64,000 nt of DNA from positions 1,054,001-1,118,000 of the forward strand of contig OZ025796.1 of assembly GCA_964019425.1 (NCBI GenBank), given 5' to 3'. Each line of letters begins with the position of its first letter. Positions within the stretch are counted from its first letter, which is position 1. The notes beneath the pieces are model-generated. The model was not told where the DNA came from. It saw nothing but the letters and a program-made list of their open reading frames with translations, and searched no databases. Both the position numbers and the translations under genes were made by a program. The DNA is from Flectonema sp. DT1601 (lineage: Eukaryota). Below are positions 1 through 64,000 of the stretch, in pieces.

Positions 1-199
1 TTCATTTTTGACAAACAAAATCCGGATACGGACCGACCCAATCAGACAAAAGGATTAGTCCAGCCCTCCACCAAGTAAGAAAAATGATAGGGGGAAAAGG
101 AAACAGACGTCTTCAAAAGCTGTTAGTTAGTATATGAGTTTATTGTAAAGATAATTGCACCTTAAACAAATAAAATAGTGAAAACACATTACATAAATC

Positions 200-765
200 G
201 TTCTGCTGTTCCATTTTTACGGCAGTGTACAATAAACTTTTTTCTACCTGTCTCCCTTTTTTTTTTTTTTTTTTTTTTTCCTTAAGACTTCACTCAGTGA
301 GTTTTTAGTTTCAATGGTGGTCACCATTGGAAGAAACGATTTGCCACATCTATCTGAGCACTCCAGGACGAGTTAGCAAAATCCAGTAAATATAAATTAT
401 ATTATGAGTTTATTATAAGATACTTTGCACTGATTCAAAATATAACAAAAAAGAAAAGTCATAAAAAACACAATTGTTCTGCTGTTCCATTTTTACGGCA
501 GTGTACAATAAACTTTTTTCTACCTGTCTCCCTTTTTTTTTTTTTTTTTTTTTCCTTAAGACTTCACTCAGTGAGTTTTTAGTTTCAATGGTGGTCACCA
601 TTGGAAGAAACGATTTGCCACATCTATCTGAGCACTCCAGGACGAGTTAGCAAAATCCAGTAAATATAAATTATATTATGAGTTTATTATAAGATACTTT
701 GCACTGATTCAAAATATAACAAAAAAAGAAAAGTCATAAAAAACACAATTGTTCTGCTGTTCCAT
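200..765. repeat. Tandem direct duplication, ~276-bp unit, 2 near-identical copies plus partial/diverged flanking copies
   Basis: ttctgctgttccat starts at ~201, ~477 and ~752; intervening sequences match except in homopolymer lengths; diverged tatgagtttatt..gata..tgcac at ~134-160. Confidence 0.9.
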
Positions 766-1304
766 AAAAACACTTTTTCAGGCCTTAATCTTATACTTCT
801 GGTCTCCCCTTTAGGCCTTCATCAGTAAGTTTTGGGTGACTTCATCGCAGTCATTAAAAAGTTAGTTGGCAAGTCCAGAAAAAAGTGTTTTTGCCTATCG
901 TTCACAAGGAGTAACATATGACATGATGTCCAGTTCCATAACCGATTACACAATACTCTCATTTGAGATAAGATGAAAATCATTAACACAATCACACGAT
1001 ATCTCGAGGGGGGTGAAAAGGGGAAAGGGAAAAGGGATTTGGTGGAGAAACTAACAGAACAATAAAAAGTCTTCAACGCTGCAATGCGTTTTTAGTACTC
1101 ATTCAAAAAGAATGAAAAAAAAAGAAGAAAAAAAAAAGAATGTTAACCTTTTATGAGTTAACATTCCGGTTTGCGGCAGATACAAAACAAAGGTAACGAT
1201 TTCCCAATTACATAAAATACTTGATTGTCACAAGATTGTCTGATGAAGAGTACAAACTCCATTATTATTACTTTTACTACATGTCTTGTTATTTGAATGG
1301 CTGC

Positions 1305-3287
1305 CTACAAGATTCCGTTTGACCATTTTTGAAAGCGATCGTAACCCCTTGCTCTCCTGTTTTTTTTTTTTTTTTTTTTTCGTTTTCTTGGTGAGCAGGT
1401 TATATTATTAACAAAGAAAGAGAAGAAGAATAAAACAAACCAATTATCAACAGACTGGTCAACTGCATCCCGAACCCAAACAGTTAAGTCACCGTCAGGA
1501 CTGAGTCGAGAAGCCAAAGCATCGACTGCAGCTTTTGGATCATTACCGAAGCACGGTAAAAGGGGTCCAGGTATCATCATGTCGACGACTTTAATAATTT
1601 CATCTTTGTGTTTCATCGCTTCTTTGAATGCAGCATAAACCAAAACCCTAAAATACTGAAACATATCACCAGACACACCTCCCATGACATCAACGAATTC
1701 TTGTGATAATTTAAATGGCATCGATTCGAAATTAACTCCTCCAGGGCTGTTGGAGAGCATGAATCCAAAATCAATGTGAACAACTGAACCATCGCGTCGC
1801 AATAGAATATTAGCGTTGTGCCGATCTTTAAGCTGTAGAAGGTAAGACAGGACGCTATAAGCGGCCATTGATTCGACAAAATTACGTTGAGCATCAACAT
1901 AAGCAGCTGATTGTGTATTTCCGTAAGTGAGAATCCAATAATCAGAGAGTGTTCTAACGTCTTCTGGCATTGCTTTCTTAAGACAGTCGATTGAAGTAGC
2001 GTCTGTCACTAATTCAATAATTCCGCTGTCGTTTGATGTTACAACCACTCCGTATGGATGTAGTCGAACAGGTAATGATGCTTCTCTCCAAATCCTATCA
2101 AATGAGCTGATTAATTGCATTGCCAGGACTTCTTGTCTCATATCATCACCACCTTTTATTATAACTGGGAGTACTCCCCATCCTCTTGAATTACCGAATG
2201 GAGATGATTCCTTAATTTCTTTTACAGATTGTGCCCACGAGATGCCAAAGACTTTGTCAAGTTTGGCAGTGACTGATCCAGATTCGAGTGGGGATGGAGA
2301 TTTGCTGCGTTCACGATTGATTAATTGTGAATGAAAATACCTTTCATCAACCATTATATCATCTGTGGATGTTCTTGCTGGGGTATCGCTGTCGGTGTCG
2401 GCGCCGTTTTCATCGTTTCCTTCTTCGTTGTTATCAGTTGCCTGAGTAATTGATTCGTTTTGTTGAATTGCAGGAGGATCATGAGGAGCACCCCCCTCAA
2501 CATATTCAATATAAATTAAATATGGAGCTCTCTCACGAGAGTTTAAGACTCTGCTCTTTGATGCAGGTATCCTCACAGCCCTTTGGAACTCTACATCAGA
2601 AGACCCAAGTGGGATGTTGATTGCAAATTTTGGAAGGCTGGCTGAAAGATGTCCCAAATCTTGAACGAGTTTTGCTTGTCTTTCTGATCTCGGATATTTT
2701 CTCAATTGTAAAGACAACTCTGTGATCTGTTGAATAAATGTTGTTACCCTGTTGTAATATTCACATAATCGATCTTTAGCTAACACCTCTTGCTCTACCT
2801 CCTCAGGTGTTTCCATAACTGGTTTCTTAGCTGATCGCAGAGCCCTGTTTATGGCGGCTATCTCAATCTGTTCTCGTAAGTTTACTCTCTTCGCCCTGTC
2901 GGCAGAGTGATCACTCTCAAGATACCAAATCATTTTCAAAGCAAAATTTATACTCTTTGCGCTACTTGTTAATACGTACTGTTCCACTACAGGAAGTGGT
3001 GTTGTATTCCAACACAGTAGGCACATCAATTGAGGTATAAACTGCTCTACCTCAACTAAAGGATAAGAGTGTAGTTTGTTTACTAGGTACTCAAGAATTC
3101 CTGATTCCTTATTTTTATAAGTAAATATGTATGTGACACACATTCTAGCATTGAAATGTTCACTCTCGAATAGTCTTGTTAACCCATCGATACCACCAGA
3201 TGGTGATGGTATTGGTGAGCGCGATACTGACGATGATTCAGAAGGCGGCGCTGAGTTGCTTTTTCCTGTTGGAACGCTCGATGTCAT
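1305..3287 (-). CDS. PI4KB: Phosphatidylinositol 4-kinase III beta (Pik1-like); 84-nt intron at 1357-1440
   Basis: Motifs IIKGGDDMRQEVLAMQ, LKDRHNANIL, HIDFGF and C-terminal YDRFQKWSNGIL. The FFFSFF..KKKKK stretch in the ORF is an in-frame GTTTGT..(A)nCAG intron; splicing gives DNW-RARGYD. Confidence 0.93.
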   Translation of the reverse strand: MTSSVPTGKSNSAPPSESSSVSRSPIPSPSGGIDGLTRLFESEHFNARMCVTYIFTYKNKESGILEYLVNKLHSYPLVEVEQFIPQLMCLLCWNTTPLPVVEQYVLTSSAKSINFALKMIWYLESDHSADRAKRVNLREQIEIAAINRALRSAKKPVMETPEEVEQEVLAKDRLCEYYNRVTTFIQQITELSLQLRKYPRSERQAKLVQDLGHLSASLPKFAINIPLGSSDVEFQRAVRIPASKSRVLNSRERAPYLIYIEYVEGGAPHDPPAIQQNESITQATDNNEEGNDENGADTDSDTPARTSTDDIMVDERYFHSQLINRERSKSPSPLESGSVTAKLDKVFGISWAQSVKEIKESSPFGNSRGWGVLPVIIKGGDDMRQEVLAMQLISSFDRIWREASLPVRLHPYGVVVTSNDSGIIELVTDATSIDCLKKAMPEDVRTLSDYWILTYGNTQSAAYVDAQRNFVESMAAYSVLSYLLQLKDRHNANILLRRDGSVVHIDFGFMLSNSPGGVNFESMPFKLSQEFVDVMGGVSGDMFQYFRVLVYAAFKEAMKHKDEIIKVVDMMIPGPLLPCFGNDPKAAVDALASRLSPDGDLTVWVRDAVDQSVDNWFVLFFFSFFVNNITCSPRKRKKKKKKNRRARGYDRFQKWSNGIL

Positions 3288-4330
3288 CCCACCTTCTTTA
3301 ACCAGGTTCTGAGTGGAGGGGGAGAAAACATAATAATAACAATTAACATAACAAATATATTACTTCCATCTCATGCTTGTCTATTCGATTTTTTTTTCAA
3401 ATTTTCTGAAAATGTAAATATTTTTTTAACTAAAATGACAATCACAACAACCATATCAAGAATAACATAACTTCACAAGGCGGTGGAATTCTTAAAGGGG
3501 AAATCGGGACAAGAGAGTCGAGAGGTATTAAAACAGTCTATGGGTTTTGTTTTTATATTTTTTTTTTTTTTTTTTTTTTTGACACGTGGAATAGTGAGAG
3601 TGGGTACAGTCTACACAACTTGTTCAAAAAGCACCCTATAACGGATACAAAAACAACATTGTATTATTTAAGGGGGAAAAGAAATACAGGGAAATAGCCA
3701 ACTTTTTTAAAAAAGCACAAAAAAAAAAAAAAGATACAAATCACAGCAGGAGGGTAATTTGACAAATCACAGCAGGAGGGGGGACTTGGATAAATAAATC
3801 AAGGTTAACTGCAGGAGGGGGGGGGTTAACTGTTTTGAACATATCAAAGTTAACTAACATTTAACAATTAGTAATTTATGAGATAATTAAGTACATTGTG
3901 ATGATAGTAACCTGCATACATGTATCTTTATTCCGTATGTTGTCATTCAGTGCAAGCAAATACGGAATCGTGTTACTTAATTAACTTAAATAATCATAAA
4001 AAGGATAATTTGGTTGATTTTGTAAAAATACAACTGTATAAGATTATAACACATAAAAACGGAAAAAATCGATATCGGTTAAAAACAGTACAGTGACTAT
4101 GGTGATGGAAGAGGAACAGAGGGGGGTGGAAAAAAAAAAAAAAAAAAAAAAAAAAATACTACTAACTCTTGACAGTAGACTAAAGGAGGGGCTTTACCCA
4201 ATACCAATAGCCACCCGTCTAAAACACAATTATGTTTTCACATAAATAAGTCAGGCGACATACTGATTAAACAGCCGCTTTTAATACATACATACAGAAG
4301 GCATATTTTATGCTATGAATTTAAAGACCG

Positions 4331-4365
<35 letters not shown>

Positions 4366-4923
4366 ATATAAATTTGATTGATTCCAAATAGTTCGTCTTC
4401 ATCTACGATTTGGTTCGATGTTTTTTCTTAAAAAACGTTTTGGAAAAACGTCGTCAGACACAACAAGTTTTTAAAAAAAACTATTCAGATAAACCTTAGT
4501 ACATATTTTGTTGATCGCCAGACAGTTTTATTGGCGGTACAGAGGAAAATAAAGAACCGGCTCTTAATCTGAATAATTTCTTCCCCGACATTGTCGGTGC
4601 TATATTAAAAAAAAAAATAGAGGAATAATGGGGTTGCCATGGCAATCCAGTCGTCGCTAGCACCATCTCACGTAGTTAGCTTCGCCCACTGAGAAAAACA
4701 GGTTATGAATTGCTCAAGACGACGGCCACTCAGGTAATCCACATGCAAAACAGTAAACAAAAAGAAAGAGAAAAAAAAATAGGGGGAAAATAACAGATGA
4801 AAAAAATCTAAAGGGGGGTGAGAGGGGTTGGTAACTAAAGGCAAATAGGAATACAGCTGTTGGAAGGGTAAAATAAAAAAACAGATAAAGTGGATATGCG
4901 AAAACAGTTCGAAGGAACCCGAT

Positions 4924-6924
4924 CTACGATGATACCTATTATTATTGTTGTCGTTGTTTTGGTTTTCGTTTTTTTTATTTTTTTGAATCATAAAAACAAA
5001 AGGGATAAACAATACATACCTTTAGAGTTAACCACTGTTCAAGTGCCTGTGATAATAAAGTATTATCTGACACAGTTGTACAAAGAGTAACAACTTCTGG
5101 TCTCGAATGACATGCAAGAAGACGAGCCTTTGTACGTACATCAGTAAATGAAAGTGAGAGTAACTTCTGAACAACACCCTGAAACGATTCCTCATTACCA
5201 GACATCCGAGGTGAAGGGGGACACTCCCCAGAAGGACTAGCCGCGAGGTATCTTGTAACTGGTGATGGAGATCGACAATGAAACCCATGAGTTGGAGGTC
5301 TTCCTGCTAATTGATTACTTTGAACACCTCTTGGAGAAGGTGGAACAGTACTTCCTCCTTGAGATAAACTACTCGAAGTCAGACCGTTGCTATTTGAAGA
5401 TGTGAAATTAGATGAGCGATTGCCGTCACTTCCCCGACTCTGATGCGACCAGTTCTGACCACCCGGCGATTGAACTGCTCTCGGAGTCGTTGGAACAGTT
5501 GTTTGAGCAGCTGGTTGCTGATTTTGTTGAGGCTTAGGCTGCTGCTGTTGCTGCTGCTGCTGCTGTTGTTGTTGTTGTTGTTGCTGTTGTTGTTGTTGTT
5601 GTTGTTGCTGCTGCTGCTGCTGCTGCTGTAAGACTTGCTGTTGTTGTTGTTGTTGTTGAAAGACAGCCTGTCCATTAGTAGCCGTCGGGGTATTATTTGA
5701 TGTCGTCCCTCTCGGTGTTTGTTGTTGAACATATTGAAGGTTGTTAGAACCACTACCAGTACTTCCATTATTATTAGTAACATCAATCCGCTGTTGATGT
5801 TGCTGTTGTTGTGACCCTCTTGGAGTTGGAGGTGTTCTCGGGGTTGCTAACTTCTGTGGAGTAATAACGCCAAGCCTACCCGGCATTTCATGTTTACGTC
5901 GAGGGGGAGTAGCTGCTCTCTTTGGTGGTGTTGCAGTCCTAATGTTACTTCTGGCAGTGGGTGTTGGCTGCTGATTCTGTTGGTCGACATGTCGTTGAGC
6001 TGAAGGTGTTGCTACCCTTTCAGTTCTTTCTACGGTATTTCCTCTTTGATGATGATGTTGTTGTTGTTGTTGTTGTTGTTGATTACTACCAGAGCTTCCA
6101 GGGACTGCAGTCTGAACAACATCTTCATCACCTCCCCAAGTATTAGCAATCTGTTTTAATACATCTGAAGCAGATGGTCGATCTTGAGGTCGTCTTCTGA
6201 GCATTGAAGTTATTAATTTAGCCATCTGACGACTGTATCCGTGTTTTAGTACTTCTCTACCAATGTCTTCGAGTACTGAAGACTCACTGTGAAGTACTTC
6301 AACGTTTGCTGGTCGTTGCCGAAGAGTGCAAAGCTCTAGAAAAACGATTCCTAGATTCCAGATATCAACCTTTGTAGTGTACTTACGTTGTAACATAATT
6401 TCTGGAGCAAAGTAGAAAGGAGTTCCAACAACAGTCTGCTGTCCCATTGGAGACATTAGTGTCGATAATCCAAAGTCACCAACCTTTATTGTTCCATTTT
6501 GATCAAATAAAATATTTGCAGCTTTAATGTCTCTATGACAAAAACCAGATTTATGCATAAATTCCAATGCCGTCAATACTTGTTTCATATATCTTACTGC
6601 GTGTCGTTCTTTAAAGGTTTCTCTGTTCTGTTTGTATTCTCTCATCTTGCTGTGGAGATCTCCTTTTGAGCAATACTCCATGATTAGGCATAGGTAAAGA
6701 CCTGCCTTTCCTTGATGAAGAAATGTGCCTTCGTATTTTATAATGTTTGGGTGTTTCAGCCAACCCATTACTTCAGCTTCCTTTGTTGCGAGTTCAACAG
6801 TCTCCTGGTCTACGCAAAGAATCATTTTACATACAAGTTCTCTGCCTGTTGTTTTGCTTCGAACTTTGTACACCTTGCCCTGACCCCCCTCACCGAGTTT
6901 TGCCACCCTTTCATACTTATCCAT
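4924..6924 (-). CDS. NEK/NIMA-like Ser/Thr protein kinase with polyQ low-complexity tail; intron 4936-5019
   Basis: MDKYERVAKLGEGGQG, HRDIKAANIL, KVGDFG, GTPFYFAPE. Start chosen at MDKY (ORF track starts at 6984). GTATGT donor at 5019 and TAG acceptor at 4936 give ...LTLK-VSS*. Confidence 0.88.
5538..5657 (-). repeat. CAG/CAA trinucleotide repeat encoding a long polyQ in the kinase tail
   Basis: (ctg/ttg)n on + strand; ~40 Gln in the translated ORF, interrupted by VL. Confidence 0.95.
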
Positions 6925-7413
6925 CTTTTGGGGTGGACTGTCAGTGATAAAGTAACACAATGAAGTTAGTGAATCTGATTGCATTAGTTGTTTGAAATAG
7001 AGTACAAGATCTTTACAGAATGTTTCTCATTGCATGTCATCTGTTTATAGGAAGAAGTGTTTTTTTATTTTATTTTTTTGTTCTTCTCACAGCATATCGT
7101 AACAAGAAATATATCCTCACTCAAAAAGAAAAGTGTATTTTTACAAAAAAAATAATAACAAAAAAAAAAAAAAAAAAGAGGATGTATTTGTATACACTAT
7201 GGTTGTGTATGTAGTACAAAATAATTAATGTACTTTGGTTTTGAGGCGATGCTTGTGCAGCAACGCTCTCACCACCTTGGATAGGATACCGTCAGAAGAA
7301 AGGTATTCTACGGGGAGAAGTCAACTATTTGAGTGTTTTGCATATGCTGAGGTTGTGCCAACTTCCAGACGGTGACTCAAGATACTTCCTTACAAGTAAC
7401 AATAACTAGTCTC

Positions 7414-10255
7414 TCAAGGGTCAATTGCATTGCAGAAGTGCACGTAGTTTACGAACCCGTTGCTGGTCTGTAATTAGTGTTGTTTTGTTTTGTTTTGTTA
7501 TTCCAAACTATCTTCACAACAATACAATACATACCTCGTAACGGTGAATTATATGTTCACTCTCTTCAGGTGTTAGTCGGAGCTGCAGTTTGTCAAGGGC
7601 AGCAGTGAATTGGTTAGCAGAGACGTATCCTTTTCTTATTTTATCAAAATCCAAGAAAGTTGGTTTTGGTAAAATCCTGCGAGTTCTGGTCAACGTTCGA
7701 AGCCTGTCTAAGAGTGATTCGACGAGAGCTGTTTCTGTTTCCGAGAGGGGATGCCTATCACTCTTCAGTGGATGTGATGAACTTGGTTTGTAAGGAACTT
7801 TTGTCATTCCAGGATTCTTTTCTAAGTGTCGGTCTAAAGAATCCGGAGACACCTCATCAGAGAATCGAATATAATCAACTCCTCCACGTTGTTCGCACAT
7901 GAATTCATTTTCAAGCATCTGTAGTTTTTTCTCGCTCAATCGCATACCAGAACCGTCAATCCCGGTACGGAACTTACTCTTAGGCACGACACCCTTTCTT
8001 AGTTTGTCTGCGTATGTGAAAAAGTCTCGGACCCTAATCGAGTCTTTTACTACTTTACTTCTGATTTCTTCGAGAAGGGTTTCAACAGTACATTCTTGGT
8101 CTGGTTCACTAAAACCAAACCTGACGGGCAGGCGATGTGATGCAGCTGATTGATTTTGAAGTTGAGTTTGAGTAAGTGCTGTTGTGCTTTCAGTCTCATC
8201 AATATCTCTAATTAGTTTTCTATAACAGACATCTCTAGTCCGAGGGTCTTGATAGTACTCAGTCAAGACTTGAATCTCAGTCTGTAGTAGTGGGAGACCA
8301 TGTCTTGCAAGAGACTGAGCCAATCTTGTGACTGTAATCTGACCAGTATTGTGGACATCAAAATCTTTGAAAAACGGAGGCAGTAGAATACCTCTGGTTC
8401 GAACAACTTCTCTCAGTTTTTCTAATATTTTTATCATTTCCGGTGATTTCATTGTTGCATTCTGAGGAGCAGCTGGTACACAATTCGTCGACTCATTAGA
8501 AAGTGTTTGCTTTCCATTCGACATGTCAACAGCATTGCAGAAGGTAGTCCACCTAACGTAATTCTTTCTCTTTTCAGAAGCGAATTCCTTCACAAGAATG
8601 ACCAACTCAGGAGGATCTAACTTGATTCCAGCCATACTTAAACCTGATGCGAATTGTTCTTCAACAATCAACCCAGATCGTAACTTGTCGAAGTCCCTTA
8701 AGAATTCAGAAATTCTAATCCGCTGAGTGACAACTTGTGACTTGATGTCTCGCATCACTTCTTCGAGTGACAGAATACCCGTCTTTCCCTGTCGTATAAA
8801 TGGTTTTTGTGGAACAGCATTAGTAGTTGTAATGAATTCAATATCAGCTGACTTAGATGTAGAATCCTCCTCCAGATGATTACAAAACAGAACATAATTA
8901 ACTGAATCAGGGCCTCTTGGAGTCGCATATTTCCTCTCAAGAAGTTCATACTCTGCTTCCGATAGGTTTATGTTGTTAAGCGCCAGGACTCTTTCAAACC
9001 TTCGTCGAGATGTTGCTCTAGTTTGGTATATTCCCATAGTAGCTCTGTCAAAGTCTTGAAATGACGGTTTTAAAAGAATTCGTCTACTTTTTACTAAAGA
9101 CTTTATACCTTCCATAATACATGCGACTCTAGACTCGTCTTGTTCTGAAAGTGTTACAGTTGTCGGATTGTTACGATGTTCTTCAGGATTAAGTTCCATT
9201 GTCAAGGAAGGATCTTTCTCCATATTAGGAGTGGTAAAAGCACTCTCCATCTCAGTTACGAAAGCTGTATAGGCAATTTTTTCAAATCCTTGAGAATCCT
9301 TAACTGCATAACGACCACATAAAAGCCCAAGAGTGTGCTCCGTAAGCGGCAATCTCTGAAGACGAAGTTGCCCCAACGATGCTCTAAATTGACCAGGTGT
9401 GATAAACCCAGTTCTTAACCGATCATAGTCACGCATTGTACTCGACATTCTAATACGACTTTGTTTAATCTGTCTCCTCAAATCAACAATAATGTGTTCA
9501 ACATCTATAGAAGGCGTTTGATTAGATGCTTTCTGAGGGACAGGAACTGCTTGAATGTCCTGTCTTTGCCCAGCCTGCGAATCGAATCTTTCAACCTCTT
9601 GAATCCATCTCAAGTAGTTAACGCCATCAGTTGCCTTGTCGGTATATTTTTTTATAATAATTTGAAGGTTCTTGGCGTCAACTTTAAATGGCAAAGCTCG
9701 TTCGAATTGAGGTGCTCTAATCTTTCCCGATCTGTGTTTATCGAAGTCCATAAAACATGTTTTTAAAACCAACCCATGAGCCTTAGTCTCCGCAGCGAAT
9801 GAAGCATTAAGTTTGTCGAGTGTGTTTTGTTCATCATCTGTTAGTTTGTTTGTTGTTTTTTGTAGAATTGATGAGACGAGGTTAGTACTTGTGATGCTGG
9901 TTGGATCTTTCTCGAGTCTCTTTTTAGTAAAAACTTCATCTACTTCCTCACAAAAAGCTGAGTAGTTGATCCGCTGGACATCCCTCGCTGGATAGACTTT
10001 GAATATTATTTCGTATTCTGCTTCTGAGATCAGACTTGTTAACCCTGACATGTGCATTGCTCGTTTAAATCTTTCTTTAGTGACTGAACCAGATCTCGAC
10101 TTGTCAAAATCGTGTAAGAATTGTTCTATCCGTATCCGTTGTTGCCAACAGTGAAGTCGAATTCGTTTTACGGCTTCATTATATATTTCTGTTTCATCAG
10201 CAGTTGCTTCCGAGGGGAGTCTACGATCAGCTGTTCTGAGCATCGTTGAAGTCAT
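7414..10255 (-). CDS. Multi-EF-hand repeat protein (EFCAB6/CFAP115-like, probably flagellar); intron 7468-7534
   Basis: About 8 repeats of RIRIxxF/LxDFDKxRxGx(I/V)TxxQF...VNYxxF. The spliced last exon TSNGFVNYVHFCNAIDP* completes the final EF-hand pair. Confidence 0.8.
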
Positions 10256-11655
10256 GTTGTTATCCCCTTACAGCTCTGTTAAGAATAAGTGATACAAGCA
10301 GTAGTTCGTTTTTTTTTTTTTTAAATCAAGATGAATAGGTCTTCCCCCCTGAACCCATAATCTTTGATTTCTCGTTTCAGGAGTTAGTGCTGTCTTCATG
10401 ATGAAACTACCTGTCTTAAAATAGAGAAAATATAAACTGAGATTTTGTGTTTTTTTCTTTTTTTGTTTTTTTTTTGCTTCGCCAGGGGGCAAAAAAAAAA
10501 AAAAAAAGTTCACTCTCTCACAACGAGTAGCTTCTAAAGAATCTTTTAACCCGCACCTCACTCTGAAGGTTGAGGGTTGCGCTAAAATAAGCGATTACAC
10601 CTAAGGGTTAGGGCCAGTAAGCTTCATTCAAGCAGACAAGTGATAGGTGGTTATATTTCTTACTTTTTTAAAAGGTTTTGTCAACCACGATTTCTTGATC
10701 CATAATTAACTGGACAAAAAAAAAAAAAAGGAGAAAAAAAAAAAAAGAAAAAAGCTGTTTTTTTTTTTTTTACTATGGAAATTGATTAAGCATCTGATCT
10801 TTTATTTCTGCAAAGAAAAATATAACACCAAACAAAATAAAAAAAATTTAAAAAATAAAATAAAAAAAGCAATTTTCCAGAACATAGCCAGCTCATATCA
10901 CAGAGAAACAATTACCGGAAATTCTTTTTTTTCTTTTTTTTTTTTTTTTTTTTTTTTTTTGTTGCTGGGATGGGGAATCTCTTTTCCCCCTCACGTGAGT
11001 TAATGTGTCTTAACCACGAGTTACAGAATGCTTTAAAAAAAAGTTAAAAGAAAAAGATGGCGAAGTAAAATTAAGTAGGGGAAATAAGAAACCCAATATA
11101 TGTAAGAGAGAAAGGGGTATGGGGTAAAAAAAATAAAAAATAAAAAAACAATAATAATAACCACGTAACATAGAATAACAAATGAAACAGAAACTCAACC
11201 TCAATTATCGCTTTTCGTTCAAGTTCTTTTTTTTTTTTTTTTTCCCCTAATCGGGTTACTAAGGTGCCGAATTAGTAAAACATGACTTTTTTTTTTTTTT
11301 CTTTCTTTTTTTTTTTTTTTTTCCTTCTCCTTTTCTTGTTGTTCAAAAACCAGAACAACACCACAACAAACATCAAATAGAGGGAACCCTGTCTAGATGA
11401 TAAAAAAATAGAGAAAAAAAAAATAATAATAATAATAATAACAATAAGAAAAAAAAAAAGGGTAAGCAAAGCACCTGAAGAAACAAGATAAAAAAAAAAA
11501 ATAATAATTAAAAAAATCAACTGAAAAAAAAAGGCTTGAAACCTTGCATACACAAAACGCTATGAGCCTCTGAAACACAACGAAAGACAGCTCTTTTCGA
11601 GCTGCGCTCAGAAATTCGTTTTGCGAATGAAATAAAAAGTTAAGACAAAAAACCA

Positions 11656-14600
11656 CTACTCGGAACACACGATATCATTCACAAAGTCTAACGATAATGG
11701 CACATCTTCTTCATCAACAGTAGGTGACTCAGTTTTTGTGTCCTGTTTTGAAATTCAATTCGGATTGTCTTCACTCTTCAATAAATAAATATTTAATAAC
11801 AACAAACCTTAAACATGTCAAATATCGACAGCGGATCATTTCTTTTGTTAACTCTCTCCGGAGTACTAGTAATCGTCTGATCAATAAAAGGAGTACTGAA
11901 TAGAGAGCTTCCTCCACCAGTAGTACCCCAACCGTCTCCCCAAGTAGAACTGTTGGGTTTGCTGCTGTTGTTTCCCCAAGGATCATTTGTGGGCGGTTGT
12001 TGATTTGCTGGACTTTGAAACTGTTGTACGCTAGTCGCTGCTGTTCGCTGTTTTGTTTTTTGTTATTTAAAATCTGAAAAACAGAAATCAAAAATATCAA
12101 ACGCACACAGAGAGAAAACATACCAATTCGTTTACAAAGTCTGCTGATCCACCTCCTCCCTGAAAAAGACTAAATCCACCACTTGGCTGAGTAGTTACTA
12201 ATGGAGGAGGTGAAACCTGAGGCAATACTGGCTGTTGTTGTCTTGAATGATGTTGTTGATGATTATGCTGTTGCATCACTTGTTTTAGAAGGTGTTGCTG
12301 TTGCTGTTGCTGATGATGTTGATGTCCCTGAACTGGCCAACTGTTTTGCATTGGCTGCTGTTGACTTGGAGCGGTAGTAAACGCACTGGCAGGTTGTTGA
12401 AACTGGCGACCCATTTGCTGAGTTGTATGAATTACATTTTGTTGTTGCGACGGATGTACAAATTGCTGCTGAGGTAGAGGTGGAGGAGGAGGTTGCCTCA
12501 CCCAGAAGTCTCCAACATCAGATTGTCTCACAGCCTGAGTTACACCCAGTGGCTGAAAGGTGTCTTCATAATTTACTGGTAGTGAACAAGCTGTGAGCAA
12601 CTGTCCTGGTGGAGTTGGGTGTTTTATTTCTCCCTCAGGATGCCTTTGATGAACTTGCCACAGAGTATCACGTAGTTCTGCCGTTTCCCGTTCTCTCTTA
12701 GCTGCAGCAAGGGCGGCAGTTTTCTCACGGGCTGCTTCAGCCTTAAGGCGAGCTGCCTTTTCCTCCCGTCCTCTTCGTTCCCTCTCTCGCCTCTGGCGCT
12801 CAGCTTCTGTGCGTTCCTTTTCGGCTCTCTCTGCGTTTTTGCGGCGCTCCTCCCTTTCGCGTTCTTCCCGTTCACGTTTCTCCCGCTCTCGTTGCTTTTG
12901 CAATAAGAGTTTCTTCTCAGCTTCCTTGCGAATTTCTTCTTCTCGCTGAAGCTTGACTCTGCGCTTTTCCTCTTCCCTTTCTTGCTGGAGCTTCAGTGAT
13001 GCAGCACGTTCACTAGCTACTTGGAGTCGCTCTTCCTCTTCAAATCGAGCTTTCTCCTGTAGTTGTTTGCGTCGCTTTTCGTCAGCCAATCGCTGTTTCT
13101 CACGCTTCAATTCGCGATCGCGTTCCTTCGTGGCTCTTTTAACAGTTTTTGTGGGTACGTCTTGTAATTTCTCCTTTACAACAGGAGCCATATCTCCTTT
13201 ACTAGAACTAGTAATACTTGTATTAGTCAACATTGAGAGAGAAGACCCGTCAAGAATGCGTTCACTAGTTGGGGTGAGACTTCTGGCTTCTGAGGTGTAA
13301 TTAGTGTTGCTAGTGGCTGTATCTAATTTCTTACTTAGCGCTTGTTCAGTTAATTGATAAGCAGACCCTGCGCTAGTAGGACTCGCTTCGGAGCTCGCAG
13401 GAGATCTTTCTTCTGGTGTTGCAGTTTGTAATAACGTAGAGACCTCAGACTCAGTAGATTCAGTCTTCAATCGAATCTCTTCTCTACTTTCTAACTGTAC
13501 TTGTTGTGGAGTAGGTGGAGTGGGTGGCTTAACAACGTCCTCAACTATTTCGTTTTTCAGTTGTGTTCGTTCAGTTATTTTGCTACTTTGAAATGCGAAT
13601 CCAGACATCCAAGTTATAATTGAATTCTTTGCTGCCACAAACACTGATAAGTCAACAATCGAAGCCGGTTCCTTATCGAAAAGCTCTACAGAAATAACGT
13701 GAGCGAAGAGTAATAATCCCAAGGCAAGCAACAGGATAATAGTAGCTGCGCGAAAACAGGTTTCAGACAGAGTATGAGGAACAGTATCGTAGTAGATGAG
13801 AAGAAGATCACGTGGTAAGAGTCCAACAACTCTGAACGTAAAGGTAGGACCTTCATCTGTTCCCAAGTGTAACACCGCACGAACTGTGTCAGAAGTAAAA
13901 TCAGGTGAAAATTTAAAAGCAATCGAACCTTGACCATCAGGAGGAAGAAACATCCGAACATTTCGAACTCCGCAATCTCTGAGAGTAATCCCCCGAACAT
14001 TATCACAAGAGTGACTACCATCAGCAAACCTTACATTAGAAGAACTATCATAAGCAGTCAACATCGCAGAAGTTATATTAATATGATGATTACCGCTATT
14101 CACAATATTAAATACTTTCGTAAACGATACTGGATCAGACATGTACTTACTAACTGCACCAGGAGCAGAGTAATCTTCAAAGTGTTGAGGTACAATATAA
14201 CTTGAGTTTAACCAAGACACTCCATGAAGAAATAATTTAAGGACAGACACAAAAGATATGAACTCGCCTCTCTGTCTTCCAGGAGGGCTCCACTTAGCAA
14301 AGCTTGTCTTGCTAGGGCGGATTTCCATCGTGTTGTTTTCACCGTTGGATGATTTTAGTATTAGGTTACCTTGTCCTCCACTTCCTTTAACGTGAACAGT
14401 TTCAATTCCTGATAGACTATTGCGAATAACGAATGCGGTCGTTACTTCTGAAAGTTTGGTCGCTTTGTAATAAATAGGTCCAAGAGAAATAACTTCTCCC
14501 GGTGATAATACAACTTTTCGTAATGCTTGTGAAGCAATACCAAACTCATTCTCATGAGTCCCCGGATCCGTCGTTATATTCAAACTGTTTTGTAACGCCA

Positions 14601-16965
14601 CCAATAACGGTATAGGAATATCACCCCACTTTATTATCTGTAAATGTAAATCCGTCCTTGACGGATTCATCACAGTTATGTATTGCTCAGAAGTGCTACC
14701 AACGGTAAGCCTGCCAAAGTCAATGTGTTTGCTGTGAATAATTTCTGCCTTTTCTGGAATAGACTTGACGTGCAGTTGTAAAGTCTTTTGAAAGAGTAAA
14801 GACGAATCAGTAATGACAATACTTATTACGGCTGAGATACTTTGCCCTGCAATTGAATTCGCAACCTGAACAGCTTTAAATAAATCAACGTCTTCATTTG
14901 ATAAGGTTTTGCGTCTGAATGCTGGTGATGTTTTTTCCTTTTTAAGACGTCTGTCGCTATCAACATCAACAGGGGAAACGATGACTCTCCCAATGTCAGT
15001 AACGGCTCCTGGGACAACTACTAACGAACCAGAAAGTTGAACTGTTACTCGAGGATCAGATATGGTGATGTTGTCAATTAGCATGGGATCTTGATGAGTA
15101 CTACTTATAAATATAGGAGCTTCTCCTGTTGACCCGAGTAGAACGTTATTTATCGTCAGTGGTTGGTGAATATTAATTTCCGACTGAGTCTCATGATTTA
15201 TGAATTTGGTCTCTCCATAAACACCAAGACAAGTCACGACCACTTCCATTACTTGGAATGGAGATACGATGATTACTTTATCTTTTGAAACTCCTTCAGT
15301 AGAGATATTAACTGATATGCTCACAGGAATCGTTTGCCGAGGTTGTAATTTTCTATCTGATCGTTGCAATGGACTGACCGTGGCTATCACTCCTTTCGTG
15401 ATGCTGATAATATTGATTGGAATCGGATTCGGGTTTCCCAATTCAATCTTCAAACTCTTTTCCGAAGGAATACTAACCATTCCTAAATTCACAACAGGCT
15501 TGGTAAACGCTTTCAATGCGAGTACACTAACATCTGAAGTTGTCGTAGTACCGGTACTAAGCGTTAGCTTTCCATGGTAGCTCTGCAGAGGTACTTTTAT
15601 TTGCGTTAAATTTGTTTGAATTGTTAAATTACCCGCAACGAATATTGAACTCGTTGGAAGATATTTTATTGTCGTAACCAGCTGACTTTCCCCAGGCATG
15701 ATAACTTTCCTTTTAATTCCTCCTACCAAAGTATAATAAATAGAAGACACCACAGCTCCAGTAACCTTCACCGGCACATTAAAATTATTAGTCAAGAACA
15801 AGTTAGCAGGTTTCGCTCTCTTCAAAGAATCACCTTGATTACTACACATAAACATTGTTGCATTTGAGTTGTATGTTATCGATCCAAAAAGCACCCTGGC
15901 ACGGAATGGAACTACAACTGATTTTACTGGGTTGTCCGGTGTTGAGTAATTTACAGTAATCTGACCGTTGTATGTTCCGGTGTAGGAAGCTGTGAATAAA
16001 AGAGTTGCGACCGAAGATGTGTGTCCGGGGGGAATGGTGGTAGAGTGAGATGATGTGATGAGCTGAATAGCTCTTTCATCATCTTCATCATCACTAATAA
16101 TATTTGAATGGTCTGTCCATGTTACTGATTCGATAGTCACCATTGAATCAGAGAATGTGTTTAACATTATAATACTTCTGCTGTGTACCTTTCCCACATC
16201 TGTCAGTGAACCCAAATCAATATTTTTCTTAACATGATATAATCCATTACTTGCGTATTCATACGACACTGGGATATCAATCGTGAAAAGATGATCTTCT
16301 TCAGTCAACTCGACCACATCTGACGATGATGAAGAATGCGAAGACAAGATTGGTTGTTTTAGTATTTCTAAAGTAATTAACCCTTCAGGAGCACCTGTGA
16401 ATATCGGCATAATGCTTGCCGAAGCAAAAACAGATTGCTGATGAGGAGAAAGCGACCAGCTACCAAGAGCTGTATTATTTAACAAGACGAATTGTGATTC
16501 AGTAGTACAACTAACAATTGTAAGTGAATGACTAGGATGAGGGTTATACAACATCATATTAGCTGTATACACCGAACCCTTTGGTATGATTGCTGAGATA
16601 GGTTGAACTCCGTAATTATTAGGAATTGCGTTCCCAACAACTTCGTATTGCGTAACACCAGATGCTGTCTCCACAGTAATAGTTCCCTCAGATAAACCAA
16701 GTTCTGTTGGTCTATACGTTATCAGAAGATTATGAGATGTAGTAAATCTAACATCAAATACAGAATCACCCATAACACTTAAAATCGACTCGCTGACTTT
16801 TACATTTTCCTCTCTGCTACTACAAAGTTCTGTTTCATTAAATATCAATCTCTCTGGAACTAGTTGCGGAGAACCAGAAGGATCTTTCACATTAGAATCT
16901 GACGATGTCTGACCCACCAAGGTCAACAATATTAATATTACCTTGACTGGTGGGGAGTACGTCAT
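11656..16965 (-). CDS. TMEM131-like membrane protein (signal peptide, Ig-like repeats, TM helix, charged coiled coil, Q-rich tail); introns 12048-12123 and 11743-11807
   Basis: N-terminal hydrophobic signal; NNYGVQP..LYNPH, LTNNFNVPV, NPNPIPI, IRNSLSG, FSPDFT motifs recalled from TMEM131 family. Two GT-AG introns give open 3' exons ending ...DIVCSE*. Confidence 0.75.
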
Positions 16966-17952
16966 GGAGTACTGCAGCCTGAAGGGAAGAAATTATATTT
17001 AGAAGGAAAAAAAAAATTCATTTTAAAATAATATATTCACCTGACACCTAAGTGGCACGTAAATTAACAACGCTAAGAGAATATCATTACATCCAGGTAA
17101 GAAGGGTAAGCAAACTGGTTCGTTCAGTATTTTCAAAAGGTTATAAAGAAAAAAAGGTGTTGAATAGTATGTCACAAAAAAAAAAAAAAAAAAAAAAAAA
17201 AACCGCAAAAACAACCATTCAGATTTGCCTTATATTTCGTTGACCGTGAGAAATAACGGTTTTTCAATCTGAATAGTTTTTTTTTTTTCTCCGGCTACGT
17301 CGGTACAAAAAGAAGAAAAAGAGGGCCAGGAAAAAGAATTTTTTTAATTCGGAGAGGAAGCTGGGCTAGGGTGGGAAATCAAGAGAGGTGCCAAACTACT
17401 GTCTGCACAACGAATTTATTCAGACAGATCAGTCTGATGACCCAAGAGATAATGTTTAATTTTTTGTTTGGAATGGAAACTAACAGTCCCTGAAAACAAA
17501 CAAAAAGAAAAGAGAAGCATATAAAACAAAGAAACATGTAAATTTATACTTACAATCAAAATACAGAGAAAACCTTATCCTCAAATCAAGATGACGAGGA
17601 GGAGTGCAGTTATACGGCTATCCTAACTATTTAAACAGATTTTTAAGAATTTATTTTAAAAAAAAAAAAAAAAATTAAATCTCATTCAACTGTTCGTGAC
17701 TGTTTCAAAAACAAGAACTCGAAAACAAAAAAAAAGAAGAATAAGAAAAAGAAAAAGAAAAAGGGAAAGCCAAACCAAGTGCACAGTCTCGTACCTCACC
17801 CCAGAAATAGCACCCCGATACTCGATTACTCCCATAAGTCTTATTAGTACTATGCTTATGGCACCTTTTTTTTTTTTTCCCCTAAGAAAATATCACACAA
17901 ATACCATCAAATCGTAATTGATATTTGCGGTTTTCAGAATACCTAACTCGGG

Positions 17953-18711
17953 CTAGCTGTTTGACGATGTACTACTTGCTGTTTCGTCTACATGTTCGAC
18001 CAGATGAAAGTCGTCATCTATTTTAACATAGTCAGAATAACACGAGTAGTCAGTGTCACTGTGAGAGTCAGTGTCCAGGTCGTTCTGTGATACTGTTGAG
18101 GAACTGCTCACGTATGATTGTTGAGATTGATCAAATAATGTTTGAATTACTAAACTCATTTTTTGACAACTAAACTTCGCAATCACAACCAAAAGTCCTG
18201 CGAACAGTAAATAACAAATCGAGGATAACAAAGTCTGAGATACATTCGGTTGTGATACGGCATCACATTGCACCTGAGATGGTGTTGTTGTTGTTGTTGT
18301 TGCTGCTTCTGTTTGTTTTTGTGTTATATTTTTAGTAAGCAGCTCACTCAAAGTCTCTACTTCGTGCAATGATCTTTCGACTCTGGTGTAGTCAAGAAAT
18401 GGATTGCTTTGATAATGAAATACGTCCTCACAGAAACATTTAATATGAGATTCCTGACGATATCTATTATCCCATTCGCTGTGTTCAGTTGGGTAGCTAT
18501 CTCCACGCAAGTCTAATACACCTGTCTCTCCATCAGTAGTTTCGTTAATCTCAAGGAATTCAGGGATGTGATTATTTTCAATCTTTATTTCATCCATCAC
18601 GCTGCCATCTAATACATTATCATCCTCTATTAATTCATCAGGGTTAATCAATACAAATAATGTGATGATTGTGAAGCACACCCCTAGACCCATTTTTCTA
18701 CAACAAGACAT
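17953..18711 (-). CDS. Hypothetical 252-aa protein with two hydrophobic (TM/signal) segments
   Basis: ATG-start ORF co-oriented with neighbours, preceded by TTTCCCTTTCCAACAG acceptor; no recognised motif. Confidence 0.65.
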   Translation of the reverse strand: MSCCRKMGLGVCFTIITLFVLINPDELIEDDNVLDGSVMDEIKIENNHIPEFLEINETTDGETGVLDLRGDSYPTEHSEWDNRYRQESHIKCFCEDVFHYQSNPFLDYTRVERSLHEVETLSELLTKNITQKQTEAATTTTTTPSQVQCDAVSQPNVSQTLLSSICYLLFAGLLVVIAKFSCQKMSLVIQTLFDQSQQSYVSSSSTVSQNDLDTDSHSDTDYSCYSDYVKIDDDFHLVEHVDETASSTSSNS

Positions 18712-19866
18712 TCTTTGGAACCTGTTGGAAAGGGAAATTTTTTTTTTTTTTAAAACCTAATACATAACGCGAAATTAAAACAACCAGAATAAAACAAATA
18801 AATAGAAACTATTCTTCCAGTTTACATGCTGTGTAAGGTTAGGTTGGAGGAGGGCAAGGCATAATAGGGTAGGGAAATTATGTAATTAATGGTGTGTGCG
18901 AAAAGTAAAATCCTTCTTCCTTTTTTTTTTTTTTTCTTTTTTTAAATCCAGGGAAGAAAACACATGTTAGTTCAGTGTTGTATTTCGTTGTCCGCTAGAA
19001 TTCTGAGAACACCGGTAGTTCTTAAACGTGCCAGCTAGATACCAATTGCCTCCCGTCGCGTATCGTGTGGGAAGTCAAATAGTAGGAACGCTTATAAAAA
19101 GGAAAGGGGGGATTTTAAAATATTTTTGTTTTATACAGAAATGTTTTTTTTTTTTTTTTTTTTTTTTTTACTCCATCTACTGCTTCTTAGGGGAAAAGTG
19201 CAGCATTTCACTCTCCCGCTGAGCGTGAATTCTTTTTTTACCGAATGGCGGCGACAGCGTCCAGGAATTAATAGTACCATCTGTGTATGCACAGAAACTT
19301 AACAAGTAGAATCCCCAAAAAGTACACAGGACACTGCCCCAGTCGGTGCAGGCACATTTTTCTACAATCACAAGGGCAAGAAAGCAGAGCTACCCTACCT
19401 GTGGGGCAGCAGAGTGCACTAAAGCAGTCAAGGATGCAGGATGGACTCCACCGAGGGTGTAATATTTCCCTTTGAAGCCTCCCATCGTAAAATAAAACGA
19501 CGGTTTTAGATGCAAATTCAGACACAGATTTTCACCTGTGGGGTGGTTTCTTTACCTCGGTAAAAAAACTCACCCACCTCGCGAAATTCAGATATCTATT
19601 TAATCGATAGTTATTTTTTTTTTAAACAAATATTTCAGGAAGGTGTGCGTTAAAACGCAGGGCAAGCAATCCCAACTAGGCTGAACAGTTTACGAAATCG
19701 ACTATTAAATACAGCTTGTGGTAAACCTTTAGTAAAAAACAGTAGACAAAAAGAAGGTAAAAAGTAAAAAAGTAAAACGGATAGGGAATTTAATATAAAA
19801 ATAATAATTAAGAAGAATTCTTTTCCTTTCCTTTTTTTTTTTTTTTTTTTTTTCCAATTTGGTTTG

Positions 19867-22074
19867 TTATTTATTCATAATACTTCCTGACTCAGGAACA
19901 TCGACCCAACTACCGCCGAGGTCGCTGCAACTGCTTTCAGTGTCTGAGGAGGTTTCGGTTTCCGCAGTATCATCATCAGCTGTTCGTAAACTGTGCTTAA
20001 CTATGGGTAATAATGCAGCTGCATATGCTGCTTCCGTTATAGAAATCATGTCCTCAGTTAAGACCATTTCAGAAGGTAGCTTTGGATCGACAACTTGCGG
20101 AAAGCAAACATCAGAAATCTGATTCCGATTAGAACACTGGAAAGGTGACTTACACCCATCCGATGATCGAACGCTTGCTGTCATATTATTAAACATATCA
20201 CTTGATGTTGATGTAACGTTTGTTGGGTTCATTTCTTCTTCTTCTTCTTCCTCTTCCTCTTCTTGCATAATTCTGTTTTCAGTATCTGAGGTTGGATAAC
20301 CTGTTTGAAAACCATCATCATTTTGATATATAAACTCGTCGTTATTATTTAAGAAATCATGTCGACTAGTAAAAGGCTGGTCATTGTTTGTATAATCCTC
20401 AGGTACGAATTCATGAATAGGATCCTCAGACTTTAGAGATTGCGACGGATAGTTCTCAGACGCTATCGGTTGAGCAAGAGGTACATTACGAGTTGAGGAA
20501 AACATTCCACCTCCAAGGAATTCAGAAGTAGAACTAAGATTTGAAACCGGAGATCCCGATGGAGTTTTATTCGACTGACCTAAAAAACGTGGAGAAGGAG
20601 ATCTATCTCTTCCATCATGAAGGTCTAATAGGTGTAACTGTCTCATGGAAGCTGAATCCAAATCTGCTACCGTTTGTAAACGTTCATTAGAGTCTTGTTT
20701 TATTTCCGTATCCTCTTCAATCACGTCAGTAACATCAGCCAATGTAGATAAACCCATAGCACTTTGCTGAATAGCTCTATTTAAATCGTCCATCACTGAA
20801 GTATTAATGCCAAGCTCTCTGTGTGGGATTAAGTTGGGTAACCTTCTTAGTGATTTTTCTACACGATTTTGTGAACACAGAAACGACTCACTCTCCAGAT
20901 GTGCAGCATTATCTTCAACTGGTAAAAAGAAGTCTTCTCCATACGTCTCAATAGCGTCTCTCGTATTTTCATATTTATCACGTAAATGAAATGAAGCGAC
21001 AGACGTATCTACCGAAACTAGGGGAGTGCTAGACCTTGAGGGTAAGGATGATGGGCTTCTAGAATCTTGAACAGGGGAAGGTGCCATGCTACGTGCTATA
21101 GGCCCACCTGAACAAAACACGTCAACTTCTTCTAGTTGAGCTACCGGACTCACTGAATCACCTGGTACGAATTGAATACTCGATTCGCTCGAATAACAAA
21201 ACTTCTCCTCGTTAATGGACGCTTCAGCGAGAAGCATTTGCATCTCTGCAGCCATAGTTAAATGGATATCAGTAAGTGAATGACTAAATTCAGATAATAG
21301 TATTCGTGAGTAGTTATTATGTAACAGCGTGTGAAAGTCAGTAGACTCTTCAATTCGAAGGAAAGCATACGTAATTGCGTGACTTACTTCAGCGGTCTTC
21401 ACACCTTGAAGTGGCAAACCCGAACCACGGAGTACATAGTCCGCGACTACTAATGCTAAGCAAACAAGGGCAACCGATTCCTTGAAATAACGGGCAAGTG
21501 CGGCATCTTCAGAAGCTTTGCCCAACTTTTCGATCTCCTCCGCATGGAGCCTAGTGGCCTCGGCCTTGGCTGATGAGGCGTCGTAGTTACAACTTCTCAA
21601 GTCAATTTTCAACTCCTCCAGCTCTTCGTGCTTCATTGCTTCGATCTTGATTTCCGATACCTCCCGTGAGCAAGTACTTAATTTTTTTTCCAACCCCTCC
21701 AACTCTGCAAAATGGGATTCAGAAATCTCAATCATGGCTTTCGAGGCGGCTTCTGTTGCTTCTTGAGTAGAAGCTCTCAATGTTTTTTTCGTGTCCTCGA
21801 GTTCTTTTATGGCTCTTGAGGCTTCTTGAGTACAAGTTCTTAAGGTTTTTTCCTTGTCCTCGAGTTCTATGGAATTGGCTCTTGAGGCTTCTGTTTGCAT
21901 CCGTTTGCACGTGGACAGTTTATTAAGACATGACTTTTTCTCAGCAGACTCTAATTTTAGTCTCTTCTCTAGGCTCTTCTCTATCTCGGCACACTTTTCT
22001 TTGACTGAGAAGGTTGCGACACACCAGACAAACCAGACAAACAAGACAGAAGATATCTTCTGACACACACCCAT
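19867..22074 (-). CDS. Hypothetical 735-aa protein: signal/TM, coiled-coil with ~21-aa repeats, second TM, acidic disordered C-terminus
   Basis: Long ORF; repeats ELEDKEKTLRTCTQEASRA / ELEDTKKTLRASTQEATEA. Confidence 0.75.
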   Translation of the reverse strand: MGVCQKISSVLFVWFVWCVATFSVKEKCAEIEKSLEKRLKLESAEKKSCLNKLSTCKRMQTEASRANSIELEDKEKTLRTCTQEASRAIKELEDTKKTLRASTQEATEAASKAMIEISESHFAELEGLEKKLSTCSREVSEIKIEAMKHEELEELKIDLRSCNYDASSAKAEATRLHAEEIEKLGKASEDAALARYFKESVALVCLALVVADYVLRGSGLPLQGVKTAEVSHAITYAFLRIEESTDFHTLLHNNYSRILLSEFSHSLTDIHLTMAAEMQMLLAEASINEEKFCYSSESSIQFVPGDSVSPVAQLEEVDVFCSGGPIARSMAPSPVQDSRSPSSLPSRSSTPLVSVDTSVASFHLRDKYENTRDAIETYGEDFFLPVEDNAAHLESESFLCSQNRVEKSLRRLPNLIPHRELGINTSVMDDLNRAIQQSAMGLSTLADVTDVIEEDTEIKQDSNERLQTVADLDSASMRQLHLLDLHDGRDRSPSPRFLGQSNKTPSGSPVSNLSSTSEFLGGGMFSSTRNVPLAQPIASENYPSQSLKSEDPIHEFVPEDYTNNDQPFTSRHDFLNNNDEFIYQNDDGFQTGYPTSDTENRIMQEEEEEEEEEEMNPTNVTSTSSDMFNNMTASVRSSDGCKSPFQCSNRNQISDVCFPQVVDPKLPSEMVLTEDMISITEAAYAAALLPIVKHSLRTADDDTAETETSSDTESSCSDLGGSWVDVPESGSIMNK

Positions 22075-22159
22075 TTTTTATTAAACCGTGTCACGCGGCA
22101 AACTGGAAAGCAAAAAATTGTGATATATTAAAACTGCTGCGTTCAACGAAATAGATTGG

Positions 22160-22541
22160 TGCTCAGAATATAAAAAAGCAAAAGAGAGACAAGAAAGAAA
22201 AGAAGATTCTTTCCTTTCAGAGATTTTTTAAATGCTCGGAATGAAGAAACATAAAGTGAAAATACAGGAGGGATGTGACTAAATAAATAAGGTTTTTTTT
22301 CATGGCTCGTAGGTAACCCAGTGGTCTTTGGCCACCGTCCCTGTACTGATCCTTCGCTTTATATTAACTGTGTCTTGAGATTCCTATCCAGGGAAGTCCT
22401 CCAACGGACTCAGGGCAGTTGCGCTTGTTTTTACTTGTTTACTTTATCAAAAAATAAGAAGGGCAAGTCAGAATGAAGAAAAATAAAGTGGAAAGACAGG
22501 GGGAATGTGACTAAATAAATAAGGATTTTTTTCCTTTCAGA
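22160..22541. repeat. Degenerate ~70-bp direct repeats flanking the retroelement 3' end
   Basis: gaatgaagaa..ataaagtg..acagg..gtgactaaataaataagg at 22239-22300 and 22471-22532; ttcctttcaga at 22211 and 22531. Confidence 0.75.
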
Positions 22542-23047
22542 TTTTTTTTTTTTTTTTTTTTTTTTTTGATACTGGATACGTTGTGATTCAGAGAGGGTAA
22601 TTCTCTGTTCACTCGATATCCTGTTAATGAGCGGGGTAAGTTGACCCCAAAAGGTTCGTTCATAAATAGAAAGGAATACAATAGAGAAACATAAGACTGA
22701 GCTAGATTAGTCTAATGTGCAGCAAGAGTTACGTAAAAATATAATAAATTAATCAGCATAATAGTTACAACAGCATGGTTTGACAGGTTACTCAATAAAC
22801 CTTATTCTTTGAGTTGTTGACATGTTTCTAAATCCTCAGAGAGTACATCTAAATTACATCTACGCCTAATATTTTTCCCCTCATCAACAACTGTCAGCTC
22901 CATCATCAGCATTTCTTCGCATGAACCCATCTTCTGACTCAATCATTGAACCTTGTCGTGCAGCATGAATCAGCATCCATCAGCTCCTTGCTTGCATCAG
23001 AAAATTTTCACTTTGATTGTGTACAAATTACAGTGTTCCATACGAGT

Positions 23048-26000
23048 TTAAGTTCTTTTTAGTTTTGTCCTCTGGACTTGTCCATCCCCTACGTCACATA
23101 GATATTTTAATAGCATTACCATGCCATCAAAGTCATTAGACTGTTCTATTAACTCGTCTTCTGTTAATATAAGCGAGTCTAAATTCATTTTTCTTTCTTT
23201 GTAGAATGCTGGACATTCACAAACAAAGTGTTGCACTGTGTCCTCCACTTCACAGCAGAGACACAATCCATTTCTATATCGGTTATCAATTTGTTTTGTA
23301 GTAAAGCATGCCTTACCCATTCTTATTTGTGATATTAGTATTTCCATTTCCCTGTTGAATTTCTCCGGAAATGATTCCTTCTTTCCAATCATTACCTTTG
23401 TATGTAAATATTTCATTTTTGTTGTGACAGTTTTGTAGTCCACTTTTACATTGTTTTGCTCCATTTTAACCGCTTCCGCAGCCAGAGCATCAGCTCTCTC
23501 ATTTCCTTCTATACCGCAATGTGAGAATATATGGGACAGATTAACTTTGAGCCCTAATCCACATAGCAAGTCTAAAAGAATCCAGCACTTAAGACCCAAT
23601 TCAGTTTTTTGGTAGAAGTGGCCTCTCTTTAGCTCAGATAAAGCACTCTGTGAGTCCGATAGGATTAGAACCGCCTTGTTCTCTAGTTCCTCTCTCGATT
23701 TTTCCTTAAAAGATTTCAGTGTTGCATTGAGAGCGTAATAAATTGCAAACAACTCCGACCTAAAGGAAGAGCACAGTTTCCCTGCCGGGTACGTTCCCTC
23801 TATAACTTTGTTTTTATACTTAATCACAAAAGATGATCCTCCGGTCCCTTCACTTACAGAACCGTCGGTGTATATTTTCGCAAGTATGTTGTTTTCATAT
23901 TTTTCTTTCAACTTTCTAATGTATTCTTTACAAATTTTCTGATTCTGACTGAAATTTTCGCACTTTTTTACACCAATACTTTCGTTAATTTCTATATCTG
24001 CAAAATCCTTCCAAGGAGGAAAGTATGTGGGAGGATAATGTTCTACTGGTAGGTCTGTGAGACCAATGTCACTGTAAGTTTTTACCGCAAAGCACAAGGT
24101 TTGCATATGTTTAAAGTTAATTCTTCGTTTTTCCATCAATCTTTTGGTACAAGGAGAAGTTCGCAGTCGTTCGATCTTTGCAGCCCATCTTGCTGTTTCA
24201 ACAAGATAGTAGCTACTTAATTCGGCGATGCAGGATTCTTCCAAGACTTTTTCAAATTTTGTTCCGTAGTCAGCACCTGTTATTATTTGAGCTGCCTTCA
24301 TATGCAGAGTATTCAACTTTCTCATTAGCTTTCTATTTCGTACAATGGTACTGTACAAACTCTCCATTGCGTAAGTAAAGACAGGTATGATGTATATCAA
24401 GTAAACTAATCTGATGATATTCTTTGTACATCCCCATCTCTTATCAGCCAGCATTTTTAGGAAGCGAAGCTTCTTATTCACACTTTTACATATTCGTGAT
24501 ACATGATCAGAAAACGATAGGTCATTGTCTATTTGGACACCCAGAAACCTTTCTGAGACGGTTTCTGCGAGGTACGATTTATCTTTAAATTTTATTTTAT
24601 ACTTACATTTTATAATACGCGATGTACTTGAATCAATTATCATAAGTTTTGTTTTTTCCCTTGCCAACTCAAGGTCAATGTTATTCAGATGTGCTTCCGT
24701 TTCTGAGAAAGCGGTTTGTATTTTATTCGCAAGGTTGCCAGCAGATTTATCATCTGATACCACAAACGCAATATCATCAGCATAGAGTGACAGGTTCGCT
24801 TTTTTCTCTATTATTTCAGTTATTTCATCAATGTATACGATAAACAATATACTAGCAAGTACTGTTCCCTGAGGGACTCCATTAGTGAGCTTTATGTACT
24901 TGCTAACTTTGTTATTTATTATGGTTGCAGCAGTCCTTTTGTGTAGAAAGCTTTCAACCCATCTTATATAGTATTCAGGTATTGACATATTTTTCATTCT
25001 TTCGAGTAATTTTAGGTGGTTGACAGAATCAAAGGCTTTCTTTATATCCATGAATACAACCGCAGAAATTTTCCCTCTTATTCTATTCTCATTGAGTATA
25101 TCGATTAGGTACAGAATCTGTTCCCTACACGATCTCGTTTTACGATAAGCAGCTTGATTATGACTCAGGTTTTTAACACCATTGTTGTGTTTCTCCAAAT
25201 GATACACAAGTCTGTTCTTTATTAGTTTCTCGATAAGTTTAGCGATCGCTGGGGTAAGAGCTATCATTCTGTATGAAGCTGGGTTGTGGGGATCTTTTCC
25301 TGCTTTTGCAATCGGTACCCAATAAGTCTGTTTCCAGTCATTAGGTACGACCATGTTCAACCAGGAGTTATTTAATATATCTACTAGTATTTTTTGCATT
25401 TTTGGTTTTAAGTTCTGCAGCAGTATGGCATTCATCCCATCAGGTGAAGATTTGGTACTATGTAGTCTTCCCAATTGTGTCATCACCTCAGAAGGAGTGA
25501 ACGGAACTATGTCATCTCTTATGTTAATGTTGAAGTTTTGTCTATATTTTGTTTGTACATCTTTGCCAACAATGTTTGAGAAGAAATCAGTGAAGAAATC
25601 TGCCTTTTCTTTGTCGTCGAGAATTTTGTTCATATTTGTATCATGTATGAAAGGTATCTCTACTCTTTCACACCGTCCGTCAAGTTTCCTTACATCATCC
25701 ATATACTTTAGGATGCCACCTTCGTCCGGAGATCCATCATCCGTGACACATTCTTTGATTTTTTTTTCTATGTTTCTTTCTCTACACCCTTTTACTTTAT
25801 CACATATTTGTTCATTAAGTTTCTTTAAGAGCAACATATTCTCGTCATTTAAATCACTGTCATCAGTTATTTCCTTTTGTTTCTCCTCAAAATGACGGAG
25901 TTGCTCCATCAGTTCAGAATTCCACCATTTCCTTGCTCTTTGTTTTCGCACATAGATTCTCGGAACGTGTTTGCTTTTTGCTTTTAATATTTCATTTTTA

Positions 26001-26923
26001 AATATTTTTGCTTTACTTTCGTTTATTTTAATATTTTGTATTCTTTCTGAGGCCACTTCGAGGTCATCACTGAAGTTAGTCCAATCAGCTTTAGCCCAGT
26101 TGAAGCCACTTTTTCTAACTTTTTGATAGTCAACATTTTTACATGAGTTGTGTATAACAATCATCATTGGTGAGTGGTCAGAGTTTACTGTTCCAAGGGT
26201 AGACCAAGATTCTATTTTCATATTAGTGTTTGTCAGAGTCAGGTCTGGAGATGTCATTGACTCTAACCTTGTTGGGATTGATGGCTCATTCCAACACACA
26301 AGATTGTTTTCACTTATCCATTCTGTTATGATATCACCATTGATATCGTCAATTGGTTTATCTTCCCACATGTGATTATGTGCATTAAAGTCACCCATTA
26401 TGACAATGTTGTTTTTCATATTTCCTTTCAGATCAATGCAATCCAGATTGTAATTTGGGCTCCTTGTATCATTTATAATTTGTAATGGTGGACGGTAAAT
26501 ATTATAGATAATCAAAGGTTCTTCACATTGTAATTCCACAGCTGATATTTCTAGTGAGTCGCATTCACTTTGTGTGATCACAATCTCACTGAATTTATGT
26601 TTGTTATGAACATATGTCAATAGACCACCACCTCTAACAGGTTTTCCAACTTGCCTTGGTAGAGTTCTATCTTTCCTATATGGCGTATATTCATTAATTT
26701 CGGGTGTTTTCTTTCCCTTCGTTAAAAATGTCTCTTGGATCAATAGCACATCTGGTTCATAGTTAAATACGAGAAGACGTAAGAGTTCAATTGATGTGTT
26801 CATTGATCTTGTATTTACTGAAATTATCTTAAAGTCAGCATAAGTTCTTTCAATATTAGGTTCTAGGTTCGGGACTTTTGGAGGGAGTGAGAACTGATGT
26901 TCTGCTGGGTTGTTTTCCGCATG
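23048..26923 (-). CDS. LINE ORF2: AP endonuclease, reverse transcriptase, RNase H, C-terminal CCHC finger (first Met at 26803; frame open to 26923)
   Basis: APE: KIISVN, IQETFL, MGDFNAH, SPDLTL, SDHSPM. RT: SYRMIAL, DIKKAFDSV, GVPQG, LYADD, RFLGV. RNase H: YTDGS, RSELFAI, SDSQSAL, SHCGIEGNERADALA. Finger: CLCCEVEDTVQHFVCEC. No stops or frameshifts. Confidence 0.96.
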   Translation of the reverse strand, partial: HAENNPAEHQFSLPPKVPNLEPNIERTYADFKIISVNTRSMNTSIELLRLLVFNYEPDVLLIQETFLTKGKKTPEINEYTPYRKDRTLPRQVGKPVRGGGLLTYVHNKHKFSEIVITQSECDSLEISAVELQCEEPLIIYNIYRPPLQIINDTRSPNYNLDCIDLKGNMKNNIVIMGDFNAHNHMWEDKPIDDINGDIITEWISENNLVCWNEPSIPTRLESMTSPDLTLTNTNMKIESWSTLGTVNSDHSPMMIVIHNSCKNVDYQKVRKSGFNWAKADWTNFSDDLEVASERIQNIKINESKAKIFKNEILKAKSKHVPRIYVRKQRARKWWNSELMEQLRHFEEKQKEITDDSDLNDENMLLLKKLNEQICDKVKGCRERNIEKKIKECVTDDGSPDEGGILKYMDDVRKLDGRCERVEIPFIHDTNMNKILDDKEKADFFTDFFSNIVGKDVQTKYRQNFNINIRDDIVPFTPSEVMTQLGRLHSTKSSPDGMNAILLQNLKPKMQKILVDILNNSWLNMVVPNDWKQTYWVPIAKAGKDPHNPASYRMIALTPAIAKLIEKLIKNRLVYHLEKHNNGVKNLSHNQAAYRKTRSCREQILYLIDILNENRIRGKISAVVFMDIKKAFDSVNHLKLLERMKNMSIPEYYIRWVESFLHKRTAATIINNKVSKYIKLTNGVPQGTVLASILFIVYIDEITEIIEKKANLSLYADDIAFVVSDDKSAGNLANKIQTAFSETEAHLNNIDLELAREKTKLMIIDSSTSRIIKCKYKIKFKDKSYLAETVSERFLGVQIDNDLSFSDHVSRICKSVNKKLRFLKMLADKRWGCTKNIIRLVYLIYIIPVFTYAMESLYSTIVRNRKLMRKLNTLHMKAAQIITGADYGTKFEKVLEESCIAELSSYYLVETARWAAKIERLRTSPCTKRLMEKRRINFKHMQTLCFAVKTYSDIGLTDLPVEHYPPTYFPPWKDFADIEINESIGVKKCENFSQNQKICKEYIRKLKEKYENNILAKIYTDGSVSEGTGGSSFVIKYKNKVIEGTYPAGKLCSSFRSELFAIYYALNATLKSFKEKSREELENKAVLILSDSQSALSELKRGHFYQKTELGLKCWILLDLLCGLGLKVNLSHIFSHCGIEGNERADALAAEAVKMEQNNVKVDYKTVTTKMKYLHTKVMIGKKESFPEKFNREMEILISQIRMGKACFTTKQIDNRYRNGLCLCCEVEDTVQHFVCECPAFYKERKMNLDSLILTEDELIEQSNDFDGMVMLLKYLCDVGDGQVQRTKLKRT

Positions 26924-28012
26924 TCATTCATATTCACCATTTGACATGTCCATGTCAGTGTCACCAGTAGTGCCGGTAATTTCTGTCTGACCTAGTCCTG
27001 GCAATAAAATTTCTAATTTTGTTTCAATTTCTTTGAAACGCTTCTCTATTACTTCAAAGTTTCTGTTTTGTTTCGTCGCATTGATTTCGACGTTTGCGAT
27101 TCTTTTGTTGCTTAACTCAACATTCTTTTCTATATTGTCTATTTTATTAAAATATGTCTCGTTCATTGATAATAATTTGTCGAGCTTGCTCTCAATTCCA
27201 CTATTTTCTTGTTTATTTTCCTGTTGTTTTGTCTCACCAGACTTTACTTGTGGTTCACTTTTTGCAGTATGCGTAATTGATCTAGGCTTTGGCCTTTCTG
27301 TCCGGTTACACCGCAGTGTCACACCACTTTCTGGCCATTCTAGGACCATCCTGTCCTCTGCTCCCAGGAAGTCGTCTTCTATTTTGACGATCCACTTGCC
27401 GTCAATTATTTTTATCGCTTTCGCAGCGATGTCCTTAGTCGCAAAGTTAATTGCGATATTCTCTGCTGGGAGTCCCTTTGGGATACCCTCAACTGAGAAG
27501 TACCCCAGAGATTTCACGCCAATACTTTTGCGCACCTCCTCACGGGAAGCACTCTCTACTCTCACGCCATAATTCCCTCTGCATAATGCGACGCCATATG
27601 CGTTGCTCACTTTGTTGTTTATTTCTACGGCACTTTTTAGGTCCGTTTTCCCCAGCCATATTACACTTATCACCCTATTTAAAGGGTTATCTTTTTTCAG
27701 CCTAAAAAACATACCACCCCTTCCTGATACACTCAGGAATGTCCTTTGATGTTCTTCCTTTATTTTTATCAAGATAGAAAAAATTTTGATTTTGGGGAGA
27801 CTTCCGTTTGTCTCTACTTCAGAAACATCTGGTCGAAACATGCCCAGGATCCTACTGTTATAATCCAAAGAGGTAAAAACTCTATGGAACACTGTTTTTA
27901 GTTCACTATTTTCATTCAAAAATTCTTCAGCGCTAACGTTAGCTTCAGCTAGTGCTTTTTCTGTAGTTTCAGCAATAACAACGATTCCATCGGATACATT
28001 CCAGTCAGCCAT
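26924..28012 (-). CDS. LINE ORF1, 362 aa, C-terminal coiled coil, no recognised domain
   Basis: Intact ORF directly upstream of, and in frame with, ORF2; inside the candidate TSD boundaries. Confidence 0.8.
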   Translation of the reverse strand: MADWNVSDGIVVIAETTEKALAEANVSAEEFLNENSELKTVFHRVFTSLDYNSRILGMFRPDVSEVETNGSLPKIKIFSILIKIKEEHQRTFLSVSGRGGMFFRLKKDNPLNRVISVIWLGKTDLKSAVEINNKVSNAYGVALCRGNYGVRVESASREEVRKSIGVKSLGYFSVEGIPKGLPAENIAINFATKDIAAKAIKIIDGKWIVKIEDDFLGAEDRMVLEWPESGVTLRCNRTERPKPRSITHTAKSEPQVKSGETKQQENKQENSGIESKLDKLLSMNETYFNKIDNIEKNVELSNKRIANVEINATKQNRNFEVIEKRFKEIETKLEILLPGLGQTEITGTTGDTDMDMSNGEYE

Positions 28013-28028
28013 TTTGTGTTGTGTATGT

Positions 28029-28052
28029 CAATAAAGTACAGAAAGTAGCTTT
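28029..28052 (-). other. Genomic relic of a spliced-leader (mini-exon) 3' portion
   Basis: Minus strand reads AAAGCTACTTTCTGTACTTTATTG. The diplonemid SL as I recall it ends ...AAAAGCTACAGTTTCTGTACTTTATTG. It is followed by ACATAC (not GT), 16 nt before the ORF1 ATG. Confidence 0.82.
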
Positions 28053-28057
28053 CAGAG

Positions 28058-28140
28058 CCTCTCGTAGCTCAATTGGTAGAGCGCGCGACTGTAGAACCAC
28101 TGATATCGCGCGGTCGCTGGTTCGATTCCGGCCGAGAGGA
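28058..28140 (+). tRNA. tRNA-Tyr (GTA) with 10-nt intron at 28095-28104
   Basis: Acceptor CCTCTCG/CGAGAGG + A73 (C1:G72 eukaryotic Tyr identity), D arm GCTC/GAGC, anticodon stem CGCGA/TCGCG, loop CT-GTA-G^A, T arm GCTGG-TTCGATT-CCGGC. Confidence 0.97.
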
Positions 28141-28145
28141 TTTTT
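28141..28145 (+). terminator. Pol III oligo(dT) terminator of tRNA-Tyr
   Basis: TTTTT immediately after the discriminator base. Confidence 0.8.
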
Positions 28146-29460
28146 CCTTTTCTTGATGGGGTGGTAAGATATAAGTGAGCGGTCCAGTAGGCGAACGACA
28201 AGACAAGATTCGACTTCGAGACTGAGTGCAGGCACTCAAGCGAGAGGAAGAGATCCGAGAAATGGATAACCCCGGTACGACTTTTCCCATCAAAGGAAAA
28301 GGTACGCTCAGGAGCGAGCCAAGGCCGTCAAGAGGCATTGCGGAGGGACAAGGAACGATGAACTTGACGTGCCACGGACACTTCAAGAAGTGCACAGCAC
28401 TCAAAATGGTACATACATAAGTGAGGTCATAACTGCGCCGGACCTATTGCATCTTTTTTCTACACCTATATTCAAAAGAAAAGAGTCAGAAATCGATCCA
28501 AAATTCAAATCTCGTTCACACTTTGGCCTGACACAGAACCTTCTTGGAGATTTAATTTAAACCGTCATCTTTGTGCTCATGAATTAAAGAACAAGGAATT
28601 AAATTTGATATGCTTTTCATGTCCCATTCTTCTGAGTAGAAATCGGGCAGTCTCTTTTTTTTAATTCACCGACAGGGCAAGCAACACCTTCGAGAAGAGG
28701 AACAAGTGAATTAATTTCCCCCTTTGAAACAAAAAAAATCAAAAAAAGCACAGAAATTATAGCAGGCTAGTATCACGATCATGTGAAGGATATTGCTGGA
28801 CTTTTGTTTCCATCCAAAAATTTAATGTAATTATACAAGAGGATCGATCAACCTCTGACAATTCAGTGTAAAAAGAAAAGAAACTGACTGAGATAGAAAA
28901 AAAAAAAAAAAAAGAAAAAAAAGAGAACGACACTCGCTATGCATGTAATGATTGCTTCCGCTGGGCAACAATTCCTTTTCACCCATTCTTTATGAAAAAC
29001 CGACAGAGACCCATCAGATCCCTGTAACTAGGGTTCTTTTCAAACCTCAGCGAAAGACGAAAAAAAAAAAAAAAAAACAGAAAGAGGAAGAGGAGACGTT
29101 ATCACCTCACATTTACTTTTGCCATACTCTTTGCCTCAGCAAGGGATATACAGTGAAAGGTAATGCATATGAGTAATGCTGCTGTGAATTACTGCTGTAG
29201 TATCAGTCAAAAAAGAAATTTGCGACTAAAAAAGCCAAAAGGTTGCACAATGCGATATTTTTGCTCGATTTTTCTTGTCCATAACTGAGCTCCTTGAACA
29301 ATCACAAATCCTAACCTCCTAATTTCAGACGGCGCATTTAAATGCCGCTTCGATCGAAATTTTTACTATTTTTTTTTTAAAAACTTAGTTACAAAAAATG
29401 ATTTTGACTGGTATATTTTTTTTTCTTTTGGGGGCAGTTTGGAGGGAAACCTAACGGTTT

Positions 29461-30386
29461 TTATGCTGTAATTTGCTTACTGTTTGCTTCACATTGGTTC
29501 TTGATACTCTCAAACCACGGAGTTCTACCGCAGTTTGCGACGGCTAATTGCACTGCGTCTAAACAGTACCTGTTTTTTTATTATTTTGAAGGCAATCTGT
29601 GGGAAACAAAATCGATTTGTTTGAGAAATGAAATTAGTACATACACTCCCTTGAGGGCACCGAATAGTGCAAGTTCGGAAGCAGTTGCTCTTTTGTTGGT
29701 TCCGATGACGTTGAATGCGCTCCTAAGAGAAGCTTCAAGGTTCGAAGCGTCTGCAGCATCTCCGTGTTGCTGTCTGTAGGTGTATGTGATTACAGGACTC
29801 ATTACTGGAAAAACGATTTTCTCAGCAAGTCCATACTGAGAAGCAACGTTATTAATAGATTCGAAGCTCGCGAACATGTTCATAGTTATAGCTGGTACTA
29901 CTTGGCTATCGATAATTTCCATTGCCTTCGCATCAGACTTGCTGTAACCACCACTGAACCGACCTCCGCTTGCAACTGCCAAAGCCTTTACGATATCTGC
30001 ACTTTCATTCACCTGGTTTCCCTTTATAATCGCAATTGGCACCTTCTTGTAATCAGAAGAAAAGTAGATCTGCTCTTTTGTAAAGTAATCAACAGTTACG
30101 TTCTTGTATGGGGTTCCGTGGTAGTCTAGAAATGCAGAAACCTTAGAGCAGTAAAAAGACGGAGGGAAGCTGTAGATTCCCACTATATCTTCTTCCTTTG
30201 AGCTCCTTACAAGTTCAGTGTGTTCCTCGTAGTGCTGTTCAGCCTGTTTTTTAAGATTATTTTATAAGAGAATTCTTTGCTGCACCAATCTGGTGAATGA
30301 CAATAACAAACCTTTTTGATTCCGAATGCATATCCTGCAAACGGCGCGGCACCAATGATGGTACCCTTCAGTATTTTTGAAAACAT
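29461..30386 (-). CDS. Prostaglandin E synthase 2-like glutaredoxin/GST-fold protein; exons 30312-30386, 29645-30243, 29461-29569
   Basis: YCSKVSAFLDYHGTPY..V..KEQIYFSSDYKKVPI..NESADIV and ELALFGALKGV..PWFE resemble PTGES2; both inferred introns keep the frame. Confidence 0.8.
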
Positions 30387-30675
30387 TTTCTGAAGAAAAA
30401 CGGCGCTGAAAGAAGAGATAAATAGTAAATGAGATGCTGTTTTTTCATTTTAGCAGTAACAGAAACACTTCATTTTCCTTTCCTGTAAAGAAAACAATAA
30501 TTATCCGATTGAACAAACCAGTTGCTGGCTGTTTACAAAACATAATATAACAGGATAACAAAGCAGGGTGTACAAAAAGAGGGAAAAGATACCAAACTGG
30601 GCATTACAAAAAGGACTTCTATGTGTTTACGGACCTCTGCTCTGACGACGAAGTTGTTCAGTCGCAAAAGGAGTC

Positions 30676-33651
30676 TCACTTAGCCCAGGGAGTTCGATGA
30701 ATTCCACCGCTCTTTGCGGAATGGCGTTGTGGAGAAACAAAAATTCCCCTCTGCGGCGCCGGTGAAACAGAGGGATAAGAAGAAAGAGAAGGCCGGGGCT
30801 GAGGAGAAGAATGACTGAGATAGTAGTGAAAGGTCGCAGGTGCAGATCTGCCGCGAGTTGGAAGTTCACGAGGGGTTCGGGAAGCAGAGCGGCGAGGAGA
30901 CTGTCCCTTACAGAGTAGAAGCAGCTCTGTCTGCAGTTTACGAACTTTCTTTCTCTCAATTTCGAGTAAGTTGAGCGTTCCTTTTACTGGTGACGAAGGG
31001 TCCGCTCTGACAGGCGAGTGTTCTATTCTCCTCCTCAGCTGTTTCTCTTCTTCGAGTGATGTGAGTTGTCTCTGTAGAAGTCTGACCTGACGATCCTTGT
31101 CAGATACTTCCGCACGATGAGCTAACTCCGATTCCTTGTTCAACTCTTCTAATGCTGTGATACCAGAGAGTGATCCTAAGTAATCCTTCTCTAACTTAAG
31201 AAGTTGCAATTTTAGTTCTTCAGCTACTTTCATGTCTGCCGGCGCTTTGGCCTCAGTTGCTTGTTGCACGTCAGAAACTGCACGCTCTAGCTCGTTGCAC
31301 TTTTCATGGGCGATTTGGAGATCACTTTTTAAATTTTTGTTTTGATCTTTTAGGTGCTCAGCCTCTTCCTGAGCAAAACGTAACTTATTTTTATTCGTCT
31401 CGTCTACAGCTTGTTGGGTCTTTACGAGCGCCTGGAGCTTTCTGTTTTGACGACACTCCTTTTCTAACTCCTTAGTGGTTGTTTCCAAATCCAGAAGTAA
31501 TAACTTGTCTGAAGCTGAAGGCGATGGAGTTACAACTGTTGTTGAAGCTTTCTTCTTGAGTGATGTTACTTCTTTTCGTAACTGAGCTATTTGTGAATAC
31601 AAAGAGACGTTCTCTTTCCGACTAGCAGTAGCTTCAGTACGCATAGTATTGATGTCTTTAGTTAATTCAGATATTTGTTTGGTAGAGGTTGCATTGCCGT
31701 GGGCAGTTGCGAGTTTCGCGAGGAGGTCGCAATTCTCATTTTGAAGTTGTCGTATTGTACCTGCAGCCTTAACTAACTCACTTGAGACGCTTGAGTCCTC
31801 AGCGTATGTTGACTTTAACAGCTGGACTTCACTACGAAGATCTGTGATGGTCAAGTCTCGTGAGCTTAATTGTTGCTTCACATCAGTCAATTCTAACGTT
31901 AGAGGATTCAGTTCACTTTGAGACTGATTTAGACTTTCTTGAAGTAATAACATTTGAGATCTCAATTCAAGATTGGAATCTGGTGATGAGTTGGAACTTT
32001 CTCGAAGTAATTCAAGTTCAGTATTCGCTTCTTTAAGTTTGCCTTCCAAGTCAGATGACATTTCAGTGTTTGACTCTCTTTGTTGTTGCAATTGCTGTTG
32101 CAGAATGGTATTCTCTTCTTTAGCATCTGTCAACTCCTCCTGCAGAGACTGAGGAGCATTCGTTTGATCGATTTGCTGTTGCAGAGTAATGACTTTTTCA
32201 GACTCACCATTTAATTCTTTTTTAGATTCCTCGAGACTTTGTCTCAACGTTGTGATTTCAGATTCTAATTGAGAGTTGTTACCACTTGATGACTTCAGGT
32301 GATTTATTTCTTGCTGTTGGGTTTCATTTAATGCTACAGCAGCATCTAGTTTGGTACTACTCTCCTGAAGGCTCTTTTGTAATGACCCAACGTCTCCAGC
32401 AGCTGTCGTCAGCTGATTAATTTGATTTTGAGCGTTAGTTAGGTTTGCTTTTAGTGGTTTGAGGGTCTCTAATTCAGAAGTAGTTTCAAGTAGAGTTTGT
32501 TTTAAAGATGTAATTTCCGACTGCATATCAGTGCTGTCGTTGGTCGTCTTCGAATCCTCAACCTGCTGTAGGAGTGTCTTTGTACTTTCACTGGCATTCT
32601 GAAGACTGTTCTCCAACTTTTTAATTTCAGACTGTAATTGAGAAATCTCACTTTCAGATGACGATTTTTGATCGCTGAGTTGCTGTTGCAGAGTTGTGTT
32701 ATTTTTACTAACATCATTTAGCTGTTGCTGAAGTGTTGTGATTTCAGACTGGCTGTCGTCACCAGTAAGATCGTTAAGTTGCTGCTGTAGAGCTTCTTTT
32801 TCTTTATTAACACTTATCAATTGCGTATCTGATTGTTTGAGTCTCTCTTGCAGAGTTGTAATTTCTGTTATGTCGCTGGTTGATAGTTTTAGTTGATCAG
32901 TTTCTTGTCTGGCATTGTCTAAGTTGGTGTTGGATTCCTTTAGATTTTCTTTTAATATATTTATTTCATTAGATAGGTCAGCATTTTGTTTTCCTGTTTC
33001 AGATAAAACAGTTTCAAGTTCCTTAGTAATCTTCAGATTAGAATCCTTCAGAATTGTTATTTCTGATTGCAATTTGTCATCGTCTCCTTTAGAACTTTGT
33101 AACTCTTTAATTTCCATTGTGAGAGACACCTTTTCTGATTCTGTTTGTTGAAGGTCGCCTTCGAGTGTTTTTATAACTGTTTGCTGCCGAGTAATTTCCT
33201 TTTCAGTGTCCGTAAGTGTAGTTTTTAAACTATTTACTTCATTCTGTAGGTTATCACAATCAGTGACATCATCAGCTGCCTTCTTTAGAGATGATATTTG
33301 ATTTGATAAGTTTGTATTTTCCTTTTCTAAAGTATCTATTTGTACTTTCAATGTTGTTACATCGACTTCCTTAACAGCGTTCTGCTTCAGTTTTGTCTGA
33401 AGTTCCTCATTCTCAGAAGACAGTTTCTTAATCTGATCGTGTGCTTGTTTTAGATCGCTCTCTAATTTCCCTGTCTCTCCAGTGGGTTCTTTTATTGCTT
33501 CTTTTGGTGGTTCTTTTTTCGCAACTGGTGCAGCTGGTGGAGGGGACGATGATTCAGTTTCTGGTCTTGAATACTCACATATTTCACATATATTGCTTTG
33601 ACCTTCATTTAAATATGCGCAGTCGGGACACTCCCACTCCATCTGGACCAT
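30676..33651 (-). CDS. RanBP2-type zinc finger + long coiled-coil protein
   Basis: WECPDCAYLNEGQSNICEIC matches W-x-C-x2-C-x3-N-x6-C-x2-C; ~800 aa of heptad-like sequence follow. Confidence 0.85.
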   Translation of the reverse strand: MVQMEWECPDCAYLNEGQSNICEICEYSRPETESSSPPPAAPVAKKEPPKEAIKEPTGETGKLESDLKQAHDQIKKLSSENEELQTKLKQNAVKEVDVTTLKVQIDTLEKENTNLSNQISSLKKAADDVTDCDNLQNEVNSLKTTLTDTEKEITRQQTVIKTLEGDLQQTESEKVSLTMEIKELQSSKGDDDKLQSEITILKDSNLKITKELETVLSETGKQNADLSNEINILKENLKESNTNLDNARQETDQLKLSTSDITEITTLQERLKQSDTQLISVNKEKEALQQQLNDLTGDDSQSEITTLQQQLNDVSKNNTTLQQQLSDQKSSSESEISQLQSEIKKLENSLQNASESTKTLLQQVEDSKTTNDSTDMQSEITSLKQTLLETTSELETLKPLKANLTNAQNQINQLTTAAGDVGSLQKSLQESSTKLDAAVALNETQQQEINHLKSSSGNNSQLESEITTLRQSLEESKKELNGESEKVITLQQQIDQTNAPQSLQEELTDAKEENTILQQQLQQQRESNTEMSSDLEGKLKEANTELELLRESSNSSPDSNLELRSQMLLLQESLNQSQSELNPLTLELTDVKQQLSSRDLTITDLRSEVQLLKSTYAEDSSVSSELVKAAGTIRQLQNENCDLLAKLATAHGNATSTKQISELTKDINTMRTEATASRKENVSLYSQIAQLRKEVTSLKKKASTTVVTPSPSASDKLLLLDLETTTKELEKECRQNRKLQALVKTQQAVDETNKNKLRFAQEEAEHLKDQNKNLKSDLQIAHEKCNELERAVSDVQQATEAKAPADMKVAEELKLQLLKLEKDYLGSLSGITALEELNKESELAHRAEVSDKDRQVRLLQRQLTSLEEEKQLRRRIEHSPVRADPSSPVKGTLNLLEIERKKVRKLQTELLLLCKGQSPRRSASRTPRELPTRGRSAPATFHYYLSHSSPQPRPSLSSYPSVSPAPQRGIFVSPQRHSAKSGGIHRTPWAK

Positions 33652-34903
33652 TTGGTACAGCTATTGCAGGCATTCATACTGAAAGGGAAGAAGAAATAAA
33701 ATAATTTGAACCACCTCCTTAGGTACCTGATGATATTAACAAAGAAAGCAACTTCTCATAATTGTGTTGTGCCTGTCTGAATGTTGTGAATGAATTTTTT
33801 TTTTTTTTTTTAAATTTTTTTTTCCAGTTCTTAAACCCAACCAGCAGTAGAACTCAACTTGCACATGAGATTTTTTTTTTGCATGAATTGAAAAACGACA
33901 TTCATGAATGATCAGCCATTAGTTTTTTTTTTTCCTTCCATTTTGAGAAAAATCGCGCATACAAGAAACTTGACAACAGAATAATATCACCTCGTACGTA
34001 GCCATATGACTCGTCGATTAGTAACATCGACTTAGGATACTACTAATCTTGGTTGTCGTTGTTATAACCAAACAGTTACTAGAGTACGTCCGTTCACAGC
34101 GACCCACGAGCCTCGAATATCGCGTTTACCGATGTCACTAACATCAGTAGTTCCGCACAAATCAGAGAAGAGAAAGAAGAAAGGGAAAAAAAAAAAAGGT
34201 AGAACATGATCTCCCAAAATTGCCATGGGGGATGAAACTTTGATAAATGTATTAACAACTTTTGGGTATTAATACAAAAATTAATATCAAGTACTTGACT
34301 GAAAAAGAATATTTGTAGTTGTTAATCAAAGATACGCCATGGGGAGCTCAAGTGAGGCTTTTCTTTTTTTTTTTTTTTTTTGTCGGATGCATGAAAGCAC
34401 TTTTCTTCGGCAATTTTTTTTTCTTTTTTCCAGCTGCCGAAAGGTGTGCTTACAAAAGGAAACAGTAAGTTGACGGGACAAAAAAAACTAGCGACGTAAT
34501 AGCCGCTACCAATGTCAGGAGCAGGGGAATAACCGTTTGATTTTGTACGTAAAATACAAATTGTATTGTATCATTAGTTTTAGATACAGTGACCAGGTGC
34601 GATGCTTAACTTAACCTTTTGAGCTAAGCACATACTGAGTAGGGGGAGGTTTTATTTAAAAAAAGAAATTCACACATAATACCCTTCAATTTAACGGGTA
34701 TTTTCCGTCCTAATTAAGTGGTTAGAAAGTGATAAGGACACATGATGAAAGACGTCAACAAGATGGTAATCTTCCAAAACATGTCTTCTAAACAACAAAA
34801 CGTTTATCTAATAAACTAATACAAAAAATATAATTATGGGAGCCTAATGAGTTCTCCATTAACCGGATCAATAAATAAAAAGTAAATCTTATAAAACAGT
34901 TCC

Positions 34904-36557
34904 TTAGCTCATGGTCTCAACTTCCGCAGATGATTTTATTAAGTTCTCCAATTCTTCATTAGCAGTCGATAAAAAACAGCATGCGAACATTCCAGGGATA
35001 CAATTCAAACAACAAGTTGGTGGGGCAATTGACCATCCGTTCACTCCCCAGCTTTTGGGTGGTGTCTTCCAGTCGTTTGTCATTAGAACTGTTTTTGTGT
35101 TTTTTGTCAATACATGAGGTTGTTTTTAACATGATAAAAAAAAAACAAAAAAACAAAAAAAAAAACATACAGTCTTTATCAAGTTTTGGTGGCTCACAGC
35201 TGCAACAACCCTGCGATTCTGTTGTCGTTGGTGTGATGTCTCGAAATTTTACTTTTACGCTGTTTATTTTTACAACAGGAAGATCAGGCGGAGGTGATGG
35301 ATGAAGATTAGTGTGGAAATCAATAAACAAATCCAAATGTGTAGATAACGATGTTGTTCCAGAATCAAGACAAGCCCATGGCCCAATACCACAACAACAC
35401 ATTTCTAATGCTCTCCATCTCCAATGAAAAGGATGAATAGCAAGGTGAGCGTTTTTAACGTGAAGAGACATAGCTTTATTTTTGTTTTTGGGAAGTATCC
35501 AGGTAGCGTTTTTAGTTGGAATATTAACATCGGAGAATCTAATTGGTGAATCTAAAAAACAAAGACATTTACAACACGAGAAACTTGAATAACTCCTCCT
35601 GGGTTCTAATAAGGTAACAGTCGTGTCATCAACACCAAATCCGTCTTGGATATCACCCTTAGCAGGTTCTGTGGAGGGGTGGTATTCTACTTGTTGTTTT
35701 ATAGTTTTAGCGACTCGCTTAAGAACTTCTTTCTTTTCTCGTTCAAAGGTTTTTCGATCTCGTCGTAGCTCTCTACCAACTTCCATGTATCCACCCTTTT
35801 CAAATATTCCTGAATACTCCACTAGTCTTTCTTTAGCAGTGAGTAGTTCATCATCGTCGCTTTGCTCTTCCCAGTCGTGGGCCCAAAGTTGTATTTCATC
35901 AGTTTTTGGATATGGAGGTGGTTGTTTTTCAGGTGATTTGGGTTTCTCAGGTGCCACATCTGCAGCATCTTTGTAAAACCGACCACGAGAATACCAGTGA
36001 GCGAGATCACCTTGAGGTTCAATCCATTGGTCGTTATAATTTGAATATAAATCCATCATTTCAGATGTGTCTTCTCCACTGTCGTCAGAATCACTGTCAA
36101 GATCTCCCTGAATAACACCACCGCCGGCATGAGCGCTGGTTTTCTTCGTCTTTTTTCCAACCTTCCAGGATGCGTTATATAAAAGTTGTTCATCCATATC
36201 AGTTGGTTGGAATGCTATCTCAGCGATAGTTTCTTCTTTCTTCTTCCTTCGAAGTTCTTCTTCATTCCTACCTGATTCTTTATTGTTGTTATTACCGTAT
36301 TGATCTCCTAACATTAACATCATCTTTTGTTCTGGGGGAAGTATGAGCAAGAGTTCAACTATTTCATCTAATACGAGCCCTCTGTTGGTGTTTGGTGTGT
36401 GTGTGTGTTGAGTGATTACGAAAACAGAAAAGTAGTAGTGTTGAGGAACAATTATTATTTTGTATTCATACCTGAACAGCAGCATCTCTAGTAGCTGGGG
36501 GTTTTCATGCGGGAGAACTTCCCTCGCCAGCTCGACTTGCTGACGAAAACCGTCCAT
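34904..36557 (-). CDS. Hypothetical protein with Cys-rich patches; introns 36382-36471 and 35089-35170
   Basis: Removing two GTATG..ACAG introns joins the 532-aa ORF to the 34904-35088 exon in frame; possible CUE-like N-terminus (weak). Confidence 0.7.
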
Positions 36558-36855
36558 TACAATATGTGCCCGCCCCCCCTGCCCGAGCTGATAAGAAATA
36601 TTAAAGCTGATAATCAGACTTTATTTTTGTTTTTTTAAAAAAAGTAAACACAACAACAACATGAATCGTCATCATAAACAAACTGTTAAAATAAAATAAA
36701 GTAGTTCACGAAAATCCATAATTCTGACAACTAACAATAAAACCAACTAGTTAGGCGACAAAGTAGGAGGATAGCAGTTAGGATAAGCTGACCCAGCAGA
36801 TATATTTATTTGAGCGAATTAGGACTGGTTTAGTCTCACAAAGTGTAATAAAAAC

Positions 36856-39264
36856 CTACTTTCGTTCAGAAGAATGCGCGCTGGGGTTTCCTTCTCGCTG
36901 TCCTTCGGAATTACTTCCGAAGAATTTTTGTTGCATTTTTGACAGCAGAGAATGTTTACCACCACTTCCAGCACCGCCTTCAACGGAGTCAGCTTTTGGT
37001 GAGATATCGCGTTTATCTTTTTCATCGGTATTTGGAAGGAGTTCACGAAACTTTGCGAGAAAAGCGCGTTTTGGAGCTGAACCCTCATCAATCGCTTCTC
37101 TATCCTTTACAATAGATATTAGTAAGTTACAAAGTGGTGAATTGTCTGGAATGCACTTTTGTAAAGTTCTGAAAGAGCTAAGCAACGGAGGGGCTGGAAT
37201 CAAAAGTCCCTTTGAGAAATCACACAAAACTGTGATCGTAGAACTGAGGTGAGAGTCATCTTCTGACGCCTCACCCTTTTGGAGTGCTTCACTAATGTAA
37301 TCGATGGCATCTCTAATTAGAGTTGCTGCTGTTGATTGAAGTTTTTGATTCTTCGTCACAGCTGGTAGAACTGCTTTCAACCAATTCCTGTAAGAACTGA
37401 CATCTCCACCAAATGACGTAGCATTCCTCTGAACTAAAGTATTACCAATCCTACTCAAAGCATCTTCTGATTGAACTTGAGAAGTAATAAAAGCAGCACA
37501 GCTACCAGCAAGAACCCGAACTTCCTTTGAAGGATCTGTCAGCAATGTGAGTGCTGGTGGAAGAGCTTTTTTAAGAACTATTTTAGGAGGCAAAACCTGA
37601 CTTGATAAAGCGATTTGGAATACCTGAGCTGCGGCAACTCTAATTGCATCATCGCATGTCGGAGACATGCAATCCCAAACAAGTGATAACAGAATATCCT
37701 GAATCACGGGATACTCTTCAGCAGCACCACACAATACTTGAGTTAAATCACTAACGTTCTCTAAGTCTTCACAATAGTGAAGCATCGCATCACTTAATAA
37801 CGACGACAGCTGCTCGCTGCATTTCTTTTGATTATCATTGTGAACACCAGCACTGTACCTCATATACGATGGGATGAGACACCATCTTGGTTTTGTATCA
37901 GTTTCAGGTGATCCCAATGCCTGATAACCTCTCAGAATAATTTCTAAAAAGAGAGGAGTAACAGCCTCATCTAGAACTGGTTGATCTGTTGTATGACAAC
38001 AGGCAATTAAAATATCAACCGCAGATTTCTGTTGTGAGTCTCTAGTTTGTGTAATATTTTTAAGAATACGATGGACAGTCGTGTCGAATAATTGCTCTGC
38101 AGAAGTCCAAACACCTTTCGTTTGTCTTTTAATTGCCTTTAGTAACAAAGAGCTTAACGATTCTTCAGGATATTTTCCAATACTACTCGGGACGGTTGAT
38201 ATAAGTATGTCTCTCAAAGATGACAAACATTTCTGTAATGCAGAAAGTTTTAGTACAAAGACACCATCAGGTTCAGGAATAGTCGCTATTATTTGAAGAA
38301 TAAGTGAATGAATGAGCTCATCACTCACGGAAAGCTTTACTAAGATCGGAAGCAATTCCTGAACACTTGCTTTCTGAACTTTTTGATTCGAGTCTGTCAG
38401 ACTCTTTATGAATATGGTATTCGCAAATTTAACAGTTTTTTCCGAATGTTGATTCTTTTTAAGCAAACAACTCGCAAGACTTACGACCGATGCCTCTCGC
38501 ACCACACTTGATGTATCATGTTGGACCATACTACCTAAAATAGCGACAATATCCTGCTGGACGTTCACTAATAAATGATCATACAACAAAGCGAGCATTT
38601 GAACAGCTAATACTCTCTGTTCGGGATAGCGATATTCTAAAAGACTTTTTATAGTTGATAATAATTCTTTTTCTATTCTGGATGGATCGTTTTTAATCTT
38701 CTCCACGAGAGTTGAGATTCCTTCAAGCATGAGAGTACGTTGTTCTGAATCAGGTCTTTTGAAAAGTGTTATGAAATGAAAGATTAAAGATGACCTTACC
38801 TGATGAATTGGATGATGATGAATAACTGTGACAAGAATATCAATAAGAGAGTCCTTGCGTGATGACCTAACGCTGGTTAACACTGTTGGAAGTCTTTCCG
38901 CAAGCACCTGCAGCAGTGATTCAGTGTTGTGCTGTTGAACACGTAGCTGGTCTGATAATGTTAGAAGCTCTTTTTCAATTTCTTTTTTTGGACTGCTTTC
39001 CATTTTAATTTGTTTTTTCAAATTCTCATTTTCTAATTTTAATGATTGAAGCTCATATTTAATTTTATCGACATCATCTTCAGCTCGTACGGTTGGCACA
39101 TCCAATTGGGTTTCCTCTTCTATGTAATCTTTTAGATTCGACAAATAAATATCTCTCTCTAACATGTCCTGATAAAACTCAAGCGCACTAAGATGTACAT
39201 TATGAGTTATTAAAAACGACGCAATCTCTTCTGCAGTTGATTGGTTGATAGGAGACAGCATCAT
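36856..39264 (-). CDS. RELCH/KIAA1468-like LisH + coiled-coil + HEAT-repeat protein
   Basis: IASFLITHNVHLSALEFYQDMLE (LisH-like); TLFKRPDSEQR, YPEQRVLA, VVREASVVSLA, DPSKEVR HEAT-like repeats. Confidence 0.7.
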   Translation of the reverse strand: MMLSPINQSTAEEIASFLITHNVHLSALEFYQDMLERDIYLSNLKDYIEEETQLDVPTVRAEDDVDKIKYELQSLKLENENLKKQIKMESSPKKEIEKELLTLSDQLRVQQHNTESLLQVLAERLPTVLTSVRSSRKDSLIDILVTVIHHHPIHQVRSSLIFHFITLFKRPDSEQRTLMLEGISTLVEKIKNDPSRIEKELLSTIKSLLEYRYPEQRVLAVQMLALLYDHLLVNVQQDIVAILGSMVQHDTSSVVREASVVSLASCLLKKNQHSEKTVKFANTIFIKSLTDSNQKVQKASVQELLPILVKLSVSDELIHSLILQIIATIPEPDGVFVLKLSALQKCLSSLRDILISTVPSSIGKYPEESLSSLLLKAIKRQTKGVWTSAEQLFDTTVHRILKNITQTRDSQQKSAVDILIACCHTTDQPVLDEAVTPLFLEIILRGYQALGSPETDTKPRWCLIPSYMRYSAGVHNDNQKKCSEQLSSLLSDAMLHYCEDLENVSDLTQVLCGAAEEYPVIQDILLSLVWDCMSPTCDDAIRVAAAQVFQIALSSQVLPPKIVLKKALPPALTLLTDPSKEVRVLAGSCAAFITSQVQSEDALSRIGNTLVQRNATSFGGDVSSYRNWLKAVLPAVTKNQKLQSTAATLIRDAIDYISEALQKGEASEDDSHLSSTITVLCDFSKGLLIPAPPLLSSFRTLQKCIPDNSPLCNLLISIVKDREAIDEGSAPKRAFLAKFRELLPNTDEKDKRDISPKADSVEGGAGSGGKHSLLSKMQQKFFGSNSEGQREGNPSAHSSERK

Positions 39265-42200
39265 CTCATTTGTTAGACCTGATTATTATTATTATTAATT
39301 TATAAAAAAAAACTTGTCAAAATTAAGCTTGTGTTTTCAAATATTCCATTTTTTTTTTTTTTTTTTTTTTTTTACTGTGAGAAAAAAGTAAACTAAGTTT
39401 TTTTTAGATTGAATAAAAAATTCTTTTTTTTTTTTTAATTATTTTTCAATAGATAGAAATAAGAAACAAGTTCAAGATAGACATGTCACTTTGAGCAAAT
39501 AATTTGGGAGACGGGGTGTGATGAACATCCTTTTACATGAACAAAAAGAAAACCCCCCCACACATAAACATCTTTACTTCAATGGTGACGTGGACTGCTG
39601 CCAACAATTTTCACAAAAACAACTTGAGTTTTTTTTTTTTTTTTTTTTTCAGCCTTATCTGAAAGTATCATAAACTAATAAAAAAAGAAACCTTCCTTTT
39701 TTTTTTTTTTTTCTGAATTTGGGAAGGCTTCTGTCTGCATTACTAAGCAATGGCTTAGTATCAAAGCTGCTGTCTCATCAGAAATCTACGGAGACACGTC
39801 GCTAAAAAAAAGAAGAATAAATAAAAAAGAAAAACCAACAACAACAGAGGGAAGAAGGAAAACAGATAAAGATATCAACAAAGAAGACGATGAGGAGAAC
39901 TAGACACCTTTTTTGAGGTCTTAAAGGGTCACTTACAAACTGTGCGCATAATAACGATTTGGTAGCAGACATTAACAATCTGAAAAACGAAAGAGAAAGG
40001 TTGTCCGAAAGGAACAAGCATCAGAACTCGATGCAAAGACTAAAATAAAAGGAACGCGCATTTACGGTCAACAGCAAGAAACTTCTCAGCTTCGCGACCT
40101 GCTGTCATAAATACAAAACAAAATGCCCACCTTGTGTGTGTGTGTGCGGCGGGCAAACTGCTTGATTAGTTTTATACGAATATAAATCTCTATATTGCAT
40201 CAAAGCTCAATAATAAAATTAAAAAACTCATGACACAAGTGATTAGTAATGTTAATACAGGCTAACACTCTGCAAATGACGTACATACTCCACATTATAA
40301 TAAATATTTCTAACTTATCTGCATACATGTCTCTTTATCCGTGTTGTCATTCAGTGGAGTACGGAACGATTATGAATTAACCGTGAGCCCTGGGAAACCA
40401 AAACCAGGTTTGTGTGTGTGGGGGGGGGATAGGACATAAAAATACGGGGGTGAACCATAGAAGGAAAGTCTTCTACCTTTCACTCTGTAAAGGTAAAGTT
40501 GAGTTTTCGAAATCGACACGCAATAGCATTGCAAAGTGTTTGTCTATAACTAACACTACCTTTATAGTCAACCGTAATTTAATAATTGTTTATATTGTTA
40601 ATCAAGTCTGCTTACCATCCACGGGATAGTCAAGTTGTAATACATCAGCACAATCAATGTTTTGACTTATCAGCACACGTGTTATCTTTTTCCCGTATTG
40701 TTAACGAGGGGGAGTTTCGTCTTATTTCCTTTCATCCTGAGTCATAATGAGGCAGATCACTTGTTTTGATCTCAAGCTCGAAATGCTTTTTTTTTTTATT
40801 TTTTCTTAATTTATTGTGGCATACAATTATTGTCGCCTGCGGGGGTGGCATAATAATTTCACGCCAAAGAAGGAAACAAATAAATAAATATTTTCCATGC
40901 ATGTCCCTGATTTCGTCTCCTCCCGTGGGAACGCAATTTGCACTGCTGAGTAAGAATAATACAACAGAAAGAAGCCAACAGCGTGATTGCTGCAATGGGT
41001 GGGAAGTCAACGAAATCGCCAATACTATTGGTGGATATGAAAAAAACTATGACTTCGATCTCAGAGAGAATCGCACCTACTAACTATCGCAAGAAGATAA
41101 TAACATTTAGAACAAGTGTGGAACATAACTACTATAGTTGGAATATTAGTTATAAATTAGTGCACTAAAAAGAAAAAAAAGAAAGGTTTCAATTTAAAAG
41201 GAAAAAAAAAAACAGCTGTTCTAAAGCAGACAGTAATCATATTCCCAAGTGTGAGAACTACCACAGATTGATAAGGAAACGATCTTTCTTTTTTTTTTCT
41301 TTTTTTTTCCCGACAGTCCCCCTGGAGACTCCGTTCCCTCCAAAGAAAGGCGACAGATGCCACCAACAGTACCACTGGATACCCAGAGGCGTGAAAATAG
41401 AGTATACGAATAACGGAATTTCCTATTGAGAGACCAGTTGCCTAACAAAACAATCACACCTGAGAATTCGAACAACAGGCGACACAGAACTGTAGAGCTA
41501 AAGTACTTCCGCCCAAGTATTATGAGACTTGCTAAGGATTCTTGTTGTGTGCAAAAAAAGAGAGGAAAAAAAGGAAGAGAAGAAAAAGAAAACCAGTTTG
41601 AAAAACATTACCACCACTCCTCAGCAAGCACTGTCCGGTGCTTGAGATCAGATCTGATTAAGGTGCAGAACAAACAGGTACGTCATCATTTATAATGGTG
41701 TAAGGTTAGAGATTGATTACACACCTGCTTCTTATTTTGGATATTATTTTATTTTTATGAATTAATTTAATTTCCTTTCCTTCGGGAAAAAAAAAAAAAA
41801 AAAAAAAATGAATCGGCCAACTTAACTTTATTTTTTCTTTGTTTTATTTTGTTTGTGCGCAATCGGTACAAAATCCTAATAAAGGAATAGGTTAGTTGCC
41901 ACATTTCTCTTTCCACCGAACAATTGGGTTGTAGATACAAAAAATAAAACAAAAAACAGGGGCAGTGTTGTTGTTTTTTTTATCTTCCCCCCTTTTTTTT
42001 TTCTTTTTTTTAAAAAGAATCTTCAAACGGTTTTTTTAGTTGCAGTTGTAGTTTTCAATACGAGCACCCTATCTGCAGGGCATCAAACAGGCACAAACAA
42101 AGACTTCAAAAGTAGACAAAAAGCACAACGGGGGATTACGGGAGTCAACCCCGTTGAATGATGCATTTCTTGCTATAAACTCCAAATAAAGTCGACAACG

Positions 42201-43017
42201 ACACACATGTAAAGTATTGGATAGATTCACGAGACGACTCATTTTAAGAAGTCTTTTTTTCGGTCGCATATTCACCGAAAACATAAAAAACAACACCACG
42301 CAACTTACACTACTTGTTTCACTCTATATTTACAGAGTGACTACTTTAAGTGACTAGGTCGCGGAGCTCACGCACATTAAACAACAATGGGAGAAGACTC
42401 AATGCTGCAGTGAACACGTAAATCAAAGTAATTATATTTTGTGTTTGCAGATACACAGTGAGAGAACTTTTTTAAAAAAAAAAAAAAATTTAAAAAAAAA
42501 ATACACACAGAAAAATATACCTTAAAAAGATATCAAAATAAAATAAACTTTGCTGCTGTGATCGACTTTTTAACTTTTTTTGTTTCCTTTTTTTTTTTTT
42601 TTTTCTTTTGCTGTCCCACTAAACAATGGCAGTATTTTTATGACAACTTAACGCAATAATCACAATTCAGGGATCGATCCGTTTTTTTAAATAAAAAAAA
42701 AACTCTTTTTTCTGGTTGTTTAATCCACCCAAAAAAAAAAAAAAAAAAGAGAGAGAAAAGTTCGAAACAAAATAAATAGTAACGCACTGGGTTGGTCAAC
42801 TCAGCAACAGAAAGAAGTGCATCGCACAAAGAGGAATAACAAAGTTCATTGCGAACTAATGATTACTTTATTACACAATAGGGTTTTTAAGTACCCAATT
42901 TCAGGGCAGGGGGGACTTGGATAAATAAATCAAGGAGGGGGGGGAGGGTTTATTTTAACTATCTACCACGTGTTATCAAAAGATTGCCTCGCAAAGGTTT
43001 CTTTTTTTTTTGCTTGT

Positions 43018-43049
<32 letters not shown>

Positions 43050-43621
43050 GAAGTGAAGGGGAGAAAAGAAGAAAAGAAAATAATAATATTTCCCTCACGG
43101 GATACTTAAAGGAACAGAACAGATGCAAACCCAAACAAATTTTAAATAAACAAAACAGAAAACAGTTGTAACGCCTGGATGCTAACACAACGATATACAG
43201 TAGATTATTACTCCCAAAGAGGAGTAACAGATCACCTTCACTAATTATTAAGATAAGCTTTTTTATTGGGCGTATAATGGTTTAAAGTGGTTGAGGGAAA
43301 TTAGAAAAAAAAGAAAGAAAAAAAGGAAACACGCAAAGTGATACTATTCCTTTCAATACTTCCTCTTTTTTTTTTTTTTTTTTTTTTTCCCCCCCTTCCA
43401 ATTTTTTTTTTTTTATTAACAGTGTTGTGTACCGTAATTGGGGAGACAGGAAGGAGGGGGTAAGATAATAAAACAATATAAACGCGTAACAAAAAAAAAA
43501 AATACAATTTTGTTACCAAATCTCTTCAGTCCAATCGTTAAGTAGCTATGACAGTGGTCATCAAAAGCATCCGTTTCATCCTAACAGAAGAATCGATCTC
43601 TTGAATGCAAATTCGTCAAAC

Positions 43622-46600
43622 TCATCGATCCTTCCTGCGCTCCCACGTTGATGTCGGTGTTGGAGGACCTCTTGTAGGTTGGTCGTAGTGATCAATTTCT
43701 GTTATTAATATTTAATAATAAATTATCATCTCTCTCAAGTACACAAATAAAAACTACAAACCTATACCAGGAGGTGACAAAATTGAATTTGAATCCCTCC
43801 TCCCTGATATCTGACTGGAAGCGATACTCTGTTTGTTTATTATAAAAGGTGTTAAAAGTGATGAGCAAAGGGAGATAAGATTATTAACAAACACAAACCT
43901 CTTTTAAACTACTACGCCGACTAGGAAGAGGACTTTCATCGCGATATTCTGACTGAGGAAGAGTATGATTTCTATTCAATGCTGGGTACGAAGTACCTCT
44001 ATTAAGAATTGCTTCAACACCCGTTGGTGTCATAGGAGAAAGGTCAGAATCAGTATCATGAGATGCTTGTGAAGCCTGTGAAGCCCCTTCTTGAAGTGAC
44101 TGCAGTGATCTGACTGTAAACTCACCAGGACTGTGAGGACGAGGTTTTAAAAAGTTGTGATTCTCTTTTTCAGGAGGAAGAGGAACAGGTATATCTGGAA
44201 TACTAAAACTGTGTAAGACAGGACTATCACGAGATTGTGGTCCAGGAATACTTAAATTAGATTCATTAATGTCTTCACCTGAAGGAGGTTTATCTTTTTC
44301 AACAACCAGATCAAGAGCATTCAACATCGCCTCAACCATCTTTTCAATCGCTTCTACAGATCTCTGAGTGCATTCTGATTTCTCTTCCAATCTTGAGAGT
44401 CTCGATGATACTTCTGACATGTCTCTTCGTTCTCTTGTTCCAAATCTTGAAGACATCGGAGGAGGGTTCAGAGTGATATCGGGTAACTTATCCTTGTGAC
44501 GACTTGCCTTCCTTCTTATTGGACTGGAGTCCGCATCAGAGCCGTACGAAAGCTCTGATCCGTTTTTAACTTTTGATCCAGAAATGGTATCTCGAGTACT
44601 ACTGAGGTCGAGAACAAAAGGAGTATTTCCCTGAGAAATTGCATCCCCGATATGTGACTGTTCCGGTATAGAGTCTTGAGTCTGAACAGCGTCGTCGCCT
44701 TCGAATAAAACTGTCGGGGGGAGTAGTGTTAGTTCGACGCATCCTTCCATCTGGAAAACGTCCTCAACAAAATTAATCATCTGAACAGAGTCTACAGCAG
44801 TTGCGTCATCACCGTTACCGATGCTGACTAAATGCATTCCTTGACAGATACCTGAGCGAGCTGCTGCACTCTCATTTTCAACATGTTGAACAACATATCC
44901 AGAACCTCTTCCTTCATATGCCCAAGTGATTCCCAACTCATCATGCGGACCAAGGGAATCAAGTTTGAAAGCAGTCCCGTTTAGACTTTGCTGAATTTGC
45001 CGTTGGATCATTTCTTCCTGGACTGCGGCTCTGAGCTCTGGGTGTTTTCTTATTAAAAGAAAGAAATCCCCTTTATCTAATCTGAACAAATCACAGTACG
45101 TTAAAGTAGTTATTGATGCGGTTCTCTTTGAGTCTGTCAGTAGTGCTATCTCTCCAAAGAACCCACCTGGTTTTATTGTTCCCCACTTTTCACCTTCAGG
45201 TGATGTTACATCAGCGAACCCGTGACCCATGAAGAACATCTCCCTTCCTTCGTCTCCAGCTTTTATTATCCTGCTCTCTGGCTCAAGGACCAGACTCTTT
45301 AAAGCATTTGCTAACCCAACAAGACATTCAATCGGTTGCTCTTTAAACATCGGAACTTGACAAATAAATCTCATCCTCACAAACAACCCAACTCGATCTC
45401 TCATTACAGCAGGAAGGGTGTGAAGAACTTTCATAAAAGAACCTGAAACATCAGAGTGAAGTTGGTGATATTGAAATGCGAGGACTTCACAGGCTAGTTG
45501 TTCAGGGATTGAAAACTTCTTTAGAACAGAAAGAGTTTCTTTCATTTTATCAGTTCGATCAGATTCAACATCTCCTTTTTGCATTCTCGATGAGATTTTA
45601 CTGATAACGATACCGTGGATTACAACACCAGCAACAAATAGAACTGAAGCAAACAGTTTTTTTGCCTCTGTTTCAACAGGTATGTCACCATACCCAACTG
45701 ATGTCACTGTGTACAGAGTCCAATAGAGAGCAGTGATGTAAGAATATTGATCATCTGTAGATCCTCGAGGACCACCTCTATTGAGTAGTATCCATAAAAC
45801 TGTAATCATATTTACAGCGAGAGCGCAGTAGAATGTTAATCTCAACATTGGAACGATAGTGTATTGATAACTAACTGAGAATGGAGCCAGTTTCACAGGT
45901 GTAATAACCTGAAAGAAGTGACGTATTCCAACAAACTTAAACATTCTTAAGTGAGCTAACGATAACCAAATCCAACCGTCTGCGTAATCATTTCCTAATA
46001 TTAACATACAGAGGAGGTCTAGAGGCAATGCTGCTAGGAAATCGAATAAAAACCCATTTTTAAGATAATGCCAACGAACTCTACTTGGAGTATCAACCAA
46101 CATTCCGGTGTTTAAATCGAGATACGCGGTATTGAATCGAACAAAAATATCCAACACGAAGACGATCGATGTAATGATGTCGAGAACGAGGTGGCCAATC
46201 TCACCTGCGAGAAGAGTCTCTCTTTTCATAGAGTACTGGCAAGGTATGAATATTCCATAATATAAAACACATAATAATAAAAGTGTGTCCCAATACCACA
46301 TTGCCATATCATCAGGTTGGAAGATATGACTTCGCAATGCTTTATTTAAAGATTCTATTGTGTTTTCACTCTTTGCGAGTATTGTTCCATCTTGTCCTTT
46401 TCCACCAGGAGTATATTTAGACTGTCTCGGTGTTAATGGAGGATGAGAACCTTGAGATGATCTTTTTGAATTATCACTTTTACAGCTCGCTAATGGTTTT
46501 AAATTCTCTTCAGTTAATCGTCCAGATGCGCTTTTCGTACTTTTCTTTAAGAAACCCATATCCGATGATTCAGAAAACCCACTTGTTGCTCTTTGAGGTA

Positions 46601-46691
46601 ACTGAGTACTACCAGCGCTTAGACTTGACATTTTATCTAATTTATCAAGAGACCCCTCCGGTGGAGAGGTATTAATATTCCCAGTATCCAT
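43622..46691 (-). CDS. Cyclic-nucleotide-binding-domain K+ channel (KCNH/HCN/plant Shaker-like) with PDZ-like domain; paralog 1; introns 43829-43898 and 43699-~43767
   Basis: TM helices, pore YWTLYTVTSVGYGD, C-linker, CNBD FFGEIALL..KRTASI. Start at MDTG inferred; spliced 3' exons end WERRKDR*. Confidence 0.9.
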
Positions 46692-47321
46692 ATCAATACA
46701 CGATGTCGACGCTGTCGGTACCGTCAGGAGGGACGTCGATGACCTGCCGTGAGATGCGATTGTGCAGCAGGAGTGCCACAAAAGTGCGGCGCGATCTGTT
46801 GAAGGAGGGGGGTGAAAATATAAAATTCACAAATATTCGAATAATGACATAAAACAATTGTGATCTCAAGAAGGATGTAAACGGGGGGAATGAATAGATC
46901 GTGCCTGAGAATTCAAAACTAACACACAAAAAAAAAGTAAAAGGTGTAAATAAAAACAGAAGTCTCCAACAAGAAACAACACAACAGAGTTGTTTTCTCA
47001 AATATTAAGAACTATCTTTATCTGGTGACCATCACAACAGGAGAGTTACTCGGAACGGTTCGTAAGATTTGACAAAAGTCAATCAAAAGATATTCCGCAC
47101 AAAAACACAAAAAAAGTATTCACAACCAGCTGCCTTAAAAATATTTTTTTTTATTTTATTTTTTCCTTCGTTCTTCAGGTGTTTTAAATGAACGAGGCAG
47201 CAAGGGAAGAAAACGAACACAAATTGACACACGACAAGTATATTAATATGTTGTACAATAAAATGAACTGAACAACTACTCAACATCACCTCAATACTGA
47301 CATCACATTCCCTAATTAGAA

Positions 47322-50073
47322 TCACAACTGAACTTCAAACTCAGGTTGTGGTATATGTTGATCCTGCAGTGCTCTGATTTCTTCAACGTGTTTCATAAGA
47401 ACTGCACCTATTTTGTGTTTTTAGTTATCTTTTACGTTAATTGAGAAAACAAAAACTAACATACTTGGAGGTGGCATCAGAGGAGGTACAGGATCAAGAC
47501 TCCGCTCTACTAGAAACTCTGAAGCGCTACCAATGTCTTGTGTGTCAGCTAGTGAGGTTCCTTTACAAGGGATTTCTAAGTACTCAGTTGAGGCACTCTG
47601 TTTGGTTTGAATTTAAAATAATATTATCATCGAGGGAATGAGGGAGGTGATAAGAGTCATGACATACAAGCATGTGACTACCTTCATGGAAGTTATTAAA
47701 ATTGAATGCGTTTCCTAATCTGTTCGGGAGTGATGTGCGACGGTTTTTATTTTCCACATCCGAATGGTTTTTTTCAGGATTTTCATTCCTCTCAACAGAA
47801 AGGTCAAGTGAGTTCACAAGACTCCTAACGTACGCTTCAATACGGACAACAGACTGCGACATCGTTTCCGTTTTGAGTTCCAGTCTGCTGAGCCTGCAGG
47901 AGACATCAGCACTTGATGGAGATCTCGTTGACGTCATTTGTTTGAAACTCATTTTTTGATTCAAGTCGTTTACTTTAATATCCGGTAACTTAACACCAAA
48001 ACTCCCACGAGGTCCTACTGGCTGAGTTTGTCTCCTCCTTGGGCTTGGAGAAATATCAGACGACTGACTAACTTCATCATAAGAATGACAACCTTGAAGT
48101 GGTGATTGTAATGATCGAGGTGATAGTGGCGGGGATTCAATAGCCATCGGTTCTCTTAATGAATCGTCTTCATATCCAATCATTAAGTCAGGTGGTAAAA
48201 GTGTTAAACGAATGTGACCAATTTCTTGAAAAACTGTTTCCAAATAATCAATTTGATCATTTGAGTCGATCAAGTCGTCTTCAATCGCAACCAAATGCAT
48301 TCCCTGAACAATTCCAACTCGATAAGCAGCACCACTCTCTGCGATATCTGTTACTATAAATCTGTCTGAATATGTTCCCCATACAACACCAACAACATCC
48401 CCAGGTGAAGACTGTTCAAGGTGATACACACAGGATTCTCTGTTCTGTTGGACCTGTCGGTGAATCATTTCTTCACGAACAGCATTACGAAGTTCTGGGT
48501 GTTTGCGTATCAATTTAAAGAATTCATTCTTATCTAATCTGAATAAATCACAATACGTTAAAGTAGTTATTGAGGCTGTTCTCTGCGAGTCTGTCAGTAG
48601 TGCTATCTCTCCAAAGAACCCACCTGGTTTTATAATTCCCCACAGATGTCCGTCAGGTGCTGTCACATCAGCGAACCCGTGACCCATGAAGAACATCTCC
48701 CTTCCTTCGTCTCCAGCTTTTATTATCCTGCTCTCTGGCTCAAGGACCAGACTCTTTAAAGCATTTGCTAACCCAACAAGACATTCAATCGGTTGCTCTT
48801 TAAACATCGGAACTTGACAAATAAATCTCATCCTCACAAACAACCCAACTCGATCTCTCATTACAGCAGGAAGGGTGTGAAGAACTTTCATAAAAGAACC
48901 TGAAACATCAGAGTGAAGTTGGTGATATTGAAATGCGAGGACTTCACAGGCTAGTTGTTCAGGGATTGAAAACTTCTTTAGAACAGAAAGAGTTTCTTTC
49001 ATTTTATCAGTTCGATCAGATTCAACATCTCCTTTTTGCATTCTCGATGAGATTTTACTGATAACGATACCGTGGATTACAACACCAGCAACAAATAGAA
49101 CTGAAGCAAACATCTGTTTCTGTTGAGTATCAACAGGTATGTCACCATACCCTACTGATGTCACTGTGTACAGAGTCCAGTACAACGCTTTGATGTAAGG
49201 GTATTCACTTGTACTGATTCCTCTTGGTCCTTCCTTGTTGATTAGTATCCAACAAACTGTTATTAAATTTATCGCTAATGCACAATAAAATATCAACCTA
49301 ATTATAGGAACGACTGTATACTGATAACTAACTGAGTGTGGACCAAGTTTGACGGGTGTCACAACTTTGAATAATTTCGTTGTAGCTCTCAATTTAAATA
49401 ATCTTAAATGTGACAATGAAAACCAAACCCATCCATCGGCATAACCTTCTCCTAAGAATACCATCGTGAATGTGTCTAACGGACATGCTGCTAAGAAATC
49501 CCAAATAAAATCAGAATTAAGATACAACGATCTTATCTTACAAGGCTCATCAACAAGCTCTCCCGTCAGTTCATTTAACACAGCCGTATTAAATCCAAAA
49601 TAGATATCAATAATGTAAATAATACTACTTATCGATTCTATTATTATGTGACCGACTTCACTGCACACGAGATCTGTTCTTTTAATTGTGTACTGGACAG
49701 GTATAAATATAGAGTAATAAGCAATAGATATCAGGAGGATGGTATCCCAGTACCATTTATTCATATCGTCTGGTTGATATACGTCTGTTTGAAGTGCTTC
49801 TGACAGTCTTTTTATTGTTTCTGGAGTCTTTTCCAACACGGCGTATTGTCTGTATGTCTTTTCTGAAACTACTGATGAGCGATGTCGTTTGAGAATACTT
49901 CCTCTCCTACCTCCTCCAGGAGACAGATCGACGTCATCTCTGGGTGAACAAGTGTAGCTAATACAATCACTTTGAACTGTGTTGAACGATCCTTTTTTTT
50001 GTTCATAGGAATTACTTCCCAACCTCATTGGAGAAGGTGTTAATATACCGTTTTCTGACACATCTCCTGCCAT
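47322..50073 (-). CDS. Cyclic-nucleotide-binding-domain K+ channel with PDZ-like domain; paralog 2; introns 47598-47667 and 47408-47464
   Basis: Same pore (SVGYGD) and CNBD motifs; tandem paralog of the adjacent channel; spliced 3' exons end PEFEVQL*. Confidence 0.9.
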
Positions 50074-50381
50074 CTCTTTGGAATTGTTGTTGTTGATGTT
50101 GTTATTTCATAACAACTGGTCTACTCCTTCTTTTTGAGACAGAAAAATATAATTATTTCACACCGTAAAAATCACTATCAAAGTCAAACAAAATGTATTC
50201 CTAATAAGAATGATTAAAAGTATGTCTAATTTTCTCAATCTCGGGTATTACGAGTTATGAAATTCAGTACCAAAAAGTTGTGTAATTGTCGAAATGCTAT
50301 TTGTGAAAACAACGCATTCTATTTTATTGAAAGAAACATATCAAATGGGTAATATCAAAGATCAGATTGATTTCCTAAATA

Positions 50382-53300
50382 TTATACAAACGATGAATCA
50401 ATTGGGTCACTCATAGAAGCCACAAATGATTTCCTCTTCCATCCAACAGGAGCAGGTCTCGTGATATTAACAGTTAGTCCTTTAGACTCGTTGTTTCGTA
50501 TCTGTTTGTCTATTGTTTGGTTTGATTTAGTTTCACTCTCACACTCGCTTTCACTTACGAGGAGGAAGTTGTGGAAGAAGTGCATTTCAGTCAGTAGTTC
50601 TTCGATGAAAGCAGCTCAAAGAAGCAGCAAGAGGGGAATCGAAAACAGTATTGTCAGCAAGAGCGAGTCAGTTGTATTCCCATCCCGCGGAATAGAATCC
50701 CGACGGTCAGATGCGCACTACACTAATGTGTCATTGTCATCACGAGTTGCAGCAAAACAGGAACAGGAAACGTATGCAGCACAAGTTAGCAGCAGAAAGG
50801 TGTCAGTCTCGTCTTCTAATTATTCTGATCAAAACAAGAAGTTCACACGCAAATTGCCAAATTATTAGTTTTTGTCATCACGGAATTAGTTTTGAGGAAA
50901 GCAGCAAAAGAGGGGGAATCGAAAACAGTATTGTCAGCAGCGAGTCAGTTGTATTCCCATCCCGAGGAATAGAATCCCGACGGTCAGATGCGCACTACAC
51001 TAATGTGTCATTGTCATCATAAGGAGGAGGAAGTAGTTGCAGCTGGAAGAAGTGCATTTCAGTCTCGTCTTCTAATTATTCTGATCAAAACAAGAAGTTC
51101 ACACGCAAATTGCCAAATTATTAGTTTTTGTCATCACGGAATTAGTTTTGAGGAAAGCAGCAAAAGAGGGGAATCGAAAACAGTATTGTCAGCAGCGAGT
51201 CAGTTGTATTCCCATCCCGAGGAATAGAATCCCGACGGTCAGATGCGCACTACACTAATGTGTCATTGTCATCATAAGGAGGAGGAAGTAGTTGCAGCTG
51301 GAAGAAGTGCATTTCAGTCTCGTCTTCTAATTATTCTGATCAAAACAAGAAGTTCACACGCAAATTGCCAAATTATTAGTTTTTGTCATCACGGAATTAG
51401 TTTTGAGGAAAGCAGCTCGAAGAGGCAGCAAGAAAAGAAAGAGGGGAATCGAAAACAGTATTGTCAGCAAGAGCGAGTCAGTTGTATTCCCATCCCGCGG
51501 AATAGAATCCCGACGGTCAGATGCGCACTACACTAATGTGTCATTGTCATCACGAGTTGCAGCAAAACAGGAACAGGAAACGTACGCAGCACAAGTTAGC
51601 AGCAGAAAGGTGTCAGTCTCGTCTTCTAATTATTCTGATCAAAACAAGAAGTTCACACGCAAATTGCCAAATTATTAGTTTTTGTCATCACGGAATTAGT
51701 TTTGAGGAAAGCAGCTCGAAGAGGCAGCAAGAAAAGAAAAAGGGGAATCGAAAACAGTATTGTCAGCAAGAGCGAGTCAGTTGTATTCCCATCCCGCGGA
51801 ATAGAATCCCGACGGTCAGATGCGCACTACACTAATGTGTCATTGTCATCACGAGTTGCAGCAAAACAGGAACAGGAAACGTACGCAGCACAAGTTAGCA
51901 GCAGAAAGGTGTCAGTCTCGTCTTCTAATTATTCTGATCAAAACAAGAAGTTCACACGCAAATTGCCAAATTATTAGTTTTTGTCATCACGGAATTAGTT
52001 TTGAGGAAAGCAGCTCGAAGAGGCAGCAAGAAAAGAAAGAGGGGAATCGAAAACAGTATTGTCAGCAAGAGCGAGTCAGTTGTATTCCCATCCCGCGGAA
52101 TAGAATCCCGACGGTCAGATGCGCACTACACTAATGTGTCATTGTCATCACGAGTTGCAGCAAAACAGGAACAGGAAACGTACGCAGCACAAGTTAGCAG
52201 CAGAAAGGTGTCAGTCTCGTCTTCTAATTATTCTGATCAAAACAAGAAGTTCACACGCAAATTGCCAAATTATTAGTTTTTGTCATCACGGAATTAGTTT
52301 TGAGGAAAGCAGCTCGAAGAGGCAGCAAGAAAAGAAAAAGGGGAATCGAAAACAGTATTGTCAGCAAGAGCGAGTCAGTTGTATTCCCATCCCGCGGAAT
52401 AGAATCCCGACGGTCAGATGCGCACTACACTAATGTGTCATTGTCATCACGAGTTGCAGCAAAACAGGAACAGGAAACGTACGCAGCACAAGTTAGCAGC
52501 AGAAAGGTGTCAGTCTCGTCTTCTAATTATTCTGATCAAAACAAGAAGTTCACACGCAAATTGCCAAATTATTAGTTTTTGTCATCACGGAATTAGTTTT
52601 GAGGAAAGCAGCTCGAAGAGGCAGCAAGAAAAGAAAGAGGGGAATCGAAAACAGTATTGTCAGCAGCGAGTCAGTTGTATTCCCATCCCGCGGAATAGAA
52701 TCCCGACGGTCAGATGCGCACTACACTAATGTGTCATTGTCATCATAAGGAGGAGGAAGTAGTTGCAGCTGGAAGAAGTGCATTTCAGTCTCGTCTTCTA
52801 ATTATTCTGATCAAAACAAGAAGTTCACACGCAAATTGCCAAATTATTAGTTTTTGTCATCACGGAATTAGTTTTGAGGAAAGCAGCAAAAGAGGGGAAT
52901 CGAAAACAGTATTGTCAGCAGCGAGTCAGTTGTATTCCCATCCCGAGGAATAGAATCCCGACGGTCAGATGCGCACTACACTAATGTGTCATTGTCATCA
53001 TAAGGAGGAGGAAGTAGTTGCAGAAGAAGTGCATTTCAGTCTCGTCTTCTAATTATTCTGATCAAAACAAGAAGTTCACACGCAAATTGCCAAATTATTA
53101 GTTTTTGTCATCACGGAATTAGTTTTGAGGAAAGCAGCTCGAAGAGGCAGCAAGAAAAGAAAAAGGGGAATCGAAAACAGTATTGTCAGCAAGAGCGAGT
53201 CAGTTGTATTCCCATCCCGCGGAATAGAATCCCGACGGTCAGATGCGCACTACACTAATGTGTCATTGTCATCACGAGTTGCAGCAAAACAGGAACAGGA

Positions 53301-55170
53301 AACGTACGCAGCACAAGTTAGCAGCAGAAAGGTGTCAGTCTCGTCTTCTAATTATTCTGATCAAAACAAGAAGTTCACACGCAAATTGCCAAATTATTAG
53401 TTTTTGTCATCACGGAATTAGTTTTGAGGAAAGCAGCTCGAAGAGGCAGCAAGAAAAGAAAGAGGGGAATCGAAAACAGTTTTGTCAGCAAGAGCGAGTC
53501 AGTTGTATTCCCATCCCGCGGAATAGAATCCCGACGGTCAGATGCGCACTACACTAATGTGTCATTGTCATCATAAGGAGGAGGAAGTAGTTGCAGCTGG
53601 AAGAAGTGCATTTCAGTCTCGTCTTCTAATTATTCTGATCAAAACAAGAAGTTCACACGCAAATTGCCAAATTATTAGTTTTTGTCATCACGGAATCGGT
53701 TTTGAGGAAAACAGCTCGAAGAGACAGCAAGAAAAGAAAGAAGGGAATCGAAAACAGTATTGTTACTATCGAATGATAATAAAAGAAACACACCTGATCA
53801 CGTAGACTTGTAACATAAACCATCATTTTATTATGATTCTCATTCTTCTGTTTTGATATCGACTCCGAGTAATCTTGAACTTGTTGTTCCATTTCAAGTC
53901 GTCGTTGGTGACCAGCTTCGCGTTCTTTTCGTCTGCGGTCTTCCCGGAGTTTGAATTGTTTTTGAAGGTCTTCGTGTCGCATCTGACGAAGAGCTTCTCG
54001 CTTTGCGTGCATTGCGGTAAGCTGATTATTAAATCTTTTATCTATCTCTGACAGCTCTCGATGAGCTTTAGCCTCTGCTTCTTTATCTTGTAGTGATAAA
54101 GATGAAAGAAGAGTCCTGTCTTTGTTAAAAACAGATTCCCCAAAAGCAAGTAACTGCCTCTGTCTCTCTGCTACAGCAACCTTATCCTCGAGTCTTTGTC
54201 TCGTAGCGAGTTGTAATCGTCTGTCACATTCTGCTAGTCGGGTGTCTTCTTCTCTTTGAACTTGTTGGATGAGAGTTTCCTTTTCTTTTTTAGAAGCAGC
54301 GTTTATAGCTGCGGCGTCATCATGAGCTCTGCGGATTGCCAACTGTCGTAATTGATTTCTTCTTTGAATATTCTCAACTTCTGCCTGCAGTTGAATTCTA
54401 GCAATGGCATCTCGTTGTTTCTGATCAGCCGTGTGACTTGCTTTTTGATTTTGAATTTCAGTTAATTCGCTTCTCATACGTTGCCTTGCAATAATCTTTT
54501 CCTGTTTTTCTTGAAGTTTTGTCTCTTCATCTTGTGCCAACAAGGCGTCTTCAACTTGTTTTTGCGCCAAAGCGTATACTTTGTCAGCGTCTTTCTCTTG
54601 TTGTTTTCTCTCTTTGACTTCTTTGACTTGCATATCGAGATCCAGTCGGTGTTGTTTAGCTCTAATCATTTCTTCAGATCTTCGTTTTCTTATTTCATGA
54701 TCATAGTTTTTAACATCTTGTTTAATTTGACAAGCCCAGCCGTCTGATGTATTTTGTAGTAGTCTGGCCTTACGTGGATTCTGCATTGCAGTTGGCCAAA
54801 GATCAGAGAACACTGTGGTGAGGTTGGGATCAGCTGTTGGTTTTTGAACAATATTTGAGCGTGTTGGTCGAATATCTTTTTTATGAGTCAACGCCGTGTG
54901 TGGTCGATATGAAGGAGGTAGTGGGTTTAGTGTACCTTCATTCTGATGTTGTTTTGAGACGATCTCTCTCAGTGCTTTATGAGATGACTCAGCTGTCAGT
55001 GTCCCGCATTTACACAAATTATCAATCGATTCTCGTAGTGAATTTTTCATTATTTTTGTTAATCTAATTCCCGTCTTCTTTCGATGTTCTCGTGCCAGTT
55101 GACTCGTTAGCTTCTCTCGCATCACAACTCTCATCCGAGACCGTCTAGCATCGATACCATAGGGATTCAT
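50382..55170 (-). CDS. Coiled-coil (trichohyalin-like, possibly flagellar) protein; exon 53794-55170, 3.3-kb intron 50502-53793, last exon 50382-50501
   Basis: Charged helical ORF ends SLRDQ|GTGTGT. The A-rich acceptor ...CAATAGACAAACAG at 50502 gives phase-0 IRNNESK...SSFV*. Confidence 0.72.
50668..50743 (-). ncRNA. Box C/D snoRNA B (76 nt); 11 copies with left coordinates 50668, 50945, 51200, 51478, 51777, 52076, 52375, 52671, 52926, 53200, 53499
   Basis: RTGATGA...AGTGTAGTGCGC-AT-CTGA...ACAA-CTGA. The D' guide is antisense to the conserved SSU rRNA motif GCGC(A/G)CUACACU. Confidence 0.82.
50803..50881 (-). ncRNA. Box C/D snoRNA A (79 nt, double guide); 11 copies with left coordinates 50803, 51059, 51314, 51613, 51912, 52211, 52510, 52785, 53036, 53335, 53613
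   Basis: GTGATGA...GGCAATTTGCGT-GTGA(D')...TAATTAGAAGACGAG-A-CTGA(D). Guides are antisense to SSU GCGCAAAUU(G/A)CC and LSU CUCGUC(U/A)UCUAAUUA. The +5 rule lands on the equivalents of yeast 18S Am436 and 25S Gm2288. Confidence 0.9.
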
Positions 55171-55420
55171 ACTACTAACTCAGTATCATGTTGTGATAAG
55201 TATGTTCTGAAAAGTAACACTGCTGTTTAACGTCATTCGAAGTATTAATAAAAAAATCTCTAAACCGACTTTGTTGTTGTTAACTGTAGTAAAGTAATGA
55301 AATAATAATTCTTCAAAGTAATTTTTTTTTTTTTTTTTTAATACAAAAATAATCTGTCTGTAGGAATCAGTTTTGCATAACTTTCAATTTTTCTTTTTTT
55401 ATTTTTGAAAAACAACTTTG

Positions 55421-57981
55421 TTATTCACGTAGAAGATGGTTTGTTTGTCGCTGTTTGTTTACCAAATTAACAAAATTACAATATTCAGGTAGGCACCTGT
55501 ACCATTGTTTTAGCTCTGCTTGATGAAGCATCGAATGAACAAAGTTCAAACAAGATTCTCTCAGAAGCTCTCCATCAGACGGAATGCTTTTGAAGAAGTT
55601 TGAAGCCACAAAAACAACAGCAGCGGTTGACATTAAAAAAAGAGATTTGAAATCTTTAAGCAACCGAGCATAAGCAATTCGTTGCTTTGCATATGCCCTG
55701 CGAGACATCACATGTTGATAACTACAATCGTACGTATCAATTATTCGAGAACTGAAATACTTAATCGAGGATATAATTTTACGAAGAACAGTAAGTTCAG
55801 TTATTCTTTTGTTGGTGCAGTTTGACGGTTTTCCGATAAAAGTGATGTTTGAGATTTTTGGATGATCAACTTTCAATACATTTGTTAATAAGTTATTTAT
55901 TACTTCCAATACCGAATTAACAACATCCTCATCATCCAATGACGTTTTACTAAAACTTGGAATCCAACCACGGAGTTCATTAATAACAAATATTATGTCT
56001 GATTGGGAAGGCAAATCATTCGGATCATCGTCACGACGTTGATTCCTCAAAGAAAACACATCACCAGTACCTCCTGATTGAGTCACAGGAAACCCATCCC
56101 CTCGCTGATCAATAAGATAACACGTCTGACCAAACATATTAAGAGAGTTAACACATTCAGAGAACTCTCTTTGAAATAAATTCCACGGAGATAATTGACA
56201 TTCATACTGTAAGATGAATTGCTCTATCTTATCTTCCGTTGGGGTGGTTTCCAATCGAATACAACGTAAAGGGTTTTCTTTACACAATTGAAAAATAGCT
56301 AAAAAAATTGGAACCACCGCAGCCTCTGATAATAAATTAGGATGACAAGATCCATGAGCGATGTCATCTCTAATACGAACACCCTCTTTCCATACCCAGT
56401 GGTCGAATAGGATATTTAGAACACCTGTTTTGTTATTAAAAATAGTTTAGTTTAAAAAAGTTAATTATAATTACAAAACACACAAACCTGTTGGAACACA
56501 TTCACGGAAATATATACTTCCTAATATATCATCCAATACCAAAAACAGTTCATCAGATTCAGGACATTGCCAACTCTCATTATCATGACTGATTGCAGAG
56601 TAGAGAAGTCTCAGGGAAGACTCTGCGAGAGTAGTCACGAGAGTAGCTGCTTCATACCACTGATGAGTACTAATAAAATGAACAGCTTCAATCCATTGTT
56701 TCTCTCTCGATTGAAGGATCAAAGGACTGGTTTGAATTATTTCAGCAACTGAAGTTAAAAAATCAGAAATACAAAAGTCAGGTAGAAGTTTAATATCAAA
56801 TCTTTCAGACATCAGTCGGTGCCAAAGTTGGAAATTCAACAGCGGACCTCCGAGATGACTTCTTGCTCTGGCATCAGCCATTTCTAATGGAGAAACATAA
56901 CTACCGTCAACAGATGTTAAGAATGAAGTCGTGTGATGTCGAATTGGCATCAGTCTCGATGCCTTTCTTCGTTTTCGTTTTTTAGGAAGTTGATATCTCT
57001 CTTCAGTGTTGCAGCTCACTGTTAATTTATAAATAGAATCTGAGTATTGTTTTCTTAATAATATTTGACATCCTTCTGAAGTTCTCAATATTCTGAGTAG
57101 ATTCTGAAGAGGAATCACACCACTGTAAGCTGTAGGAACAAGATGACCAGTCGACTGTGACAAGGACAATAAAATAGAAAGCAATAACGATGTGTATGGT
57201 TTTTCCCATTCATGACTATTTACAAAATTATGCCAAGTCATGTTTCTCAACTGCAATCCACTCAGAGGACCAATCATAGCTCGCAGTATCATAATAACAT
57301 CACTTCCAAGACAAGACATTAATGAATCAGACTGAAGAACGTCAGTTATCTTTACATCTCTGACAGTGGCTGTGTCTCCTGTTTGATTTATTTTATTTTA
57401 ATTATTTTTTTTTTTTTTCAATCACAATTCTGAACTAACATACCCAATGAGAATACAACAATCTCACTCAACAACCTCTCAAAGTAACTCACCAACAGCA
57501 TAAATGTTAAGATGCTGTTAGTGTTTCCTGTGCTACCAAGACTGTCATTGTAAAGACTAAGTATTTTAGGAAGTATATCTGCAGGAAATATATTCGAACT
57601 GTTAGCATCAATCATCACTGCTGCCGGTATTAGTACTCCACGAGATTCACATGCTAAAGAACAAAGTTTAATATTTGAACAAATAGTTTCGTATTGCTGT
57701 CTTTCTCTAGTCGAAGGGGATCTCTTATAAACAACTGAGAGGTGAGATTGATTCTCGACGCATACTTTCCCAAGTGTGACCAGGTCAAGACATCCATTTG
57801 GACTCTTAAATAATTTTTTACCCAACTCCGATATATAACTTTGAGAAACCGATGTCCGTGTTGCTGCCAGTGAATATCTCGCAAATGATGTTGGCTGCTG
57901 ACCTTTTTCCTCATCAGAAATATCAACTTTCTCACAACCTTCTATTAAAGAGTCAACAATACGAAATCTATTAGAAGACAT
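55421..57981 (-). CDS. ERMARD (C6orf70/DUF4209)-like protein; introns 57379-57443 and 56425-56487
   Basis: Three ORFs join in frame. GPLSGLQLRNMTWHNF and EGVRIRDDIAHG resemble the ERMARD LRNxxWHGF and GPRxRDxxSHG motifs. Start (MSSNRF) and extreme 3' end uncertain. Confidence 0.75.
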
Positions 57982-58685
57982 CCAACCAGTACTGTTGACT
58001 GAATAGTTTGTAAACAATAATTAAGACTTAGTCAGGTCAGCTTACTTTATTGATCGCAGCCAACACACTGAGGTGCGTAATAACCAACCGACAGACTCAA
58101 TAGTTTGTTGTATTTTTTTTTTTTTTTTTTTTTGAAGAAGAAGAAGAAAAAAGACAACAAAAGGATGAAATCAAAAAACACAAAACTAGCAGGAAATGCA
58201 CAGCTTCAAGAAAGCCTTATTTCCTTTATCGTATCCGATGTATTGAAGCTGTGGAAGAGATACTTTATAAAGGCAATCATTGCTACTAGTCATCATCACC
58301 GTCACGGTCAAATACATAGGACTGCTGTTGTTTTCCTTTTTAAAGTATTGTTGTCTCGTGGCAATTTCCTAACCTTCAAATTGTATAATACAAAACATAA
58401 AAAAACAGTTTTATTGTTTCTCTTTAATATCACTTTTCCAGTAGTACTAAATCAAATGACTATAATACCACTATTAGTACTCAATCACTCTACTACATTA
58501 TTCAGGTAGCAGTAATCACCTGTTGAGGTGTAATGTCAACCTGATAAGGAGGACGTGTTAGTAGTAAAAGTGACTCAACATTATTATCAATAATACGATC
58601 ACATCGTAGGACACACCAGTCAGTCGATTGTAACTTTTGTTACTTTCGAACAGAAGTTCTGACAGCAGCCGTCAGCAGATAGAAC

Positions 58686-60569
58686 TCACTCTGTACTGGC
58701 CTCCGCTGGAACAGTTTCCCCAGCTTCAGTATCTTGTTGAGGGGGTTCACTAGCAGTGGGGAGTTCAGCTTCTGAATTACTAGCGGGAGGCTGCTTACTT
58801 ACTTCTGGATCGCCAGCAGCCTTCCTCGCCATCCTACCTCGCTGGAGTGCTTGAATTTTAGTAGCTGCGAGTTTTTCCTCCTCAGACTCCGTCTTTGCAA
58901 GTCCTTCGGGGGAGTTGCTGACATCTTCTTGCTGCGGTTCTGACTTCTCCCCCTCCGCCTCTTGGGATGCTTCCGCTTCCTTGGTTTCTACTTCTCCATT
59001 CGCGTCTGGCTCTCGTTTTGCTTCTGCTTCCCCGTTGGCTTCTTCCTGTTGACTACTCTCAGGGTTACCCTCAGGCTTATCTAGTTCGGGCTTTTCCTCA
59101 CTTTTTTGATTCGCCTCATCCAATTCTTTATCTGGATTTTGGTCTCCTTCTTTAGATTTGCTCTTCCTAGCGAGTCTACCTCTCTGTAGGGCCTGAATCT
59201 TAGTGGCGGCAGCTTCTTGTTCTGGGTCAAGAGTGAGACCTTCTGGTAACTCTTCCGTATCATCAACTGGTTGCTGTCTTCCGATAGGTTGCTCAACACC
59301 TTCTTTAACGCGATCTGCTCTTTCTCTGCCTAACTTCCCCCTCTGCAGGGCCTGAATCTTCGTAGCAGCGATGGCTTCTCTCGATAATTCTTCTTGGGCT
59401 TCCTGCTCTTCGTTGAGCTGCTTTCGGGTCATCCGTCCTCGCTGGATTTTCTGAATTTTGGTGGCAGCTTCTTGTTTCTCTTCCTCAGTAGGTTCTGTAG
59501 TGCGCTTCGGGTGGAGGAAGTGCTGAGTGTGTTCAGGAAGCGGGAATTTGAACTGAAGAATATATCCTTTTATAGCCACTACTGTTGGATGTTGAGGGCC
59601 GTATACTCGCTTATGGATTTCTAGCGCTCGGCCAAGGCACTCCTGAGCTTGAGCGTTGTCAGCAATCCAAACGTTGAAGAGTCCAAGAACTAATTCAGCT
59701 TTACCTGTTACTGGATGGACTTGAGTAAATCTTTCTGTTTGTAGTCCAACTATTCCTCTCATCATTTTTAAAGCGTCTTGTAAGTCTTCTTCTCCAAGTT
59801 GTTCAGGAGATAGTAGTGTGATTGGTTTTGGTTGAGTCCCAAATGGTTTACATTGAAAGGAATCTGTTAGGTGACGATACCAAATGTCTTTAACTTTATC
59901 ATAAAAAGACATCGCGCTGTCCATGTTACTCTTCGCAGCGAATACATTTCCCAAATCAAAATATCCAAATGATGTTTGAATATGTTCAGGACCATGTAAC
60001 TCTGACAAGTAGTAGGCTGCCTGAGCAAGTTGTTTTAAAGCTGTATCCAGTCTTCCATCAGATGCATACAGGAGTCCATATGTTTGATGTAATTCAGACT
60101 TAAGCGCCAAGTCACATGTTGGGTGTCGCAACATTGTCCATTGAGCTAATGATAAAAACTCTTCAGCTGCTTTAAACCGATCCATGTATTGATTAGTTCT
60201 CGCTAAGTGGAAATATGAAGGGACGAGTTGAAGGGATCCAGTGCCGTAGTACGTTTCTTTTAATTTTAATGTTTTTAAACCGCCTTGAATAGCTTCTTTA
60301 GAGTCTCCTTCAACGAGTAATCGTCTGCATGCTGACTGCGCCATCTCAAGTAGGCTTTCAATTGTCTCACCGACTTGTTCTGATTGTTGTCGTCTCTCAC
60401 AGGATGTATCTAATCCTGTTCGTGGAGCATTTCTTAAAGCGTTTAGTTCGTTAAATTTCATTTCGAGTGCCTGCCAGTCAACTGCTCCTAAATTTAAACT
60501 ATTCGGTTCAACGAGAGTAATACCATTCGGCTGACCAATAGATCCATCGAGTGAGTTCCCTCTCGTCAT
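58686..60569 (-). CDS. ZMYND12-like TPR protein (no MYND finger) with four C-terminal IQ motifs
   Basis: QLVPSYFHLA..AEEFLSLAQW..HGPEHIQTSFGYFDLGNVF TPR region; four AATKIQxxQRGxxxR motifs; start at MTRG inferred from the upstream pyrimidine-rich acceptor. Confidence 0.78.
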   Translation of the reverse strand: MTRGNSLDGSIGQPNGITLVEPNSLNLGAVDWQALEMKFNELNALRNAPRTGLDTSCERRQQSEQVGETIESLLEMAQSACRRLLVEGDSKEAIQGGLKTLKLKETYYGTGSLQLVPSYFHLARTNQYMDRFKAAEEFLSLAQWTMLRHPTCDLALKSELHQTYGLLYASDGRLDTALKQLAQAAYYLSELHGPEHIQTSFGYFDLGNVFAAKSNMDSAMSFYDKVKDIWYRHLTDSFQCKPFGTQPKPITLLSPEQLGEEDLQDALKMMRGIVGLQTERFTQVHPVTGKAELVLGLFNVWIADNAQAQECLGRALEIHKRVYGPQHPTVVAIKGYILQFKFPLPEHTQHFLHPKRTTEPTEEEKQEAATKIQKIQRGRMTRKQLNEEQEAQEELSREAIAATKIQALQRGKLGRERADRVKEGVEQPIGRQQPVDDTEELPEGLTLDPEQEAAATKIQALQRGRLARKSKSKEGDQNPDKELDEANQKSEEKPELDKPEGNPESSQQEEANGEAEAKREPDANGEVETKEAEASQEAEGEKSEPQQEDVSNSPEGLAKTESEEEKLAATKIQALQRGRMARKAAGDPEVSKQPPASNSEAELPTASEPPQQDTEAGETVPAEASTE

Positions 60570-61499
60570 AGTCTGAGACTGAGTGAGAGAATCTGATATG
60601 AAAGATAATAGATAAAAGTAATTCCTCAATCAGTGTTTCTAATATCAAGTCGTATCATAAATAGAAAAGAGGAAGGGCTCTGGGAAGGATTTATTTCATG
60701 TTGTTGTTGTTTTTAAGTTGAGCGGACTCGCCCTCGTTCGGCTACCCAAGGCATTGCCACATACGATGAATTGGCGTGCTGTATCTGGGTGATAATATTC
60801 TACTAAAAGGGAAAGGGAGAAGAAGGGGAATTGTTTTGATGACATAAATAACCCTGGCAGGCAATCACCTGCTATCTTAATAAAGTTATCAGTTCATAAA
60901 ACATATTTAGTATCTAAGTAGGGAAGGGAGGGACGACAACTAGAATTACGCCTTTGTCTTTCTTTCTGCATCACAGACTGAGGTACTCGATGAGCTGCAA
61001 CACAATAGTAGCGGCTTATGTATACAATCTCAGACTCCTTTTTTTTTTTTTGTTTTTTTGTTTTTATATAACTGTAATGAAAGGCGACAAAAACCGCCAT
61101 AATATCTAAAGGGGTCGGAGGGAAAATGTATTTTATCGCTGCAGGATAAGAACAAAATGAATTGCGATAAAACACTCTAACAGATTGACTGCTGTGGAAA
61201 TACAGCACACTTTGTTATTTCATTATTTTTTTTTCATTTTTTTCCCCTCTCCAACAAACTGATCATAGTATGTAGTAAGGGTATTGAAGGTGAAAGGGGG
61301 ACGATGGTCTCCCAAAAACTATTTTTGCTTCACCCTTTAAAAAGTATTTTAAAAAAGATCATCAAAACTGTTATCATTCAACAGAATATGAGAAGGAAAA
61401 AAAAAAGGGGGAGAAACAGAAACGAAGGCAAAAAAACTACCTCACAACTTGATACTCACACTGTATGCAATAATGTTAAGCTGTTTCGTGTCTTGTTTG

Positions 61500-64000
61500 C
61501 TATTTTCTCCTTCTTCTAGTTTGGATGACTGGGTTGCTTGCTTCAGACATTCGATACTTTGTACTTTGAGAAGACTGACTCATTCTCTTTGAGGATGTTT
61601 GTGACATTCCAACACTGGAGTCGTCACCACCAAAGATGTTAATTTCATCATCGGAATCATTTGACTCTTCCTGAGTGTCGTCGAAGATGTTTTGTTGAGT
61701 TGTTTGAGAGATTCGAACTGACTTCCCACTTCGCTGACTTGCACCGACTACAGAATCATTAGCTGTGCTTTTACTGGACTTTCTACGTTTTTGTGTGTTG
61801 CTCACCTCACTTTCATCAGGAGAAAAGTTAATACTCAAATCCTGAGAGAGGTCCGTTGTACTCTTTCTCGGTGTCGCATCCTCTTCAAAAGTCATCGACT
61901 GGTCAGCGAGTGATAAGCGAACTCTCTGTGTACCCGAGGGACTGGAAACAGTCTGTCGTTCAATTCTTTTTGATGTTTGGGACTGACTGTTATACGACTT
62001 CAGAGTGAACTTATCATCTTCAGAAGAAATACTTTCCTCTTCATCCTCAAGTAAGACCTGATTGACAGTTCTCTTCTTTAGAGAACTTGGTGGAGCTGAG
62101 CTCGTCTTTCCCTTTTCTTTTTGAGATGATGTGATCGTTGTTTTTCCTTTCTTCGCTGTTGGTGTCTTTACTCGTTTTTTCATTGGTTGGTCTTCCTCGT
62201 CTGATTCTTGTTCCGCTGCTGGTTTTACTTTAACTCTTCCTTTTGTACCGCCAGCAGTTTTTTTATTACTTTTCTTAGGAGCAGCATCTTGAGAATCAGG
62301 CAGAACCTCCCCAGCTCGTTTCATTAGCTGGCGGATGAATGCCAGAGCTGGTTCGGAATTTTCGTATTCCCGACTGCGGACAATTGTTAATAATCTTTTT
62401 GTGGCTGGAACAGATAAGAATCTGATGAATGGAATCACAGCATACAGTACAAAGTGGAAATCACGATTGTCAGCTGCCATGCTTTCAATTTTTGTTAATA
62501 ATTTAACAACCCCTTCTTTATTACTGCTGAAGGAATTACAAAGAGCTAGTCTTTTCGATAGTTCCAAAAGTACCTGTTCGCAGTCTTCTGCATCAGGAGA
62601 ATCGTCATCGTGGGCGATCTTCAGTCGATGATGTGCCAACTGGATTGCATCAACCTCGTGGGTCCAGGCAACGTCAAATATTGATAAGTGAGAATGAAGT
62701 GATTTGACTAAGTCTTGTCCTTTTTGATGAAGAAATGGCCATTTAATGTACAACTCAGCTACCCATCTATCGTTTAATAATCCTAAAGGTATTAGTCTGA
62801 TCATTCCCATTAGAAAACATTCTACTTCAGACTGTCGAAGTGTATTCTCAGCTTCTGTTATGACTTTGTCGTGGTGTGGGAAGTCAACAACAACTTCAGA
62901 GAATGTTGATACAAATAATCTCTGGACATCATCATCTGGTGGACTTAACAATTCACTACAACATCCGAGTGGCCATAATATTGAAAGGGACTTGAATACA
63001 ATTTTACGAATTTCGAGGGATGCCCTGTCGAGAAGTTCGTACATCGGCAATACGATTCCAAGGAAATCCTGTCTCAGATCAAAACTATCGTCGTTTAACG
63101 CGAGACTTCTGTGTGATCGTAAGACTAGTGAATCAGTTGATGAGGTTAGTATGTGAGAACATTCTTTGTGATTTTCAAGAGTCTCACTGTCACTGAAAGC
63201 TAACATTAATTGAGTCCATATCGTGTCAGTAATATCCATCCCGCAGTCTAATGCGATCGCAATTCTTAACCAAATCTTCTTCTTGCTGTTGGTGTTTGGA
63301 ATCGCCTTCTTCAGAGTAGTTACGACATCTGTCCAACTTTCTTCACACTTTTCTTGTAAATCGTGTTTTGATTTAATTAGGTGTCTGAATGCACATGTTC
63401 CTGCTGTGATTGTATCCTCATCAGTTGACTTTAAAACAACTTTCTGACAACACTCCAACAGCGTGTCCAACTTGTCTTCTTGTTTCTTACCTCCTCTACT
63501 CCAAGAGTCAGCAGAGAGTAGCTGAACCATCTGAAGAAGACATCTTTCACTTTGAGGATCAGCTAAAGTCTTAACGAGCATGTCAGTAATAAAAGTTGGA
63601 AGGTACTCTTCGAGTCTCTTTTTGATACTGACCCAGGAAGCATCGACTTCTTTACGTTTTGATTTAGGAGCGAGAGCTGGAGCATGGTCACCCGGAATTT
63701 TTAAATTCAACTTTCCCGATGCACGCTTCACAATAGCAAGTAGTAGCTGAAGTGCTGATTGAGTAATTGCGAGGTCTGAAGTGTCATCGTCATCAACTTG
63801 GAGAAGTTCTTTTGGATTATCTGAGAGAGCGATTTCTGCAATGCGATCGAAGTGTTTAAATTGTCTTTCAGCTCCGTGATAAGTGAGTGAGTCAACCATC
63901 GCATCCGCTGAAGCAGCAGACTCAGTTCCCTGCAACCAAATCAACATCAAATCCAATTGAGTGTGAGAACTCTCTTTTGGAGTTGGTTTAGTGTCTCCAC
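61500..64000 (-). CDS. 3' part of a large HEAT-like protein with basic/acidic disordered tail, possibly cohesin subunit SCC3/STAG (runs off the window)
   Basis: Frame open to the window end; LDTLLECCQKVVLKSTDEDTITAGTCAFRHL resembles the STAG middle region; diagnostic STAG domain not in window. Confidence 0.5.
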   Translation of the reverse strand, partial: GDTKPTPKESSHTQLDLMLIWLQGTESAASADAMVDSLTYHGAERQFKHFDRIAEIALSDNPKELLQVDDDDTSDLAITQSALQLLLAIVKRASGKLNLKIPGDHAPALAPKSKRKEVDASWVSIKKRLEEYLPTFITDMLVKTLADPQSERCLLQMVQLLSADSWSRGGKKQEDKLDTLLECCQKVVLKSTDEDTITAGTCAFRHLIKSKHDLQEKCEESWTDVVTTLKKAIPNTNSKKKIWLRIAIALDCGMDITDTIWTQLMLAFSDSETLENHKECSHILTSSTDSLVLRSHRSLALNDDSFDLRQDFLGIVLPMYELLDRASLEIRKIVFKSLSILWPLGCCSELLSPPDDDVQRLFVSTFSEVVVDFPHHDKVITEAENTLRQSEVECFLMGMIRLIPLGLLNDRWVAELYIKWPFLHQKGQDLVKSLHSHLSIFDVAWTHEVDAIQLAHHRLKIAHDDDSPDAEDCEQVLLELSKRLALCNSFSSNKEGVVKLLTKIESMAADNRDFHFVLYAVIPFIRFLSVPATKRLLTIVRSREYENSEPALAFIRQLMKRAGEVLPDSQDAAPKKSNKKTAGGTKGRVKVKPAAEQESDEEDQPMKKRVKTPTAKKGKTTITSSQKEKGKTSSAPPSSLKKRTVNQVLLEDEEESISSEDDKFTLKSYNSQSQTSKRIERQTVSSPSGTQRVRLSLADQSMTFEEDATPRKSTTDLSQDLSINFSPDESEVSNTQKRRKSSKSTANDSVVGASQRSGKSVRISQTTQQNIFDDTQEESNDSDDEINIFGGDDSSVGMSQTSSKRMSQSSQSTKYRMSEASNPVIQTRRRRK

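What the first reader, a model, noticed from the sequence alone, without database searches (positions are those of the whole stretch)
22534..28140. SL-capped, polyadenylated LINE inserted head-to-head at the start of a tRNA-Tyr gene
Seen: the intact element runs from an SL-like 24-mer (28029-28052, minus) to a 26-nt poly(A). It is bounded by ctttcaga on both sides, and the right copy ends 1 nt before tRNA +1. The SL-like sequence is joined to a 16-nt 5'UTR rather than to a GT intron, leaving no room for an internal promoter or an Ingi/L1Tc-type 77-nt HDV-ribozyme leader. Established: SL is added to euglenozoan mRNAs by trans-splicing, and tRNA-gene-targeting retroelements exist (Dictyostelium TRE5, yeast Ty3 at the Pol III start site). 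Inference: a promoterless LINE that is transcribed within the host polycistron (it is co-oriented), gets its 5' end by trans-splicing, and may target Pol III start sites. I know of no described euglenozoan element with this combination.
Basis: partly seen in the sequence, partly recalled or inferred. Interest (0 to 1): 0.92.

Follow-up and report, generated by a model that had tools for sequence, protein, structure and literature searches.

The report
Leader-capped LINE at a tRNA start
An intact jumping gene of the LINE type, in what is likely a diplonemid (marine protist) genome, starts with a copy of the short leader that such cells splice onto their messenger RNAs and sits back-to-back one base before a tyrosine tRNA gene; it was likely copied from a trans-spliced RNA and probably belongs to a group that aims at tRNA gene starts.

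Summary
Observation confirmed. A 5.5-kb two-ORF non-LTR retrotransposon (APE-RT-RNase H) runs on the minus strand from a spliced-leader (SL) piece to a 26-nt poly(A). An 8-bp duplication bounds it; the right copy ends 1 nt before an intron-containing tRNA-Tyr. The 24-mer equals the 3' part of a published euglenozoan SL minus 2 nt, joined at the exon end to a 16-nt UTR. Closest named relatives are from Flectonema and Diplonema. The family is young (ORF1 identical on 7 contigs). No genome or reads were available, so other junctions were read only from protein calls: of three readable 5' junctions, one (a sister family) abuts an antisense tRNA-like gene at the same spacing (8 versus 9 nt); two follow A-runs and lack SL. 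Trans-spliced template: likely (0.8). tRNA-start targeting: probable (0.6). Promoterless: untested. Both halves have precedents (dinoflagellate SL relics; Dictyostelium NLTR-A, 2-6 bp upstream of tRNAs). My searches found neither for a euglenozoan APE-type LINE, and trypanosome Ingi/L1Tc RNAs are unspliced. Extra: the endonuclease's first strand lies upstream of ORF2's ATG, implying stop read-through or a non-AUG start.

The parts
22534..22541 (.). left copy of the 8-bp target-site duplication
   Evidence: chance about 0.002
22542..22567 (-). 26-nt poly(A) tail
22568..23047 (-). 480-nt 3' UTR
23048..26803 (-). ORF2, 1251 aa from first ATG: APE endonuclease, reverse transcriptase, RNase H, C-terminal cysteine/histidine knuckle; catalytic motifs present
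   Evidence: Pfam PF03372/PF14529, PF00078 E 1e-36, PF00075 E 1e-10; motifs
26804..26923 (-). 120-nt spacer, open in frame with both ORFs; encodes the first endonuclease strand with an Asn invariant in 7 of 7 aligned rows; site of a 2A-like motif in relatives
   Evidence: Pfam match extends from profile position 18 to 3 when the spacer is added; alignment; open only in this frame, chance 0.04
26924..28012 (-). ORF1, 362 aa, no Pfam family; predicted RRM-like domains plus a C-terminal coiled coil; homologues in Flectonema, Diplonema papillatum and Amphidinium
   Evidence: model of residues 1-241 pLDDT 80; VIA Z 5-6.3 to RRM folds, middling; long helix 270-336 in a low-confidence model
28013..28028 (-). 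16-nt A/C-rich 5' UTR
28029..28052 (-). 3' part of a spliced-leader exon (24 of 26 nt, one 2-nt gap); 28049-28052 shared with the duplication
   Evidence: published SL table; SL RNA genes L009, L018, L079
28049..28056 (.). right copy of the 8-bp target-site duplication, ending 1 nt before tRNA +1
28058..28140 (+). tRNA-Tyr(GTA) gene with a 10-nt intron (28095-28104), followed by a T5 terminator
   Evidence: Rfam 58.1 bits; fold z -3.06; identity read from the sequence

Best explanation
This is a recent, full-length insertion of a two-ORF APE-RT-RNase H LINE whose template RNA was likely capped by the host's trans-splicing, and which probably was steered to the start of a tRNA gene. Shown: element anatomy, 8-bp duplication, SL piece joined at its exon end to the UTR, position 1 nt before tRNA +1, many near-identical copies. 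Inferred steps: (1) a source copy is read through by host Pol II and receives the SL at an acceptor 16 nt before ORF1; (2) ORF1p binds the RNA, and ORF2p is made by read-through of the ORF1 UGA or from a non-AUG start in the spacer; (3) the endonuclease nicks the tRNA sense strand between -2 and -1 and the other strand 8 nt upstream, a position probably set by the bound Pol III machinery rather than by sequence; (4) reverse transcription from the poly(A) stops inside the SL, and a 4-nt match between SL and target joins the 5' end. The tRNA gene stays whole.
For: SL match to a published euglenozoan SL and to SL RNA genes, junction at the exon end, no GT. Duplication, tail and domains. Young family: 14 ORF1 calls, 13 reaching the start codon, one sequence on 7 contigs; 22 ORF2 members, the 15 listed 95-100% identical. 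Second junction: P0241, a 5'-truncated ORF2 of a sister family on a 95,082-bp contig, begins with 29 foreign residues that are the only 1 of 21,722 30-residue windows compatible with antisense tRNA A and B boxes at tRNA spacing; shuffles 40 of 20,000; T, D and anticodon stems pairable 5/5, 4/4, 5/5; 8 nt between +1 and the element against 9 here. The same 13-nt target sequence stands unoccupied at 22210, away from a tRNA. Copies cluster on small contigs (three ORF1 calls on a 26,429-bp contig). Precedent for the geometry: NLTR-A, 2-6 bp upstream in 16 copies.
Against: Only one junction is seen as DNA. Of the 3 readable 5' junctions among 54 family proteins, 2 (P0132, P0137) follow lysine runs (A-rich DNA) with no SL and no tRNA signal. 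P0241 belongs to a family only 44% identical in RT, is read by back-translation, pairs only 2 of 4 testable acceptor positions and would have C at position 33, so it may be a pseudogene or tRNA-derived SINE. The SL piece lacks an AG present in 134 of 134 matches. In this copy the SL has replaced the acceptor, so it cannot be re-spliced at the same site; the nearest pyrimidine-rich AGs free of upstream ATGs lie at -139, -209 and -222, beyond the tRNA.
Confidence: 0.55

Rival explanations
1. Ordinary untargeted LINE: the SL piece is the expected relic of any trans-spliced RNA that is retroposed, and the landing next to tRNA-Tyr is chance or mild preference for open chromatin.
For: SL relics mark over 20% of genes in Symbiodinium (PMC5585692); 7 of 134 SL matches are truncated exons inside contigs; P0132 and P0137 are not at tRNA starts; scans select odd single cases.
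Against: P0241 repeats orientation and spacing at another tRNA-like gene; an identical 13-nt site 320 bp away is empty.
Confidence: 0.25
2. Hard-coded leader: the SL-like sequence was captured once and is now a fixed 5' end of the family, acting as an SL mimic or promoter; the AG was lost once.
For: The missing AG is unlike any database SL (0 of 134 AG-less); gene-dense virus-like contigs carry DNA-encoded full SL exons before genes; SL relics were proposed as promoters in dinoflagellates (PMC5585692).
Against: The relic is cut at the junction with 4-nt microhomology, as expected for ordinary 5' truncation; P0132 starts at the ORF1 ATG without it.
Confidence: 0.12
3. A source copy sits in an SL RNA gene right behind the exon and is transcribed from the SL promoter (CRE/SLACS-like), so the leader is added in cis; or the reverse transcriptase jumped onto a free SL exon.
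For: CRE-clade elements insert in SL RNA genes; L062 shows an RT ORF behind a truncated SL exon and L072 an SL piece right after an APE-RT-RNase H element; an SL RNA gene lies beside a tRNA cluster in L079.
Against: This element has APE and RNase H, not a restriction-like endonuclease; no SL sequence or GT intron follows the poly(A); no copy in an SL gene was seen.
Confidence: 0.08

Closest known systems
NLTR-A of Dictyostelium purpureum (PMC5006619, passages and section 11; PMC5911963, passages)
   Same: [quoted passage not shown]
   Different: Amoebozoan host; no SL; ORFs overlap by 13 bp rather than being in frame; targeting shown for 16 copies there, for one DNA junction plus one inferred here; kinship not tested
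TRE5-A of D. discoideum and yeast Ty3 (PMC5911963, passages)
   Same: Upstream of tRNA genes; TRE5 in opposite orientation to the tRNA; Ty3 at the Pol III start
   Different: TRE5 lands 40-54 bp upstream, lacks RNase H and has a promoter module; Ty3 is an LTR element landing about 15 bp before the mature +1
Ingi / L1Tc of trypanosomes (PMC12278014 section 4; PMC1874656, PMC5814959, PMC3708506 passages)
   Same: Euglenozoan host group; APE-RT-RNase H; poly(A) and duplication; 2A-like peptide just before APE in relatives of this element (P0003, P0236, P0243)
   Different: Ingi has one ORF, a 77-nt promoter/ribozyme and unspliced RNAs (0 of 19 RIME/ingi cDNAs had the SL); this element has an ORF1, no such leader and an SL at its 5' end
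CRE clade: SLACS, CZAR, CRE1/2 (PMC12278014 section 4; PMC5814959 passages)
   Same: LINE with SL exon sequence at its end in a euglenozoan
   Different: There the SL is the target gene and the endonuclease is restriction-like; here the SL piece lies inside the duplication, on the 5' side only
Relict-SL retrocopies of dinoflagellates (PMC5585692, passages)
   Same: Truncated SL in DNA in front of an ORF as the mark of a retroposed trans-spliced RNA
   Different: Described for host genes in another phylum; here it is the autonomous element itself

Membership tests
Ingi clade | APE, RT and RNase H in the long ORF | tested here: met
Ingi clade | single ORF, no ORF1 | tested here: not met
   362-aa ORF1 conserved in sister families; definition from PMC3708506
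Ingi clade | 77-nt Pr77 promoter / HDV-like ribozyme at the 5' end | tested here: not met
   36-40 nt before the ATG; no Rfam ribozyme; fold z 0.63
Ingi clade | 2A-like peptide before APE | tested here: inconclusive
   near-consensus in P0003, P0236, P0243; degenerate in P0104; lost in this copy; activity untested
Ingi clade | RT groups with Ingi/L1Tc | not tested
   no labelled Ingi/L1Tc sequence among the hits; the quick tree shows a diplonemid group of 5 rows at support 100 with unresolved neighbours
CRE clade (SLACS/CZAR/CRE) | restriction-like endonuclease after RT | tested here: not met
   APE before RT, RNase H after it
CRE clade (SLACS/CZAR/CRE) | inserted in an SL RNA gene | tested here: not met
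   no SL sequence or GT intron behind the poly(A)
tRNA-gene-targeted non-LTR elements (TRE5, NLTR-A) | upstream of a tRNA gene, 5' end towards it | tested here: met
tRNA-gene-targeted non-LTR elements (TRE5, NLTR-A) | fixed distance in most copies | tested here: inconclusive
   this copy 9 nt and P0241 8 nt from +1 to element; P0132 and P0137 follow A-runs; no genome
tRNA-gene-targeted non-LTR elements (TRE5, NLTR-A) | needs B box and Pol III factors | not testable with these tools
   bench test
relict-SL retrocopy | SL 3' part joined at the exon end to a 5' UTR, inside a duplication with poly(A) | tested here: met
relict-SL retrocopy | relic equals the host species' own SL | not testable with these tools
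   no genome; 2-nt gap against all known variants

The most novel reading that the evidence does not exclude
A diplonemid clade of promoterless LINEs that lives by two host machines: trans-splicing defines the 5' end of its RNA (the opposite of trypanosome Ingi/L1Tc), the Pol III complex positions it within 1-2 bp of the mature tRNA start, and ORF2 is made by UGA read-through over a decaying 2A site. It would be an independent origin of tRNA-gene targeting in Discoba.
Probability: 0.4. Interest if true: 0.8.

Novelty: new variant of a known kind. Interest (0 to 1): 0.63.

Why it matters
Trypanosome LINEs keep their 5' ends by avoiding trans-splicing (own promoter plus ribozyme). An active euglenozoan LINE copied from SL-capped RNA shows a second solution and raises a testable puzzle: each such copy loses the splice acceptor it was made from. 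If the clade also aims at tRNA starts, it adds an independent origin of Pol III-directed insertion outside amoebae and fungi, with near base-pair precision, in a group (D. papillatum) that can be transformed (recalled). SL relics would also date and orient retroposition events in diplonemid genomes.

Tried and rejected
No genome held. Sequencing runs: none was listed. ORF1 scan of metagenome contigs: 118 pattern matches, 0 confirmed. SL pattern scans gave no copy of this family: tblastn of 8 query proteins on 125 loci hit only L072, a distant LINE; the metagenome scan stopped after 20 of 64 parts. Two junction-spanning ORFs were not in the protein collection. Earlier scan notes by place and by sequence: none. 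ORF1: first model unusable (pLDDT 36); ESM Atlas best 0.85, lead only; no Pfam or PDB sequence match; Foldseek no match at E 0.001. The careful tree did not finish; only the quick tree on 58 chosen rows is cited. Rejected: a pre-existing SL RNA gene at the site (its +1 would fall inside the tRNA; no GT intron behind the tail); tRNA as cargo (outside the duplication; the 66-bp paralogue of the left flank at 22236-22301 also runs into a short tRNA-like start); Pol III read-through from the tRNA as source of element RNA (wrong strand; 16 T4+ runs); tRNA-Ile call of ARAGORN (non-canonical intron, wrong identity bases). A small RNA at 22302-22440 found no support (z 0.57; Rfam none). Additional file 1 of PMC10161547 was too large to read and may hold diplonemid SL sequences or element descriptions.

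Full report
What is there. The window is 38.5% GC; 19 of its 20 ORFs of 150 aa or more lie on the minus strand, the twentieth being antisense inside ORF2. Between 22542 and 28048 lies a minus-strand element: 20 nt of SL-like sequence, a 16-nt UTR, ORF1 (362 aa), a 120-nt spacer, ORF2 (1251 aa), a 480-nt UTR and 26 A. ORF2 carries APE, RT and RNase H with catalytic motifs and a terminal cysteine/histidine knuckle. The 8-mer CTTTCAGA flanks it at 22534 and 28049 (chance about 0.002). One base further begins an 83-nt tRNA gene (Rfam 58.1 bits). ARAGORN reads it as Ile through an odd intron; the sequence shows a Tyr anticodon, C1-G72 and A73 (Tyr identity bases, recalled) and a 10-nt intron at 37/38.

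Host and family. The nearest named relatives of ORF2 are two Flectonema neradi transcripts (58-60%); ORF1 has relatives in F. neradi, Diplonema papillatum (multi-copy hypothetical proteins) and the dinoflagellate Amphidinium. The host is therefore likely a diplonemid; no housekeeping gene was tested. In the protein collection three related families stand on long contigs that appear to belong to the same assembly (inferred from shared contig lengths): family A (this one; ORF1 14 calls, one sequence on 7 contigs; ORF2 cluster 22 members, 15 listed, 95-100% identical), B (84%, 10 members) and C (44% in RT, 18 members, 15 listed). A quick tree on 58 chosen RT rows joins A, B, C and the Flectonema pair at support 100 among other RNase H-bearing elements; it held no labelled Ingi or I reference. 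ORF1 residues 1-241 fold with pLDDT 80 and resemble RRM domains at middling Z (5-6.3).

The leader. The 24-mer equals the last 26 nt of 'Euglenozoa 14' in the SL table of PMC3795323 (passage; the table names no species, its Diplonema origin is recalled) with one 2-nt gap. The same exon end followed by GT occurs in 17 SL RNA gene matches among 134 matches in 125 loci. In the window the exon end joins the UTR without GT, the product that trans-splicing makes. Four bases are shared with the duplication, as in microhomology-joined 5' ends. Against: all 134 matches keep the AG that this copy lacks (the metagenome scan covered 20 of 64 parts), so the gap is a species variant, a lesion or an assembly error. 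L106 shows a second SL piece starting right after that AG, which fits re-splicing at the internal AG, as proposed for dinoflagellate relics (PMC5585692, passages).

Targeting. With no genome I read junctions from gene calls. Of 54 family proteins, 4 have a foreign N-terminus; one is the element's own ORF overlap, three are junctions. P0241 (family C) is ORF2 from residue 218 on, 100% identical to an intact copy, preceded by 29 residues that can be back-translated to an antisense tRNA B box and A box 54 nt apart; it is the only such case in 21,722 windows, 40 of 20,000 shuffles reach it, and T, D and anticodon stems pair fully (shuffled middles 151 of 3,000), the acceptor only 2 of 4. Eight bases separate +1 from the element, against nine here; the two flanks share no sequence. 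This fits a second head-to-head insertion set by position, but a tRNA pseudogene or antisense SINE cannot be excluded. P0132 (family A) and P0137 (family B) follow lysine runs with no SL and no tRNA boxes: they are either tandem copies behind another tail or insertions elsewhere. The 13-nt empty-site sequence also stands unoccupied at 22210.

Expression. Only 36-40 nt precede the ATG, with no structure or Rfam ribozyme; a promoter inside ORF1 is not excluded. This copy has lost its acceptor to the SL; candidate acceptors without upstream ATG lie at -139, -209 and -222, beyond the tRNA, and a pyrimidine-rich AG lies 100 nt behind the tail. Daughters of this copy would thus carry antisense tRNA, a testable prediction. 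ORF1 and ORF2 are in one frame, split by a single TGA; the spacer is open only in that frame (chance 0.04) and encodes the first endonuclease strand: Pfam coverage grows from profile position 18 to 3 and the Asn there is invariant in 7 of 7 rows. Relatives have a 2A-like motif at this spot, as Ingi/L1Tc do (PMC3708506, passages); it is degenerate in B and lost in A. Read-through or a non-AUG start is inferred, not shown.

Comparison with what is known. Ingi/L1Tc use a 77-nt promoter and ribozyme and make unspliced RNA (PMC1874656 passages; PMC5814959 passages; PMC12278014 passages and section 4). CRE-clade elements insert into SL genes with a restriction-like nuclease. NLTR-A of D. purpureum has APE-RT-RNase H and lands 2-6 bp before the mature tRNA in 16 copies (PMC5006619 passages and section 11; PMC5911963 passages). 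The D. papillatum genome paper lists LINE-1-, SLACS-, R2- and jockey-like ORFs and intron-containing tRNAs, without targeting or SL caps in the passages seen (PMC10161547; its Additional file 1 was unreadable). PMC7049700 (passages) gave no SL. Ten searches (open-access library only, listings) showed no euglenozoan APE-type LINE with an SL cap or tRNA targeting. Unchecked scan notes report SL-capped LINEs in a dinoflagellate and a Euglena and tRNA-adjacent LINEs in fungi, which makes each half look recurrent rather than unique.

Verdict. Real and well formed. It works like a trans-spliced, probably NLTR-A-like tRNA-start-directed LINE; it is not an Ingi or CRE member by the features tested. 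SL-capped template 0.8, targeting 0.6, whole model 0.55. New variant of a known kind; interest 0.63.

Noticed in passing
L001-L004, L126-L133 (IMGVR_UViG_3300046534_001516 and three other viral contigs); also L061, L065, L112, L121: Gene-dense, giant-virus-like contigs carry full 39-nt euglenozoan SL exons in their DNA, not followed by GT, about 20 nt behind an A-rich promoter-like motif and before an ATG: at least 6 on the 237,777-bp contig. Likely a protist giant virus that hard-codes or captured the host leader; L132 carries a kinetoplastid-type leader. One paper search listed no description.
   Followed up: partly
window 26804-26926: Single in-frame TGA between ORF1 and ORF2, open spacer encoding the first APE strand; 2A-like motif intact in family C and Flectonema, decayed in B, lost in A; one family B copy (P0104) reads through.
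   Followed up: yes
L062:20-44 and 483-6542: RT-bearing ORF of over 2000 codons (Pfam RVT_1; CRE-like motifs by eye) behind a truncated SL exon and a long inverted repeat.
   Followed up: partly
L072:694-718: Truncated SL exon joined to a short UTR and ORF, about 820 nt downstream of an intact APE-RT-RNase H element on the same strand, directly after an A-run.
   Followed up: partly
L079:1-1277: Cluster of 8 tRNA genes followed 115-130 nt later by an SL RNA gene.
   Followed up: no
16 of 134 SL matches (e.g. L006, L008, L016, L028) and L106: Tandem leaders on transcript-like contigs; may be recycled retrogenes or library artefacts.
   Followed up: no
window 22236-22301 versus 22468-22533; 22210-22222; 26421-26432: 66-bp, 89% duplicate of the tRNA upstream flank followed by a short tRNA-like start; a second, empty copy of the target 13-mer; and 12 of its 13 bases inside ORF2 itself.
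   Followed up: partly
window 50601-53763: Tandem array of about 300-bp units between genes.
   Followed up: no
window 29581-30386: GST-N-domain gene split by a probable GT-AG intron of about 65 nt near 30250-30310 (or a frameshift).
   Followed up: partly
window 43884-50073: Two tandem cyclic-nucleotide-gated ion channel paralogues (85% DNA identity over 1 kb).
   Followed up: no
P0125 (family A ORF2 fragment): ORF2 breaks off near residue 460 into an 8-residue repeat, as an 8-nt satellite would give.
   Followed up: no
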